From a virus (lineage: Duplodnaviria > Caudoviricetes): DNA of 55,987 nucleotides. The notes under the pieces are model-generated. The model did not search any database, was not told the origin of the DNA, and saw nothing but the letters and a program-made list of their open reading frames with translations. The stretch lies in the IMG/VR virus record IMGVR_UViG_3300044675_001342, positions 1 through 55,987 of that record; one strand, given 5' to 3'. The position numbers and the translations under genes are program-made. Positions 1-55,987 of the stretch are shown one piece after another (the stretch's first letter is position 1; the number at the start of each line of letters is the position of its first letter).

Positions 1-273
1 GGTGTCAATTCCTCTGACACGTACAACGGCTGGCCAAACTACGAAACATGGCTGGTTGTGCTTTGGCTGGACAATGACTTGCGCACATACAACCACTGGC
101 GTGCAGAGGCCAGCAAACTATCCGAATGGGAGTTAGCGCGTGTGCTGGAGACATCACACAAGGATACAAGCTACGACCTAACCGGAGCCGTGGGGATGTG
201 GAATGACCTAGTAGGCGCAGCCCTCAGTCGGGTGGACTGGCAGGCCATAGCCAGACACCTGAAAGCAGAATAG
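1..273 (+). CDS. Conserved phage hypothetical protein, 5'-truncated by the window edge
   Basis: Frame open from base 1 (TYNGWPNYETWLVVLWLDND), a motif I recognise from small early phage proteins; stop at 271-273. Confidence 0.65.
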   Translation, partial: GVNSSDTYNGWPNYETWLVVLWLDNDLRTYNHWRAEASKLSEWELARVLETSHKDTSYDLTGAVGMWNDLVGAALSRVDWQAIARHLKAE

Positions 274-275
274 TT

Positions 276-291
276 TGTCTAATGCTTGACA
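276..291. promoter_or_regulatory. Putative operator, TGTC-N8-GACA copy 1
   Basis: TGTCTAATGCTTGACA; overlaps the -35 of the early promoter; related copies at 12095-12110 and 55702-55717. Confidence 0.55.
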
Positions 292-315
292 TATCTCGGG
301 AAACTGAGATATAGT
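286..315 (+). promoter_or_regulatory. Sigma70-type early promoter
   Basis: TTGACA (286-291), 18-nt spacer, TATAGT (310-315), upstream of RBS GGAGAAG and ATG 345. Confidence 0.7.
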
Positions 316-344
316 CAAGTCACATCTTTTTATAGGAGAAGTAA

Positions 345-908
345 ATGCCTGATATACAGAGCGAACTGAGCAAAGTCTTAGACGAATGGGACAAACCCAT
401 AGAAGAAAACAATCAACCGGAGAAACAAATGGAAGCAACACCCTTGTTCAGAACAACCAACAACGTGACCCGTGCCACGTTCAACCTAGTCAGGGACAAC
501 GCGGGCATCATGCGCAGGGGTGCAGTGGCCAAGCTGGAAACCTTGGGGTACAAACCAACGTCAACGACAAGCCTTCTAACGCAGATGATGCGCCAGCGTT
601 TGATACGTGTAGAGGCCGATGGTGGGATGCACGCCAACTTCCCCGAGTACACACCACTTAAAGCCAAGCTGCGCAGGGTAATGGCGGACAAGAAACCTGC
701 AAAGGTGAAGGAGGTAAAGCGGACGTACAGCAAGCGCAGCGTTGAGTCCAAAGAAGGCATTGCCGCGTTGCAGCCGCAGGCTACCCCAGCACCCACGCCA
801 AGGACAGCCATCATCACGACCAACTTTAGCGCTGATGCCATCATCAAGAACCTGACCATCTATCAGGCCAAAGAACTGCGCGATGCCCTCAACAACTTGT
901 TCAAATAA
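345..908 (+). CDS. Hypothetical early protein, possibly DNA-binding
   Basis: 187-aa ORF with strong RBS (AGGAGAAGTAAATG); basic central region. Confidence 0.75.
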   Translation: MPDIQSELSKVLDEWDKPIEENNQPEKQMEATPLFRTTNNVTRATFNLVRDNAGIMRRGAVAKLETLGYKPTSTTSLLTQMMRQRLIRVEADGGMHANFPEYTPLKAKLRRVMADKKPAKVKEVKRTYSKRSVESKEGIAALQPQATPAPTPRTAIITTNFSADAIIKNLTIYQAKELRDALNNLFK

Positions 909-912
909 CACC

Positions 913-1107
913 ATGCACAAACTACTAGCACTACTACGCGAACCATTCCGCAAGCCCAGCCCCTTGGAAGTCATCGCCACCGAGTTGGCAGAAGCCCACT
1001 TGGCTAAGCTAGAAGCAGAGACTGCGGTGGAGTACACCCAGTCAATCGTGGACTACAACGTGACCCGCATTGAGCGTTTGAACAAGCGCATGGAGGAGTA
1101 CAAATGA
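913..1107 (+). CDS. Hypothetical protein
   Basis: ATG 913 (MHKLLALL...) just after the upstream stop; ATGA-coupled to the next gene. Confidence 0.7.
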   Translation: MHKLLALLREPFRKPSPLEVIATELAEAHLAKLEAETAVEYTQSIVDYNVTRIERLNKRMEEYK

Positions 1108-1319
1108 GACACCTGCGTGTACACGGCACTGCTGAGAAGTGGAGCGCTAAGTTGGTAGAGGACTACGACATTGACGAGAAGCACCACAAACAAGCAATTT
1201 GCGAATTGATACACGACCTAAAAGAACTGGCGGTGGTACGCAACTATTACATTGACCGCGATACCCTGCTGGAGTTATACGACAAACACATGAGTTACCA
1301 ACAAGGAGAACTGAAATGA
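1104..1319 (+). CDS. Hypothetical protein
   Basis: 71 aa; RBS GGAGGAG; ATGA overlaps at both ends. Confidence 0.7.
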   Translation: MRHLRVHGTAEKWSAKLVEDYDIDEKHHKQAICELIHDLKELAVVRNYYIDRDTLLELYDKHMSYQQGELK

Positions 1320-1531
1320 AAGACGAGATTGCAGGTACGATTTACGCCAAAGACTACACCGACTGGATGGTAAAGACCGGCGGCTTTGCAAGGGACATGA
1401 CCTTGCGTGACCACTTTGCTGCGCTTGCTATGCAAGAAATTTATCAACGTGTAGAAACAGGTGGCTTTGAACGTGTAGCAAAACTGTCTTACGAATTGGC
1501 AGACGCAATGCTCAAGGAGCGCAACAAATGA
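1316..1531 (+). CDS. Conserved phage hypothetical protein (MTLRDxFAxxAMQ family)
   Basis: Motifs MTLRDHFAALAMQ and YELADAMLKER, common in small early phage proteins. Confidence 0.75.
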   Translation: MKDEIAGTIYAKDYTDWMVKTGGFARDMTLRDHFAALAMQEIYQRVETGGFERVAKLSYELADAMLKERNK

Positions 1532-2718
1532 AACAAGTAATCCAAGACGAGGGCGCACGCCCTATCAAAATCTGGACGGACGATGTGGAAGCATCGGCCC
1601 TAACCCAGCTAAAGAACCTTGCACGCCTGCCGTTTATCAACAGCAATGGGGTGGCCTGCATGCCGGACGTACACGCGGGTATTGGCTCCACTGTGGGCAC
1701 TGTAATCGCCACGGAGAGGGCAGTCATCCCCGCCGCTGTGGGTGTTGATATTGGGTGCGGCATGAACGCGGTGCGCCTGTCCCTCAAGGCCAGTGATTTG
1801 CCTGACAACTTGAAGCCTTTGCGCGACGAGATTGAGCGGCGCGTACCGCTGGGTGTAGGTGGGGCGCACGATGACAGCACGGACATCGGGGAGGTTACTT
1901 CCATGCTGGACAAGACAGTTATTGAGCCGCTGTACAACGGCGACTACGACAAGTTCCACGCCAAGGCGGCAAGTCAGATGGGCTCACTAGGCTCGGGCAA
2001 CCACTTCATTGAGGTGTGCATCGACGAGAACCAAGACGTATGGGTGATGCTGCACTCGGGCTCACGCGGTATCGGCAACATGATTGGTACGCACTACATC
2101 GCCAAGGCCAAGCGCCAGATGGAGCAGTTCTTTATCACGCTGCCGGACGACAACCTTGCGTACTTCCCTGAGAACACCGAGGACTTTGATGACTACATGT
2201 ATGCCGTGGGTTGGGCGCAGAACTATGCGTTTGAAAACCGCCGCCGCATGATGTCTGAAGTGCTGGAGGCCATGAAGCTGCGCATCGACAAACCGTTCAC
2301 CATCACACAGGAAGCAATCAACTGCCACCACAACTATGTCGAAAGAGAAAATCACTTTGGAAGAAATATGTGGGTTACTCGGAAGGGTGCCATCCGCGCA
2401 CGCGATGGTGATCTTGGCATCATCCCCGGAAGTATGGGTCAGCGCAGCTACATCGTCCGAGGCAAGGGAGATCTTCAATCTTACTGCTCTTGCTCACATG
2501 GCGCAGGTCGCAGCATGTCGCGTGCCGAAGCGAAGAGAAGGTTTAGCCTCAGTGATCTGGTGGCACAAACAGAAGGCGTCGAGTGCCGCAAAGATGCAGG
2601 AGTCATCGACGAAATCCCAGCCAGCTACAAAGACATCGACCAAGTGATGGCAAACCAAACCGACCTTGTTGAAGTCGTCCACCAACTAAAGCAGGTACTC
2701 TGCGTGAAAGGAAACTAA
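1528..2718 (+). CDS. rtcB: RtcB family RNA ligase
   Basis: MPDVHAG, AVGVDIGCG, GSLGSGNHFIE, LHSGSRG, HHNY, IPGSMG, SCSHGAGR and DEIPxxYK motifs all present. Confidence 0.97.
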   Translation: MKQVIQDEGARPIKIWTDDVEASALTQLKNLARLPFINSNGVACMPDVHAGIGSTVGTVIATERAVIPAAVGVDIGCGMNAVRLSLKASDLPDNLKPLRDEIERRVPLGVGGAHDDSTDIGEVTSMLDKTVIEPLYNGDYDKFHAKAASQMGSLGSGNHFIEVCIDENQDVWVMLHSGSRGIGNMIGTHYIAKAKRQMEQFFITLPDDNLAYFPENTEDFDDYMYAVGWAQNYAFENRRRMMSEVLEAMKLRIDKPFTITQEAINCHHNYVERENHFGRNMWVTRKGAIRARDGDLGIIPGSMGQRSYIVRGKGDLQSYCSCSHGAGRSMSRAEAKRRFSLSDLVAQTEGVECRKDAGVIDEIPASYKDIDQVMANQTDLVEVVHQLKQVLCVKGN

Positions 2719-2937
2719 ATGACTTGCTGTGACTATGGTAAATGCACCAATGGCCCAGACTGCCCCGTGCGTAAACAACGCATCAAAGAGGTGAACGATG
2801 CGTATGCCAACGGCTACAACGATGCACAGTTGGGTGACCCACTGGACGACTTGGTAGACACGTTTAAAGCCTTGCTAACAATCGTGACTGCGGTGCTAGG
2901 TGTATGGGTCGCATTTTTACTTATTTGGAGAATCTGA
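2719..2937 (+). CDS. Hypothetical membrane protein with Cys-rich N-terminus
   Basis: CCxxxxCxxxxxCP motif followed by a C-terminal hydrophobic helix. Confidence 0.7.
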   Translation: MTCCDYGKCTNGPDCPVRKQRIKEVNDAYANGYNDAQLGDPLDDLVDTFKALLTIVTAVLGVWVAFLLIWRI

Positions 2938-2978
2938 TGAACAAACGAATTAAAGAACATTTTGGAGTTGAAGAATGA
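2937..2978 (+). pseudogene. 13-codon micro-ORF (MNKRIKEHFGVEE), probable deletion remnant
   Basis: TGATG-coupled to the upstream stop and ATGA-coupled to the next start; GGAG upstream. Confidence 0.5.
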
Positions 2979-3205
2979 AAACAGTATGGGTAATTTGTGC
3001 CACGGTGGACTTGGGCTATCACATGGTCAAGGGCTACGATTCGTATGACAAAGCAAAGGCTGAGTTTGACCGGATGTATGCCGAAGCCGTTGATGAGCAA
3101 GTGAAAAACTTGATGAAAAATTGCAACTACACAAAAGAGCAAGGCGAGGATTGGTGTGCAAGTGTTTCTTTCTATGAATTGGAAAGTGTGGAGGTTGAAG
3201 AATGA
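2975..3205 (+). CDS. Hypothetical protein
   Basis: 76 aa; flanked by a 13-nt direct repeat GTTGAAGAATGAA (2967-2979, 3194-3206). Confidence 0.7.
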   Translation: MKTVWVICATVDLGYHMVKGYDSYDKAKAEFDRMYAEAVDEQVKNLMKNCNYTKEQGEDWCASVSFYELESVEVEE

Positions 3206-3423
3206 ACATCATTGAACTAGCAGAGCAAGCTGGGTTTGAAAGAATTAAACATACAAATGAAGATTGGGTTTGTTTCTCGGAAGAAATAGAAGCCTTTGCC
3301 GCATTGGTAGAAGCACATGAGCGTGAAGCAGCAATAACTGCAATACAAAACATCGAGCGCAAGGGCGGCTGGATAACACGCGAAGATGCAATTGAAGCCA
3401 TCACAGCAAGGGGAACAACATGA
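3202..3423 (+). CDS. Conserved phage hypothetical protein
   Basis: MNIIELAEQAG...FAALVEAHERE...AITARG pattern; ATGA coupling. Confidence 0.7.
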   Translation: MNIIELAEQAGFERIKHTNEDWVCFSEEIEAFAALVEAHEREAAITAIQNIERKGGWITREDAIEAITARGTT

Positions 3424-4376
3424 CAGGCTTTAACAGCAAAAGAAAAGCGGCGCAGGACAAGCTAGAGCAATGGGACAACGAAGCGTTCAATGCGTGGTGG
3501 GACAGTGACTACGATGACAGCGCTAACCCATACGAAATAAACACCTTTGCTTATTGGGCATGGGCAGGATGGCAAGCAGCATTGGCACAAGCAGACATGA
3601 CAGGCTTTGACAGCAAAACAAAAGCGGCGCAAGGCGAGCTGGCGCAGCGCGTCACAGCACAACAACAACAACAGGACGGGATGCGCGGGCCACGGCCCAC
3701 GAGCAGCGGTGAGCAGACGGCACAGCCAGCGCAGGAGCCTTATGGTTATGTGTCTATCGGAGACCACCCGGTTTTTCAGAAAGAAACGCCGGAAATTGGG
3801 CGTTGGGAAACTGTCTACACCACCCCACCCGCAGCACAGCCAGCGCCTGTGCAGGAGCCTGAGTATTGGAATGTGATTGACCCCGCAGGTAATGTTGTTG
3901 CGTCCGAGACAGATGCGATTCGTGGATGGGCACGTATTGCAGGAAGTTACAAACCAACAGTTGAGGGTTTACTTGGGTTTCATGAGCAAGGATGGCGTGT
4001 TTTGCCAAAGGCGAACCCACCCCTGCCAGCACAGCGCACAGAGCCAGCGCAGGAGCCTGTATGTCCCAAATGCAAAGCAGGGGTGTTATATGAATGCGTG
4101 GCTTGTAGTAGCAACAACTACCCACCACAGGGAGCGCAGGAGCCTGTGGCGTGGATGCGCCCGAGCGAAGAAGGGTACGACTCAGCATTTCGTGACCACA
4201 GCACCGTGATGGTTTGCACAGGCAACCCGTGGACTGGTTGGATACCCCTCTACACCGCCTCACCACAGCGCCCGTGGGTAGACCTGACGGATGATGAACT
4301 GGCTGAATGCTGGACAACAAGCGCAACACAAACGTGGAAAAACTTTGAAGCCAAACTCAAGGAGAAGAACACATGA
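3420..4376 (+). CDS. Mosaic hypothetical protein of short modules joined by AQPAQEP linkers
   Basis: Duplicated MTGFxSKxKAAQ, four (P/A/V)QEP linkers, a CxxC...CxxC module, and a C-terminal PQRPWVxLTDDE...EAKLKEKN module. Confidence 0.75.
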   Translation: MTGFNSKRKAAQDKLEQWDNEAFNAWWDSDYDDSANPYEINTFAYWAWAGWQAALAQADMTGFDSKTKAAQGELAQRVTAQQQQQDGMRGPRPTSSGEQTAQPAQEPYGYVSIGDHPVFQKETPEIGRWETVYTTPPAAQPAPVQEPEYWNVIDPAGNVVASETDAIRGWARIAGSYKPTVEGLLGFHEQGWRVLPKANPPLPAQRTEPAQEPVCPKCKAGVLYECVACSSNNYPPQGAQEPVAWMRPSEEGYDSAFRDHSTVMVCTGNPWTGWIPLYTASPQRPWVDLTDDELAECWTTSATQTWKNFEAKLKEKNT

Positions 4377-4541
4377 CACAAGAGACTAAGAGCGTAACTT
4401 ATAAAGAAGTTGCGGACACAATGAACGCTTTGAGAAAAGGTAATTTCAGTCAGAAGGCCGCTGCCGAAGAAGTAGGGAAACTAAAACTCTACACCGCCCC
4501 ACCACAGCGCCCGTGGGTAGGGCTGACGGATGATGAGCTGG
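4248..4541 (+). repeat. 55-nt direct repeat shared by adjacent genes
   Basis: 4248-4302 vs 4487-4541, 51/55 identical, encoding LYTA(S/P)PQRPWV(D/G)LTDDEL. Confidence 0.85.
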
Positions 4542-4636
4542 ATAATTTTCTTAAGGCGTCATGGGATCGGGGAGTGACTCCAGAACATTTTATTCAAGCC
4601 ATCGAAGCCAAACTCAAGGAGAAAAACAATGGTTGA
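4373..4636 (+). CDS. Hypothetical protein with RPWVGLTDDE/EAKLKEKN module
   Basis: Shares its C-terminal module with 3420-4376 and 5037-5252. Confidence 0.75.
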   Translation: MTQETKSVTYKEVADTMNALRKGNFSQKAAAEEVGKLKLYTAPPQRPWVGLTDDELDNFLKASWDRGVTPEHFIQAIEAKLKEKNNG

Positions 4637-4847
4637 AGTTGGCGATCTTGTTTACATCCACGAGTCATACGGGCCATTGCCTAAAGACTTGTTTGCAATT
4701 GTCACGCGTGTAGCACACCGCTTACCTGCACTGGACGACAGATACCCACCCGTAACCGTGGAGCTATGGGTATTCAATGAGAAGCCAAAAATTAGTAGCT
4801 GGTATGAACCTAAACACTTAACAATTCTGGAGAAAAAATATGCATGA
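4629..4847 (+). CDS. Hypothetical protein
   Basis: 72 aa; RBS AAGGAG inside the upstream KLKEK codons. Confidence 0.65.
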   Translation: MVEVGDLVYIHESYGPLPKDLFAIVTRVAHRLPALDDRYPPVTVELWVFNEKPKISSWYEPKHLTILEKKYA

Positions 4848-5040
4848 TGATGATGATGATGACACACAGGTGTACAAAGACCACGACAATTTACTGACCA
4901 TCACATACAAATCGGGGTACTACGATGGCAAGAAGGCAGCACTAGCTGGGCAGGAGCGCAACTTTTGCGAACGCTGCGGTAAGCGCACACCTGACCTGAC
5001 AACGATACACACTTGCACACCACCACAGGAGAAAACATGA
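4840..5040 (+). CDS. Hypothetical protein (CERCG...HTCTP motif)
   Basis: 66 aa; RBS GGAG; possible Zn-binding tail. Confidence 0.65.
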   Translation: MHDDDDDDTQVYKDHDNLLTITYKSGYYDGKKAALAGQERNFCERCGKRTPDLTTIHTCTPPQEKT

Positions 5041-5252
5041 CTATCGCATGGTACGACCCCACCAACCATCACGTTAGCACGGACAAGAACGACCCACGGT
5101 TCACGCCGCTTGGTCAGTTGTGGCCTTTGGATGTTCCCCGCGAGTGGGTAGGCCTGACAGACGAGCAACGGCGTGTGTGCGTAAACACCCCATTCGTTGC
5201 AGATCAATGGGCATATATTGAAGCTAAGCTGAAGGAACTCAACAGTGCGTAA
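5037..5252 (+). CDS. Hypothetical protein with WVGLTDE/EAKLKE module
   Basis: ATG 5037 after AGGAG; third copy of the shared module. Confidence 0.7.
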   Translation: MTIAWYDPTNHHVSTDKNDPRFTPLGQLWPLDVPREWVGLTDEQRRVCVNTPFVADQWAYIEAKLKELNSA

Positions 5253-5589
5253 GTCCAATCACCACGCCGTAAGGATGCTGCTACAAAAGTATCCTGACGG
5301 GCTGACTGCCGCTGAGATAGCCGAGCGGTCAGAAAAAAGTAACACTTCTAGTAGGCGTGCGCTGATCGGAATGCCCGATGCGTACATAGACAGATGGATA
5401 GCTTACAGAAAGCAATGGGTTGCTGTATGGTGTGTTATTGTCCCGCCCGAAAACTGCCCTAAACCAAGTGAGAAACCAAATGAACCAACCAAAAGACCTA
5501 CCAAACTTTGCAGCGTGGAACCAAGAGACCTTGGCCAAGTTCTGCACGGACGCGTATCTGCGCATGCAAGCACAGCAAGAGGAAATTGA
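5245..5589 (+). CDS. Hypothetical protein, possible HTH N-terminus
   Basis: GTG start; PDGLTAAEIAER motif; 3' end overlaps the next ORF. Confidence 0.6.
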   Translation: MRKSNHHAVRMLLQKYPDGLTAAEIAERSEKSNTSSRRALIGMPDAYIDRWIAYRKQWVAVWCVIVPPENCPKPSEKPNEPTKRPTKLCSVEPRDLGQVLHGRVSAHASTARGN

Positions 5590-5659
5590 GCACCTCAGAC
5601 TGGACGCCAAGGCAGCACTGGAAGCAGCGCGTAGGGCGATGGTGGAAGGGAGTAAATAG
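5480..5659 (+). CDS. Hypothetical coiled-coil protein
   Basis: ATG 5480 (MNQPKDLPNFAAW); ends just before the VRR-NUC start. Confidence 0.6.
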   Translation: MNQPKDLPNFAAWNQETLAKFCTDAYLRMQAQQEEIEHLRLDAKAALEAARRAMVEGSK

Positions 5660-5660
5660 T

Positions 5661-5948
5661 ATGGCAACGCCTGAGTCAAAGGTCAAAGCGAGAGTCAAGA
5701 AAAAGCTGGTTGAACTTGGCTTTTATTACTTCATGCCACCGGCCAACGGCTTCGGGCGTGCAGGGATACCGGACGTAGTGGGATGCAGAACGGATGGCCG
5801 GTTCTTTGGTATCGAGTGCAAAGCAGGCAAGGGTAAGACCACCGCGCTGCAAGACCGGGAGCTTTACCGGATACAGCAAGCCGGGGGCATAGCCCTCGTG
5901 ATTAACGAAGACAACTTAGACAAACTCAAGGAGTTATTAAATGAATGA
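5661..5948 (+). CDS. VRR-NUC domain nuclease (resolvase-like)
   Basis: MATPESKVK...GIPDVVG...FFGIECKA...TALQ...GGIALVI, the PD-(D/E)xK VRR-NUC signature. Confidence 0.9.
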   Translation: MATPESKVKARVKKKLVELGFYYFMPPANGFGRAGIPDVVGCRTDGRFFGIECKAGKGKTTALQDRELYRIQQAGGIALVINEDNLDKLKELLNE

Positions 5949-6228
5949 TGAACCAATAACCGAAGAAAAATTTAAAGAAATAATTGATTCGCTGGACAAA
6001 GAAGAGCGTGATTATTTCCGCGAATGTGTTGAAGAAATGGTGCGCTGCTTTATGCCGAACACTGAAACACTGGGCGTGTTTGTTACCGCTACGCGCACTG
6101 GGTATGGCGCAAAAGTCTACGCAATGAACGCTGGCTCGACCGAGATAAAAATCATGTTGGAGTCTGTGCTGTTCAGTAAATTTGAAGACGAAGCCGCAAT
6201 GAAAGTACCCAAGGAGAAATTGAATTGA
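5941..6228 (+). CDS. Hypothetical protein
   Basis: 95 aa; AAGGAG RBS; coupled to the polymerase start. Confidence 0.7.
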   Translation: MNDEPITEEKFKEIIDSLDKEERDYFRECVEEMVRCFMPNTETLGVFVTATRTGYGAKVYAMNAGSTEIKIMLESVLFSKFEDEAAMKVPKEKLN

Positions 6229-7538
6229 GCGCTCCCTACGACCGCATACTGACCATTGACTTTGAAACGTACTGGGACAGCAAAAGCTACACGCTGTCCA
6301 AGATGACAACTGAGGAGTACATACGTGACGACAAGTTCTTGGCTTTCGGAGCCTGCATACACGAGTTTGGGGATGACAGACCCACACAGTGGTATCGAGG
6401 AGGTGACGAGCTTCATAGAGTCCTATCAACATACGACTGGGGACGAACCGCAGTCTTGGCACATAACGCCCAATTCGATGTCTCCATACTCTCTTGGCGG
6501 TATAACGTCAGACCCGCGTTTATCTTTGACACGCTGTCAATGGGGCGGGCTCTTCGAGGAGTTGAGGTTGGCAACTCTCTCGCCAAACTGGCCTCCGATT
6601 ATTCCCTCCCCCCAAAGGGTACTGCTGTTTACTCCACTGACGGACTCAAAGCAATATCACAGGAAGTTGAGAAAGAACTGGCCGACTATTGCGCGCATGA
6701 CGTATATCTGTGTGAAGAAATCTTCAAGCGCCTCGTTGCGGGCTACCCTGCTTCGGAACTACGCCTCATCGACATGACGCTAAAGATGTACACGCAACCT
6801 GTCTTGCAGTTGGACAAGCTCATGCTGGTCAATGCGTTGGAAGAAGAAAAGGAAAAGCGCGAAGAGCTACTGACTAGGCTGGGTGTGACTGATGCTGCGT
6901 TGGCAAGCAATGGGCAGTTTGCAGAACTGTTGCGCACCCTTGGCGTGGAGCCGCCGACCAAGAAGAAAAAGCCCACGGCAAAAACCCCTCACCCCAAGGG
7001 TGTCAACTTTGCATTCGCCAAGACGGACGCCATGTTCCAAGCCATGCTCAACGGGAGCAACGAGGATGTGGCACTGCTGTGCGAAGCTAGGCTCAAGGTC
7101 AAGTCCACCACCGAGCGCACACGGGCGCAGCGATTCTTGGAGATTTCCCAGCGCGGCCCGTTGCCTGTGCCGCTTAGTTATTACGGAGCCTTGTCGGGGC
7201 GGTGGACGGCTTGTTTAGTTGCAGATACAGAGGTTATTGTGTATGATCGGCACAACGGCCAGTGCGTTAAACGTATCGTTGATGTACTGCCAGACGACCT
7301 TGTGTGGGACGGTATTGAGTTTGTTCAGCACGAGGGTGTTCAGTTCAGTGGGTATAAAGAAGTAATGACTTATGACGGAATCACCGGCACTCCAGACCAC
7401 AAGGTTTTTATCGACGACAACACAACCGTCAGCCTTCTCGATGCGCAGCAGAGAGGCCAGAGCATCATGGATGCAGCAGAACCCGACAGTGGGGCTGTGG
7501 CGGCTGCTAGGGCACGACTTAAAAGGCTCCGATGGTAA
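6225..7538 (+). CDS. polA: Family A DNA polymerase, N-terminal part (3'-5' exonuclease + thumb) fused to split-intein IntN
   Basis: TTG start; ExoI TIDFET, ExoII AHNAQFD, ExoIII YCAHD; ends in SGRWTA followed by intein block A CLVADTEV. Confidence 0.92.
   Translation: MSAPYDRILTIDFETYWDSKSYTLSKMTTEEYIRDDKFLAFGACIHEFGDDRPTQWYRGGDELHRVLSTYDWGRTAVLAHNAQFDVSILSWRYNVRPAFIFDTLSMGRALRGVEVGNSLAKLASDYSLPPKGTAVYSTDGLKAISQEVEKELADYCAHDVYLCEEIFKRLVAGYPASELRLIDMTLKMYTQPVLQLDKLMLVNALEEEKEKREELLTRLGVTDAALASNGQFAELLRTLGVEPPTKKKKPTAKTPHPKGVNFAFAKTDAMFQAMLNGSNEDVALLCEARLKVKSTTERTRAQRFLEISQRGPLPVPLSYYGALSGRWTACLVADTEVIVYDRHNGQCVKRIVDVLPDDLVWDGIEFVQHEGVQFSGYKEVMTYDGITGTPDHKVFIDDNTTVSLLDAQQRGQSIMDAAEPDSGAVAAARARLKRLRW
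7212..7535 (+). mobile_element. Split intein N-fragment (108 aa)
   Basis: Cys1 (TGT 7212), block A CLVADTEV, block B GTPDHKVF (TxxH); stop codon without a C-terminal HN. Confidence 0.9.
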
Positions 7539-8175
7539 GTGGCGCGTAGCATGTGTCTGCCGCTGCGGCAGGTATGCGGAACCGCGTTACAAGGACTTAC
7601 GGGCAGGCGGGTCAAGAGGGTGTATGTCGTGCGTAACTAGCGACCGTATGCGTATAGAGATTGCGCAGGCACCGGACAAGTACCCTCAGACAAAGCGCCG
7701 CAACCCACCGCGAGTACGGGTGCAGGTTACCCCCTACAAAGACCATGAGCTACGTGTCGTCCGCATCTTGCAGGGGGCAAAAGCTCGTTGTACAAACAAG
7801 CTCGAACCCGCATACAAAAATTACGGCGGAAGGGGCATCAAGTTTTGTTTTGCATCGGTGCGTGAAGGAGTCTTGTGGGTCATGGAAAACTTGGGCGCTA
7901 GGCCAACGGACGCACACAGCATAGACCGTATCGACAACGAGCGCGGCTATGAGCCGGGGAACCTACGCTGGGCCACTCGTGCTGAACAGGCACGCAACAA
8001 GCGCAGCTACACCGGGCACGTTTACGGGAAGCGCCTCAAGCGGCTATTGGCACTACGTCAAGACTACACATATGAAGGGTTGCGTAAATACGTGATAGCA
8101 GGCTTCAAGGACGAAGAGATCATAAACATGCCAAAGCCCAAGGGCGGCAGACCAAAAAAGGAGAAGAAATGTTAG
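7471..8175 (+). CDS. Free-standing HNH homing endonuclease between the two polymerase halves
   Basis: CxCxCG and SxGC Zn-like motifs, YGGRGI, HSIDRIDNERGYEPGNLRWATRAEQARN; +1 frame relative to pol; start could be 7372 or 7471. Confidence 0.9.
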   Translation: MQQNPTVGLWRLLGHDLKGSDGKWRVACVCRCGRYAEPRYKDLRAGGSRGCMSCVTSDRMRIEIAQAPDKYPQTKRRNPPRVRVQVTPYKDHELRVVRILQGAKARCTNKLEPAYKNYGGRGIKFCFASVREGVLWVMENLGARPTDAHSIDRIDNERGYEPGNLRWATRAEQARNKRSYTGHVYGKRLKRLLALRQDYTYEGLRKYVIAGFKDEEIINMPKPKGGRPKKEKKC

Positions 8176-8246
8176 TACCTGTATACGACATCATGAACTG
8201 CGGCCCGCGCTCACGTTTTGTTGCCAACGGAAAAGTTGTGCATAAC
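8169..8246 (+). mobile_element. Split intein C-fragment (26 aa)
   Basis: Blocks F/G VYDIMNCGPRSRFVANGKVVHN; +1 Ser codon at 8247-8249. Confidence 0.92.
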
Positions 8247-9248
8247 AGCAAGGGGTCAGCCATCAACATGCAGAACTTAAAGCGCGGTTCGTTCTTGCGC
8301 AAAGCCATCATGGCCCCTGACGGGTGTCAATTGGTGGTGGGGGATTTGTCCCAAATTGAACCGCGTGTGCTGGCGTGGTTGTCTGACTACGAGGACATGC
8401 TGGACATTTTCCGATCAGGCGCTGACCCATACGCTGCATTTGGTTCGCAGATGTTCAACATCCCCGGCATGACCAAGGAGAGCCATTCTGATCTTCGCCA
8501 ATCGAGCAAGTCTGCTTTACTGGGCTGCGGCTATGGGCTAGGGTGGGCATCGTTCGCGCAGCAGCTTCTGACCGGCTTCCTTGGCGCTCCGCCCGTGCGC
8601 TATGACAAGGACTTCGCCCGCAAGCTGGGCGTGGATGCGGTGTACGTACAGAAGTTCCTTGACTGGGATGACAACGTAATCAAGATGCTGGAGATTCCCC
8701 ACGTTTGTACGGACAAGGAACTGCTGATTCACTGCGTAGCGGCCAAGAAAATCATCGACATCTACCGCAACACGGCGCATCCGGTGGTATCATTTTGGGA
8801 CATGTGCAGCGGCCTGATCGGTTCAGCGCTTGCGCAGGGCAAGGAGTTCAGGTATAAATGCCTGACCTTCAGGAAGGGTGAGATTGAATTGCCTAACGGC
8901 ATGAAGTTGCTGTACCCTGATTTGCGCCAAGTTGAAGATGACAAAGGTAGGAGCCAGTGGGTATACGGGCCAGACGCTACCAAACTCTACGCTGGCAAGA
9001 TAACGAACAACGTAACACAGGCTGTTGCGCGTATCGTTATGACGGATGGGATGCTACGCACATCGAAGAAGTACTTCGTGGCGGGCACGGTGCATGACGA
9101 GCAGATCGTCGTGGTGCCGGATGCAGAGGTTGAATACGCTAAGACTTGGGTTTTGGCGCAAATGACTATGGAGCCACGGTACATGCCGGGGATTCCATTG
9201 AACGCTGACGGTGGTGCGCATCGTCGTTATGGATTAGCAAAAGGATAG
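8169..9248 (+). CDS. polA: Split-intein IntC fused to family A DNA polymerase C-terminal (palm/fingers) part
   Basis: Own RBS GGAGAAG and ATG; VVHN|S junction, then INMQNL, motif A GDLSQIEPR, motif B KSALLGCGYG, motif C VHDE. Confidence 0.93.
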   Translation: MLVPVYDIMNCGPRSRFVANGKVVHNSKGSAINMQNLKRGSFLRKAIMAPDGCQLVVGDLSQIEPRVLAWLSDYEDMLDIFRSGADPYAAFGSQMFNIPGMTKESHSDLRQSSKSALLGCGYGLGWASFAQQLLTGFLGAPPVRYDKDFARKLGVDAVYVQKFLDWDDNVIKMLEIPHVCTDKELLIHCVAAKKIIDIYRNTAHPVVSFWDMCSGLIGSALAQGKEFRYKCLTFRKGEIELPNGMKLLYPDLRQVEDDKGRSQWVYGPDATKLYAGKITNNVTQAVARIVMTDGMLRTSKKYFVAGTVHDEQIVVVPDAEVEYAKTWVLAQMTMEPRYMPGIPLNADGGAHRRYGLAKG

Positions 9249-9257
9249 GAGAAGTAA

Positions 9258-9575
9258 ATGGCAACAAAAGAAAAAAACCCAATTCCATGCAGGCTGCGCA
9301 TTGGGAACAAAAAGTACTCGGTTGAGATTGTCGAAGCCATGCTTAAAAAAGCATGGCAAGGTTCGATTCAGTACGACAACCATCGCATTCAAATCGCCCG
9401 CAACAGCAACGTATCGGGCCGCAGGTTTAAAGACCACGAAATGCACGCTACGTTTTGGCACGAACTCACGCATGCAATCTTGCACGATATGGATCACTCA
9501 CTGCACTTGAACGAAAAGTTTGTGGAAGATTTTTCAACACGACTGGCGCAAGCCGTAAAGACAGCGAGGTTCTAA
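9258..9575 (+). CDS. Small putative Zn-metallopeptidase-like protein
   Basis: TFWHELTHAIL (HExxH) with downstream NEKFV. Confidence 0.7.
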   Translation: MATKEKNPIPCRLRIGNKKYSVEIVEAMLKKAWQGSIQYDNHRIQIARNSNVSGRRFKDHEMHATFWHELTHAILHDMDHSLHLNEKFVEDFSTRLAQAVKTARF

Positions 9576-10241
9576 ATGAAAGTAATAGCGTGGAGTCACA
9601 GTGCCCTAAAAGACTACGAGGGATGCCCCAAGCGGTATCAAGAAATCAAAGTCTTAAAGAACTTCCCGTTCACTGAGACTGAGGCCACAAGGTACGGCAA
9701 CAAAGTCCACAAAGCGTTGGAGTTTTACATCCGTGACAACACGCCAGTGCCCGAAGCCTACGCGCAGTTTGTTCCCGTGGTCGATGCGCTACTCAAAAAG
9801 CCCGGACGCAAACTAGCTGAGCAGCAGATGGCGCTGACCAAAGAACTTCAGCCGTGTGATTGGCGTGCAAAAAATGTGTGGGTGCGCGGCATTGCCGACA
9901 TGCTCATCATCGACGACGAGAACATGACTGCGTGGGTGGTGGATTGGAAAACGGGCTCGGATAAATACCCTGACCGTGACCAATTAAAACTCATGTCGAT
10001 CATGGTGTTCGCACACTACCCGCACATCCGCAAGGTTAACTCCGCGCTGTTGTTCATAGTCAAGGGCAGCATGGTCAAGCACAGCATGACGCACGACCAA
10101 GCAGACGCCCATTGGTGGGATTACCGTGAGAGGGCTGCACGCATTGAGCAAGCCTATGAGACAGGCGTGTGGAACGCCAAACCTTCGCCGCTATGTCCGT
10201 GGTGTCCGGCAACCACTTGTGTACATCACCCTAAACACTGA
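9576..10241 (+). CDS. Cas4/RecB-like PD-(D/E)xK exonuclease
   Basis: WSHSxL..CP, GxxxH, GIADML, DWKTG, QLxxM, C-terminal CxWCxxxxC. Confidence 0.88.
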   Translation: MKVIAWSHSALKDYEGCPKRYQEIKVLKNFPFTETEATRYGNKVHKALEFYIRDNTPVPEAYAQFVPVVDALLKKPGRKLAEQQMALTKELQPCDWRAKNVWVRGIADMLIIDDENMTAWVVDWKTGSDKYPDRDQLKLMSIMVFAHYPHIRKVNSALLFIVKGSMVKHSMTHDQADAHWWDYRERAARIEQAYETGVWNAKPSPLCPWCPATTCVHHPKH

Positions 10242-10252
10242 AAGAAAACATC

Positions 10253-10486
10253 ATGGCAACTCGTGACTACAAAAAGGAATACAAGCAAGACTTAAAGACC
10301 GGCAAATCAGGGCCGGACTCAGACCAACATGAACGCCAGCGTGCAAGGCGTGCGTACGATGCCAAGGGTGTTGACCGCGCTGGTAAAGACATCGACCACG
10401 TTAAACCGTTGCGCAAAGGCGGTAAGTCAACACCGGGCAATTTGAGACTACGCAGCAAGAGCGCCAATCAAGGCGACAACAAATAA
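10253..10486 (+). CDS. Small HNH nuclease-like protein
   Basis: KDIDHVKPLRKGGKSTPGNLRLRSKSAN. Confidence 0.8.
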   Translation: MATRDYKKEYKQDLKTGKSGPDSDQHERQRARRAYDAKGVDRAGKDIDHVKPLRKGGKSTPGNLRLRSKSANQGDNK

Positions 10487-10501
10487 TTACATGAGAAGCA
10501 A

Positions 10502-12061
10502 ATGCAAATCGTAGAAGATAAAGCCATACTGTTTAAGACACGCAACCCCGAAAAATACAGCATCATCCCAAAACACAAAATCGTCGCCGAGTACGACGAT
10601 GGGTGTGAGATTGCTGTTTACTGGGGGCTGGACGAAGTGCGCGTACTGCGTAACCTCGGAGTCAAGAACGTACCCTCCCCAATCACCAAGCGCTACAACT
10701 GGCCGGGCAAGTACAAGCCGATGGCGCACCAGATTGAGACCGCTGCGTTCCTTACGTTGAACCGCAAAGCCTTCGTGTTCTCTGAACCGGGTACGGGTAA
10801 GACACTCTCAGCGCTGTGGGCTGCGGACTATCTGATGCGCATTGGTAAGGTCAAGCGCTGTTTGATTCTGTGCCCGTTGTCGATCATGCACTCTGCGTGG
10901 TTGGGCGACTTGAACAACAGCATCATCCATCGCTCTGCCGTTGTGGCTCACCATGCGCAGGCTAGTCGGCGTATTGAAATGGTGCAGGAGAACTATGAGT
11001 TCGTGATTGCCAATTACGATGGGTTGAACCTGATAGCCAGTGAGATCGTTGCTGACGGGCGATTTGACTTGGTGATTGTGGACGAGTGCGGAGCATACAA
11101 GACACAGACTACCCGGCGCTGGAAGGTGCTCAAAGCAATCCTCACACCGCAGACCAACTTGTGGATGATGACTGGCACGCCTGCTGCACAGTCGCCAGTG
11201 GATGCATACGGACTGGCCAAGCTAGTTAACCCCGAGGGTGTACCGCAGTTCTTTACAGCGTGGCGCGATAAGGTGGTGTACAAGCTCACCATGTACAAAT
11301 GGGTTCCCAAAAAAGAAGCGAAGGACTTGGTGCATGAAGCGCTGCAACCCTCGATTCGCTTCACCAAAGAAGAGTGCCTTGACCTACCACCAGTGGTAAC
11401 CACCACACGCGAAGTTCCCCTGACCCCGCAGCAGGCCAAGTACTACAACTTGCTCAAAGAGCAAATGCTCATCCAAGCCGCAGGCGAGACAATCAGCGCG
11501 GTCAATGCAGGCGTGGCGATCAATAAGTTGTTGCAGATTTCGTGTGGCGCAGCGTACACAGACGACAAGGGAGTAGTGGAGTTCGACTCTGCCCCACGGC
11601 TGGCTGTGCTCGACGAGATATTGCAGGAGACCAGCCGCAAGGTCATCATCTTTGCGCTGTTTCGCAGCACCATCACTACGGTGTTGGACTACCTGAACAA
11701 GAAGGGCTACGCGGCGGAGTGCATCCACGGTGACGTACCGGCTTCCAAGCGGGGCGATATCATCCGGCGCTTCCAGCATGAGCCCAATCCCCACTTCTTG
11801 GTGATGCAGCCGCAGGCTACCGCCCACGGGATTACCCTAACTGCCGCCGACACGGTGGTGTTCTATGGCCCCCTGATGAGCGTGGAGCAGTACATCCAGT
11901 GTATTGCTCGTTCTGACCGTAAGGGTCAGGACTCCGACAAGGTAACGGTCATCCACATCGAGGGTTCCCCCATTGAGAAAAAGATGTTCAAGGCGCTCAA
12001 TGCAAGGGTGGACGACCACGCCTTGCTAACGCAAATGTTCGATACAGAAATTAAATTATGA
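10502..12061 (+). CDS. SNF2-like superfamily 2 helicase
   Basis: EPGTGKT (Walker A), VIVDE (Walker B), MTGTP, HGITLT, QCIARSDRKGQ. Confidence 0.93.
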   Translation: MQIVEDKAILFKTRNPEKYSIIPKHKIVAEYDDGCEIAVYWGLDEVRVLRNLGVKNVPSPITKRYNWPGKYKPMAHQIETAAFLTLNRKAFVFSEPGTGKTLSALWAADYLMRIGKVKRCLILCPLSIMHSAWLGDLNNSIIHRSAVVAHHAQASRRIEMVQENYEFVIANYDGLNLIASEIVADGRFDLVIVDECGAYKTQTTRRWKVLKAILTPQTNLWMMTGTPAAQSPVDAYGLAKLVNPEGVPQFFTAWRDKVVYKLTMYKWVPKKEAKDLVHEALQPSIRFTKEECLDLPPVVTTTREVPLTPQQAKYYNLLKEQMLIQAAGETISAVNAGVAINKLLQISCGAAYTDDKGVVEFDSAPRLAVLDEILQETSRKVIIFALFRSTITTVLDYLNKKGYAAECIHGDVPASKRGDIIRRFQHEPNPHFLVMQPQATAHGITLTAADTVVFYGPLMSVEQYIQCIARSDRKGQDSDKVTVIHIEGSPIEKKMFKALNARVDDHALLTQMFDTEIKL

Positions 12062-12067
12062 AAGGAG

Positions 12068-12110
12068 TTGCATAGCTTAAAAAATCGTGTAGACTGTCCA
12101 ACCTTAGACA
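12068..12110 (+). promoter_or_regulatory. Putative promoter with overlapping operator copy 2
   Basis: TTGCAT (12068-73), 16 nt, TAGACT (12090-95); TGTCCAACCTTAGACA (12095-12110). Confidence 0.5.
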
Positions 12111-12129
12111 AACAAAACAGGAGAAGTTA

Positions 12130-12531
12130 ATGTCAGAAGAAGCAATCCCGCTGGATAAATTAGCCCTGATCTACCGAAAGATTCGGGATAAGATCGCCGC
12201 GCTGACCAAGGAGTACGACACGCAAGTGGAGTTGCTCAAGGCACAGCAAGACGAAGTTAAATTTGCCATGAAAGACCAGATGAAAGCGCTTGGCGTTAAA
12301 TCTGTTCGCACTGATTTGGGCACAGTAACGCTGACCACAAAGACGCGCTACAACACCCAAGACTGGGACTCGTTCAAGGACTTTGTTCTTGAGCATAGGT
12401 TGGTTGACCTGCTTGAGAAGCGCATTGCGCAGACCAACATGGCGACCTTTCTTTCCGAGAACCCCACCATCGTTCCCCCCGGACTCAACTCGACAACTGA
12501 GTTCGACATCACTGTAACCAAACCACGTTAA
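12130..12531 (+). CDS. Conserved phage replication-module protein
   Basis: Coiled-coil N-terminus, SVRTxxGTV, DWxxF...LLEKRI...PPGL; strong RBS. Confidence 0.8.
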   Translation: MSEEAIPLDKLALIYRKIRDKIAALTKEYDTQVELLKAQQDEVKFAMKDQMKALGVKSVRTDLGTVTLTTKTRYNTQDWDSFKDFVLEHRLVDLLEKRIAQTNMATFLSENPTIVPPGLNSTTEFDITVTKPR

Positions 12532-12544
12532 CCAAGGAAATTAA

Positions 12545-13504
12545 ATGAGCAACATAGCTATTTTTAGCGGCGTAGCCGTCCCCGCATTTGCACGCAACAA
12601 CGAGCTTTCTGAAACAGCCAAAGCCCTGATGGGCGGCGCTGGCGGTAACACCAAGCGTATCAGCATCAAAGGCGGCGTGTTTCGTCTGGTCGCAGGCGGC
12701 AAGGAAGTCGCATCTATTGATGAACGCCACTTGGATGTCATCGTGGTCAAGGCAGCGCCTAAAGTCAGCCGCGTGTTCTACGCGGGCTCATACGACAAAG
12801 ACGCAGCCGCTGGCCCTCCCGATTGCTGGAGCAACGATGGTGAGAAGCCTGACTCCGTTGCGAAAAACAAGCAGTCCGTGACTTGCATGGCCTGCAAACA
12901 AAACGTAGCCGGTTCGGGCCAAGGCAACAGCCGCGCTTGCCGCTACCAACAGCGCTTGGCTGTGGTGCTGGCCAGCGCCCCTGAAGGTGATGTGCTCCAG
13001 TTGACCCTGCCTGCCACTTCGGTGTTCGGCAAGGAAGAAGGCGACAAGCGTCCGTTGCAAGCCTTTGTGCGTTATTTGGCGGTTCAAAATCCGCCAATCA
13101 ACCCTGAGCAGATCGTGACCCGCATGAAGTTCGACACCAAGGCCGAGAGCCCCAAGCTGTTTTTCCAACCCATGCGCTGGTTGACCGAGGACGAGTACGC
13201 CACTGTCAAGACGCAGGCTGATTCCGAGGACGCCAAACTTGCGGTGGTGATGACCGTGGCCCAAACCGATGGCGTAAAGTCAGCGCCTTTGCAGTTGGAA
13301 GGCAAGCCCCTTGCCGCTCCCGCTGAAGAAGGTGAAGAGGAAGAAGCCCCAGCCCCCAAAGCGAAGGCCAAAGCCAAGCCTACTCCTGTGGAAGCCGAGG
13401 AAGACGCTGAGCCGGAAGTACGCAAGACCCCAACCAAGATCAACGCTGTGCCTGCTGCCAAAAGCAATCTGGCCGGTATCGTTGCTGATTGGGACGACGA
13501 GTAA
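12545..13504 (+). CDS. Putative ssDNA-binding/annealing protein
   Basis: RISIKGGVFR, PDCWSNDG, CxxC, acidic C-terminus (WDDE); position between helicase and primase. Confidence 0.7.
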   Translation: MSNIAIFSGVAVPAFARNNELSETAKALMGGAGGNTKRISIKGGVFRLVAGGKEVASIDERHLDVIVVKAAPKVSRVFYAGSYDKDAAAGPPDCWSNDGEKPDSVAKNKQSVTCMACKQNVAGSGQGNSRACRYQQRLAVVLASAPEGDVLQLTLPATSVFGKEEGDKRPLQAFVRYLAVQNPPINPEQIVTRMKFDTKAESPKLFFQPMRWLTEDEYATVKTQADSEDAKLAVVMTVAQTDGVKSAPLQLEGKPLAAPAEEGEEEEAPAPKAKAKAKPTPVEAEEDAEPEVRKTPTKINAVPAAKSNLAGIVADWDDE

Positions 13505-13511
13505 TTAATTC

Positions 13512-13593
13512 GGGGGGAAAGCGGATGCTGTGCGGATTGCCAATTGGGGATGGATTCCCGGTTGGTTTGAAACTTAGTGCAGCGAGTACCCCC
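13512..13593 (+). ncRNA. Candidate structured RNA (long hairpin with GAA/AGUA internal loop)
   Basis: GGGGG/CCCCC outer stem; GCUGUGC/GUGCAGC; 11-bp CCAAUUGGGGA/UUCCCGGUUGG; G-U pairs only on the + strand. Confidence 0.55.
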
Positions 13594-13603
13594 ACCTAAA
13601 ACT

Positions 13604-13882
13604 ATGGCCTATTCACAACGCATCAAAGACTTGATACGGACGGCCCCGCGCACTGCGGGCAATACGCTTGGGCGTTGGGCCGTTCACTTAGAGTTTCCCG
13701 TGACAAAACTAGCTTACGCTCTTGGCGTAACTCGGCAGACCATTTATAACTGGTTTGCTGGTGGGGAAGTATTCGTCGCCTATCAACAACGCGTTGACCT
13801 GATGGTTTCCGTCATGTCAACATCAAAAACAGCAGAAGAAGCATGGAGAAGAATATGCAAGGTATACAACCTCAAACCCTGA
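13604..13882 (+). CDS. Cro/XRE-like HTH DNA-binding protein
   Basis: VTKLAYALGVTRQTIYNWFAG helix-turn-helix. Confidence 0.85.
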   Translation: MAYSQRIKDLIRTAPRTAGNTLGRWAVHLEFPVTKLAYALGVTRQTIYNWFAGGEVFVAYQQRVDLMVSVMSTSKTAEEAWRRICKVYNLKP

Positions 13883-14031
13883 CCAACGACGAGTTGGAGC
13901 GCATGGTTTACATCACCGGCCCAGACAAACTGCCTAAAAACTGGGTAGAGGAAGTGCTGCGCCGCACGCTAGCTGACTGGCGTGAGACAAACCCCAAAGA
14001 CCCCGCCCAGCTAAAACTCGACTTCTCTTAA
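13843..14031 (+). CDS. Hypothetical protein
   Basis: 62 aa (start may be 13855); ends QLKLDFS, resembling a beta-clamp-binding motif. Confidence 0.65.
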   Translation: MEKNMQGIQPQTLTNDELERMVYITGPDKLPKNWVEEVLRRTLADWRETNPKDPAQLKLDFS

Positions 14032-14051
14032 ACCATTTCCCAAGGATACCT

Positions 14052-17018
14052 ATGGAACCGCTTGAGTTTCTAGCGGAGGTACTACCACCCCCTGGAAATG
14101 GTAGATACTGTGTTGTTGAACTGCTGACAAAGAAAAAGGAACACTTTTATGTAGATACGTTGGAAGAAGCCATGCCAAAAATAGCGGCGTGGAAACAGCG
14201 GGGGTTAGATGTTTATTTTGCGCTGGGCACGTTTGGAGATTTAAACCGCCGCATTGCAACCAACGTACAAATGGTTCGCTGCATAGCAGTGGATGTGGAC
14301 TGCAATCACCCCAAGGACATACCTGACCCCGAAACGGGAGAGTTGAAAACCAAGGCGTATCCGTCAGCGCAAGTTGCGGCGCAGGCCATCATGCAGTTTG
14401 CTGATGAGGTGGGGCTGTCCGGGTTGGGCAACCCTTGGCTGGTGGCTTCAGGCGGTGGTGTGCATGCATACTGGCCGTTCAAAGAGGCCGTGGATATCAA
14501 CGAGTGGAAGCCAGTGGCCGAGGGGTTCAAGCGCCTGTGCTTTCAAAAGAAGTTGGACATCGACCAGACCATCACGGCAGACGCATCAAGGGTGCTGCGG
14601 GTCTTTGATACGGTCAATACCGGCATCAAGGGAAACAAAAAAGTACGCGAAGTTACCAACGTCAAGTTCAAAAATGCGGGCGACCATTTTGACTTTGCGG
14701 ACATCCGAGCGCTGGTAGAGCGCAACTTGATAGGCACGGCCTACGAAACCAAGGCCCCCAAGGGTGGCGATGGCGGCACTGCGCTAGCGCTGCCGGGTAA
14801 GCGGCCCAGCAAGGATACGACTTCGATCAAGCTGTTTGAAAATAGTTCGACAAAGTTTGAAAATATTTACCGGGCCACCAAGGCTGGCCGGGGCTGCGAA
14901 CAGCTTCGACACTACGCCGAGCATGCGTCCGAGGACGGTATGGAACCGCTATGGCGGGCACACCTGAGCATTGCCCAGAAGTGTGACGATGGCTCCAAGG
15001 CGGCGATATGGCTCAGTAAGCTGCATCCGTACGACGAAGACCGGATGAACACTAAGATGGCCGAAATCAAAGGCCCGTACCCCTGTACCAAATTTGATTC
15101 AGAGAATCCCGGTGTGTGCGTGGGGTGCAGCCACTGGGGCAAGATCACCAATCCGTTGTCGCTGGGCCGGGAAACGGCAGTAAGCACCGAAGCCAAGGTG
15201 GTGGACATCACCCAAGACGATGGCTCAACAGCCAAAATCCTGCGGCCTGAACCGCCACGAGGGTATGCCTACGGGCAGCACGGCGGTGTGTTCATGGAGC
15301 GTGACGACGAGGATGCCGATGGCAACAAGACCAAGCGCCAGATTATGCTGCTGCCGTTTGACCTATTCCCGCTGGACATCCTGAACATCAACGGCGACCA
15401 TACTGTGTACATGGTGGCGCTGCGCAAGTCCGGCCCGCAGGAAGTCACCCTCCCCCAACGGGCCGTGGTCAGCAAAGACGATACGCTGAAGAGCTTGGCC
15501 ACGCAGAACATCATTGCTGCCTTCGGGGCGGGCAACGACAAAAACCTGTTTGACTACGTGCGGGCCGCAGTGGAAAAGCTCAGTAGTGAACGTGCCCCGC
15601 TGGATGTGCCTGACCACTATGGGTGGCAGACTGACGGTAGCTTTGTTCATGCGGGTATGGTGTACAAGGCCAACGAGGAGCCCAACAAAATCCCGCTTCC
15701 GGGGCTGGAAAACATTGTCAAAAACACGCAGATGACGGGCACGATGGAGAACTGGCTCAGGTTCATAAATCTGCTGGTGTCGCGCAAGCTGTGGGATCAA
15801 CTAGCCGTTATTTTCCTTGGCGCTGGGGCTCCGCTGATGCGCTTTACGGGGTTGTACGGGCTGACCATCCACTGCTGCTCCACCGAGTCTGGCACGGGTA
15901 AGTCACTGGCGCTGGACGGCGCGGCATCCATATGGGGGCATCCGACCCACTACCGCGCTGGCTCGGGCACTTCTCCTGTGGCGATGCAGCACCGCCTTGG
16001 CCTGCTGCACAGCATGCCAATGATTACAGACGAGATTACAACCACCAACCACAAGGACTTTGAGTGGTTCCCCGGCATGACCATGACGGTCAGCGAGGGG
16101 CGGGGCAAGGAGCGCATGGAGTCCGGCTCAAACAAAGAGCGGTTGAACTTATCCACATGGGCCACCTTTGCGCTACTGTCATCGAACACCCATGCCGTGG
16201 ACTACATGACCGGAGCGCGTAAGCACTCCTCGGAGGGGGAACTGCGCCGAGTGTTGGAATGGATAATGGACGAGAAGCTGTCATGGAGCCCCGAAGAAAT
16301 TGAAATAATCAAATCCTTACAGGAAAATTACGCGGTAGCCGGTGATGTGTGGGCGCAGTACATGGTGGACAACGTGGATGCGGTCAAGAAAATGACTAAG
16401 GAAACCGTGACCCAGATGTACAAGGTTTACACCGCGCCCAACGATGAGCGTTTTTGGATGGCTGGGGTAGGCTGCGCAGTGACCGCCGCGCTGTGTTTTG
16501 GCAGTAAGTACGCTGGCATAGTTGACGTACCTATTGAACCTCTGATAGAGAGCTACCGCCGCAGCATCAACACGATACGCACCGCCATGAAAACGGGCAA
16601 GCGCACCGCTGAGGACATCCTTAACGGCTTCATACAGGAGCACTACGGCAAGTTCGTCATCGTGCATTTTGGCGACAAGGCTGGGCCTATGGCAAGGCTG
16701 GGGGACAGCAGCGCAGTGGACAAGAACACTACCCGAGCGCAGATCATGGGGCGCATCGAGCACGGCCTGACCGTGGGGTACGTGGACTTTTACATCGAGG
16801 AGCGCACCCTCAAGTCATACTGCTCCAATCACAGCTTTGGCTACGCCACGCTCAAGACCCACCTTGAAAAGCAGTTTGTGGTGTCGTACATCGGTAAGAA
16901 GGACATGATGGCCAAAACCAACGGCCCGCCAATGCGGGTGGGCGTCATCAAGATTTCGCGGGAAGAAGACCAGCTTGACGAAGAAATTAAAAATCCGTTG
17001 GCCTTGGCCGCAACTTAA
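14052..17018 (+). CDS. Primase-helicase (AEP/RepB-like primase + DUF927-like helicase)
   Basis: VDVD, SGGGVHAYW, DxSRVLR primase motifs; Cys cluster; ESGTGKS Walker A, ITDE Walker B, GRGKER. Confidence 0.88.
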   Translation: MEPLEFLAEVLPPPGNGRYCVVELLTKKKEHFYVDTLEEAMPKIAAWKQRGLDVYFALGTFGDLNRRIATNVQMVRCIAVDVDCNHPKDIPDPETGELKTKAYPSAQVAAQAIMQFADEVGLSGLGNPWLVASGGGVHAYWPFKEAVDINEWKPVAEGFKRLCFQKKLDIDQTITADASRVLRVFDTVNTGIKGNKKVREVTNVKFKNAGDHFDFADIRALVERNLIGTAYETKAPKGGDGGTALALPGKRPSKDTTSIKLFENSSTKFENIYRATKAGRGCEQLRHYAEHASEDGMEPLWRAHLSIAQKCDDGSKAAIWLSKLHPYDEDRMNTKMAEIKGPYPCTKFDSENPGVCVGCSHWGKITNPLSLGRETAVSTEAKVVDITQDDGSTAKILRPEPPRGYAYGQHGGVFMERDDEDADGNKTKRQIMLLPFDLFPLDILNINGDHTVYMVALRKSGPQEVTLPQRAVVSKDDTLKSLATQNIIAAFGAGNDKNLFDYVRAAVEKLSSERAPLDVPDHYGWQTDGSFVHAGMVYKANEEPNKIPLPGLENIVKNTQMTGTMENWLRFINLLVSRKLWDQLAVIFLGAGAPLMRFTGLYGLTIHCCSTESGTGKSLALDGAASIWGHPTHYRAGSGTSPVAMQHRLGLLHSMPMITDEITTTNHKDFEWFPGMTMTVSEGRGKERMESGSNKERLNLSTWATFALLSSNTHAVDYMTGARKHSSEGELRRVLEWIMDEKLSWSPEEIEIIKSLQENYAVAGDVWAQYMVDNVDAVKKMTKETVTQMYKVYTAPNDERFWMAGVGCAVTAALCFGSKYAGIVDVPIEPLIESYRRSINTIRTAMKTGKRTAEDILNGFIQEHYGKFVIVHFGDKAGPMARLGDSSAVDKNTTRAQIMGRIEHGLTVGYVDFYIEERTLKSYCSNHSFGYATLKTHLEKQFVVSYIGKKDMMAKTNGPPMRVGVIKISREEDQLDEEIKNPLALAAT

Positions 17019-17190
17019 AAAAGGGCAGGGGTTCTTTATCCCTACCCTTGACCCCGAGCCCCTCCGCGTGGAGGGGCTTGATAAGGCTTTGGAGTCCCGA
17101 ATTTTTAACGCGCAGTGCGTTACTTGCGTTAAGAACGGTCGGTTCGGTCTTTGGTTCTTTCGTAGACCGCTATCGAGCCACGGGCAATAG
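16975..17190 (+). CDS. Small hypothetical protein
   Basis: WPWxxLxxGQGFFIP...GLWFFR pattern; TTG start; overlaps both neighbours. Confidence 0.55.
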   Translation: MTKKLKIRWPWPQLKKGQGFFIPTLDPEPLRVEGLDKALESRIFNAQCVTCVKNGRFGLWFFRRPLSSHGQ

Positions 17191-20100
17191 TAGTCTTTAT
17201 CTTGTCGAGACGTTCCAGCATCACGTCTTTTTGCTCCGTGGTCAACTTGGGGGAAGCGCGAATCATGCGCTCTTGTTTGGCCAACTCGCCAAGCTGCTTC
17301 TGTACCGCGCCCGATACCGATGTTAGGGACATTTCAGCAGCGTGTTCCTGCATGAAAGCGCGGGCTTCAGCAACGCGGCCTTTGGCAACCATATCATCGA
17401 ACGTGCCCTTGACCTGCTGGATGTACTCCATTTGGTTGTAGGCTGCGTCCAGCGTACCCCGGCCCTGCACGGGTTGGAACAGACCGCCAATGAAGGGCTC
17501 TTTGCTCATTGGTTTGGTGGGCTTTGCGACATCGGCAGGCAACTCCGTATTGAGTAGCGGGTTGGCAAGCTGCACCAAAGCGATACCCAAACCGCCCGTG
17601 TAGCCCCGGATAAGGTGGTCAATGCTGATGGCTGATATGCCCTCACGCCCCGTGAGTTTGCGGATTTCTTCAGCGCCGGTCAACTGTGCCAACAGCTTGG
17701 CCGCTTCGGTGGTGTTTTCGCGGTAACGCTCGGACGGGAGAACTTTCTTCTCACGGGCCGATTCAATGTCGCCGCCAAAGAACGAACTGCCCAACGCCAC
17801 TTCTGTTAGAGGTTTGATGGCAGCAGGTAGTTGGAATGGGTTGGACTGGTCGATCAGCGTCAGCATGCCGCCCACCGCCGCCTTGGCTTTCTCGTCACCA
17901 AAAGCTAAGTTGAACACCGCCTCGGGCAAAGACTTGAACAAGTAGCCCAATTCAAACGGCACAGGGATTTTGAGCGGTTCTTTGGAGTCGCCGACATACA
18001 CGAACCAGTTGCCGTAGCGCTCCTCGGGCTTGGCGCGTTTGTATGCCTCGTCGTCCTGCATCATGGCGGCATAGGCCATCGTGCCTGCGGCCAGCAGGAG
18101 TCCACGGGCCAACATTTTTTCGCGGATTTTTAACTGCTCACTGTAGGGCATGTCCCCCTTGAACGCCCGGTACAGCACATCCAGACCTTGAATCTGAGCG
18201 TTGAAGAACGGAATCAGCGTATTGAGCGCTTGGATGCTGGGTGATAGGCCACGGCGGTTGAAGTTCATGGACTCCAGCGTGCGCAGCAGCGCCGCCTGCT
18301 CGGACATACCCTTGTCCAACGAGTCTTTGTACACCACCGCACGGGTAGCCGCATCGCCTTGGAGCGCAAAAGCGTCTAGCCTAGCCATCCCTTTAGCCCA
18401 ACCTGTTTTACCAATGCTGATTTCCTTTAGAAACTTGGACATGTCTCGCTGATCGCCGGTAAAGACGTTGCTACTGATAGCGCCTGTTGACATCAACTTC
18501 GCTTCAGTTTCGCTGCGTCCGGCCACCATACTGGCTAGCTCCCGCATGGACGACAAGATTGGCGTGGCATCCGTGCCGGTGGTCAACCACGCGGTCATTG
18601 GGTCACGGATAACTTGGCGCACGGCGTAGGCTGGGTTGCGCACAATGAAGTTACGCAGCAGCGTGGCGGGCACACCCATCATCTGCACAATCGCAGGCAT
18701 GGTTGTCTTGATACCTTCCATGCCCTTGACGATCAAATCAGCCGGGATGCCGTACAGATCGGTGTCGATGGTGACAAAGTGCGGCACACCTTTAACTTGG
18801 AACCGCACCGTGCTAGCGTTAGCTGGCCCCGTACCTTTACCCATAGCGCTGGCAACGCCCATCTTGTGCAGCATGAAAGCGGACTCCTGCACGGATTTAT
18901 TGCGCAATGCCATGCTGGTGAGCATGAACGTGTTCTGCACCGCGCTGGTAAAGATTGGCAGAATCTGTTTGTTGTCGCCCACAAGTGCATGCAACTGTGG
19001 CTCGTCCTTGATGTTGCCGATACGAATTGCGTGCTCTTTGTCAATGACCAATTCAACATTATTGTTGCTGTTCACACGGTAGAACGGGATGTACGGCGTA
19101 CGCTTTAACTCGGCTGCACGTTCTTTGGTGAAGTACCCGGCCTGCGTTGCAAAATCTATCAAGCCGTTGTTGTACTCTTGGTACAGTCGCGCTGCTTCTT
19201 TAACCGCAGCCATCTTCTCTGGGTTAGCCCGCAACATGGCCATGATTTGCGCGTGCTCTTCTTTGACCTTGGCGGGGTTCTCGTAGTTAAGCTTTTCCCA
19301 ACCAACGACATCCGCTTTTAGCCCAGCTACATACGCAGTTAAAACTGCTTCGCCTTCCGTATCGTTGTCGAACTTGCCTTTTTCCAGCGCCTGCGCCACA
19401 TCCATCATGTTGGGGCCTTTGACGCTCTCGTAAATGTAACCGCCGCCCTCGCCTTTGCGGATACGGTTGTTTCCGTTGGTCAGCGCTTGGCCTGCAAGCT
19501 GGCTGGTATTTTGCCCAAAACGCAGGAAATACTCGGCGTTTTGCGCTTCGAGACTACCAATGGCGTTTTTCTCCACGCCTTTTTTCATGACTTCAGACAA
19601 CGCAGCATAATTGTCCACAAACTGCACACGCCCGGCAAGGCCCAAGAAGTTGCCTTTGAGCTTGTCAATAATGCCTGTTTCCTTGGCAATAAAAGAACTG
19701 CCCAGCGATGTAGGTTCTGTGCGAGTGCGGAACAGTGCCTCGCCTTCGGGGGTTTTGTACACACCCACGGTTTGGTACTCTTGGGGCCGCTTGCCTTTGA
19801 CAACGTAGCGTTTTGCATTGGCCACAACTTGCCGCACAGCGTCATCGCCGATAACCTGACCACGGAACATCTTATTGAAGAAGGTCTTGATTGCATCAAA
19901 GACTTTGCGCAGGGCGCTGCGCTCGGCTGCATTTGGCGTGGAGGTTTCGGCCATTTCGGCCAGCACTTCTTCCACCGCAACATTGCGGCTCAGGTTCTTG
20001 CTTTGCTTTAACTTGGCGTTGGCGGCATCACGCACAGCAGCATTACCGCTGTACAGGTCGTTCATGGTCTGGGCGTAGCGATCACCCATCATTTCACGCA

Positions 20101-23017
20101 AACCAAAGTGACCGGCAATCTCATGGGCCACGGTGGCCACGACATCCTCAGCGGTGTGCATCTGGTCGCCGACAATATAGGCCGTCTTGGCATCGGGGTC
20201 GTAAACGCCGGGGACTTTGTTCTCCACACCGTCCTTGATCGCTTGCTTTTTAATGGGGTCGGGCAGCGCATCAAAGTTGCGGGCAAACACAATGTTGGGC
20301 ACAATTTTCCAACTGTCCGTGATACGGGAGATCAGGCGTTTGACTTCTTCCTCACGCATCGCAGGGCCAGTATCCTCACTGACGCGGTACACCGCTCCTT
20401 CCTTCTCGGACTGGATGCCTTCTTCAAAGTCTTTAAACAACTGCTTGCTAAGTTCCCGTGGAGCGTGCCGAACTTTTTTGGTTTCCTGCGCGGTGCGTTG
20501 TTTCAGCGTCTCTTTGTACTCAGGCGTTTGGCGACCAAACTTCTTTGCATTCTCGCCTAGCTGTTTGACCGAGCTTGCTTTGTACTCTGCAACTTTCTTG
20601 TCGTCCGGGCCATATTTAGCACGTAGCGTTCCAAGGCGTTTTTGCACTTCTTTAAGCTGCGCCTTGTACTCAGGGTTCTCTTGGCCAAGCAAGACAGACA
20701 AATCCCGGAATTCTTTAGCGTTCTCTACTTCGTACTTGATGTCACCGGCATTGATACGCGCTGCGCGTTTGGCTTCGCGGAATGGCCCGGCTGCACCGGC
20801 TTCACGCATGATGCGTGCGCTTTCGGCGGCTTTCTCGGCCCGGACAGAAACGGCTGGTGGTGCAGGCTCAATTGTACGGAACTGCTGGTGCAGCGCAATT
20901 ACTTTTTGCTTGGCCGGTTCAACATAGGTGCTAACCAGACGCTCATACTCTTTGGCCAACGTACCCATACGCCGCTGTGCGTAGGCTTTTTGCATGTTGG
21001 TTGTTTGCGGAGCCTCAAGGCTGTCGGTTAACGTGGTGTGCTCGTCCGCAATTTTGTACAGCTTATCCAAAACCGATGTGCGTGCATTACCTTGCGGCTT
21101 TTCAATCTTGTTCTTTTCCGCTTGAATTTGTTCAAGCAAGCGGTTGTAGTCCCCACCTTCCATTTCGGTGCGAGTAACCTTTGTGCCCTCAAGATTCAAG
21201 CGCTCGTCCAAGGACTGAATCAGTTTTTCATTGTCCAGTTTTTCTTGGTCACGGGTTTTGTAAAGCTCTTGCCGTTTTTGTTGCTCGTACGCCTGCGTTA
21301 TGCGTTTAACTACCGGCGCATCTTGGTTTTGGATTGCCGTGTTCAGTAGGTTGTACTCCCCGAACAAGTCAAATTGCACTGGTGCAGAAACCGGTTTTCC
21401 TACTGCGGGTTGTTCCGTCACAGCAGGGGCTTCAACGGCTTGCGGTGTTGTGGGCACAGGTGCTTGGGCTGCGGTAAACAAATCGCGGGTCTGTCCGCGC
21501 TGGGTCAAGTTGGCCTGCTTTTCAACCAGCGCCCCACTACGTTGGGTGTAGTCCTGTATCTGATCTTCGCGTTGTTTTTTCAGCGTATCCAAAGTCTGGG
21601 AGTGTTTTTCTCCCGCATCAAAATCCGCACTTTGTGCGGCGTCCATCAGTTTTTTGTGCGCAGTGGTGATCTTGGTGTCCAGATTGGACAGCGCGGCTTG
21701 GTGTTTGGTTTCCAGTTCCTCGGGGGTAATCGTAGTGCCGCCAAGCTGCTCAATCAAATTGGACGAGTCGGTGATCTTGCTCTGCAAGTCTTTGATCTGG
21801 GGGCCAAGGGTGCGCACGGCCTCGGTGTCCTGCTGCTCAGCGGCAGCGGTGTACTGGGTCAACAAGGGGTCAAGCTGCTTGGCCAGCAAGTCATGCTGCT
21901 CCATTGAGCGTTGCAAGTTGGGGGCTTCGGGTGCGGGGGTTGGCTCGTCATACCCGATTTGCAGCGGTTCACCCGCAGGCTGCGCAGCAACGCCTTGGTC
22001 ATACCCAAGACGCAGTAATTCTTCAGGGGGTGGTGCAACGGGTGTCTGTTGTTGCTGCGCTGCGCTTTTTTCACTGAAACGGCCAGCGGCTCCGAGGGGA
22101 GCTAACAGGCCAACTTGGTACGCAGTCTCACCGTACTCCCGCAAGGCGTCTTCACTACTCAAAGACAATCCGGCCTGCGCCCGCTCCAACATTTGTTGGG
22201 TAATCTCAGTGGGAATTTCTGCCAGTGCGCCAGTGGCCGTGCCTTTGGCCAGCGTGGTGAGCAGTCGCTCGTTGGCAATTTTTTCCGCTTGGGCCGCGCT
22301 CTTGCCAAATAATGCGCCAGTTGGAATCCCCGTCAGCTTGGTGATTAACTTGCCGCCAAACGGAATAAACGTACCGGCAACGTCCAAGACAGTTTGCGGA
22401 ACCGCAGCGGCACCGGCTGCACCGGTATCAATGGAAAGCGGCTGACCACGCTCAGCTTGCTCTTGCGCTTGGCGCTCGACGTTTCCACCGAACTGCTGCA
22501 CAAGGGAGGGGAGTGCTGCGCCTGCAAGACCGCCTACAACCGTACCAACGGGGCCAGCCAAAGAACCCAGCGCAGCGCCAGCACGCGCACCACCAAACAT
22601 CGTAGCCAGTTGAGGCGCTTGTTCAGCTATGGCGTAGGGGATTTGACTTAGCGCTTCACCCGCTGCGGGCAGTACACCTCGCTTTTCGTACGCTTCCTTG
22701 ACTTTATCAAGGCTTACTTGGTCAGCATACTTGCGGCTAATGCCTTCTTGCCTTTGCTGCGCCTCTACTGCGGCTTCCTCGGGAGAGCCAGTTAAAGCCC
22801 CAAAGGCAGTGCGCCCGCTGGAGATTAAAGACTCAATCCCTTTGCCAACCGCAGCACCAAACCCCTTTTGTTGTGGGGCAGCAGGTTCTTCCGGGGTGGG
22901 GGTAGTAATACCCAAATGCTGTTGCAGTGCAGCAATTACCTGCTCTTGACTTGCGCCGTCCGGCCCTTGTATGTCGTAGATACGCCCATTTGGGCCTTGA
23001 ACGCTGTAAATGCGCAT
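17129..23017 (-). CDS. Large polyvalent/internal virion (ejection) protein with metallopeptidase-like and LPD38-like domains
   Basis: 1962 aa; TVAHEIAGHFGL and EEVLA metallopeptidase motifs; C-terminal IPVPFELGYLFK...P; last gene of the late arm. Confidence 0.75.
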   Translation of the reverse strand: MRIYSVQGPNGRIYDIQGPDGASQEQVIAALQQHLGITTPTPEEPAAPQQKGFGAAVGKGIESLISSGRTAFGALTGSPEEAAVEAQQRQEGISRKYADQVSLDKVKEAYEKRGVLPAAGEALSQIPYAIAEQAPQLATMFGGARAGAALGSLAGPVGTVVGGLAGAALPSLVQQFGGNVERQAQEQAERGQPLSIDTGAAGAAAVPQTVLDVAGTFIPFGGKLITKLTGIPTGALFGKSAAQAEKIANERLLTTLAKGTATGALAEIPTEITQQMLERAQAGLSLSSEDALREYGETAYQVGLLAPLGAAGRFSEKSAAQQQQTPVAPPPEELLRLGYDQGVAAQPAGEPLQIGYDEPTPAPEAPNLQRSMEQHDLLAKQLDPLLTQYTAAAEQQDTEAVRTLGPQIKDLQSKITDSSNLIEQLGGTTITPEELETKHQAALSNLDTKITTAHKKLMDAAQSADFDAGEKHSQTLDTLKKQREDQIQDYTQRSGALVEKQANLTQRGQTRDLFTAAQAPVPTTPQAVEAPAVTEQPAVGKPVSAPVQFDLFGEYNLLNTAIQNQDAPVVKRITQAYEQQKRQELYKTRDQEKLDNEKLIQSLDERLNLEGTKVTRTEMEGGDYNRLLEQIQAEKNKIEKPQGNARTSVLDKLYKIADEHTTLTDSLEAPQTTNMQKAYAQRRMGTLAKEYERLVSTYVEPAKQKVIALHQQFRTIEPAPPAVSVRAEKAAESARIMREAGAAGPFREAKRAARINAGDIKYEVENAKEFRDLSVLLGQENPEYKAQLKEVQKRLGTLRAKYGPDDKKVAEYKASSVKQLGENAKKFGRQTPEYKETLKQRTAQETKKVRHAPRELSKQLFKDFEEGIQSEKEGAVYRVSEDTGPAMREEEVKRLISRITDSWKIVPNIVFARNFDALPDPIKKQAIKDGVENKVPGVYDPDAKTAYIVGDQMHTAEDVVATVAHEIAGHFGLREMMGDRYAQTMNDLYSGNAAVRDAANAKLKQSKNLSRNVAVEEVLAEMAETSTPNAAERSALRKVFDAIKTFFNKMFRGQVIGDDAVRQVVANAKRYVVKGKRPQEYQTVGVYKTPEGEALFRTRTEPTSLGSSFIAKETGIIDKLKGNFLGLAGRVQFVDNYAALSEVMKKGVEKNAIGSLEAQNAEYFLRFGQNTSQLAGQALTNGNNRIRKGEGGGYIYESVKGPNMMDVAQALEKGKFDNDTEGEAVLTAYVAGLKADVVGWEKLNYENPAKVKEEHAQIMAMLRANPEKMAAVKEAARLYQEYNNGLIDFATQAGYFTKERAAELKRTPYIPFYRVNSNNNVELVIDKEHAIRIGNIKDEPQLHALVGDNKQILPIFTSAVQNTFMLTSMALRNKSVQESAFMLHKMGVASAMGKGTGPANASTVRFQVKGVPHFVTIDTDLYGIPADLIVKGMEGIKTTMPAIVQMMGVPATLLRNFIVRNPAYAVRQVIRDPMTAWLTTGTDATPILSSMRELASMVAGRSETEAKLMSTGAISSNVFTGDQRDMSKFLKEISIGKTGWAKGMARLDAFALQGDAATRAVVYKDSLDKGMSEQAALLRTLESMNFNRRGLSPSIQALNTLIPFFNAQIQGLDVLYRAFKGDMPYSEQLKIREKMLARGLLLAAGTMAYAAMMQDDEAYKRAKPEERYGNWFVYVGDSKEPLKIPVPFELGYLFKSLPEAVFNLAFGDEKAKAAVGGMLTLIDQSNPFQLPAAIKPLTEVALGSSFFGGDIESAREKKVLPSERYRENTTEAAKLLAQLTGAEEIRKLTGREGISAISIDHLIRGYTGGLGIALVQLANPLLNTELPADVAKPTKPMSKEPFIGGLFQPVQGRGTLDAAYNQMEYIQQVKGTFDDMVAKGRVAEARAFMQEHAAEMSLTSVSGAVQKQLGELAKQERMIRASPKLTTEQKDVMLERLDKIKTTIARGSIAVYERTKDRTDRS

Positions 23018-23036
23018 GGCGAAGTCCTTATATCTG

Positions 23037-24776
23037 CTATTTAGCTGGGCGATCCCCTACAACAGTAAACCCGGAACCGCCCGCTTGCGGCATTGTATCC
23101 TGACCCACAGCGGCACGGTATGCGCTCATGAAGTTCTGAACTGTAGGGTATTTAGCTTTGAACTCTTCGCCTTTGGTCATATATTTGCCGCCCAACGATG
23201 GTGCTTGGTCGCCCGCCATCTGTTCGTACTTTGCAAACAACTGCGGTGCCGCAGCTTCTTCTTTGGTTGCACCAAAACCTTTTGCAACATCCCCAGTAGG
23301 GTTTTTACCCATTTCGCGGTACAGCGCCAGTGGGTCGGGGCGTAGCTGCGCAGCAAGGCGTGTCTGAGCCAACGTGTTTTCTCGGTTCAGTCTATTTTCG
23401 CCGGACTGGAACTGCTGTGTTGCAACTTCACGCTGGTTAGCCACGATGCCGCTGTAGATAGTACGCGCATCGTCCTTGCTGACGCCCCAGCTTTTCTCGT
23501 ACGCGCTGATACCCATTTTTTCGGCTTCGGCAAAAGTGTCGCCAATCTCACGTTTGTACTTGCGCTTGTCCTTGGCGTTTAGGGTCTGCTCGTTGCGACG
23601 GTACTCCTCAATGCGGCCAAACGCATCGTTTAGTTTGTCCTTTGCGCCTTCAATTTTGTCCAGACCTTCTTGGTAGGACTTCATGCCAATGGTAGCGCCA
23701 GCGCCAATGTTTGCCAGCGCGTGTGGGGAAGTTCCGCTCATCATGGCAAACCCAGCCTGCATCAATGCCATTGCGCCAAGGTCTTTTTCCTGCGCTTCAA
23801 CACGGCCTTGCTTTGCTTTGAGCCGCGCTTCTTGATCGGAGAAAGCTGTACCCCGAGCCTCAATGTCTTTTAAGCGTTGCTCTTCTTCCTCGTTGAGCCC
23901 CGCACGTTTAGCGTAGCCGTAGTCGTCCATGCGCTTTTGAAGTTCTGGCGGCACTTCGACTTTTTGTTGAGCTTGGATGTCGGCCAGTTGTTGTGCAGCT
24001 TTTGTCGGGTCAGTCACTAACGAGGCAATGCCAGTCCCCGCGCTGGGTGCGGCTGCTGGGCCTGCTGCCAAAGCTCTCGGTGCTGCCGGAGGCGGGGGTG
24101 GTGGAGGTGCTGTTCCATCGCCTGCCGGTACTACGCGTGGCGGCATAGAGCCACCGGGCATGAAGCCCTGTTGGTTCGGTGTTTGCAATCCCGATGTCAC
24201 CGCAGGAGGGGGTGGTGGAAGGGGAGCCGTAGGAGCCATTGCCGCAGGGTTGTTTGCATTGCGGTTGGAGTAGTCCGACATTTTTTGCATCAAGTCCGAC
24301 AAACCCATTTTTTTCTCGGTCTTGTCAACAGGGACTTTTACCACTCGTCCAGAAGGATCGCGCACATACTTGTACTCGACATCACCACCGTCAGCGTATC
24401 CCGCGATCCCACCGTCAGCCATGCCCTGCATATTGGGCGCAGGTATCTGCGCAATGCCTTGCTGCTCAGGCAGTTGTTGCTGGGGTGGTGGCTGCTGCGG
24501 TGCGCCTTGGGGCATGCCCTGCGGGGGCATCATGGGTTGCGGTTGTGGCGGAGGTGGGTTGATGCCCGCAATGGCTTGATCGACCACCTTGGGTTGGGGC
24601 ATCTGCCCAGCCTGCCCTTGCTGCGCGGCACGCAGTTTCTTGCGGCGGTTGCTCTCGCTCATGGCCAGCGACATCACATACGGGTCGTCCTTGTGCATCT
24701 GCGCATACTGTTGCAACGCAGGGTCAGCCATCAGCGCAAGGCTGTCCATCACATCTTGTGCTTGTCCCATGTCCAT
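23037..24776 (-). CDS. Putative internal virion/ejection protein
   Basis: Q/P-rich N-terminus, MADGG/YADGG motifs, helical C-terminus with hydrophobic Gly-rich segment. Confidence 0.65.
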   Translation of the reverse strand: MDMGQAQDVMDSLALMADPALQQYAQMHKDDPYVMSLAMSESNRRKKLRAAQQGQAGQMPQPKVVDQAIAGINPPPPQPQPMMPPQGMPQGAPQQPPPQQQLPEQQGIAQIPAPNMQGMADGGIAGYADGGDVEYKYVRDPSGRVVKVPVDKTEKKMGLSDLMQKMSDYSNRNANNPAAMAPTAPLPPPPPAVTSGLQTPNQQGFMPGGSMPPRVVPAGDGTAPPPPPPPAAPRALAAGPAAAPSAGTGIASLVTDPTKAAQQLADIQAQQKVEVPPELQKRMDDYGYAKRAGLNEEEEQRLKDIEARGTAFSDQEARLKAKQGRVEAQEKDLGAMALMQAGFAMMSGTSPHALANIGAGATIGMKSYQEGLDKIEGAKDKLNDAFGRIEEYRRNEQTLNAKDKRKYKREIGDTFAEAEKMGISAYEKSWGVSKDDARTIYSGIVANQREVATQQFQSGENRLNRENTLAQTRLAAQLRPDPLALYREMGKNPTGDVAKGFGATKEEAAAPQLFAKYEQMAGDQAPSLGGKYMTKGEEFKAKYPTVQNFMSAYRAAVGQDTMPQAGGSGFTVVGDRPAK

Positions 24777-24779
24777 GAT

Positions 24780-26312
24780 TTACCCCCGGCTCATTTGATA
24801 CATTGCCAAATCGGCTAGGCCCGCGCCTGACTTTTGTTTGATGCGTCCGCCCTTGGCTTTACCAAAGAGTTTAGAGGCTCCCGTAAGTGCCGTCCCTACG
24901 CCCGCTGCCTGACTGATAAGCGATGGGGGTGGGGTGTACACACTGGAGCCCACTTGCGAAACCGGGGCACGGTTGACAATATCGGACATGAAGCCAACCA
25001 TCTTGGGCTGGTAGTTCATTTCGTTGGCATAGTTCTGCTGGCTCACATCCAACATGTTCTGGCCTTGTTGTTGCTGCTGCGTGCCAAACGCATTTTGCAA
25101 TTGTAGGTTGCCCGTGGTCTGGCCGTACAGGTTCTGCCCTTGGGAGCCCAACGCGCCGTAGCCCTGCATGCCTGCTTGTAGACCTTGCAAACCTAAGTTG
25201 GCACCGAACTGTTTGGAGCGCTCAGTTTCTTGCTGACCGGCCAGCCCATATTGAGCACCCAAAGAGGCAGCTTGCATACCCTGCCCGGCACCGAATTGAC
25301 GCGACTGCTCTTGTTGCTGCTGCGTGGTCAGGCCCGCTTGCTGGTTTGCCAATGCTGCTTGCATCGCTTGTTGGGCACTCATGCCCTGCATTTGAAGTTG
25401 CGCTGCTTGGTTTTGCACGGCTGCTTGCTGTTGGTTCGACAAGTTGGCCAGCGAAGTTTGCAACCCAGTTTGCGTACCCAGTTGCTGAATGCCAAGATTT
25501 GCCGCCAAGTTTTGTGACCCTGTAGTGAGCCCCGCTTGTTGGTTGGCTTGCTGTGCTTGCAACCGTGCTTGTTGCTCGGCGTTAAACTGTTGCTGTGCTT
25601 GCTGGTATGCGTTTTGTGACCCTTGCGCTTGGATGTCACCCATTTGTTGACCAAGGTTGCGCTCACGTTCAGCACGCATGATGGCATCACGACCCCCACC
25701 AAAAGCCCCGGCCTGCGCTGCTTGCGCCTGCTGCTGAGTACCTTGGATGCCGGATTGCCGCGCCGCTTCGCGTTTTTGAATGTCCACCACACTTTGCATG
25801 TAGGGATTCATATACGCATCTGCTGATCCGGGCTGGGCAAAACTCTGCGTGCTTACACGCTCGGCAGGCCCCATTTGGTAGTTTTGCAACTGGGGGCCGT
25901 AACCGGTCTGGGCAGCGCCCATCGTGGGTGCATTTTGTGCATCCGCTGCTACCTGCTGGTAGTTGAATTGGCCGGGTTGGTAAGCGCCGGGAGCTTGAAA
26001 TTGGTTGCCAAACTGTGTGCCAGCATAGTTAAGATCGCCAGCCCGTTGGGCTAGCGCTTGAATGCCTTGAGCCGATGTTTGCGAGTACGGGTCTTGGCCA
26101 AGACCTTCAGCGCCGGTAAATGCTTTTTTCTGTAAATCAGTAAATGCTTGAACTTGGTCGCCAGTTAAACCACGTTCTTTGGCCCAGTCAGCGTAGCTTT
26201 TGTAGTCTTTACCCACAAGGTTGGCTGCTTGGCCTAGTACGCTTTCTGCATATGGTGCAATTACAGGGGCAAAGCCCTGAATGTTTGTCGTTGTTACGGT
26301 GCTATCAGCCAT
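24780..26312 (-). CDS. Putative DNA-pilot/ejection protein
   Basis: Q/A/G-rich; YMNPY and GAFGGGR motifs typical of podovirus ejection proteins. Confidence 0.65.
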   Translation of the reverse strand: MADSTVTTTNIQGFAPVIAPYAESVLGQAANLVGKDYKSYADWAKERGLTGDQVQAFTDLQKKAFTGAEGLGQDPYSQTSAQGIQALAQRAGDLNYAGTQFGNQFQAPGAYQPGQFNYQQVAADAQNAPTMGAAQTGYGPQLQNYQMGPAERVSTQSFAQPGSADAYMNPYMQSVVDIQKREAARQSGIQGTQQQAQAAQAGAFGGGRDAIMRAERERNLGQQMGDIQAQGSQNAYQQAQQQFNAEQQARLQAQQANQQAGLTTGSQNLAANLGIQQLGTQTGLQTSLANLSNQQQAAVQNQAAQLQMQGMSAQQAMQAALANQQAGLTTQQQQEQSRQFGAGQGMQAASLGAQYGLAGQQETERSKQFGANLGLQGLQAGMQGYGALGSQGQNLYGQTTGNLQLQNAFGTQQQQQGQNMLDVSQQNYANEMNYQPKMVGFMSDIVNRAPVSQVGSSVYTPPPSLISQAAGVGTALTGASKLFGKAKGGRIKQKSGAGLADLAMYQMSRG

Positions 26313-26322
26313 GATTTATTCC

Positions 26323-28794
26323 TTATGCGGGAAGGTATTTTTCAGCACGGCTGTTTGCCGCAACTTTGTTTTTGCCTACTGTCTTGGTGCGTGCCTTCTG
26401 AACCCTGTCCATCATTGCGTACAGCTTGCGTGCGCCAGCTTCCGTGGAGCCGTTGCCCAACTCAGAAACGATACGTGCAGGTACTACAAACTCACCGTCA
26501 GCTAAACGTGCGGGTTGCTTTTCCCCGATTGTGGCAGGAATATCGTCAGATACGCCATCACCCGGCCCGCGCAGCAGTCTGCCGCCATCCGAGTAGGAGC
26601 CGAGGTTGTACATGCCGCCATCAGCCAGCGCAGTAATACCGCCTGCTGCAAACGCAGAGTATTTCATATCAGCATTGGGGTTAATAGCTTGGTTTGTATT
26701 TTCAATCATCGAACTGTAGCCGTTACCCATGCCGTAATTCATATCACCTTGCGCAGCGTTATATCCTGCGGGCATTTGCGTTTGTTCATACATTCGTGAA
26801 TCACCGCCATTAAACGCTGTAGACCCACCAAACTGATTTGTTCCTCCGCCCTGAAGCCCCAAACCATACCGCGAACCGCCCATAGTGCCGCCAAATGCGC
26901 TAGGTTGTTGCTGTGGCTGGAACTGCTGTTGGTATTCTTGCGCGTAGTTCTGGAAGTTTTTGTAATCAGCGCTATTTGTAAAGTCTTGCTGTGCTTTCTG
27001 CATAGATTGGAAACCGGGTAGGCTATTCATCTGTTGCTGCAAGAAATTAGGGCTAGGCTGGCTCATTCCACCTTGCATTTGCGGCCCAAAGTCACCACGA
27101 CCATTTGATCCTTGGTTAAGTAAACCGCCAAGACCGCCACCCATACCACCGCCTTGGCCCACAGGCTGATACTGCCCGCCGCCAAAGCCACCGCCTCCGC
27201 TACCACCCCCTCCACCTTCACCACCTTCACCACCAATATTGATGGGAACGTGCAAGTCAAGGCTACCGCTGCCCGTAGTTCCGCCGTCAGCAAAACCACC
27301 ACGGGTTCCGCGATCACCACCGCCTGATGCGTCACCATCACGCCCACCAGTAGCAGCGCCGCCATCCCCACCGCCATAACCGCCACCGCTGTTTCTACCT
27401 TCGTTGCTGTAGTTGTCGTTTGAGGGTAAATCCGAAGTAGTAATGGGGCTGTACGTTACAGGGGTTGAAACTGCTGCGGCTTGTTGGGCTTGCTCTGCTT
27501 GGGCTGCGGCTTGTTGGGCTTGCTCTGCTTGGGCTTGCTGCAAGGTTCTGTATTGCGCGTACTGGTTAGCCATAGCTTGGTTCTGGGCAGACGCAGCTTC
27601 TGCAACGCTGCTGTACCCCGTGGTATCCACAATAGGCGCAGGGACAGCCTGCTGCCCTAGAAGGGCTGGCAATATTCCGTTTGTGTAGCTATTTACATCA
27701 GGGTTATAACCGGTTTGAGTCGAACCCCCAAGACTTGCAATACCGCCAAAGTCATCCGCACCCCTACTATTACCACCGCTACGTTGTTCTTGTTGTTGCT
27801 CAACTACTTTGGCAATTTCTTTGGTGGCCTCTGCGGCTTTTTCAATTGGGTTTACGACCGGAGCTTTACTGTAAAACAGGAACGGGTTTGGCCCCTCACC
27901 CATTAAGTAGCGTTGTGCTTTTTCAGAATCCGAGCGCCGGTCGTTCAGGTCGCGCCCAGTTAAATCTGGTGCGGAAACGCCGCCCCATACTGGAACACCT
28001 TTTTTAATTTCGTCCGTGGTTGTGCCGCCATCAGCATAACCCTGCGGTTTTGGAACGCCACCCCACTCAATTCCAGGCCTGCTGCCCCACTCGTCAGCCT
28101 TGACTGCTTCGGTCTGGTACGAACGGCCTGTTACGGGGTCTGTCTTAAATTGGCGGATGTAGCCCGGATGAATTTTTGGGGCACCGGAAGTAGGTTGGTC
28201 ATCATAAACGCCGGAGATTGCTGGGGCTGCGGCAAAGCCAAGGTTCATCATGTTGCTTTTCATGAAGTCTGTGGGGGCGCTCATTGCCGTATTAGCCCCG
28301 GCTTGTAGACGGGCGGCTGTAGCAGCAGGGTTTGTTTCTGCGGCGGCGCTTATGCCCGCATCTCTAGCCGCTGATGCCGCATCCATACCTGCGCTTGGAG
28401 CCCCAGCAGATGCCAAACTACCACCAATACCGGCCCCACCGTACGCCCCCATCCCGGCCATGAGGCCTTTGCTCAAATCGCCAGATGCCAACGCCGTGGC
28501 TCCGCCCACTGCAATTGCTGTGCCTGCTGCGCCGCCCAGACCGAACATGCCGCCCACTGCTTGGCCCAAACCCGGCGCAAAGGTATTCAATGCAAACCCG
28601 GCCAGTGCGGGTAGGAGACTGTCCAAGAACCCCGCTTCGGGCAAACCGGTCTGGGGGTTGATCGTCAGCGTGCCGCCGTTGGCCATTGCCAAGGCTTGCA
28701 GCCCATGAACTTCACGAGGCGACATGTGGACAAGCGTGGAATCAGGGCCGCGCCCTGTTGCTGCCATGTGGTTGGCAAGTACGTGTAGGCTCAT
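26323..28794 (-). CDS. Putative internal virion protein with repeated xxDGG motifs
   Basis: N-terminal GRGPDxxLVH...INPQTGLPE domain, C-terminal GPGDGVSDDIPA...LADGEFVV domain, low-complexity middle. Confidence 0.7.
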   Translation of the reverse strand: MSLHVLANHMAATGRGPDSTLVHMSPREVHGLQALAMANGGTLTINPQTGLPEAGFLDSLLPALAGFALNTFAPGLGQAVGGMFGLGGAAGTAIAVGGATALASGDLSKGLMAGMGAYGGAGIGGSLASAGAPSAGMDAASAARDAGISAAAETNPAATAARLQAGANTAMSAPTDFMKSNMMNLGFAAAPAISGVYDDQPTSGAPKIHPGYIRQFKTDPVTGRSYQTEAVKADEWGSRPGIEWGGVPKPQGYADGGTTTDEIKKGVPVWGGVSAPDLTGRDLNDRRSDSEKAQRYLMGEGPNPFLFYSKAPVVNPIEKAAEATKEIAKVVEQQQEQRSGGNSRGADDFGGIASLGGSTQTGYNPDVNSYTNGILPALLGQQAVPAPIVDTTGYSSVAEAASAQNQAMANQYAQYRTLQQAQAEQAQQAAAQAEQAQQAAAVSTPVTYSPITTSDLPSNDNYSNEGRNSGGGYGGGDGGAATGGRDGDASGGGDRGTRGGFADGGTTGSGSLDLHVPINIGGEGGEGGGGGSGGGGFGGGQYQPVGQGGGMGGGLGGLLNQGSNGRGDFGPQMQGGMSQPSPNFLQQQMNSLPGFQSMQKAQQDFTNSADYKNFQNYAQEYQQQFQPQQQPSAFGGTMGGSRYGLGLQGGGTNQFGGSTAFNGGDSRMYEQTQMPAGYNAAQGDMNYGMGNGYSSMIENTNQAINPNADMKYSAFAAGGITALADGGMYNLGSYSDGGRLLRGPGDGVSDDIPATIGEKQPARLADGEFVVPARIVSELGNGSTEAGARKLYAMMDRVQKARTKTVGKNKVAANSRAEKYLPA
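27473..27532. repeat. Perfect 30-nt tandem duplication in coding sequence
   Basis: GCTGCGGCTTGTTGGGCTTGCTCTGCTTGG x2, encoding the QAEQAQQAAA repeat on the - strand. Confidence 0.9.
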
Positions 28795-29090
28795 GTTTTT
28801 ACTTTCAAAACGTTACTAGCCGATGTGTCGTAGTATATATCCCCCACCCGCAAATTGGCTAAATCTGCTTGTGTCGGTAGGCTTGGCGTTGTTGAAGTTC
28901 CCGTAGGAAAAAAGCTCAGGCCCGCAATAATGTCTGTGCCGTTGCGTTGTGTGCTAGCCACCATTGGCCCTGCGTTATCTAGCTGATTAAAGTAAATACG
29001 CAATACGTTTGCTAACTGGTTTATGAGCGCGGGGTCGTATTGCTGCGTTGCAACAGGCAGGCGGGGAGCGGTTACGTTTTTCTGTGCCAT
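28791..29090 (-). CDS. Hypothetical virion-associated protein
   Basis: APRLP...Y...LRIYFNQLD motif; lies in the tail cluster. Confidence 0.7.
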   Translation of the reverse strand: MAQKNVTAPRLPVATQQYDPALINQLANVLRIYFNQLDNAGPMVASTQRNGTDIIAGLSFFPTGTSTTPSLPTQADLANLRVGDIYYDTSASNVLKVKT

Positions 29091-29092
29091 AT

Positions 29093-31462
29093 CTACCGCC
29101 TCCCATCAGGACGCAAATCGAGTCTAGGAGCGCCAAGCTGCCACTGCGTACCAAGCGTATTTGAAGTGATTTTCATCTGCATTTGGCGACCACGAACGCG
29201 AATGTAAATCTGCCCCGTGAACTCATCGACATTGATAGCTGCGGGTACAGGCCCTGTGTGCGTAACCCCGGCGTTGCCGGACTGGGTAATACCTGAGCCT
29301 GAGTTGTTCAAACCTTGTAGGTACATAGTCACAGCAGGCGTCGTGCCTTCGGTAGACCCACTAAATGTCAAGTCAGGCAGCATGCGATACACAAAGGCCA
29401 TGTTATGCCCATCCCCAATATCAAACTGGGAAGATGTGATGGATGCAGCAATAGCTGTTGCGGGAGAAGAAACCCCATCGTTAACACCGTTTTCATGTTC
29501 AACAATGTTGTAGCTGTAAGTAGCTGCAAGTGGGTAGTCACGTAGGCTGGTATCTAGCCAAGCGGTGCGCCCCATTGTGCCGTATTGCCAAATATCTTCG
29601 GTGTAGTTATATATGACGTACTTATCAATGACAGTGCTGCTTGACGAGCAATAGAAAAACCAGACCTCATTGAAGCCTTCGTTAGTACTAGCAAATACTT
29701 GCAGTGCTTGTTGGCGGTTTATGTCGTTATAAACATATCGAAGCAAGTCACAGCGCAACGTCTGTACACGACCATCATATTTGTAGAACTTATCCACCCC
29801 CATCCAATAGCTGACACCAGAGGCCATTGCTGCTGCATTTGGGCCAAGGATAGAAATATTGTCCGCAAGAAGCTGTGTACCCCAGACATATGGTGGGCCA
29901 AGGTACTGCAATGAGTACAGCGATGAGTCTGTCCACACCAAAATCTCTTGGCGACTTTGCAGGGTGGTAATAATTTCAGACCCATGCGACAAACGTACAC
30001 TACCTGCCTGATTGGTAATAGCGGGGAACCATGTAGTCAAAGACTCTTGATCCGACCAGCGGATAAGCATCGGGTCAAGCGTTGTGCTGCCGTAGTCGTT
30101 TGTGCCAAACACAATTAGGAACCGGCTGGCATCCGAAATAGTAAACGTGTTTTGGTACAGCGGGCACGAGCCGTCAGACCCAGCAAGGCTAGACAACAAA
30201 ATGCCCCGAGGGGAAACAACTTGTGTACCTGACTGCGTACCGGAAGTATTAATGGTCGTTGATAGGGTGTAAGTAAGCCCTGTTGGAGTGCCCGCCGTGG
30301 TTGTGACCCCCGAACCCCCCGCAGTGGTGGACAGGGTGAATGTTGTGGAGTTGTTAGTGGCAATGATGTAGTACGTAGTGGGGTTTACATATCCCGTAAT
30401 AGACCCAGTACCGCCGTATGCGCCACTAATTGTGAGGGACTGCCCAACTGCCAAAGGCGTACTTGAAGCGGTACAACTAAACTGCCCTGCTATGCCTGTA
30501 ATAACTACGCCCGATAGTGTTGCGCTTGCAGTAGCCGATGTAGCTAAATTAAACGTACTGGAAGTCAGATACTTAACGTAGTACGTAACTCCCGGCAACA
30601 GCCCTGTTGGCAGCGCACCTGTTGTAGCCAGTGTAATGGGGGTTAAATCCGCAAAAATAACGGTAGTGCTTGAAACAACGCATGGAGAAGCAACGGTCAT
30701 TGTTACCGTTACGTTTTGATACCCTGTATTGGCATCCCAGTAATACAAAGGAAAACCTCGTGGGCCATAAACTAGGTCTTCACCCCAGTTCAATTGGTTC
30801 CAAATACGAATACCCGCATCTGCGGGAGCAACTGTTCCGCCAACACCCCACACACCGCTACCCCAAGTGCTTGCCCCCCACCCATCCAATGGGGTGTACG
30901 TAGAGGAACCAACCGTAACTTGGTAGACAGCGTAAACCGTACCACCGCCAGTAGTAGAAGAAGATGCAGTGCCTAAAACACTGATAGTGTACGTGGACGC
31001 ACTTATATAGGTAAGTTGGTATTCCCCCGACACAGTAACCCCACCAACAGCAGTGCCGCCATAAAAAGTAACGTAATCTCCATTGGCAAACCCCGGAGTT
31101 GCCGTTACTGTTACCGTTGTGTACCCACCAGAATTTGTTGCTGTGCTTGTAGTAAACGGGTTAGTTAGTGTGTCACTTGTACGGATTGGGGTGATGTCGT
31201 AGTACGCACCGCCGTTTTCAATATAAAACTTTTCAGAAGTTCCAACCCCCAGCAAGTTCTGTCCTGCCAGAGTTATCCAGTTCCACAAGGAACGACAAAC
31301 CCCCAAGAATGTAAACGCCGAAATACGCTGCCAGCCGCCTATCTTTTCGGGCGTGCCTTGACGAAATCGCACCTTGTCGGACTCATACCAACCGCCTTCG
31401 TTGGTATACCGAGTGTTTTCTCTATTTACGCCACTTTTTAGTGTCAATTTTTGCAAAGTCAT
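29093..31462 (-). CDS. Tail nozzle/tube-like structural protein
   Basis: 789 aa, beta-rich; IRWSDQE, WTD, WMG motifs; position next to ejection proteins. Confidence 0.7.
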   Translation of the reverse strand: MTLQKLTLKSGVNRENTRYTNEGGWYESDKVRFRQGTPEKIGGWQRISAFTFLGVCRSLWNWITLAGQNLLGVGTSEKFYIENGGAYYDITPIRTSDTLTNPFTTSTATNSGGYTTVTVTATPGFANGDYVTFYGGTAVGGVTVSGEYQLTYISASTYTISVLGTASSSTTGGGTVYAVYQVTVGSSTYTPLDGWGASTWGSGVWGVGGTVAPADAGIRIWNQLNWGEDLVYGPRGFPLYYWDANTGYQNVTVTMTVASPCVVSSTTVIFADLTPITLATTGALPTGLLPGVTYYVKYLTSSTFNLATSATASATLSGVVITGIAGQFSCTASSTPLAVGQSLTISGAYGGTGSITGYVNPTTYYIIATNNSTTFTLSTTAGGSGVTTTAGTPTGLTYTLSTTINTSGTQSGTQVVSPRGILLSSLAGSDGSCPLYQNTFTISDASRFLIVFGTNDYGSTTLDPMLIRWSDQESLTTWFPAITNQAGSVRLSHGSEIITTLQSRQEILVWTDSSLYSLQYLGPPYVWGTQLLADNISILGPNAAAMASGVSYWMGVDKFYKYDGRVQTLRCDLLRYVYNDINRQQALQVFASTNEGFNEVWFFYCSSSSTVIDKYVIYNYTEDIWQYGTMGRTAWLDTSLRDYPLAATYSYNIVEHENGVNDGVSSPATAIAASITSSQFDIGDGHNMAFVYRMLPDLTFSGSTEGTTPAVTMYLQGLNNSGSGITQSGNAGVTHTGPVPAAINVDEFTGQIYIRVRGRQMQMKITSNTLGTQWQLGAPRLDLRPDGRR

Positions 31463-31470
31463 GTTATAAT
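31441..31470 (+). promoter_or_regulatory. Extended -10 promoter for the antisense endonuclease
   Basis: TGtTATAAT (31462-31470) with GTGTCA 18 nt upstream of the hexamer; followed by AAGGAG RBS and ATG 31495. Confidence 0.6.
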
Positions 31471-31494
31471 CTCCATGTCTACAAGGAGAACACT

Positions 31495-32313
31495 ATGTAC
31501 GTTTATGTTTGGAAATCTAAAGAAGGCATCCCATTTTATGTTGGCATGAGCCAAAACATACGCCGCCCAAGCCCAAAAAGTGTGGGGCATAGAAACAAAG
31601 CCTGCGCTTTGATGGTTCAAGACGTTGGCGCGGACAATGTAATTATTGAGCTTCATACAGTGCCCGATGCTACTACCGCAAAACTTTTGGAGCAATCTCT
31701 TATAGCCCAGTACGGGCGTTTGGTTAATGGCTCTGGCACACTAACAAATATATCTGTTGGGGGAGAATTCCATGAAGTAGGAGACACTACAAAAACTTTA
31801 TTAAAAGAATTGTGGAGCAATCCCGCACATCGGGTCAAAACAGTAACGGCACGTGCAGGAAAAAAACGCTCTTTAGCTGAAACAACTAAGGCGGCACTGC
31901 GCCAAAACTTAACCAACAACCTCGCCATGAAAGGCTGGTCTGAACGCAACGGAATAGACCCTGACTTTGATGCCAAGCGTATTGCAGGCATTAAAGCCGC
32001 CCAACCCAAAAGAGCAGAAAAGATGCGTGACCCGGTTGCTTTAGCGCAGCGTAAAGAACGATTAAAAGCAACCATGAATTCTCCTGAGTACAAAGCTAAA
32101 CGCGCCCTGTGGGACACCCCAGAGTACCGCGCAAAGTTGTCAGAAAATAAAAAAGCATATTGGGCTAAGCGTAAGGTCGAGTCCCGGATGCATCAATTAT
32201 TAACACTTGTTTGCGCGGAGTTGCACCCATTGTATTTGGGACAGAGATGTGTGTCCATCCCCCTCCGTTTGGCTTTGCAAACTCGCGGATTAACTGGTCG
32301 AAGGGTAGTTTAG
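31495..32313 (+). CDS. GIY-YIG-like homing endonuclease, opposite strand
   Basis: MYVYVW...FYVGMS...R...LEQxLI...LTN catalytic pattern; basic repetitive C-terminus. Confidence 0.8.
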   Translation: MYVYVWKSKEGIPFYVGMSQNIRRPSPKSVGHRNKACALMVQDVGADNVIIELHTVPDATTAKLLEQSLIAQYGRLVNGSGTLTNISVGGEFHEVGDTTKTLLKELWSNPAHRVKTVTARAGKKRSLAETTKAALRQNLTNNLAMKGWSERNGIDPDFDAKRIAGIKAAQPKRAEKMRDPVALAQRKERLKATMNSPEYKAKRALWDTPEYRAKLSENKKAYWAKRKVESRMHQLLTLVCAELHPLYLGQRCVSIPLRLALQTRGLTGRRVV

Positions 32314-32608
32314 CAGCTATCACTGCTTTTACAACCTGATCTGGGGTCACGCCGGGAACGCGAATATCAGCAGCGCAACCTATCCGGTGCTGAGAGGTGT
32401 CTTTGGAGCCAACCGCGTCATTGACCTGCTTAGATCGGAAGGCGGAGTTGACCATGATGGGTTTACCTCCAAGCGCCACCTTGACCAACTCCAGTAAGCC
32501 AGCCAGTCGCACCAGATTTGCTCGTTCTGCTTCATTAGGTGTGTTGTCAAACTCACGGTGGTCTGTGGTAGTTAGCTCTTCAAGGGTGAAGTGTTCAGTT
32601 AGGTTCAT
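32165..32608 (-). CDS. Endolysin, peptidase M15-like
   Basis: SAFRS...N..VG...SQHRIGCAADI...WTHIS Zn ligands. Confidence 0.9.
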   Translation of the reverse strand: MNLTEHFTLEELTTTDHREFDNTPNEAERANLVRLAGLLELVKVALGGKPIMVNSAFRSKQVNDAVGSKDTSQHRIGCAADIRVPGVTPDQVVKAVIAAKLPFDQLIREFAKPNGGGWTHISVPNTMGATPRKQVLIIDASGTRPYA

Positions 32609-33012
32609 TTTGATGCCTTGTCTTGTAGCTTCTCAGCCGTACGCAAACCACCAAGGCCAAGCATCCCCAGCAGTAGCGGCATCATGGTTCCGGTGTCCAT
32701 CTGGGGGAACTTGACGGGATGGCCTGCCAGCGCAGCGCCCCACTCAGCCAGCGGGCCGATGACGAACTGGACGGCAAAGCCTGCACCACACACCCAGCCG
32801 ATGCTTGGACGCCATCCACTGACGAATAGGCTGGAGCTTGCCGCCTCTACCTTGTTGATGTCCATCTGCCCCGTAATCTGGGCCAATTCTCCGTTCTGCT
32901 GGAGCTTCATCAACTCCAGCTTGGCTGCGGCCTGCTGGGCGGGGTCAGGCAATACGCGGTCTAGGACTTTGCTGCCGACTTCAAACAATGCGGATACGGG
33001 ATCAAGTGCCAT
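32605..33012 (-). CDS. Holin (3TM/GTA-type)
   Basis: SGWRPSIGWVC, LLGMLGLGGLRTxEK; adjacent to the endolysin. Confidence 0.85.
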   Translation of the reverse strand: MALDPVSALFEVGSKVLDRVLPDPAQQAAAKLELMKLQQNGELAQITGQMDINKVEAASSSLFVSGWRPSIGWVCGAGFAVQFVIGPLAEWGAALAGHPVKFPQMDTGTMMPLLLGMLGLGGLRTAEKLQDKASK

Positions 33013-33232
33013 CTGGGGCTCCTTTGTTGGTGCGGATATCTACGATGCGCTCGGCAGTCTTACCGGCAAAGATGGCGGTAATCACAATAATCATTGCTTG
33101 GCCCAGCAGGTCAACATACGCGCCCCGAGTCTCCATTTCAAAGACGGACAGCAGCGCGAAAAAGAAGTATGAAAACAGTAAAAAAATTACCGTCACCGGC
33201 TGGATGTTTTTGGCTAACCATGATTCGTTCAT
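33002..33232 (-). CDS. Two-TM membrane protein (lysis-associated)
   Basis: Two hydrophobic helices; lies in the lysis cassette. Confidence 0.65.
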   Translation of the reverse strand: MNESWLAKNIQPVTVIFLLFSYFFFALLSVFEMETRGAYVDLLGQAMIIVITAIFAGKTAERIVDIRTNKGAPDGT

Positions 33233-33537
33233 CTTGCCTTCTCCATAATCTTGGCCCGCAGTGCGGGGCTATCTGAAGTACCTGCCCACTCAGGTAGGGC
33301 ATTCCAAATTAAGACGTAATCATCCCCACTGCACTTTGCCCCATCTAGCCACGCCAGCATAGCTTTGTGCCGCTCCAAAGGGTCGTGCATTGTTAAACCA
33401 ATAACGTACAACTCCTGTACCGCGCAGCTTGTCTGCTTTGGCCTTTCTTGCCTTCTTGGGGGCTCCGTAGACAGTATGAGCTTGTCCCCTGCCGAAGCCG
33501 CTGAAAACAGCAGCACAAAAACCAGAAACAAGCGCAT
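33229..33537 (-). CDS. Secreted/periplasmic hypothetical protein
   Basis: Signal-peptide-like N-terminus (MRLFLVFVLLFSAASA). Confidence 0.6.
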   Translation of the reverse strand: MRLFLVFVLLFSAASAGDKLILSTEPPRRQERPKQTSCAVQELYVIGLTMHDPLERHKAMLAWLDGAKCSGDDYVLIWNALPEWAGTSDSPALRAKIMEKAR

Positions 33538-33591
33538 TCATGGCCTAACTCTTGCCTATCAAGTAGCGTACAGGGTCTATCTCTGGGGAAT

Positions 33592-33855
33592 TCATTTTGG
33601 ATACTTAGCTTTAACTGCTTGGCAGTCAGCAATGTACTTTGCAATTTGCGCCTGATCGCTTTTCACCACCCCGTCAAGGTAGTCGGTGTACGGCGGGTAT
33701 TCAGCAGCACGCTTTTCGGCGTAGGTTGGTGTATACACAGGGCGTAGTGCTTCAGCTTCTTCGTCCGTGATCTGGACAGAGCCTTCTGGGAGCAGATGCG
33801 CGTAGGCATCATCATCAAGGAAGTGCAAGGAGTTGTCTGGGGCTTTGTAGTGCAT
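33592..33855 (-). CDS. Tail fibre assembly/chaperone-like protein
   Basis: YAEKRxxEYP...VKAKYPK motif; directly after the tail fibre. Confidence 0.7.
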   Translation of the reverse strand: MHYKAPDNSLHFLDDDAYAHLLPEGSVQITDEEAEALRPVYTPTYAEKRAAEYPPYTDYLDGVVKSDQAQIAKYIADCQAVKAKYPK

Positions 33856-33865
33856 GATTTATCCT

Positions 33866-35944
33866 TTAGCGGAGTTCCCACCAAGTTGCAAGAGTCGCTG
33901 CGGCAGCAGAAACCACGTAGCTAGCCCCAACTGGTACGGTAAAATTAAATGTTGGGTTTGTTACTGCGGATGCGTTATATGCGGTAATAATATTTACCGC
34001 GCTGCCGCAAGTAACGGTAACATTTCCACTACCTGTTTGGTTGCCACTAACTGCGATTTGTATTGGTTTTCCAGTGGTGTTGTAATAAGTAGTGCCAAAT
34101 GCCCTGCTGCCGGTAACATTCTGCCAAGTCTGTCCATATCCCAACGAACTCATAGCAGTCAGGGCATTGCCGCCAGCGCCTTGGATAGTTGATGGGGCAG
34201 TAGCCCAAGTACCAGCAGTGGCTTGAGTGGATTCAACGTAGCCAACAACACGGAACGGCACCGATGTGCGCGCTGTGGTGGAGTAAATAACATTATTTGA
34301 GTCTGCCGTCACACTAAGTGCCGTGGTGCTGATTAAGGTTGTTTCATCAAGGTTATTACCACCAGCGATATTTACCACCGCCAATTCAACCGTACCGGCG
34401 TTATCTATGGCGAGAACAATAATGCGAGATTGCGTAGCATTTACTGTTCCTAATGTAGCTGTAGAAGGTACAACCACTGATATTGCAGAACTAACCGTTC
34501 TACGATTAACCGTACCACTTGTTAAAGTAGAACTACGAAAATCTAATGCTATAGGATTTAAAGTAGCTGTTAAAGCACTAGAAGCAACTGATGCAGTTAT
34601 AGGCAGTATTTCATACTGCGCTGTAGGCGCAGTGCTTGCCCATGTTGTTCCGTTGCTGGTAAGCACATTGCCTGATGTACTGGGGGCTATTGCTTGAAGT
34701 GCTGAAGTCCCATTGCCTAGCAGCACATTGTTTGCTGTCAAGGTCGCCGCACCCGTACCGCCAGAAGCGACTGCAAGGGTAGCCGATAGGCCCGCAGCAG
34801 TTCCAGTCGTATTTTGGTTGAGCGTAGGAACATCCGCCGCAACAATCGCCCTAAATGTGGGCACTCCGGCTGCTCCGTTAGGCGCTGCTAAAACAAAATT
34901 TGCTGTCTTAGAAGCATATGGGTTTTGTGTATCGCCATACGAAGCTGCCAAGCTAATAACAGGTGTTGTTGTCCCCGTTGCAACACTGACGGGGGATGTA
35001 CCTGTGACCGATGTTACTGTGCCGCCTGTACCAGTGGCATTAATTGTGATAGCTCCTGACGCATTTGTAATTGTGACCCCAGTACCAGCAGTCAGAGTGG
35101 CGCGAGTAAAACCCGTACCGTTACCGATGTCCAATGCGCCGTTTGCTGGAGTAGTTGCTAACCCTGTACCGCCGTTGGCAACAGGAAGCGTACCGGTAAC
35201 GCCGGTAGAAAGTGGTAGGCCCGTCAAATTGGTGGCTGTGCCAGATGAAGGCGTACCCAATACGCCACCATTTACTACGACTGCACCCGCAGAGCCTACG
35301 TTTACGCCGAGAGCAGTGACCACACCCGTACCAGTAGTTGTAGTAGCAGGAGCTACGCCCGCGCCACCCCCTAGCACCAAAGCGCTAGCGGTCAATGCCG
35401 CCGAACTTGCAATTGTTCCGGTTGCCGAATAGTAGGGCACGCCACCTGATGTGCCGGAAGTAAGTCCTGTGCCACCATTAGCAACTGGAAGTACGCCGGT
35501 CAAGTTGGATATTGTGCTTGACGCAATTTTTACGTAGTCAGTGCCGTTCCAAGCAACAATTGCTTTCTCTCCATCAACCAGCGTGATGCCGGTAGTGGCT
35601 GCGCCTTTGACGGTGAGCAAAAATCCACCAGTAGCGGCGGTGTTGTTGATGATGTAGTAACGGCTGCTGCTGGGTACGATCAAATTGCGGGCGGCTGTTT
35701 TGGCCCCGCTGACGTTTATGATGGCGTACTGCGCTGTCGTTGAAGTGATCCCCGTTGCAGCGCTTGTGCCTTGTGTGAGCGTGAGCGTGACATCTGCCGT
35801 TGTAATAGCTACTGACAGGCCCCCGGCAATGGCGATGTCCAGGTAAGCTGTGATGGCGTTGTTTACGTCATCACCCCAAGTGCCTGATTCCGTCCCAGTG
35901 ACTGGTAGGCCAAGGGCTAGGTTGGTTGTGTAATTAACAGTCAT
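33866..35944 (-). CDS. Tail fibre protein
   Basis: GTWG N-terminus, repeated LPVANGGTG motifs, C-terminal LGYGQTWQ...YYNTTGKPI domain. Confidence 0.85.
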   Translation of the reverse strand: MTVNYTTNLALGLPVTGTESGTWGDDVNNAITAYLDIAIAGGLSVAITTADVTLTLTQGTSAATGITSTTAQYAIINVSGAKTAARNLIVPSSSRYYIINNTAATGGFLLTVKGAATTGITLVDGEKAIVAWNGTDYVKIASSTISNLTGVLPVANGGTGLTSGTSGGVPYYSATGTIASSAALTASALVLGGGAGVAPATTTTGTGVVTALGVNVGSAGAVVVNGGVLGTPSSGTATNLTGLPLSTGVTGTLPVANGGTGLATTPANGALDIGNGTGFTRATLTAGTGVTITNASGAITINATGTGGTVTSVTGTSPVSVATGTTTPVISLAASYGDTQNPYASKTANFVLAAPNGAAGVPTFRAIVAADVPTLNQNTTGTAAGLSATLAVASGGTGAATLTANNVLLGNGTSALQAIAPSTSGNVLTSNGTTWASTAPTAQYEILPITASVASSALTATLNPIALDFRSSTLTSGTVNRRTVSSAISVVVPSTATLGTVNATQSRIIVLAIDNAGTVELAVVNIAGGNNLDETTLISTTALSVTADSNNVIYSTTARTSVPFRVVGYVESTQATAGTWATAPSTIQGAGGNALTAMSSLGYGQTWQNVTGSRAFGTTYYNTTGKPIQIAVSGNQTGSGNVTVTCGSAVNIITAYNASAVTNPTFNFTVPVGASYVVSAAAATLATWWELR

Positions 35945-35953
35945 GTTTTACCT

Positions 35954-36190
35954 CTAAGTGGTCGTGTCGCCCTGCTCAGGCGGTGTGGAATATTCTACCC
36001 ATTGTTGCTCGGTTTGGCTCCATGACCAATTACCTTCTGGCTGTACTGGACGTACTACCCATCCCGGTGGATACCACCATACAACCTCATATCCTTCTGC
36101 AACAGGATTTGGGGGATAGCCGACTTCAATCCAGCCTTCAGTGCCATCTGTTTCGGTTTTTGGAATTGAGCCAAGTTTTGAATAAAGCAT
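35954..36190 (-). CDS. Hypothetical tail-associated protein
   Basis: 78 aa, Trp-rich. Confidence 0.65.
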   Translation of the reverse strand: MLYSKLGSIPKTETDGTEGWIEVGYPPNPVAEGYEVVWWYPPGWVVRPVQPEGNWSWSQTEQQWVEYSTPPEQGDTTT

Positions 36191-36195
36191 AATTT

Positions 36196-37680
36196 TTACT
36201 GATTAGGAAATGCTTGCTGTGGCGCGGTAAAGTTTGCTGTGTACCTAGCCACGCCTTTAGTGATACGCAGATCGTCAATGTAGCCGTTAAAAAAGTTCGT
36301 TATTAATGCGCCACCACTATAACTGGCTGCAATAAAAGTAGTTGAAGCAAGATATGTAGTAGCGTCTGTATATGTAACACCTGTTTGTGTTCCATTAAGA
36401 AACATTTTTGTTGAACCACTACTGCGACAAATTGCAACATGATGCCAAGTGTTACTTGATACAACAGAACTTGTTATTCTGTCAGCAGAACTAACATAAA
36501 GACGAATAGTCGCATCGTTATTTAAATAAATTAATGGATACGCCCCATTTGTTGATGGTGGTCTTGTATCAAATAATGTTACTGATGATCCTGCGGCGGG
36601 TATTTCATATGCAAGTATCCAAAATTCAATTGTAAAGTTGTTAGAACCAAAAGCACTAGTTGAAGTATTCGGAGCACTCAAATAGCTATTTGTTCCATTG
36701 AATGATATTGAACCAGTGCCATATTTAAATAAACCAGTGTTAATTTGAGCACTACCTGACGTTAGCAAGTTATTTGCCATAGCATTATCAATAATGCCGG
36801 CATTGGTAAATCCAAGTAACAATGATGTGCCTGATATAGCGGTTAATGGATTAGTAGGAGGTGTAAAAGCCGATGTGTAGACCGCTGTGCCTTTGACAAT
36901 ACGCGCATTTGATACGTACCCGTTGTAGTAAAACGCCGTTCCTGATGTCTGCCTTCCAATAGAACCTGCACCTGTTGACCCTAAGTTCTGTGTCACCGCG
37001 CCAGCGCTCGTCGCCGCTACCGCTCCGTTAATATATAACTTTAAATTGCCAGTGGCAGAACCAGACCTAACAACCGCGATATGGCTCCATGCATTTAAAG
37101 ATACCGATGATGCAGAAGATATGTTTGCAGTTGCAATAGCAGTAGTTGCATAAAAAAATTGCACTAAACCCGCAGAACTTATAAACAATACACATTGACC
37201 AACAATAAAACTTCCACTCACATTGCTATAAAAAGCAAAAAAAGCTGACCCCGATGCGCCATAAGCACGCGGGTAAATCCAGCATTCCCATGTAAAATCG
37301 CCAGTGGTATAACTAAATGCGGTATTAGCCGGAATAGATAGGTAGTCTGAAGTGCCATTAAAGATGGCAGACCCACCACTAACACTTACTGAATATGGAG
37401 CAATTGCAGTAAAAGGACTATACGTACCTTGTGTAGCCGTACCATTTCTAGTTATAGTAAAAGCATTCGAACTGCTATCAATAAACGTATTGTTTTGCGC
37501 TCCAGCAGTTCCATCACCGTGCAGTAGCATAGACACACTTGTCCAATATGGGTCGTTAACGGGCCAAAAATTATTAATAAGTTGCGCTACTTCAGATTGT
37601 TTCCAAAGCCCATACGCCGCCGTGCTAGACGAAGCAGCCGCAGTAGAGGATAGGATTGAACCTTTGTAACGGGTAGACAT
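36196..37680 (-). CDS. LamG/concanavalin A-like lectin-domain virion protein (two domains)
   Basis: Two copies of the FTxE.W...WxHxAxxR...FNGYIDDLRITKG pattern. Confidence 0.85.
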   Translation of the reverse strand: MSTRYKGSILSSTAAASSSTAAYGLWKQSEVAQLINNFWPVNDPYWTSVSMLLHGDGTAGAQNNTFIDSSSNAFTITRNGTATQGTYSPFTAIAPYSVSVSGGSAIFNGTSDYLSIPANTAFSYTTGDFTWECWIYPRAYGASGSAFFAFYSNVSGSFIVGQCVLFISSAGLVQFFYATTAIATANISSASSVSLNAWSHIAVVRSGSATGNLKLYINGAVAATSAGAVTQNLGSTGAGSIGRQTSGTAFYYNGYVSNARIVKGTAVYTSAFTPPTNPLTAISGTSLLLGFTNAGIIDNAMANNLLTSGSAQINTGLFKYGTGSISFNGTNSYLSAPNTSTSAFGSNNFTIEFWILAYEIPAAGSSVTLFDTRPPSTNGAYPLIYLNNDATIRLYVSSADRITSSVVSSNTWHHVAICRSSGSTKMFLNGTQTGVTYTDATTYLASTTFIAASYSGGALITNFFNGYIDDLRITKGVARYTANFTAPQQAFPNQ

Positions 37681-38072
37681 TAGCTTATCGCCTCATACGA
37701 TGTTGTAAAGGTAATCGAATTTGCTGTACCCGAAGTTACAGATATAGATGTGCCTTCTTGTAAATAGAACGCCGTGCTTTTGTCTACCACTACAACAGCA
37801 GAGTTTCCGGGAACAGGTATTTGAAAAATAATTGGGTACGCTGTGCCGCCAGATGGTGCAGAACCTTGTGCAACAGCGCCATTGGTGTAAATAGAAACCG
37901 TGGCAGTCGCGGTAACAGCCGTCACGTTTGCCGCCACCACGTTATCAATTTTGTTAACCACACCAGATGCAGCAGCGTTAGGTAGTAATACAACAGCAGT
38001 TGTTACACTAGGTGTGTAATAGGTTGTGTTACCTGTGATTGAGCTTGCATTAATAAGATTTGGGTTTGCCAT
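37680..38072 (-). CDS. Virion structural protein
   Basis: MANPN...SYExIS beta-rich pattern in the tail cluster. Confidence 0.7.
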   Translation of the reverse strand: MANPNLINASSITGNTTYYTPSVTTAVVLLPNAAASGVVNKIDNVVAANVTAVTATATVSIYTNGAVAQGSAPSGGTAYPIIFQIPVPGNSAVVVVDKSTAFYLQEGTSISVTSGTANSITFTTSYEAIS

Positions 38073-38074
38073 AA

Positions 38075-38419
38075 TTAATATCCAAAAACAAGCGACATAA
38101 CAATCGCTCGGTTAAAAGGCACTGCTCTTGCTGCGGGGTAGGTTACAAACACGTTTTTTGTGCCTGCTGCAAAATTGACTAACGACCCCGCATTACTAGA
38201 AGAAATTACGGTGGTTCGGGAAAGCGTAGTGCCCGACGACGTGTACGTACCAATTCCAACCTCCCACTCTGCCCCACCTTCAATGGTGTAGTAGGTAGAG
38301 TTGCCGTTACCAACGGCAGCAAAGGTTTGATACCCGGTTGCTGCACCGGCAAGCGTAACAGTGCCCGTACCAGTCGTAATGGTAGTTTCTTGAACCCGAT
38401 CAGCTAAGACAAGTGCCAT
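38075..38419 (-). CDS. Virion structural protein (fibre N-terminal-like domain)
   Basis: LADRVQETT..TGTG, WEVGIGTY, KxVFVTYPA. Confidence 0.75.
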   Translation of the reverse strand: MALVLADRVQETTITTGTGTVTLAGAATGYQTFAAVGNGNSTYYTIEGGAEWEVGIGTYTSSGTTLSRTTVISSSNAGSLVNFAAGTKNVFVTYPAARAVPFNRAIVMSLVFGY

Positions 38420-38427
38420 TTAAACCC

Positions 38428-39381
38428 CTACGTTGCGTTGTCAACCAGTACCCAGTTTGCTGTTTGGGTATTTTGGATTGTAGACCAGTTTGCGTTTTGG
38501 CTGTCATCAATTAGCTGCCAATACACAGGAACCGAAGTCCCGACAGAACCCGCCGCAGAAACGCCGGTTATAGCTACGACACGACTAGACACTAATAAGC
38601 CAACTACGCCGCTTGCAGTAGCGCTTGGCAGTGCCACTTGTACGCTCTTAGTTACATTTTCGACAGTGCCAAAAGCGGAAATGCCGGTGATAACAGTACT
38701 GCTATCTTTATCGAAAACAGTACCCGCCGTACCCTCCGCAGAAACGCCTGTTACGGAGTTAGTGCGGCTTAAAGTAATTGCCCCAAGTAACCCACTTGCA
38801 GTAGTGCTTGTGAGCGCACGGCTACGCTCCGCTAGAGTTACTGTACCTACTGCACCGGAGGCCGATACCCCACTAAGGGCTACCGTTACATCAGGCGTCC
38901 CAACATGCCCTGCGGCGGAGACCCCCGTAAGCGCAAGGCTACGAGCCGCTAGAGTTACTGTACCTACTGCGCCGGAGGCAACGCGGCCTGTTATAGCAAA
39001 TGAACGCGCACCGCCCGATACTGTACCTACTGCGCCGGAGGCAACGCGGCCTGTTATAGCAAATGAACGCGCACTGACCGCTGCCGTGCCCGCTAAGCCT
39101 GCTGCACTGACCCCCGTAAGCGCAAAGCTACGAGCCGCTACAGCTACTGTACCTACCGCACCGGAGGCCGATACCCCACTAAGGGCTACCGTTCTGCTGG
39201 CCGTGACTGAACCTGTGTTGCCGGAAGCAGTTGCCCCTGTTAAAGCCGCCGTTACATCGGTCGGCCCTCCCCATAGACTAAACCCCCAAGTGGAATAGCC
39301 CCATGTTGCAGGGGCCGGGGCTACAGTAGTTTCACCAGCAGCGCCAAAAGGCGCTCCAGCAAATGGGGTTATACCAAACAT
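38428..39381 (-). CDS. Repeat-rich virion structural protein
   Basis: Many ~20-aa (A/V)LTGVSASGAVGTV repeats. Confidence 0.75.
   Translation of the reverse strand: MFGITPFAGAPFGAAGETTVAPAPATWGYSTWGFSLWGGPTDVTAALTGATASGNTGSVTASRTVALSGVSASGAVGTVAVAARSFALTGVSAAGLAGTAAVSARSFAITGRVASGAVGTVSGGARSFAITGRVASGAVGTVTLAARSLALTGVSAAGHVGTPDVTVALSGVSASGAVGTVTLAERSRALTSTTASGLLGAITLSRTNSVTGVSAEGTAGTVFDKDSSTVITGISAFGTVENVTKSVQVALPSATASGVVGLLVSSRVVAITGVSAAGSVGTSVPVYWQLIDDSQNANWSTIQNTQTANWVLVDNAT
38956..39074. repeat. Perfect 56-nt direct repeat, 63-nt period
   Basis: 38956-39011 = 39019-39074; further near-identical copies at about 38839-38887 and 39145-39193. Confidence 0.85.
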
Positions 39382-39412
39382 GGTTTATACGGCGTATAGC
39401 CGCCCCCAACTA

Positions 39413-39904
39413 TTAAGTTGTTGCCAAACGAATTAACGCAGTAGTCGTGGTGTTGGACGGCATGGTCAGTGTAAACGTACCCGCCGTGATGGTTTGGGAA
39501 CCAAACGTGTGAACACTGACCGCCTTATTACTCTGGGTAGAGTTATAAATCAACACCGTATCAAACGCAGTGGCTAGTGTCACGGTTGTGTACACAATGC
39601 TTGCGGAAGGAGTCCAATACCCAACACCCGCAGTTGCAGATGCGTTTGTAGATGTCGGGGCAGTTGCGTTGGTTACCGTCACGCCGCCAGCCGTGTAATT
39701 TGTACCAGAAACTTCGCCGGTAACTGTGTACACCGTAGTCGCAGCATTGATCGTGGCCGAGGCAAGATATAGCGCCGCTTTTACTGTATCCGTAGTAGGC
39801 GCAGTTAAGCTGCCACGAGAAACAATAGTAGAAGTGCCAAACTGGTGTTGGCCCAACATCAGTTCACCAAGGAACGATGTACACATTGATTGAGTATTTG
39901 CCAT
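39413..39904 (-). CDS. Virion structural protein (paralogue A)
   Basis: TSF..EL...KAALY...EVSGTNYTAGG; similar to 40102-40518. Confidence 0.75.
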   Translation of the reverse strand: MANTQSMCTSFLGELMLGQHQFGTSTIVSRGSLTAPTTDTVKAALYLASATINAATTVYTVTGEVSGTNYTAGGVTVTNATAPTSTNASATAGVGYWTPSASIVYTTVTLATAFDTVLIYNSTQSNKAVSVHTFGSQTITAGTFTLTMPSNTTTTALIRLATT

Positions 39905-39913
39905 GATATTTCC

Positions 39914-40105
39914 TTAAAAAGTAGCAACTTCAGCACCGGCAAATCCCGGCATTTTTTTCAACGTCACATGCGCTGATCGGTGAACCAACTCGCCGTCAAG
40001 CCAATACTCGACCCATGATGTCAGTTCATTTTCATTATCGACTGTGCCTTCCCGCTTCTCAAGCTGGGAATCGTCCATGTCGCCTTTGGTGGTGGTAACA
40101 ATCAA
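39914..40105 (-). CDS. Hypothetical protein
   Basis: 63 aa; WVEYWLDGELVHRS motif. Confidence 0.7.
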   Translation of the reverse strand: MIVTTTKGDMDDSQLEKREGTVDNENELTSWVEYWLDGELVHRSAHVTLKKMPGFAGAEVATF

Positions 40106-40518
40106 TTTGAACTCCTAATAAGTGCAGTGGTTGAGGTATTAGCTGGCATGGTGATTGTAAACGTGGTGGTCGATGTTTTGTCAGACCCAAAGTCCAAAAC
40201 CGCAACAGACTTGTTACCCTTGGAGGCGTTGTAAATTAAAGCACACCGGGCGGTCAAAGCCGCCGTCCAAGACGCATTGTTCCAGTTCGCATAGGCTACA
40301 TAGCCCGACGAACTAATAGCTACCCCCGTCATAGTAACCCCGCCAGCCGTGTAGCCTGTACCTGAGACTTCATTGGTGGCACTGTAAACCGTAGTAGCCT
40401 CATTCAAATCCGCATTACCCGTATACAGCGCAATCTTGATCGTGTCTGTGGACAAGTCGTGGATAGCCTGATACAACTCCTTTTTGAAGCTGGTGGTCTG
40501 GGTTTGGACTATGCTCAT
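40102..40518 (-). CDS. Virion structural protein (paralogue B)
   Basis: TSFKKEL...KIALY...EVSGTGYTAGG...LDFGSDK. Confidence 0.75.
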   Translation of the reverse strand: MSIVQTQTTSFKKELYQAIHDLSTDTIKIALYTGNADLNEATTVYSATNEVSGTGYTAGGVTMTGVAISSSGYVAYANWNNASWTAALTARCALIYNASKGNKSVAVLDFGSDKTSTTTFTITMPANTSTTALIRSSN

Positions 40519-41198
40519 GTAACCGCCTGTCTATATTGACCGCTACGGTACGCATCTTGGCGCTCCATACCATCACCCAGACGTTTAGCCAGTGCAAGGG
40601 CTTCCTTGTACTTGGTGTCATACACCGTAATCAAATCGGCTTCACCCTTCATGAACGTGTAGGCTTCCACCAACGAGCCATACAACAACACTGTGTCGAA
40701 GTTATCACCCAGCCAAGTAGTCAAGGCAGTGGTGATTGACTCTGGGTAGTAGTAATAGTGAAGCTCTACTGAGTACGCGGTGTCTGGCGTAGGGCCGAGG
40801 ATAAAACTCAACTCGTTGGTGATGGTGGCCCCGGAAACAGTGGGGCCGAATAGCGCGTAGTATTTTGGTGTCCCCGTATCAGTAGGGCTAGGATACGCCT
40901 CACGCATGAAGTTCACATCTTTGTTAAGAAGATATGTATAGCTTCCACCGCCATAAGGGTAAATAGCCAAAGAGTAAGGCGCTAAAAAATCATCAGGGCA
41001 AGACAAGTACTTGTTGTTGCCTGTGACTGTCCCAGTCACGTTCTTACGCAATGAGGGGAACTGCACCGAGTTATAGATGCGCTGCTCTGCCTGTGTAATG
41101 AACCGATTAATCTGAGCCGTCGAAGATACCGTAGACGAGTCCGCAAGGGTAATCGCCGGAAAATTGTTTTCTGTATAGGTCTGAATTGAGGAGACCAA
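40515..41198 (-). CDS. Putative head-tail adaptor
   Basis: FITQAEQRI, GTPKYYA, PTPD, LLYGSLVEA; true start may be 41213 (ATC). Confidence 0.7.
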   Translation of the reverse strand: MVSSIQTYTENNFPAITLADSSTVSSTAQINRFITQAEQRIYNSVQFPSLRKNVTGTVTGNNKYLSCPDDFLAPYSLAIYPYGGGSYTYLLNKDVNFMREAYPSPTDTGTPKYYALFGPTVSGATITNELSFILGPTPDTAYSVELHYYYYPESITTALTTWLGDNFDTVLLYGSLVEAYTFMKGEADLITVYDTKYKEALALAKRLGDGMERQDAYRSGQYRQAVT

Positions 41199-41213
41199 AG
41201 CACTGTAGTCGAT

Positions 41214-41492
41214 TTAAGCCACCATTTCCAAAGTAAACTTGCCAGCTACTTTGCCTTTCTGCTTAACTGCGTTACAAACGCTCGTGCGTAGCACACCAAA
41301 AAATTCAGCCGCTGCTTTCTGCGACTGGAAAGAACATTGAAGTTCTGGGCAGTATACCGGTTTCCACTTTGCTTGCGCCACTAACATTCGCCCGATTGCG
41401 GGGTCACGTTTTTGCACGGGCTGACGTGTCTGCCCCACATACTGCTCACCAGTATGTTTGTTAGTTGCAATGTAGATTGAGCCGTAACGCAT
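41214..41492 (-). pseudogene. Internally deleted GIY-YIG homing endonuclease
   Basis: GSIYIATN...YVGQT...R joined directly to a NUMOD1-like HTH (FQSQKAAAEFFGV); catalytic Glu/Asn region absent. Confidence 0.7.
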
Positions 41493-41497
41493 TGTAT

Positions 41498-41761
41498 TTA
41501 GGCCATCGGGCCTCTTGCCATCAGACCTTTGGTAGCCGCACCAGTACCACGGATTTTAATACCGCTAGTTTTTGCGGGCTCGTCACCGGCAGATTTACTA
41601 ATGCCGCCGATGCTGACATCGTAAGTGTCTAGCTTGCTGCGGTTTGGGTCTTTGCCGGGGTTGCCAGAAATCTTCATGGCCTTACCGTCCATCGTGTGTG
41701 GTGGTGCGTAAAGGCTGGCAGGGCCAACTTCCTTGCCGTCTCGTTTCATACTGTAAGCCAT
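41498..41761 (-). CDS. Small basic late protein
   Basis: C-terminal GIKIRGTGAATKG motif. Confidence 0.7.
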   Translation of the reverse strand: MAYSMKRDGKEVGPASLYAPPHTMDGKAMKISGNPGKDPNRSKLDTYDVSIGGISKSAGDEPAKTSGIKIRGTGAATKGLMARGPMA

Positions 41762-41764
41762 GAT

Positions 41765-41959
41765 TTACCCCGTTTTCTGGTTAGCTGCGCGGGACAGATT
41801 ACGACCCATACGCATACGGTCATCCGTAGTAGGGCCACCTTTTTTGAGCTTTAGGGATGTGCCCTTGCCGCCCATATGTTTTTGAGCGTCATGTTGCTTG
41901 AACGCCTTTTTAATCATGGCCTTGTCTTGCGCCGTGTCCATTTTTTCTTTAGCCATCAT
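41765..41959 (-). CDS. Small basic late protein
   Basis: LKKGG motif; AGGAG RBS. Confidence 0.7.
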   Translation of the reverse strand: MMAKEKMDTAQDKAMIKKAFKQHDAQKHMGGKGTSLKLKKGGPTTDDRMRMGRNLSRAANQKTG

Positions 41960-41965
41960 AAACTC

Positions 41966-42349
41966 CTATGAAACCGTTACTGTGCCAATACTTGTGGTTC
42001 CAACCAAGTAATTTGGCGTTAGAACCGTATCAAAAAACCGACTTCCGCCCACCGGAGCCCAGCCCCACTGGATGTCCCTTGAACCTCCCGTGAGGTTACC
42101 CGAACTGTTAACCCCCGCCGTTATGTACGTAGTGTCATGCCGAGGATTACGCACTGCTTGCGGATCGTCAACCGGGTACATACCCAATTGCAACTGTGGC
42201 TGATCTGGATCCCAACAAGAACCACATACAAGCAAATTGTACGTCTTTGTCTTGATAATTTCCTTGCGTAATTCCGTTAATTTAAACCGAGCACCACACC
42301 TATCGCACATGGCAATACTGTTCTTGCCGGATGCAAACCTATTACCCAT
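41966..42349 (-). CDS. Conserved Zn-finger-like late protein
   Basis: CDRCG...VCxxCWD...PQL; ATG 42349 just after the upstream stop. Confidence 0.75.
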   Translation of the reverse strand: MGNRFASGKNSIAMCDRCGARFKLTELRKEIIKTKTYNLLVCGSCWDPDQPQLQLGMYPVDDPQAVRNPRHDTTYITAGVNSSGNLTGGSRDIQWGWAPVGGSRFFDTVLTPNYLVGTTSIGTVTVS

Positions 42350-42350
42350 G

Positions 42351-43280
42351 TCACGTTCCGCTTCCGATATAGGCCTGACGCGGCACAAAGCGCACAGATG
42401 CCTTCTCGCGGTCTTCGTCTGATGCTAACTGCCAAGCCTCATCGTACTGAGCTTTAAGTATGTCTAGCCGTTGCCCACCATTGGGGACTTTAAGCGCCAG
42501 ATAGTACGCCAGCCCAGCCACCATGCAGGGCAAGAACCGAAATGGTACATCCATCGTGTTTACACCACCGCCAACATCATCAATACGGCGCAAGCGCCAG
42601 TAAACGAACTGGTACGTCTGTGAGTTATCGGGAGTTGGCCAAACAGTGATAGCAGGGAGGTTCTGTACGTACACCCCGTCCCCCACAGTGTGGGCCGCAG
42701 CAGTCGTGTTGTTTTGGCCCCGGACGCAGTTATATAGGGTATTCCCTGATGCGTAACCGTACCCAATGGTTTCTGAACCCACCAAAATAAAGCCGGTAGA
42801 GGGTAAGCCTGCGGCAGAAGTGACTGCAATTGTGGTGTCCGTGGCAGTGATTGTTGTGCTGATCGTGGTTCCCACCGCCGAAGTCTGCCCATCCAAACGC
42901 TGAATCCACACTTGAATGGGGCGGGCTTGTTGCAGCTTATTTGGGATGGTGGCGTAGGTAGACACGCTTATGCGCGTGATGGTCAGATCGGCTTGGGTGG
43001 ATGCATTGCCCGCGCCTGTGCGTATTACGTGTTCAAGCAAGTCCACCGTGTCCGTTGGTAGTGGGTAGGTGTTCTGCCCCGGAACCAAGTTAATAGTCCC
43101 TTGATCGAACGTCCACATGTTGACGCCACGGTTGGCCCAATCAGCAAACAACAGATTGAGTGATCGGCGGGCAGTGCGCAAGTCATAGCCAGTGCGAAGT
43201 TCAGAGCCCGCACGTTCAAACGCTTCCTCCACAATCTCCGTGAGGTCAAGGTTGAAAGTAGCGATTCCCGAAGTAGCCAT
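42351..43280 (-). CDS. Putative head-tail connector/tail tubular protein
   Basis: MATSG...EEAFERAG, ARRSLNL, WPTPD, FLPCMVAGLAYY; internal beta-rich insertion. Confidence 0.7.
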   Translation of the reverse strand: MATSGIATFNLDLTEIVEEAFERAGSELRTGYDLRTARRSLNLLFADWANRGVNMWTFDQGTINLVPGQNTYPLPTDTVDLLEHVIRTGAGNASTQADLTITRISVSTYATIPNKLQQARPIQVWIQRLDGQTSAVGTTISTTITATDTTIAVTSAAGLPSTGFILVGSETIGYGYASGNTLYNCVRGQNNTTAAAHTVGDGVYVQNLPAITVWPTPDNSQTYQFVYWRLRRIDDVGGGVNTMDVPFRFLPCMVAGLAYYLALKVPNGGQRLDILKAQYDEAWQLASDEDREKASVRFVPRQAYIGSGT

Positions 43281-43516
43281 TATCTAAACCCTGCTGTTTT
43301 CTTTGCTATGGTTTTGGGCTGTGCCACAAACTGTTTACCCGCCGCCTTACCTGCACGCTTTGCTTTGGTGGTGGCTGCGTACTCAGCCGGTGACAGAGAT
43401 TTTATAGCAGCTTCAGGTAAATATCGCTCACCTGTATCAGAAGATTTTTTACCACTCTTGGTTGTCCAAGATTGTTTGCCCCAGTCCTTCAGGGATTGCT
43501 GGGGTTTTTTAATCAC
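43280..43516 (-). CDS. Small basic protein, DUF5872-like C-terminal half
   Basis: QQSLKDW..Q.W.TK...RYLP..A; GTG start overlaps the upstream stop. Confidence 0.7.
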   Translation of the reverse strand: MIKKPQQSLKDWGKQSWTTKSGKKSSDTGERYLPEAAIKSLSPAEYAATTKAKRAGKAAGKQFVAQPKTIAKKTAGFR

Positions 43517-43784
43517 GATAACCCCCACCAGAAGCCTTGTACTTCTTGGCTACAAGCTGGGCTTTTCTCGCGCTCCACTGCCCTGCGCCAGTACCTTGGG
43601 TAGCCGCTGCTTTTACTTGGGCCACGATTCGCTTGCGCATTTCGGGCTTGGTGTAATTTCCTGCGGCATTAACTGAGCCACCCTCTTTGTACTGCGTGAA
43701 GTCAGTGTCATCCCGGCGGGGCAACTTCTTGCCCTTTGGCATCTTGGACGGGGAAATATCGCCCATACCCCGGCTTGCCATCAT
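43509..43784 (-). CDS. Small basic protein, DUF5872-like N-terminal half
   Basis: YTKPEMR...GQWSARKAQL...YK.SGGGY; preceded by YKEGG. Confidence 0.7.
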   Translation of the reverse strand: MMASRGMGDISPSKMPKGKKLPRRDDTDFTQYKEGGSVNAAGNYTKPEMRKRIVAQVKAAATQGTGAGQWSARKAQLVAKKYKASGGGYRD

Positions 43785-43788
43785 GGTC

Positions 43789-44142
43789 TTAGCAGGTTTT
43801 GCCGCCCATTTTCATCTTAATCATCGTGCCTTTGGTCTTACCTTTTACTGCAATACCGTCGCGGCTGGGGGCAGCAGTTTTGACTTTACCCATTGATGTC
43901 ATGCCGCCAGAAGCCATTTTCTTCATGGGCTTTCCTTTTGCTTCGTCTTTTTTCTTAGCAACCATTGCCATGAAAGGATTCATCTTAGCCATAGTATCAC
44001 CACCTTTAGAAAATTTGCGGCCCTTGTCCGCAGTTGAAAAATCTTTGCCCACGGACTGTGGGACTCCTACCTTCTTGGCAAACGATGGGTTGTGGGCCAC
44101 CGCCGCCATGAAATTGTGTTGCTTCTTACTGGTTGATGGCAC
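43789..44142 (-). CDS. Small Lys-rich late protein
   Basis: GTG start coupled to the upstream TAG (MPSTSKKQ...); FSKGG, MASGG, MKMGG motifs. Confidence 0.7.
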   Translation of the reverse strand: MPSTSKKQHNFMAAVAHNPSFAKKVGVPQSVGKDFSTADKGRKFSKGGDTMAKMNPFMAMVAKKKDEAKGKPMKKMASGGMTSMGKVKTAAPSRDGIAVKGKTKGTMIKMKMGGKTC

Positions 44143-44381
44143 TACTTGCTCCACCAGTGAACGATCTGTACGATCCCCGCTCCAAGGGTGCCGCTGGCAC
44201 CGCCCACAAGCATCAAGACTTTCCATCCACCTCGGGCTTCAGACAGCGTTTTGTTGATTTCAGAAAGCGTCTTTTGCATTTCGGTTACGCTAGCAACCAG
44301 CTTGTCCATATCTTTTTGTAAATGCTCAATATCTGCTGCATGGGTAGCAAGTTCGCGGGCGGTTTGTATTGCATCAGTCAT
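44142..44381 (-). CDS. Coiled-coil protein with C-terminal membrane anchor
   Basis: Heptad region followed by GGWKVLMLVGG...IVHWW. Confidence 0.7.
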   Translation of the reverse strand: MTDAIQTARELATHAADIEHLQKDMDKLVASVTEMQKTLSEINKTLSEARGGWKVLMLVGGASGTLGAGIVQIVHWWSK

Positions 44382-44382
44382 A

Positions 44383-44634
44383 TCAACACTTCCATCTAGC
44401 AAGAGCAGCCGCCTTACGGGTAGGCTTGCCCTTTTCGTCTTTCATCGGCCCCGGCATACCCGACATCCGCGCACAAAATGAGTCCTTGCGTGCGCCGCCT
44501 TGGGGCTGAGGAGCTTTGAGGTTGCTACCCGTTGCTGCGTTGTACTTAGCACGGCCTTTGGCAGTCAACCCCGCCCCCTTAGAGACCGGCAACTTCTCAC
44601 CACGACCAACTGCAAGGGATGGGGTTTTCTTCAT
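44383..44634 (-). CDS. Small basic conserved phage protein
   Basis: GLTAKGRAKYN, RKDSFCARM, LARWKC. Confidence 0.75.
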   Translation of the reverse strand: MKKTPSLAVGRGEKLPVSKGAGLTAKGRAKYNAATGSNLKAPQPQGGARKDSFCARMSGMPGPMKDEKGKPTRKAAALARWKC

Positions 44635-45395
44635 ACCGCTGGCCCAATACTCTGCCCGTTATTGGCAATTAGCACCCCTTCAAAGATGGTACCGATAGCC
44701 AGACCTGCACCACTGGACTTGAACTGGAATTGAACGTCTGTTTTTTCAGTAAAGTTCAAAGGGAACTGCGCCGCAAACTCAAAGGTGTTCAGGAACGGTG
44801 CTTGTGAAACTATGTACTTGGTGCCCGCAGGTGACAGGGTTTGCGCACGGAATGTTGCGTAGACTCCAGATGTAACTGAAGTTGAAGACCACGCGGCAAC
44901 GTGAGTACCATGCAGCGTGTAACCCGCTGGTACGGTATAGACTGACATGTTACTCTGCCCTGTATCAACCGCTATTTGCCCGTAAGTCACACTGTTGTTC
45001 TTAGCAGTGATGACACCAACTGGGTTTACGCTATTGGGCAAAACGTCCAACTGGTTTACACGGAAAAACAAAGTGGTCGTAACAACAGGCGTTGTGCCAT
45101 TAAGAGTGACCGTCTGATTAATCGGGTTGTAGTTGGCATCAAGGCCGTAAATAATAATTTCTACTGCCGTATCCGAAGCTGATGTGCTAACAATACTCAT
45201 CGCCACAGCGGAAGCTGGGTAAGTGTACGCGGCGGTGTTTTCCCACGCAGGGATAAACGCAGCGTTAGTAATAGACGCACTGTAACCAAACAAGAAAACG
45301 GACTTATGCCCTGTAATTTGCCCACGACCTACTTGTAGGTCAAACGGTTCGTATGTGCCAGTGCGTGTGACCGAAGAAACAACTGATGTTGCCAT
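44631..45395 (-). CDS. Putative virion structural protein
   Basis: YPxxA, IxGLDxNY, YTVPAG, EKTD motifs; AGGAG RBS. Confidence 0.7.
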   Translation of the reverse strand: MATSVVSSVTRTGTYEPFDLQVGRGQITGHKSVFLFGYSASITNAAFIPAWENTAAYTYPASAVAMSIVSTSASDTAVEIIIYGLDANYNPINQTVTLNGTTPVVTTTLFFRVNQLDVLPNSVNPVGVITAKNNSVTYGQIAVDTGQSNMSVYTVPAGYTLHGTHVAAWSSTSVTSGVYATFRAQTLSPAGTKYIVSQAPFLNTFEFAAQFPLNFTEKTDVQFQFKSSGAGLAIGTIFEGVLIANNGQSIGPAV

Positions 45396-45414
45396 AATCA
45401 ATCTCCTGTTATGA

Positions 45415-45430
45415 GGGGGCCGAAGCCCCC
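45415..45430 (-). other. C(UUCG)G tetraloop hairpin without U-tract
   Basis: GGGGGC-TTCG-GCCCCC between two late genes; possible mRNA stability element. Confidence 0.6.
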
Positions 45431-45438
45431 AAGATTAA

Positions 45439-45942
45439 TTACTGCTGTGTAGCGGTTGGGTTGGCGGAACCGTCAGAGTCACGAACGATGTACTCAACAG
45501 TGACAGTAATCGTACCGGCAGTAGCATCCGCAGTAGCTGCGGTAAACGTACCAAAGATGATCGCATCAGTTGTGCCAATGCTGTCATAAACGCCTGAAGT
45601 AGCCGCAGCGATGGTAGCGGGGGAAGTCTGAACCGCTGAAGTGCCGGTGTTAACCGAAGCCATATACAAGTTGGCAGTGCCGCTGCTACCGATGGTAACG
45701 CCGCAGTTTGTTGCGCCAGTCAGAGCAACATTGACTTCAAGGCCAAAACGAACAATCTTGGCTCCTGCGGGCAGGACAAACATCTGTACTGCGGTGGGGG
45801 ATGCCAAAATAGTGGCTGTGGCTGCGGTATAGGTCTGGGCAACGATAGTTGCGCCCATGTTGCGGATGGTTCCAGCAGTAGTGCCTGTGGTGTTTTTAAC
45901 CGTGCCAAGCAGCCAAGGGCCAAGGTGAGTTGCGAATCCCAT
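45439..45942 (-). CDS. Putative virion structural/decoration protein
   Basis: ATHLGP...LPAGA.I...TVEY beta-rich protein near the capsid gene. Confidence 0.7.
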   Translation of the reverse strand: MGFATHLGPWLLGTVKNTTGTTAGTIRNMGATIVAQTYTAATATILASPTAVQMFVLPAGAKIVRFGLEVNVALTGATNCGVTIGSSGTANLYMASVNTGTSAVQTSPATIAAATSGVYDSIGTTDAIIFGTFTAATADATAGTITVTVEYIVRDSDGSANPTATQQ

Positions 45943-45948
45943 GATAAT

Positions 45949-46021
45949 TCCTTACATACAAGTGAAGTGCATCAATCGGTATGTCGTCTGCCGGGACAGT
46001 TTGATGCACCGGGAACCCCGG
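45949..46021 (-). promoter_or_regulatory. Structured 5' leader (possible H-type pseudoknot next to the SD)
   Basis: 9-bp stem 46001-09/45967-75; loop ACAUAC pairs with GUAUGU abutting the SD AAGGA. Confidence 0.5.
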
Positions 46022-46030
46022 AGTGGCTCC

Positions 46031-46059
46031 AATATATCACGGTTTTGCAGGTGGTGCAA
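46031..46059 (-). promoter_or_regulatory. Sigma70-type promoter
   Basis: TTGCAC, 17 nt, TATATT with extended TGn; same -35 as the terS promoter. Confidence 0.6.
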
Positions 46060-46066
46060 AAATATT

Positions 46067-46153
46067 TGGTGGAAGTGGAAAGATTCGAACTCTCTCACCC
46101 TAACGAGAACGGGGTTACAGCCCGTTGCGCCTCTCCAACTGCGCCGCACTTCC
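46067..46153 (-). tRNA. trnY: tRNA-Tyr(GUA)
   Basis: Cloverleaf: GGAAGTG/CACTTCC acceptor, ACGGG-CTGTAAC-CCCGT anticodon arm, long variable arm, TTCGAAT loop, encoded CCA. Confidence 0.93.
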
Positions 46154-46173
46154 GTGCGGTCAATATCGTTGAT

Positions 46174-46251
46174 TGGTCTGTGCGGCAGGATTTGAACCTG
46201 CGACCCCTCGGTTCCAAACCGAGAACTCTGACCAGACTGAGCTACGCACAG
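46174..46251 (-). tRNA. trnP: tRNA-Pro(UGG)
   Basis: CTGTGCG/CGCACAG acceptor (C1-G72, A73), CTCGG-TTTGGAA-CCGAG anticodon arm, TTCAAAT loop, encoded CCA. Confidence 0.95.
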
Positions 46252-46403
46252 TGATCTTGGGTCGCGGGAGGGATGGGGTTTTCATGATGGGCGGAGTATA
46301 CAGGTTGTTGGTGTGGGGTAGGTTCTCGTGGGTTGACCTCTTCCCCGAACGGCGCAGACATAGCCCTGCACCCGGCGTGTACCTTCGTCTTTCGTTCTGT
46401 ACA

Positions 46404-46491
46404 CCAACACGCATGGGGACTGGTTTGTCAGACTTTGTGTCTGCTGGTCACCGGCAGCTTTCCCGATAAGACCAACCCCCATGCGTGTTGG
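46404..46491. ncRNA. Long hairpin, candidate ncRNA
   Basis: Perfect 15-bp inverted repeat CCAACACGCATGGGG / CCCCATGCGTGTTGG with further inner stems. Confidence 0.45.
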
Positions 46492-46587
46492 CTCAAGGTC
46501 GCCCTCCCCCCGATACTTTGTCCCGAATTTCACGGGCTTGGCCTACTTCACCAGTTCAAGACCGATTACAGACCTCTGACTCCGCAA

Positions 46588-47172
46588 TCATACCAGTTTG
46601 TTGGACTTTTTTAGGTTTTCTTCTTGGGTGATGACCTCCATGTTCCAAGGTACATGAAGGCCGCAGACACCCTCTCCTTGTAGTGGGATGATGTGGTCTA
46701 CCGCATGGGGTATTTTGGTTGCGCGACTCAAGGCAATTGCCATCCGGTAGTGAAACCGAATCTCCAACTTTTGCTCTGTTGTCAACCACTTAGGCGTAGC
46801 GTCCCGAAACCGACGCCGCCGCACGTTCACCAGTTCTTTGTACAAATCCGGGTTTGCCGTTTTATGATTTTTACGATGAAAATGTTTCTCCTTAGTAGGC
46901 CTAGCTTGCGCACGCGCCTTGACTGCTTCTGTGTTTCTGGCGTAGTAATCTTGCTTGGCTTTGACGCCTGCGGATGATTTGTTGTAGCTAGCGTAGTAGT
47001 CTGCCCGCTTTGCCAACGCTTCAGTCCATTCGACCTTTAAGCACTCTACGCAGGCCCCCTTGGTTTTGCGGGGGGCTACATGCCCATGTTTGCAGGGCTC
47101 TCCCGTAAAATAATACTTGGCTCCCTGTGCTTTGGCTTCAGCACGAGTCTTAGGTAGGTTTGTGGTGTCCAT
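46588..47172 (-). CDS. HNH endonuclease (homing type)
   Basis: CKHGH...CVEC N-terminus; VDHIIPL..VCGLHVPWN...EN..KSNK. Confidence 0.88.
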   Translation of the reverse strand: MDTTNLPKTRAEAKAQGAKYYFTGEPCKHGHVAPRKTKGACVECLKVEWTEALAKRADYYASYNKSSAGVKAKQDYYARNTEAVKARAQARPTKEKHFHRKNHKTANPDLYKELVNVRRRRFRDATPKWLTTEQKLEIRFHYRMAIALSRATKIPHAVDHIIPLQGEGVCGLHVPWNMEVITQEENLKKSNKLV

Positions 47173-47209
47173 GTTAGCCCCTGTGTTACGATACAGGTAT
47201 TGTACACTC

Positions 47210-47239
47210 AAAAGAAAGGGAGCCGAAGCCCCCTTTCTT
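47210..47239 (-). terminator. Rho-independent terminator after the major capsid gene
   Basis: AAGAAAGGGGGC-TTCG-GCTCCCTTTCTTTT. Confidence 0.8.
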
Positions 47240-47271
47240 AAAACCCGTTTTTAGTGGGTTATTTGGTCGTT

Positions 47272-48189
47272 TTAAGACGAACCGGGCGAACCGAACATGC
47301 CTAGCGGATCACTCCAGCCAAACGAATAACGCTCGCGAGCTTTGTATCGCACGTTACCGGTGTCGAAGTCACCATCCATTGAGTTAGTCAGCGCAGTACG
47401 CTCGAAGTGCTTCATGCCGTTAGGAACGTCGGTGGTCAAATACCAGCCGTTCGTATCGGTAAAGAAGTTGTTAATGGCATAACCTTCAGGGATCGAACCA
47501 TTGTTCTTCAGTGCGTTGATATCGTTGTCGGTAGTGCCAACACGCAGGCTGGTCTCCAACAGACGGGTAGCAACGAATTGCAGAGCAGGCGGAATAAGCA
47601 ACTTGCGTGGCTTAGCCGCAATCAGCAGGCCGCGCTCATCAGTCCAAGCTGCGATCTGAATAACTGCGTTTTCCAACGAAGTCTCATTCAGGTCAGCATT
47701 GGTAGATGGACGGTTGCTGTTGGTTCCACCAGAGACCAAGGGGTGCGCGGTAGAGAACAAAGGCACGCCATCGCCACCGTAGTACACGGAAGAGTTGGTG
47801 AAGCCGTTGTTGATAACCGATGCAGCCTTAACTTGCTTGGTGTAAGCCATAGCACGGGCCAAAGCCTTGGTGTAACGAGCCGACAGGGAGTCGTACAAGT
47901 TATCTTCCACAGCCTCTTCCGTGATGGAGAAGCCCAAGGCAATGGTTTCGTGGCTGTACCGAGCGGTGAACGCTTCCTGCGCATTGTCATAAGCAATAGC
48001 AGAGCCCTCGTTCTTCACTGGTGCAGCACTGAAGCCGGACAGCTTGGTTTCTTCTTCAAAGCTACGCTCCGATTTCTCGGTTTCGTAGATTTCCTTGTGT
48101 TGCTCACCGTAGCGTGCGTACTCCAAACCGAACAATGCGTTCAATCCGGGTAGCAACTCTTTAAGCAGTTGTGCGCGTGAAATAGCCAT
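47272..48189 (-). CDS. Major capsid protein
   Basis: MAISRAQLLKELLPGLNALFG family; 305 aa; strong RBS; followed by a terminator. Confidence 0.9.
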   Translation of the reverse strand: MAISRAQLLKELLPGLNALFGLEYARYGEQHKEIYETEKSERSFEEETKLSGFSAAPVKNEGSAIAYDNAQEAFTARYSHETIALGFSITEEAVEDNLYDSLSARYTKALARAMAYTKQVKAASVINNGFTNSSVYYGGDGVPLFSTAHPLVSGGTNSNRPSTNADLNETSLENAVIQIAAWTDERGLLIAAKPRKLLIPPALQFVATRLLETSLRVGTTDNDINALKNNGSIPEGYAINNFFTDTNGWYLTTDVPNGMKHFERTALTNSMDGDFDTGNVRYKARERYSFGWSDPLGMFGSPGSS

Positions 48190-48199
48190 GATTTACTCC

Positions 48200-48826
48200 T
48201 TACAGGCCAACTGCGTTGGTGTGGCTGTGATAGCCGGGGTTGAGTTTCACAAGGATGTCTGTGAAGGCATCGCCTACAACAGAGAAACCTTGCATGTTGA
48301 CAAAACCAACAACGCGGAATGCGGCGGTGGTAGTGACAGCGCTTGAGCCTGCTACAACAGATGCGGTGGAGTTGCCAGTAGAAGTACTACCGGTTGCCAC
48401 TGCGCCAGTCGAGAAGAACACGTTTGCGCCCAAAGCAGCTTGCGTGACAGAGCCAGCAGACTGAACTTGGAACACAACGCCGGGATCGCTTACCACGTAG
48501 GCATTAATCACGCCAGTCGTACCCGTGGGGTAATACTGAGCATAAATCACTTGGCCTTGTGCGTTGATATACGAACAGCCAACAAACACACCAACGATAC
48601 CGGTATTAGCCGTACCTGTGGGGAGTCCGTTAGTCGTCGCGTCAGCGCCGGTTGCGGTTGCTACTGCCAGATAGCCGTTTGCATTTACATACACGGGCGA
48701 ACCGTTGTAAATACTCGAAGCTGTACCAGCGGGGTCGATGAGATAGGAGGTGGTTGCACCTGCATAAGGTGTACCACCCAACTCATTTACGGCTCGTAGG
48801 CCGTAGGGGGATGCTACTGCTGCCAT
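48200..48826 (-). CDS. Putative capsid decoration/cement protein
   Basis: PYGLR, GVFVGC, DP.V.FQVQ; directly upstream of the MCP. Confidence 0.7.
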   Translation of the reverse strand: MAAVASPYGLRAVNELGGTPYAGATTSYLIDPAGTASSIYNGSPVYVNANGYLAVATATGADATTNGLPTGTANTGIVGVFVGCSYINAQGQVIYAQYYPTGTTGVINAYVVSDPGVVFQVQSAGSVTQAALGANVFFSTGAVATGSTSTGNSTASVVAGSSAVTTTAAFRVVGFVNMQGFSVVGDAFTDILVKLNPGYHSHTNAVGL

Positions 48827-48840
48827 TTAAGGACTCCTAA

Positions 48841-49302
48841 TTACTTAACACCATTTCCAAATCCACCGCGAGTTACTGAAGACTTGCGGTCTGCAAATAA
48901 CGGCATGCGGGGGTCATTTTGTCGCAAAAAGCTATTGTCCACCGAGTCCATCTGGTTTTGAGCTTCACCGTTGTAATACTCAGCCATAGCTTCTGCCTTC
49001 TCGGTAAGAATCTTGCAAAGCATGAGTCCACCAATTTCAACATTACCTGTCTTTTCATTACCAACGATCATAAGCTCTGGATGATCCTCTGCCTTTACCG
49101 GGACATACCCATCACGCAGTTTGCGTGACACGTTAGGCCGCATTACTTCTGAGTTGCCGTGTACAGCAGTCGCTATCCAGCGATATGTGTATCCGGGTTC
49201 AGGAGTAGGGTCGGGCAAAGAACTCGACGGTTTATAAACATAGCGAACAGATTTATCGCGTGAGGTTAAATCACGATTTACACGGTTTTGCACTTCAGCC
49301 AT
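48841..49302 (-). CDS. Conserved head-module protein
   Basis: LPxP, YRWI, GYxPV, GGLMLCK motifs; between scaffold and decoration genes. Confidence 0.75.
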   Translation of the reverse strand: MAEVQNRVNRDLTSRDKSVRYVYKPSSSLPDPTPEPGYTYRWIATAVHGNSEVMRPNVSRKLRDGYVPVKAEDHPELMIVGNEKTGNVEIGGLMLCKILTEKAEAMAEYYNGEAQNQMDSVDNSFLRQNDPRMPLFADRKSSVTRGGFGNGVK

Positions 49303-50242
49303 TTTGATTCTCCAATCGAGCTACTTGAACAGCGTATTGCTGTGGGGTTAAACCGAATTTCTTTGCTAACGCCACTTGCGTGGTAGTCAGCCGAACTTTA
49401 CCTCCGCTCGTAGAACGAGACGCAGAAGCAACCACGGTAGTAGGCCGTTTGGAAACCTCACCGGACGTAGGCCTATCCTTGGCTCCACCGAATAATTCGG
49501 GGAACGAAGACTTCATGCGAGAATCAATTTTCTCGAAATAATCATCAGAGCGAGGATCAACCCCGTTTTGTACTAGCTTTTTGTGCAGCCCTAGTGCGTA
49601 GCTGGTGTATTCCTCAAAACCTTCCGATCCGTACCACTGGTTTCTTGCCTGCCAGCGCAGTGATTTTTCATCCGGTACAGGGGGTCTTGTTTGGACTTGG
49701 GGCGTTTGTACCTCAAATTCTTCCTGCTGTAAAGGGGGTGGACGAAAATTTTTCGTCTGTTCCATCCGAATTTTGGCATCCATCACCGCTTCTTGGGCCT
49801 CAAGGATGGCGTCGTTATCGAACGCTTCCTGTGCTGCCTTTAGATTGCGACGGGCCATTTCAAGTGCGGTCTCCGCCTTTTGCTGTTCACCAGCAATGAC
49901 GGCTTCGTGCCCTTTGTATACGTTGTTTTTGAGGTTTTTGTTCTCGGCCAGCAACTGTTGTGTAAAACGCTCAAGCTCTTGCTTTTCCCGCAAAACGGCT
50001 TCCTTGTTCCGGCGCTCGTCGTGACGGGCGTGGGTAAGTTCCTTGATGCGGTTTTTTACTTTGTCGGAGTACGACTCAATTTCGTCGTCGGTGGGGTCAG
50101 CCACTTCCCGATCCAAAGGCTTGCGGCCTCGGTCACGTTCAGGGGTGTCGTCCTCGATTTCAACTTCAAGATCAACATCGCCTTCAATTTCAATGTCGAT
50201 TTTCTTTTCGTCCAGTTCGTCTGGAAATTTAAATGCGTCCAT
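49295..50242 (-). CDS. Putative scaffolding protein
   Basis: Acidic N-terminus, coiled coil, C-terminal LTxxQVALAKKFGL...YA. Confidence 0.75.
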   Translation of the reverse strand: MDAFKFPDELDEKKIDIEIEGDVDLEVEIEDDTPERDRGRKPLDREVADPTDDEIESYSDKVKNRIKELTHARHDERRNKEAVLREKQELERFTQQLLAENKNLKNNVYKGHEAVIAGEQQKAETALEMARRNLKAAQEAFDNDAILEAQEAVMDAKIRMEQTKNFRPPPLQQEEFEVQTPQVQTRPPVPDEKSLRWQARNQWYGSEGFEEYTSYALGLHKKLVQNGVDPRSDDYFEKIDSRMKSSFPELFGGAKDRPTSGEVSKRPTTVVASASRSTSGGKVRLTTTQVALAKKFGLTPQQYAVQVARLENQNG

Positions 50243-50252
50243 ATATACTCCT

Positions 50253-50687
50253 TTAAGCGCGGGTTAAACCGCGAGGGTCTTGCACAACAGCATCAACTTG
50301 GTCGTCGTTGATGAGACGGAACTCTTTTCCAAAAATCTTAAAGCGTGTACCTGAATAGGTACGTACCAGCACGAAGTCACCTTCTTTGCACCACGCTCCG
50401 GTTGGGAACTTGGCTTTATCGGTGTATGCATCGGGGCCTGCACGTATCACAAATAGCACCGTAGTGGCGTGTTCTTCTTGGCGCAAACTTGCTGTATCTC
50501 GGACGAGATCAAGCGATGTCCCTGCGATTTTCTGATCGACTTCAGGCACTACGCACAGTAGCTTCCAACCCGTTGGGATAGGTAGCGCTCCAGCTTTTGT
50601 TTCTTCACTAGCATCCGCATCCGGTGTTTCCATCGGCTGGATGTGGTTGGGCAAACTAATGCCCGGTGGCAGGATGATTTCACTCAT
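50253..50687 (-). CDS. groES: GroES-like co-chaperonin
   Basis: PTGWKLL, GPDAY, KEGDFVL..YSGT, RLINDDQV: GroES fold pattern. Confidence 0.8.
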   Translation of the reverse strand: MSEIILPPGISLPNHIQPMETPDADASEETKAGALPIPTGWKLLCVVPEVDQKIAGTSLDLVRDTASLRQEEHATTVLFVIRAGPDAYTDKAKFPTGAWCKEGDFVLVRTYSGTRFKIFGKEFRLINDDQVDAVVQDPRGLTRA

Positions 50688-50874
50688 TGGATTTTTCAAC
50701 TTTCTCAAGCAGGTCAAGTAGATGGCGCTCTGCAAGTGCTAGACCTGAGATAGTCCCGCAGAGTTTTTGGTAATCTTCAAAGTTGCGACACACACCCGCA
50801 GCCAAGTCATCGGCGTAGTTGTTCATGTCGGTGCGTATTTTTTCGCGCAATACGCGTGCGAAGTCTTGGATCAT
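50680..50874 (-). CDS. Hypothetical protein
   Basis: 64 aa; Y..L.G.I.GL motif common after the portal in such phages. Confidence 0.75.
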   Translation of the reverse strand: MIQDFARVLREKIRTDMNNYADDLAAGVCRNFEDYQKLCGTISGLALAERHLLDLLEKVEKSNE

Positions 50875-53390
50875 TTAGTTGGTTTCTCCGATGTTTTGGC
50901 AATCTGTGCTAAGAACTGCTGTTGCTGGTTGTGAGCTTGGTCTCTGCTCTTGGCAACGTCGATGCCCATACGAACACCGTCTCGTTGTTGTTGCGCGGCT
51001 AACTGGGCCTCGTTGTTTTTGGTTTGCATTCCAACTTTCATTGCTTCTAACTGCAAGTTGCCCGAGACTTTTTTCTCTTCCAACTTGAGCTTGTCCGCGT
51101 TGAGCGCTGCGTCCGCAGCTATCTTGGCCGCTTTGAGCTTGAGGTCTTCCTGCTTTATCTGGTTGACCCCGGCCTTGATTTGCAACTCTTGCTGCTGCAT
51201 CTGAATCACCGGGTCTTGTGCCTGCTGCTGGGCTTGCGCCTGCGCGGCTTGTGCTTGGTTCTGCTGCATAACTTGCTGCGCTGCTTGAGCCAGCATGCCA
51301 GACAAGGCCACTTCGATTTGCGGAGGGAGCTTCTCGTCTTCGGGAGGCATAGGCATACCCAACTGCTGCTCGATTTGCTGGCGCATTTTGTACCCAACGT
51401 GCTCAGCGATGTGCGCAGTGATGGCCCCCATGATCTTGGGAGCCTGCGGATTTTGGCCAATCATTTGCTGAATCAGCGGGTCTTGCAGCAGCATCATGTG
51501 GACTTGCATGTGCGCGTCATGGTTCTGGTACATGAACGCTTTCACAGGCTTGCCATTAAGCGTTGCTTGGTTCTCCGACACAGGATCGGTGGGCTTCATG
51601 TCCTCTTCGATTGGCACCAACTTTTCAGCGTTTTTGATGCCCAAAACATCCAACATCCCACGGTGCAACTGGGGCAAGTCGTAGATGTCGGGGGCCATCT
51701 GGGCCATCTGAATGACCGCTTGGTATTGGATGACGCGTTGGCTCAGGGTGGCTGCGTTGGGGTCAGAGACGGGGATGATGTCCACCAAGTCGTAGTCACC
51801 GCGCTTTGCTTTCTTGTTGCCGTACTCAGGGTTGTATGTGTAGTCCGGGTCGGTGTAATCGCGGATGATTATTTTGAGCAGCTTTAACTCTTGCTTGAGG
51901 GCGTAGTGGACGCGGGCCTGTACCGCCGACATCACTTTAAGCTGGCGCTCCAGCAGCGCTAGTGTCGTGCCCACCGGGGCATTGGCCGACATGTCAGACA
52001 CCTTCATATCCGCCGTGGACGCAAACCTGCGGCCCTCATCAACGATCTGGCCCAGCAACGCCATCAGAACTTGGCTTGGCTCCTTGTATGGCAGGGGTAG
52101 GATACTGTCGCGGATGTTGCCGCTTGCCACATCGGCATCACGCCACTCGCCCGGAGCAATCGGAGTGTCATCACCCTTGATGCGCAGGCCACGGGATTTC
52201 AAACCACCGGGCAAGTTGGACAACGTACCCGCGTCCACAAGCTGGCGCATGAGGGAGGTGGCCGACTTAGCATAACCACCAATCAGGTGAAATAGGCCAA
52301 AGCCGTAGGCCCCAAAGCCGGGGATGTACTGGTAGTGAACAAAGTGCTGGCGCTTGAGCCGGTACTCGTCGTCTTCCAACCAGTTACGGCGGATGGACAG
52401 CACATCGTTGGTTCCTTTTATTAGGGTTACTACGTAGGGAAGCATGATTCCCGTAGGCTCGTCCTCGTCGTCCTTGTCCTCGTACCCTTCCAAATCCAAG
52501 TCCACATGGCACTCGTACAGGGTGTACCGGTCGTCGTTCAAATCGTTAAACCCGGTTTCCTTGTCCTTGGCTTTTTGAATGTCCGTGCGATCTTTGGGCG
52601 CGTCGGGCAACTCGATGTCCAGATAAAACCCAGCCTGCTGGAGCTTGATGATTTCGTTCTTGGTCTTGCGCATGACATGCGTGATGCGGTGGCAAGTATC
52701 CAAGTCGGTCGTACCGTAGGGCAGGAGGATGTCCTCGGCTGGAATAAACATCGACACCTGACGGCCAAGGCTTGGGTCGTAGTACACTTTTTTGAACGCC
52801 GAACCAGTGGCCGGAAGGCTCCACAGCATGCGCTCATGCTCGGGCCGGAACTCCGCCATCGTTTCAGTTAATTCAAAGTTCATGTCCTCCTGCACCCGAG
52901 CAGCGGCTTCTTTTACCTGTGGAGTGTCCAGTCCGATGATCTTGGTTTTGACCGGCCCAGCGGCAGGAAACGTTTCAGTAATCGTTTCACTTTGGAACCT
53001 TACAACGGCCTCGGTAATCATCGGATGGAACACACCGCAAGCACCTTGCCACGGCTCCGTGCGCTCCTCAATCTGAAGGCCCAGCAATTTAAGCCCGTCC
53101 ACGTAGGCTTTCTCCCACTCCTTGCGTGAGGACTTGTCGTTGCCGATGTCCGAGTCCAAATCCCCCGCCATGCTCTGCATGTCGCCCTCGTTCATATACT
53201 CGGCCAAGTTGTCGCTAAAGCCTTCCTCGCCTTCGTCTTCACCGGGCTTTAGGCTAATTTCCAAGCCATCCATACCAATGTTGACTTCCTCCGGGTCAAT
53301 AATCTCAATCTCCAGCGGTGACTCATCTTCTGCAAGCGCGTCAATCCCCATTGGTTGCTGGTATAGGGCTTTGTCTACATTGGTGGCCAT
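50871..53390 (-). CDS. Portal protein
   Basis: 839 aa after terL; GSAFKKVYYD, GFGAYGFG, LVDAGTLSN; Q-rich C-terminal barrel. Confidence 0.88.
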   Translation of the reverse strand: MATNVDKALYQQPMGIDALAEDESPLEIEIIDPEEVNIGMDGLEISLKPGEDEGEEGFSDNLAEYMNEGDMQSMAGDLDSDIGNDKSSRKEWEKAYVDGLKLLGLQIEERTEPWQGACGVFHPMITEAVVRFQSETITETFPAAGPVKTKIIGLDTPQVKEAAARVQEDMNFELTETMAEFRPEHERMLWSLPATGSAFKKVYYDPSLGRQVSMFIPAEDILLPYGTTDLDTCHRITHVMRKTKNEIIKLQQAGFYLDIELPDAPKDRTDIQKAKDKETGFNDLNDDRYTLYECHVDLDLEGYEDKDDEDEPTGIMLPYVVTLIKGTNDVLSIRRNWLEDDEYRLKRQHFVHYQYIPGFGAYGFGLFHLIGGYAKSATSLMRQLVDAGTLSNLPGGLKSRGLRIKGDDTPIAPGEWRDADVASGNIRDSILPLPYKEPSQVLMALLGQIVDEGRRFASTADMKVSDMSANAPVGTTLALLERQLKVMSAVQARVHYALKQELKLLKIIIRDYTDPDYTYNPEYGNKKAKRGDYDLVDIIPVSDPNAATLSQRVIQYQAVIQMAQMAPDIYDLPQLHRGMLDVLGIKNAEKLVPIEEDMKPTDPVSENQATLNGKPVKAFMYQNHDAHMQVHMMLLQDPLIQQMIGQNPQAPKIMGAITAHIAEHVGYKMRQQIEQQLGMPMPPEDEKLPPQIEVALSGMLAQAAQQVMQQNQAQAAQAQAQQQAQDPVIQMQQQELQIKAGVNQIKQEDLKLKAAKIAADAALNADKLKLEEKKVSGNLQLEAMKVGMQTKNNEAQLAAQQQRDGVRMGIDVAKSRDQAHNQQQQFLAQIAKTSEKPTK

Positions 53391-53399
53391 GATCTGTCC

Positions 53400-54941
53400 T
53401 TAGTAATAAGCCGCCGCTCTGCGACGGAACAATTTGGGTTCGTCTTTCTCATCCGTGTCCAACGTGATAAACCCGCCTTGGCGAAACCGCATCAGCGCTT
53501 GGCTGGTTGTGTCCACGTAATCGTCATTATCACCGTTGGGGAAGGCCGCGACCTCCTCAATAACTTCCCGCGCCCAGCGCGTATCCGGTGCCCACACTCT
53601 ACCCGAAGCAAACAAATCGGCAATGGCGTTGACCCGCACGATCTTGTCGTTGCCCCGGCTGGGACTGAACTCCTGCACCGGGATGCCCATAACCCGCAGT
53701 TCTTGGATCAGCGGTGCCCCAGCGGCTTTTTTCTCCACAATGATGGAGTCGGGCTCCCACTCCTTGTAGTGCTTGAAAGCTATGGCCTTGAGTTCAGGAA
53801 ATTCCATCCGGTCTTTGAACGCGTCCAGCAGTATGATTTGCGCTTCGTCGCGCTCATTTTCGTTGTAGAACACGCCCCATGTGGTGCAGGCTGAATAGTC
53901 GGCCCTGCTCTTGGCTTCAAAGGCCGTGTCCCACGACTGGATGATGTACTCACACTTGGGCGGCTCCTCGGGCTCCCATATGCGCCAGAGCTTGCGGGAA
54001 ATTATGGCGGCGGCGTTGCTTGTGGGCTGTTGCATGTACTGGGCGTTCCAGTACTGGGGGTCGATGGATGCCTTGGTTGTCTTCAAGGTGGCCAGCGGCC
54101 ACTGCTCTGGCCAGAGGGATTTCTCGTCCTCGGTGCCATCGTTCAAGATGGCCGGAAGCTCCACAATCTCCCACGGCAGGGAGTCCGGGTTGCGGCTTTG
54201 GTAGTCAATCAGCCGCCCGGTCAGGTCAAGCTTGCCCCAGCGCGTCATCACAATAATGATTGCCCCTCCGGGCATCAGGCGCTGCAACGGGCCAGTCTGG
54301 AACCAACTCCATGCCGTGTCAAAAGCTAGGCGGCTGTTGGCCTTTACGTCCTGCTCCGAGTGCGGGTCGTCGATCACAAACAAGTCCGCGCCACGACCGG
54401 CAAGCGCACCGCCCACACCCGCAGCGTAGTACTGGCCCCCTGCGGCGGTACTCCATTTACCCGCAGCCTTTTGGTCGTCGGCCACCACCGTCTTTGGAAA
54501 AATCTCACCGTAGTCTTCGCTGTCGATCAAGTTACGCACCCGGCGACCAAAGTCCTCGGACAGTCCAGCGGTGTGGGTGCCCATGATGATTTTCTTCTCG
54601 GGGAACTTGCCAAGGAAGTAGGCCGGGAACAAGTAGCTGCTAAATTCTGACTTACCCATACGCGGGGCGATGTTGATGATGACGCGTAGTTTGCGCCCCT
54701 CAATCACGTCTGTGAATATTTTGGCCAGCTTTCTGTGGTGCGGGCCGCTCTTAAACCCCGGATACACCGAGTTGGCAAACCCAATCATGTTGTTCTGCGC
54801 GGCCAACAGCCGGGCTCGGCGCTCACGTACCTCCAAGTCCTCAAACAACTCCATCTTCTCGGCCAACGTCATGGTTGGCAGAGCCTTCACAAGTGCGGCA
54901 ATCTCAGCTTTTGTCAGCGTGGTGATGTTTTCAAGCTGCAT
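53400..54941 (-). CDS. terL: Terminase large subunit
   Basis: APRMGKS Walker A, VIDDP Walker B, YMQQP, SWDTA, DYSA, NDDYVD nuclease motifs. Confidence 0.95.
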   Translation of the reverse strand: MQLENITTLTKAEIAALVKALPTMTLAEKMELFEDLEVRERRARLLAAQNNMIGFANSVYPGFKSGPHHRKLAKIFTDVIEGRKLRVIINIAPRMGKSEFSSYLFPAYFLGKFPEKKIIMGTHTAGLSEDFGRRVRNLIDSEDYGEIFPKTVVADDQKAAGKWSTAAGGQYYAAGVGGALAGRGADLFVIDDPHSEQDVKANSRLAFDTAWSWFQTGPLQRLMPGGAIIIVMTRWGKLDLTGRLIDYQSRNPDSLPWEIVELPAILNDGTEDEKSLWPEQWPLATLKTTKASIDPQYWNAQYMQQPTSNAAAIISRKLWRIWEPEEPPKCEYIIQSWDTAFEAKSRADYSACTTWGVFYNENERDEAQIILLDAFKDRMEFPELKAIAFKHYKEWEPDSIIVEKKAAGAPLIQELRVMGIPVQEFSPSRGNDKIVRVNAIADLFASGRVWAPDTRWAREVIEEVAAFPNGDNDDYVDTTSQALMRFRQGGFITLDTDEKDEPKLFRRRAAAYY

Positions 54942-55554
54942 CTGGGGCTGGCGTTGGGTTGTCCGTAATGATTCTGGCCGTGGGGATGTCAATATCTATG
55001 TCAGTGACCTCAACGGCGTCCACCACCCCCATGAACTTGGCCAACTTGTCCTTGATGCGCTGGTCAAGCTCGTTGTCGGTGAGCGCTTCCTTCTTGATTT
55101 CAATCTTTTCGGTGAACAACCCCACCTCGGTGACTTTACCAAGCGCTGTAAGAGCCTTGAGCCGGATACTGGCGTTGGGGTTCTTGGTTTCCTCCACCAA
55201 CTGGGCCACACAGTAGCCACGCAGTTGCTGCGCTTGGTGAATAAACTCCCAGTCGTAGGCTGTCAGCATGCTTACTAAGTGCTGGACAGCGGCGGGAGCC
55301 TTAATGTTGCTCAGGGAGCTTTTTGTCAGTTCGGTTGGCTGGCCGGTAATGATGTTGGTAAATGCCGCACGGGCAAAAGTGGCTTGCGCTTGATCCACTA
55401 CCTCGTCTTCGTCCACTGCGCCCAGACTTTTGAGCCAGTTGGCCGTCTCCACCTTGGCGTCCACGACCTGATTCACCCCCGCTTTGTTCAGCGGTGTGTA
55501 GGGTTCATCGAAAAGCTCGATGTCCGGCTCGTATTCAATTAAATGTTCCAACAT
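54931..55554 (-). CDS. terS: Putative terminase small subunit
   Basis: Directly upstream of terL; RLKALxxLGK...GLF.E motif. Confidence 0.7.
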   Translation of the reverse strand: MLEHLIEYEPDIELFDEPYTPLNKAGVNQVVDAKVETANWLKSLGAVDEDEVVDQAQATFARAAFTNIITGQPTELTKSSLSNIKAPAAVQHLVSMLTAYDWEFIHQAQQLRGYCVAQLVEETKNPNASIRLKALTALGKVTEVGLFTEKIEIKKEALTDNELDQRIKDKLAKFMGVVDAVEVTDIDIDIPTARIITDNPTPAPDAA

Positions 55555-55564
55555 GCGTAAGCCC

Positions 55565-55613
55565 TTGCAGCCTCGTTGGGGGAAGTATATACTCAGTTCC
55601 GGTGATTGTGCAA
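55565..55613. promoter_or_regulatory. Overlapping divergent promoters sharing a palindromic -10 region
   Basis: + strand TTGCAG-17-TATACT; - strand TTGCAC-18-TATACT; palindrome AGTATATACT at 55584-55593. Confidence 0.6.
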
Positions 55614-55692
55614 TTTTTTGTGCATTTGCTTCTCCCTGAGTGGGCCTGACGGCTCATTTTTAAACCCTTGGTTTGCGCCGAGGGTTTTTTTT
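55600..55692 (+). ncRNA. Candidate trans-acting small RNA with anti-RBS seed
   Basis: Promoter upstream, terminator downstream, no + strand ORF; seed UGCAUUUGCUUCUCC complementary to early-gene RBS/AUG regions. Confidence 0.55.
55662..55692 (+). terminator. Rho-independent terminator
   Basis: AAACCCTTGG-TTTGCG-CCGAGGG followed by T8; the U-G pair works only on the + strand. Confidence 0.8.
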
Positions 55693-55701
55693 ATGGGTAT
55701 T

Positions 55702-55717
55702 TGTCAATAGTTAGACA
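55702..55717. promoter_or_regulatory. Putative operator, TGTC-N8-GACA copy 3
   Basis: TGTCAATAGTTAGACA (reverse complement TGTCTAACTATTGACA). Confidence 0.5.
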
Positions 55718-55987
55718 AGGGTTTACCCTAATTTTTGTAGTAGTTTTTGGGGGTGACGTTGTTTTTCGGAGACGGGGGGTGTTCTGGGATTTTTAAAATT
55801 TTGATTTGCGGGTGCTAAACACTGTTATGTCGGAGCGGCGGCGGTGACGGCCTAATAGGGCTTCCGGGGGTACGGTGGGGTCGCCAAACCCCCGTTTTCG
55901 GGGTCAATTTGCCCTCAATCCGGTGCCAACTTGGCTATCAAACCATGCCATCCGGATAATGGATATTGTCAGTGGGGCTTTCCCCTG

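What the first reader, a model, noticed from the sequence alone, without database searches (positions are those of the whole stretch)
55600..55692. Candidate phage small RNA whose seed matches the RBS+AUG of multiple early/replication genes
Seen: a promoter-to-terminator unit of about 90 nt with a U-rich 5' part, seed UGCAUUUGCUUCUCC (55621-55635), a hairpin and a U8 terminator. The seed's complement GGAGAAGCAAATGCA matches the helicase start perfectly over 14 nt (10493-10506); gene 345 over 14 nt with one G-U (335-348); gene 9258 over 13 nt with one G-U (9248-9260); gene 12130 with one mismatch (12120-12133); and the IntC-polymerase start with a 1-nt bulge (8160-8172). Late genes mostly use AGGAGT/AAGGAA/AAGGAC SDs that pair poorly. 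Established: the layout resembles Hfq-type sRNAs that occlude RBSs. Inference: a single trans-acting RNA, made back-to-back with the late promoter, shuts down replication-gene translation, including one half of the split polymerase. Alternative: the seed is just a - strand RBS+ATG for a 10-codon ORF (MHKKLHNHRN).
Basis: partly seen in the sequence, partly recalled or inferred. Interest (0 to 1): 0.85.

Follow-up and report, generated by a model that had tools for sequence, protein, structure and literature searches.

The report
Conserved phage small RNA against early-gene start sites
Next to the late-gene promoter of an uncultured phage lies a conserved gene for a small RNA of about 95 bases whose exposed stretch is the mirror image of the ribosome-landing sequence shared by many early genes, so it probably shuts off early protein synthesis, though nobody has yet seen the RNA.

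Summary
At 55599-55692 (+) there is a promoter-to-terminator unit, divergent from terS. It folds into three hairpins on the + strand (-37.1 kcal/mol, z -5.3) against -21 on the - strand.

The unit is a family, not a chance feature. A covariance model finds one copy, always antisense to terS, in 55 related viral loci and one per relative genome. 21 of 26 base pairs show compensatory changes.

Its promoter shares a -10 region, palindromic in about half the sequences, with the terS promoter on the other strand.

The near-invariant single-stranded core is UUCUCCU, extended to UUGCUUCUCCU. The anti-AUG part is not conserved and lies inside hairpin 1.

Its complement, (A)GGAGAAGCAA, is the extended Shine-Dalgarno motif of a subset of early genes. 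77 of 390 early start regions pair at -18 kcal/mol or better, against 5 of 228 late ones. The same ortholog groups are hit across genomes, and the seed variant tracks the early-gene variant imperfectly (odds ratio 10, p 2e-4).

The - strand micro-ORF is not conserved.

Best reading (0.55): a trans-acting RNA that represses early-gene translation, an RNA counterpart of T4 RegA. Expression, timing and repression are untested.

The parts
55565..55593 (+). Proposed promoter of the small RNA: -35 TTGCAG (55565-55570), 17-nt spacer, -10 TATACT (55588-55593)
   Evidence: Read from the sequence. Among 37 unique relatives, the -10 reads TAnnnT in 37 of 37 and a TTGnnn -35 lies 16-18 nt away in 34 of 37. 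The most distant clade has TTGACA-18-TATATT. The transcription start is inferred, not measured.
55584..55593 (.). 10-nt palindrome AGTATATACT that carries the -10 hexamers of both divergent promoters
   Evidence: The 10-mer is fully palindromic in 20 of 37 unique relatives, as AGTATATACT or AGTGTACACT.
55584..55612 (-). Promoter of terS and the late operon: TGCACA-17-TATACT
   Evidence: Listed by the promoter scan. In relatives the -35 reads (T)TGCAC or TTGCGC, and the -10 reads TAnnnT in 35 of 37.
55599..55692 (+). Small RNA gene of about 94 nt
   Evidence: Covariance model R1 scores it 109.5 bits, and it is the only match in the window. Folding.
55601..55630 (+). Hairpin 1. Its outer stem pairs the RNA's 5' end (GGUGA) with UUGCU of the 'seed'
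   Evidence: In helix 1, 8 of 12 pairs show changes on both sides across 34 sequences.
55621..55637 (+). Seed region UGCAUUUGCUUCUCCCU; the unpaired core is UCUCCCU (55631-55637)
   Evidence: The columns UUCUCCU are 91-100% conserved in 81 unique family members, while the upstream CAU columns are 40-64% conserved. Opening the 13-15 nt seed costs 8.3-9.6 kcal/mol; opening the linker costs 2.3.
55638..55659 (+). Hairpin 2, variable in sequence but kept as a structure
   Evidence: In helix 2, 5 of 5 pairs show changes on both sides.
55662..55692 (+). Intrinsic terminator: 11-pair stem plus U8
   Evidence: A T run of 6 or more follows the hairpin in all 37 unique viral relatives, only in this orientation. 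In helix 3, 8 of 9 pairs show changes on both sides.
55593..55625 (-).
   Evidence: the ATG is present in 30 of 37 sequences, lengths are 4-90 codons, and 5 are in frame with terS; an ATG follows GGAG in 45 of 82 unique seeds.
54931..55554 (-). terS-like first gene of the late arm. This protein anchored the search for relatives
   Evidence: terL (53400-54992) was identified.
10492..10506 (+). Predicted target: start region of the SNF2-type helicase gene (14 nt perfect, -22.9 kcal/mol)
   Evidence: Its ortholog group is hit in 3 of 6 genomes.
335..349 (+). Predicted target: start region of gene 345 (187 aa, no known family), -22.8 kcal/mol
   Evidence: Its ortholog group is hit in 8 of 12 genomes.
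9248..9262 (+). Predicted target: start region of gene 9258 (105 aa), -21.2 kcal/mol
   Evidence: Its ortholog group is hit in 5 of 7 genomes.
12120..12134 (+). Predicted target: start region of gene 12130 (133 aa), -17.9 kcal/mol
   Evidence: Its ortholog group is hit in 5 of 7 genomes, including the variant-seed genome G001.
13845..13859 (+). Predicted target: start region of ORF 13855 (58 aa), -19.0 kcal/mol
55701..55718 (.). Operator-like palindrome TTGTC-N8-GACAA just past the terminator
   Evidence: A similar palindrome lies at the same place in many relatives (read by eye). Its function is unknown.
55931..55960 (+). Early promoter-like site TTGGCT-18-GATAAT, ahead of the first early gene, which starts beyond the window's end
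   Evidence: Locus L002 extends 2567 nt past the window and shows + strand genes there.

Best explanation
The unit at 55599-55692 is the gene of a phage small RNA of about 94 nt.

**Proposed mechanism.**
- It is transcribed rightwards from a sigma-70-type promoter. The -10 hexamer of that promoter overlaps, inside a 10-nt palindrome, the -10 of the leftward terS (late operon) promoter. RNA polymerase can therefore serve only one of the two at a time on one template.
- The RNA has three hairpins and ends at an intrinsic terminator.
- Between hairpins 1 and 2 it exposes UUCUCCU. The adjoining UUUGC lies in the weak, G-U-rich outer stem of hairpin 1.
- This stretch is complementary to (A)GGAGAAGCAA(AUG), an extended Shine-Dalgarno-plus-spacer motif carried by a subset of early and replication genes: 345, 9258, helicase 10502, 12130, 13855 and 4373. 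Late genes hardly carry it.
- The proposal is that the exposed anti-SD core nucleates pairing, the duplex spreads into hairpin 1, and the ribosome-binding site is blocked. One RNA would then turn down a regulon of early proteins.

**Status of each step.**
- Shown by comparison: the unit, its orientation, its structure and its complementarity to the early motif.
- Inferred: transcription, timing, repression and any chaperone.
For: **1. The unit is a family.**
- Model R1 finds the unit once in the window.
- It also finds it in 55 of 63 loci that carry terS relatives, always antisense to terS and just upstream of it.
- In the fetched parts of 15 relative genomes it matches once in each of 14; one further match scores E 0.2.
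- A cruder script scan finds the unit in 74 of 77 metagenome loci with enough flank.

**2. The structure covaries.**
- 93.6% of cells are paired, against 43-53% when partners are slid.
- 21 of 26 pairs change on both sides.
- 0 of 500 shuffles reach this.

**3. The + strand is the RNA strand.**
- The + strand fold is more stable in 33 of 37 sequences, with means of -37.2 against -29.8 kcal/mol.
- A U tract follows the last hairpin only in this orientation.

**4. The promoter is kept.** The -10 is kept in 37 of 37 and the -35 in 34 of 37.

**5. Selection acts on the seed sequence.**
- UUCUCCU is 91-100% conserved in 81 unique sequences, while hairpin 2 and the terminator vary freely.
- The seed's distance from the terS -35 varies by up to about 40 nt because of insertions in hairpin 1. 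That argues against a DNA site whose action depends on its position.

**6. Early genes are hit, late genes are not.**
- 77 of 390 early start regions reach -18 kcal/mol, against 5 of 228 late ones, in 16 genomes or fragments.
- 81 of 457 early start regions reach it in 25 metagenome loci.
- In the window the figures are 6 of 31 early and 1 of 35 late.
- The real seed matches or beats 94% or more of the pseudo-seeds made from the genome's own early start regions in 8 of 16 genomes, and beats all of them in 5.

**7. The same genes are hit across genomes.**
- Hit: 12130 group 5 of 7, 345 group 8 of 12, 9258 group 5 of 7, 4373 group 4 of 6, helicase 3 of 6.
- Never hit: the groups of 12545, 14052 and 9576.

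**8. Seed and targets vary together.**
- G001: seed complement GGAGAGTAG, with 6 early genes carrying AAGGAGAGT.
- G006: seed complement GAGAGAAAGCAAATGG, with one early gene carrying GAGAGAAAcCAAATGG.
- G005: seed complement GCATCTG, with helicase GCATCTTG and another gene GCATCATG.
- AAGC-type against AAAGC-type seeds: 26 and 17 matching start regions against 3 and 20. Odds ratio 10.2, p 2.3e-4, not corrected for relatedness.
Against: - **The seed is partly buried.** Half of the 15-nt seed is paired in hairpin 1. Opening it costs 8.3-9.6 kcal/mol.
- **The anti-AUG part is not conserved.** It is present in 45 of 82 unique seeds.
- **Covariation is imperfect.**
  - 6 of 29 AAGC-seed genomes carry more AAAGC-type start regions, and 10 are ties.
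  - L275, L256 and G014 have no site at the threshold, and G015 has none that fits its own seed variant.
  - These are fragments holding 5-10 kb of the early arm.
- **A strand-specific test failed.** Changes that keep wobble pairs (17 at 374 sites) are no commoner than those that break pairs (19 at 315 sites), p 0.40.
- **A shared motif predicts the same matches.** Every complementarity statistic is also expected if the - strand simply carries one more copy of the early start-region motif. Only the RNA-gene anatomy argues for pairing.
- **The gene calls are crude.** They are my own and pick starts partly by likeness to a Shine-Dalgarno sequence.
- **The statistics are not fully independent.** The relatives are related to each other, so counts and p values overstate independence.
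Confidence: 0.55

Rival explanations
1. The small transcription unit is real, but what matters is the act of transcription. The rightward promoter competes with, or insulates, the overlapping terS promoter, and the terminator stops polymerase from running into the early region. The RNA is a by-product, or it acts on host messages rather than phage ones.
For: - The two promoters overlap completely and share the -10 palindrome.
- The terminator lies about 240 nt upstream of the early promoter-like site.
- The host is unknown, so host targets cannot be examined.
Against: - It does not explain why UUCUCCU and the adjoining GCUU are nearly invariant while hairpin 2 and the terminator drift.
- It does not explain why the seed complement is closer to the centre of the early start-region family than almost any real start region.
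- It does not explain why seed variants go with early-gene variants.
Confidence: 0.2
2. The RNA is the terminated leader of a longer rightward transcript. An antiterminator lets polymerase read through into the early or middle genes, as with the short RNA made from the lambda late promoter (recalled, not checked here).
For: - The unit has the same orientation as the early genes that follow it.
- It has a strong terminator.
- An operator-like palindrome lies right behind it.
Against: - A separate early promoter-like site lies downstream at 55931-55960.
- No antiterminator family was found among the 30 early proteins scanned. Most of them match no family at all.
- It does not explain the complementarity to early start regions.
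Confidence: 0.1
3. The conserved motif acts as DNA, as a binding site for a late activator or an UP-like element of the terS promoter. It lies about 46-58 bp upstream of the inferred terS start.
For: - Its position in the window is typical for activator or UP sites. This rests on established knowledge of promoters, not on a test here.
- It is A-rich on the terS strand.
Against: - Insertions of 10 to about 36 nt in hairpin 1 move the motif by uneven amounts in L016, L017, L018, L021, L024 and L028.
- In the L061 clade the promoters are arranged differently, yet the RNA unit is kept.
- Compensatory changes in three helices point to RNA.
Confidence: 0.07
4. The - strand motif is a working ribosome-binding site plus AUG for a leader peptide upstream of terS.
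For: - On the - strand, GGAGAAGCAAATG is a near-ideal start region followed by a 10-codon ORF.
- In 5 of 37 relatives the ATG is in frame with terS.
Against: - The ATG is missing in 7 of 37 viral sequences and 37 of 82 unique seeds.
- ORF length runs from 4 to 90 codons, and the frame shifts with the length of the hairpin loop.
- The motif lies upstream of the terS promoter.
- It gives no explanation for the + strand terminator.
Confidence: 0.05

Closest known systems
T4 RegA translational repressor
   Same: A phage product that competes with the ribosome at the start regions of many (about 30) early and middle messages. The sites overlap or lie just 5' of the AUG (passages read in PMC3014915). 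The proposed job is the same.
   Different: RegA is a 122-aa protein that recognises A+U-rich single-stranded sites. Here the agent would be an RNA that recognises an extended Shine-Dalgarno motif by base pairing. There is no homology.
c4 antisense RNA of phages P1 and P7
   Same: A phage RNA that blocks translation by pairing around a ribosome-binding site, with its function depending on its structure (passages read in PMC12197685).
   Different: - c4 acts on one message (ant) for immunity.
- Here many early genes carry the site.
- The gene sits beside the late promoter of a phage in which no lysogeny module was looked for.
CU-rich anti-RBS small RNAs of Betaproteobacteria: 'toxic small RNA'/double-hairpin RNAs (RF02278), anti-hemB (RF02837)
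   Same: - Short RNAs with an unpaired CU-rich stretch complementary to ribosome-binding sites, then a terminator hairpin.
- Most of their predicted interactions fall on start regions (passages read in PMC5688073, and PMC1950547).
- The window RNA gives weak matches on the + strand.
   Different: - Scores are far below the family cut-offs: 25.3 against 49.5 bits, and 17.5 against 50.
- The first hairpin of anti-hemB is absent.
- Those are cellular RNAs, whereas this one is phage-borne and tied to the terS promoter.
Bidirectional bacterial promoters with overlapping -10 elements
   Same: Two divergent promoters that use a symmetric -10 region.
   Different: Here the pairing of one small-RNA promoter with the late-operon promoter is conserved across a phage family. 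The spacing between the two starts is only inferred.

Membership tests
Rfam RF02837 anti-hemB | Score at or above the family's gathering cut-off (49.5 bits) | tested here: not met
   25.3 bits, E 3.7e-4 on a 221-nt search. The first hairpin of the model is deleted in the alignment.
Rfam RF02278 Betaproteobacteria toxic small RNA | Score at or above the gathering cut-off (50 bits) | tested here: not met
   17.5 bits, E 0.24.
Any Rfam 15 family | A match at gathering score anywhere in the window | tested here: not met
   Only two tRNAs, at 46070-46251, reach gathering score.
Trans-acting base-pairing small RNA (Hfq-type layout) | Own promoter and intrinsic terminator with a U tail | tested here: met
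   conserved in relatives. This rests on sequence only, with no transcript data.
Trans-acting base-pairing small RNA (Hfq-type layout) | Conserved, at least partly single-stranded seed that is complementary to target start regions | tested here: met
   Half of the long seed is paired.
Trans-acting base-pairing small RNA (Hfq-type layout) | Binding to Hfq or ProQ, and repression of targets | not testable with these tools
   The host is unknown. No chaperone family was found among the 30 early proteins scanned.
Cis-antisense RNA (such as P22 sar or lambda OOP; recalled) | Overlaps its target gene on the opposite strand | tested here: not met
   The RNA lies upstream of the terS promoter. It overlaps only a micro-ORF that is not conserved.
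Leader peptide / upstream ORF | Start codon and reading frame conserved | tested here: not met
   The ATG is present in 30 of 37 sequences and 45 of 82 unique seeds. Lengths are 4-90 codons.

The most novel reading that the evidence does not exclude
An RNA counterpart of T4 RegA that works as a timing switch. The same symmetric promoter fires the late operon in one direction and, in the other, a small RNA whose anti-Shine-Dalgarno core silences a regulon of early genes. That regulon is marked by a private, extended ribosome-binding motif. Seed, self-masking hairpin arm and regulon motif drift together across an uncultured freshwater phage family.
Probability: 0.4. Interest if true: 0.8.

Novelty: new variant of a known kind. 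Interest (0 to 1): 0.68.

Why it matters
- **A known job done a new way.** Phages are known to shut off early proteins with proteins such as T4 RegA, and they carry a few antisense RNAs aimed at single genes. A small RNA that addresses a whole class of the phage's own early genes through a shared ribosome-binding motif would be a new way of building the early-to-late switch.
- **It may explain a feature of the genome.** Early and late genes of this phage use different Shine-Dalgarno styles, and this reading would account for that.
- **A usable family.** There are more than 100 natural variants. They give a ready-made series of seed and target changes for testing the rules of RNA targeting.
- **Search for earlier descriptions.** Two full-text searches turned up no description of such a phage RNA. 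I looked only at listings and the starts of abstracts.

Tried and rejected
- **RNA evidence.** The look-up of sequencing runs listed no RNA holder. It gave two aquatic runs marked 'RNA? (probably DNA)' that held 0.05 of the words. Laid on 50000-55987, they gave short contig pieces, mostly 85-95% alike, that is, relatives. They say nothing about starts, ends or strand. No conclusion on expression.
- **Cultured relatives.**
  - blastn of 55400-55987 and tblastn of terS against 50,697 phage records found nothing.
  - terL and the helicase reach only 53% and 41% identity at best.
  - The terL neighbourhoods of Phage DSL-LC04 and Pelagibacter phage HTVC027P are laid out differently and give no match to model R1.
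- **A wasted scan.** A 15-mer scan of viral contigs returned 118 unrelated stretches, because the pattern was too short.
- **Alignment without structure.** MAFFT plus RNAalifold on all 37 sequences recovered only the terminator. A model built from 8 close sequences was needed.
- **Seed swap.** The swap matrix based on longest common substring did not discriminate, because most seeds are too alike.
- **Position-by-position comparison.** Mean identity of seed tails to anchored start regions was not clearly highest for a genome's own seed.
- **Wobble-asymmetry test.** Not significant.
- **Early proteins.** Pfam and PHROGs scans of 30 early proteins found no RNA chaperone, RegA-like protein or antiterminator family.

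Full report
**Setting.** The window is a whole IMG/VR virus record: 55,987 bases, linear, estimated 88% complete. Genes on the + strand fill 345-17018. They include an RtcB ligase, a family A DNA polymerase in two parts, an SNF2-type helicase and a primase/helicase-like protein. Genes on the - strand fill 17129-55554, starting from a terS-like gene (54931-55554) and terL. The finding lies in the gap upstream of terS, on the opposite strand. Locus L002 is identical in terS and reaches 2,567 bases beyond the window's right end. It shows that + strand early genes follow. The region 55555-55960 is therefore the divergent control region between the late and early arms.

**The observation.**
- The + strand RNA folds into three hairpins, the last an 11-pair terminator with a U8 tail: -37.1 kcal/mol, z -5.29. 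The - strand gives -21.0, z -2.06.
- The promoter scan lists a - strand promoter TGCACA-17-TATACT at 55612..55584, aimed at terS.
- On the + strand I read TTGCAG-17-TATACT at 55565-55593.
- The two -10 hexamers overlap inside the palindrome AGTATATACT (55584-55593).
- The seed complement has 9 matches with at most 3 mismatches in the window, against 2.08 expected.

**A conserved RNA gene.**
- A search with the terS protein gave 63 viral loci at 48-100% identity. In almost all of them the same layout lies upstream of terS on the other strand.
- I collected 37 distinct sequences. Each folds into hairpin 1, an unpaired CU-rich linker, hairpin 2 and a terminator.
- The + orientation is the more stable in 33 of 37.
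- A covariance model built from 8 close sequences finds one match in the window. It also matches 55 of the 63 loci, all antisense to terS. In the fetched parts of 15 relative genomes it matches once in each of 14, with one further match at E 0.2.
- Misses: L041 (only 90 nt of flank), L049, L059 and L063 (cut loci), and L048, L056, L057 and L060, whose hairpin 1 differs.
- On the model-guided alignment of 34 sequences, 93.6% of cells pair against 43-53% for slid partners. 21 of 26 pairs change on both sides, and no shuffle of 500 comes near. That alignment is fitted to the model, which favours the structure. The slid controls share that bias.
- The promoter is kept: -10 TAnnnT in 37 of 37, -35 TTGnnn in 34 of 37. 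The terS -10 lies in the same 10-mer in 35 of 37.
- A further scan of metagenome contigs gave 80 loci. A script found the unit in 74 of the 77 with enough flank. Two of the three misses visibly carry it with a broken T run.

**What is conserved in the RNA.**
- Across 81 unique sequences the columns UUCUCCU are 91-100% conserved. The GC and UUU before them are 64-79% conserved, and the CAU only 40-64%.
- The outer stem of hairpin 1 pairs the RNA's 5' end with UUGCU of the seed and covaries. One example is GUAGC with GCUAC in the L061 clade.
- So the reliably exposed part is the anti-Shine-Dalgarno core. The part complementary to spacer and AUG is masked by a weak stem. Opening it costs 8.3-9.6 kcal/mol, against 2.3 for the linker.

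**The micro-ORF.** The - strand ATG is present in 30 of 37 viral sequences and 45 of 82 unique seeds. ORF length runs from 4 to 90 codons, and the frame changes with the hairpin loop. It also lies upstream of the terS promoter. I reject it.

**Targets.**
- With my own crude gene calls I scored duplexes between a 21-nt seed region and each start region (-25 to +8).
- In the window the best sites are helicase 10502 (-22.9), 345 (-22.8), 9258 (-21.2), 13855 (-19.0), 4373 (-18.1) and 12130 (-17.9). There is also one doubtful call at 142 and one late gene at 29090.
- Over 16 genomes or fragments, 77 of 390 early and 5 of 228 late start regions reach -18 kcal/mol.
- In 25 metagenome loci, 81 of 457 early start regions do.
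- Keeping the anti-SD part and shuffling the rest of the seed lowers the count. In the window the mean is 0.73, and 0 of 60 shuffles reach 6.
- Pseudo-seeds made from the genome's own early start regions rarely do as well. None does in 5 genomes, and at most 6% do in 3 more.
- Ortholog groups behave consistently. Five groups are hit in half or more of the genomes, and three are never hit.

**Do seed and targets change together?**
- Partly.
- Clear cases are G001, G005, G006 and the AAAGC class.
- Over 41 genomes or fragments the AAGC or AAAGC type of the seed goes with the type of the early start regions: odds ratio 10.2, p 2.3e-4.
- The sequences are related, so this overstates independence. 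In addition, 6 of 29 AAGC-seed genomes go the other way.
- L275, L256 and G014 show no site, and G015 shows none that fits its own variant.
- A test that should favour RNA pairing specifically, an excess of changes that keep wobble pairs, was not significant.

**What this leaves open.** Every complementarity result would also follow if the - strand merely carried one more copy of the early motif. What argues for pairing is the anatomy:
- a promoter and a one-way terminator around the motif;
- three covarying hairpins;
- strand asymmetry of the fold;
- loss of the ATG in many members;
- free variation of the motif's distance from the terS promoter.

I therefore hold that the small-RNA gene is real with about 0.85 confidence. 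The specific mechanism, repression of early-gene translation in trans, I put at 0.55.

**Comparison with known systems.**
- No Rfam family reaches its cut-off.
- The best weak matches, on the + strand, are to two betaproteobacterial CU-rich RNAs, anti-hemB and the 'toxic small RNA'. The literature describes their unpaired CU-rich stretches as complementary to ribosome-binding sites (passages in PMC5688073 and PMC1950547). This is a likeness of design, not membership.
- In function the nearest thing is T4 RegA, a protein (PMC3014915). Among phage RNAs it is c4 of P1/P7 (PMC12197685).
- Two full-text searches did not show a phage RNA aimed at a shared start-region motif of many of its own early genes (listings only).

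**Limits.**
- There is no transcript evidence.
- The host is unknown and there is no cultured relative.
- The gene calls are crude, and the statistics are not corrected for relatedness.

Noticed in passing
window 275-291, 12094-12111, 55701-55718: Three perfect TTGTC-N8-GACA palindromes, all between genes. One overlaps the -35 of the strong promoter of gene 345. One lies just upstream of gene 12130. One lies right behind the small RNA's terminator. A like palindrome lies at that last place in many relatives. It looks like an operator for a dimeric regulator. Two of the three flank top predicted RNA targets.
   Followed up: partly
window 6225-9248: The family A DNA polymerase is in two ORFs (6225-7538 and 8169-9248), separated by an ORF that matches HNH endonuclease families (7372-8175).
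   Followed up: partly
window 1528-2718: An RtcB RNA ligase gene (Pfam E 2e-128) lies in the early arm. Together with the two phage tRNA genes it hints at tRNA repair.
   Followed up: no
window 46067-46251 (-): tRNA-Tyr(GTA) and tRNA-Pro(TGG) genes lie inside the late arm.
   Followed up: no
window 330-347 and 9243-9260: Genes 345 and 9258 share an identical 16-nt start region, ATAGGAGAAGTAAATG, although the sequence upstream of it differs.
   Followed up: no
window 419-433: An in-frame internal GGAGAAACAAATG lies inside gene 345, 84 nt after its start. It may be a second start, or the true one.
   Followed up: no
L002 2020-2085 (beyond the window's right end): Three tandem copies of a 20-nt unit lie just after the first early gene. 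They resemble iterons.
   Followed up: no
L017 288-417, L024 2824-2949, L028 2830-2956: Three relatives carry the same extra hairpin (a stem around TTTGGCTTTCAGCCAAA) inserted into hairpin 1 of the small RNA. A similar stem appears in several metagenome members.
   Followed up: no
window 284-320: The near-consensus sigma-70 promoter TTGACA-18-TATAGT lies ahead of gene 345. It is the best promoter match in the early arm (11 of 12).
   Followed up: no
window 13604-13882: A small early ORF gives weak, sub-threshold matches to Cro/YdaS-type helix-turn-helix domains. It is a candidate for the protein that binds the palindromes.
   Followed up: no
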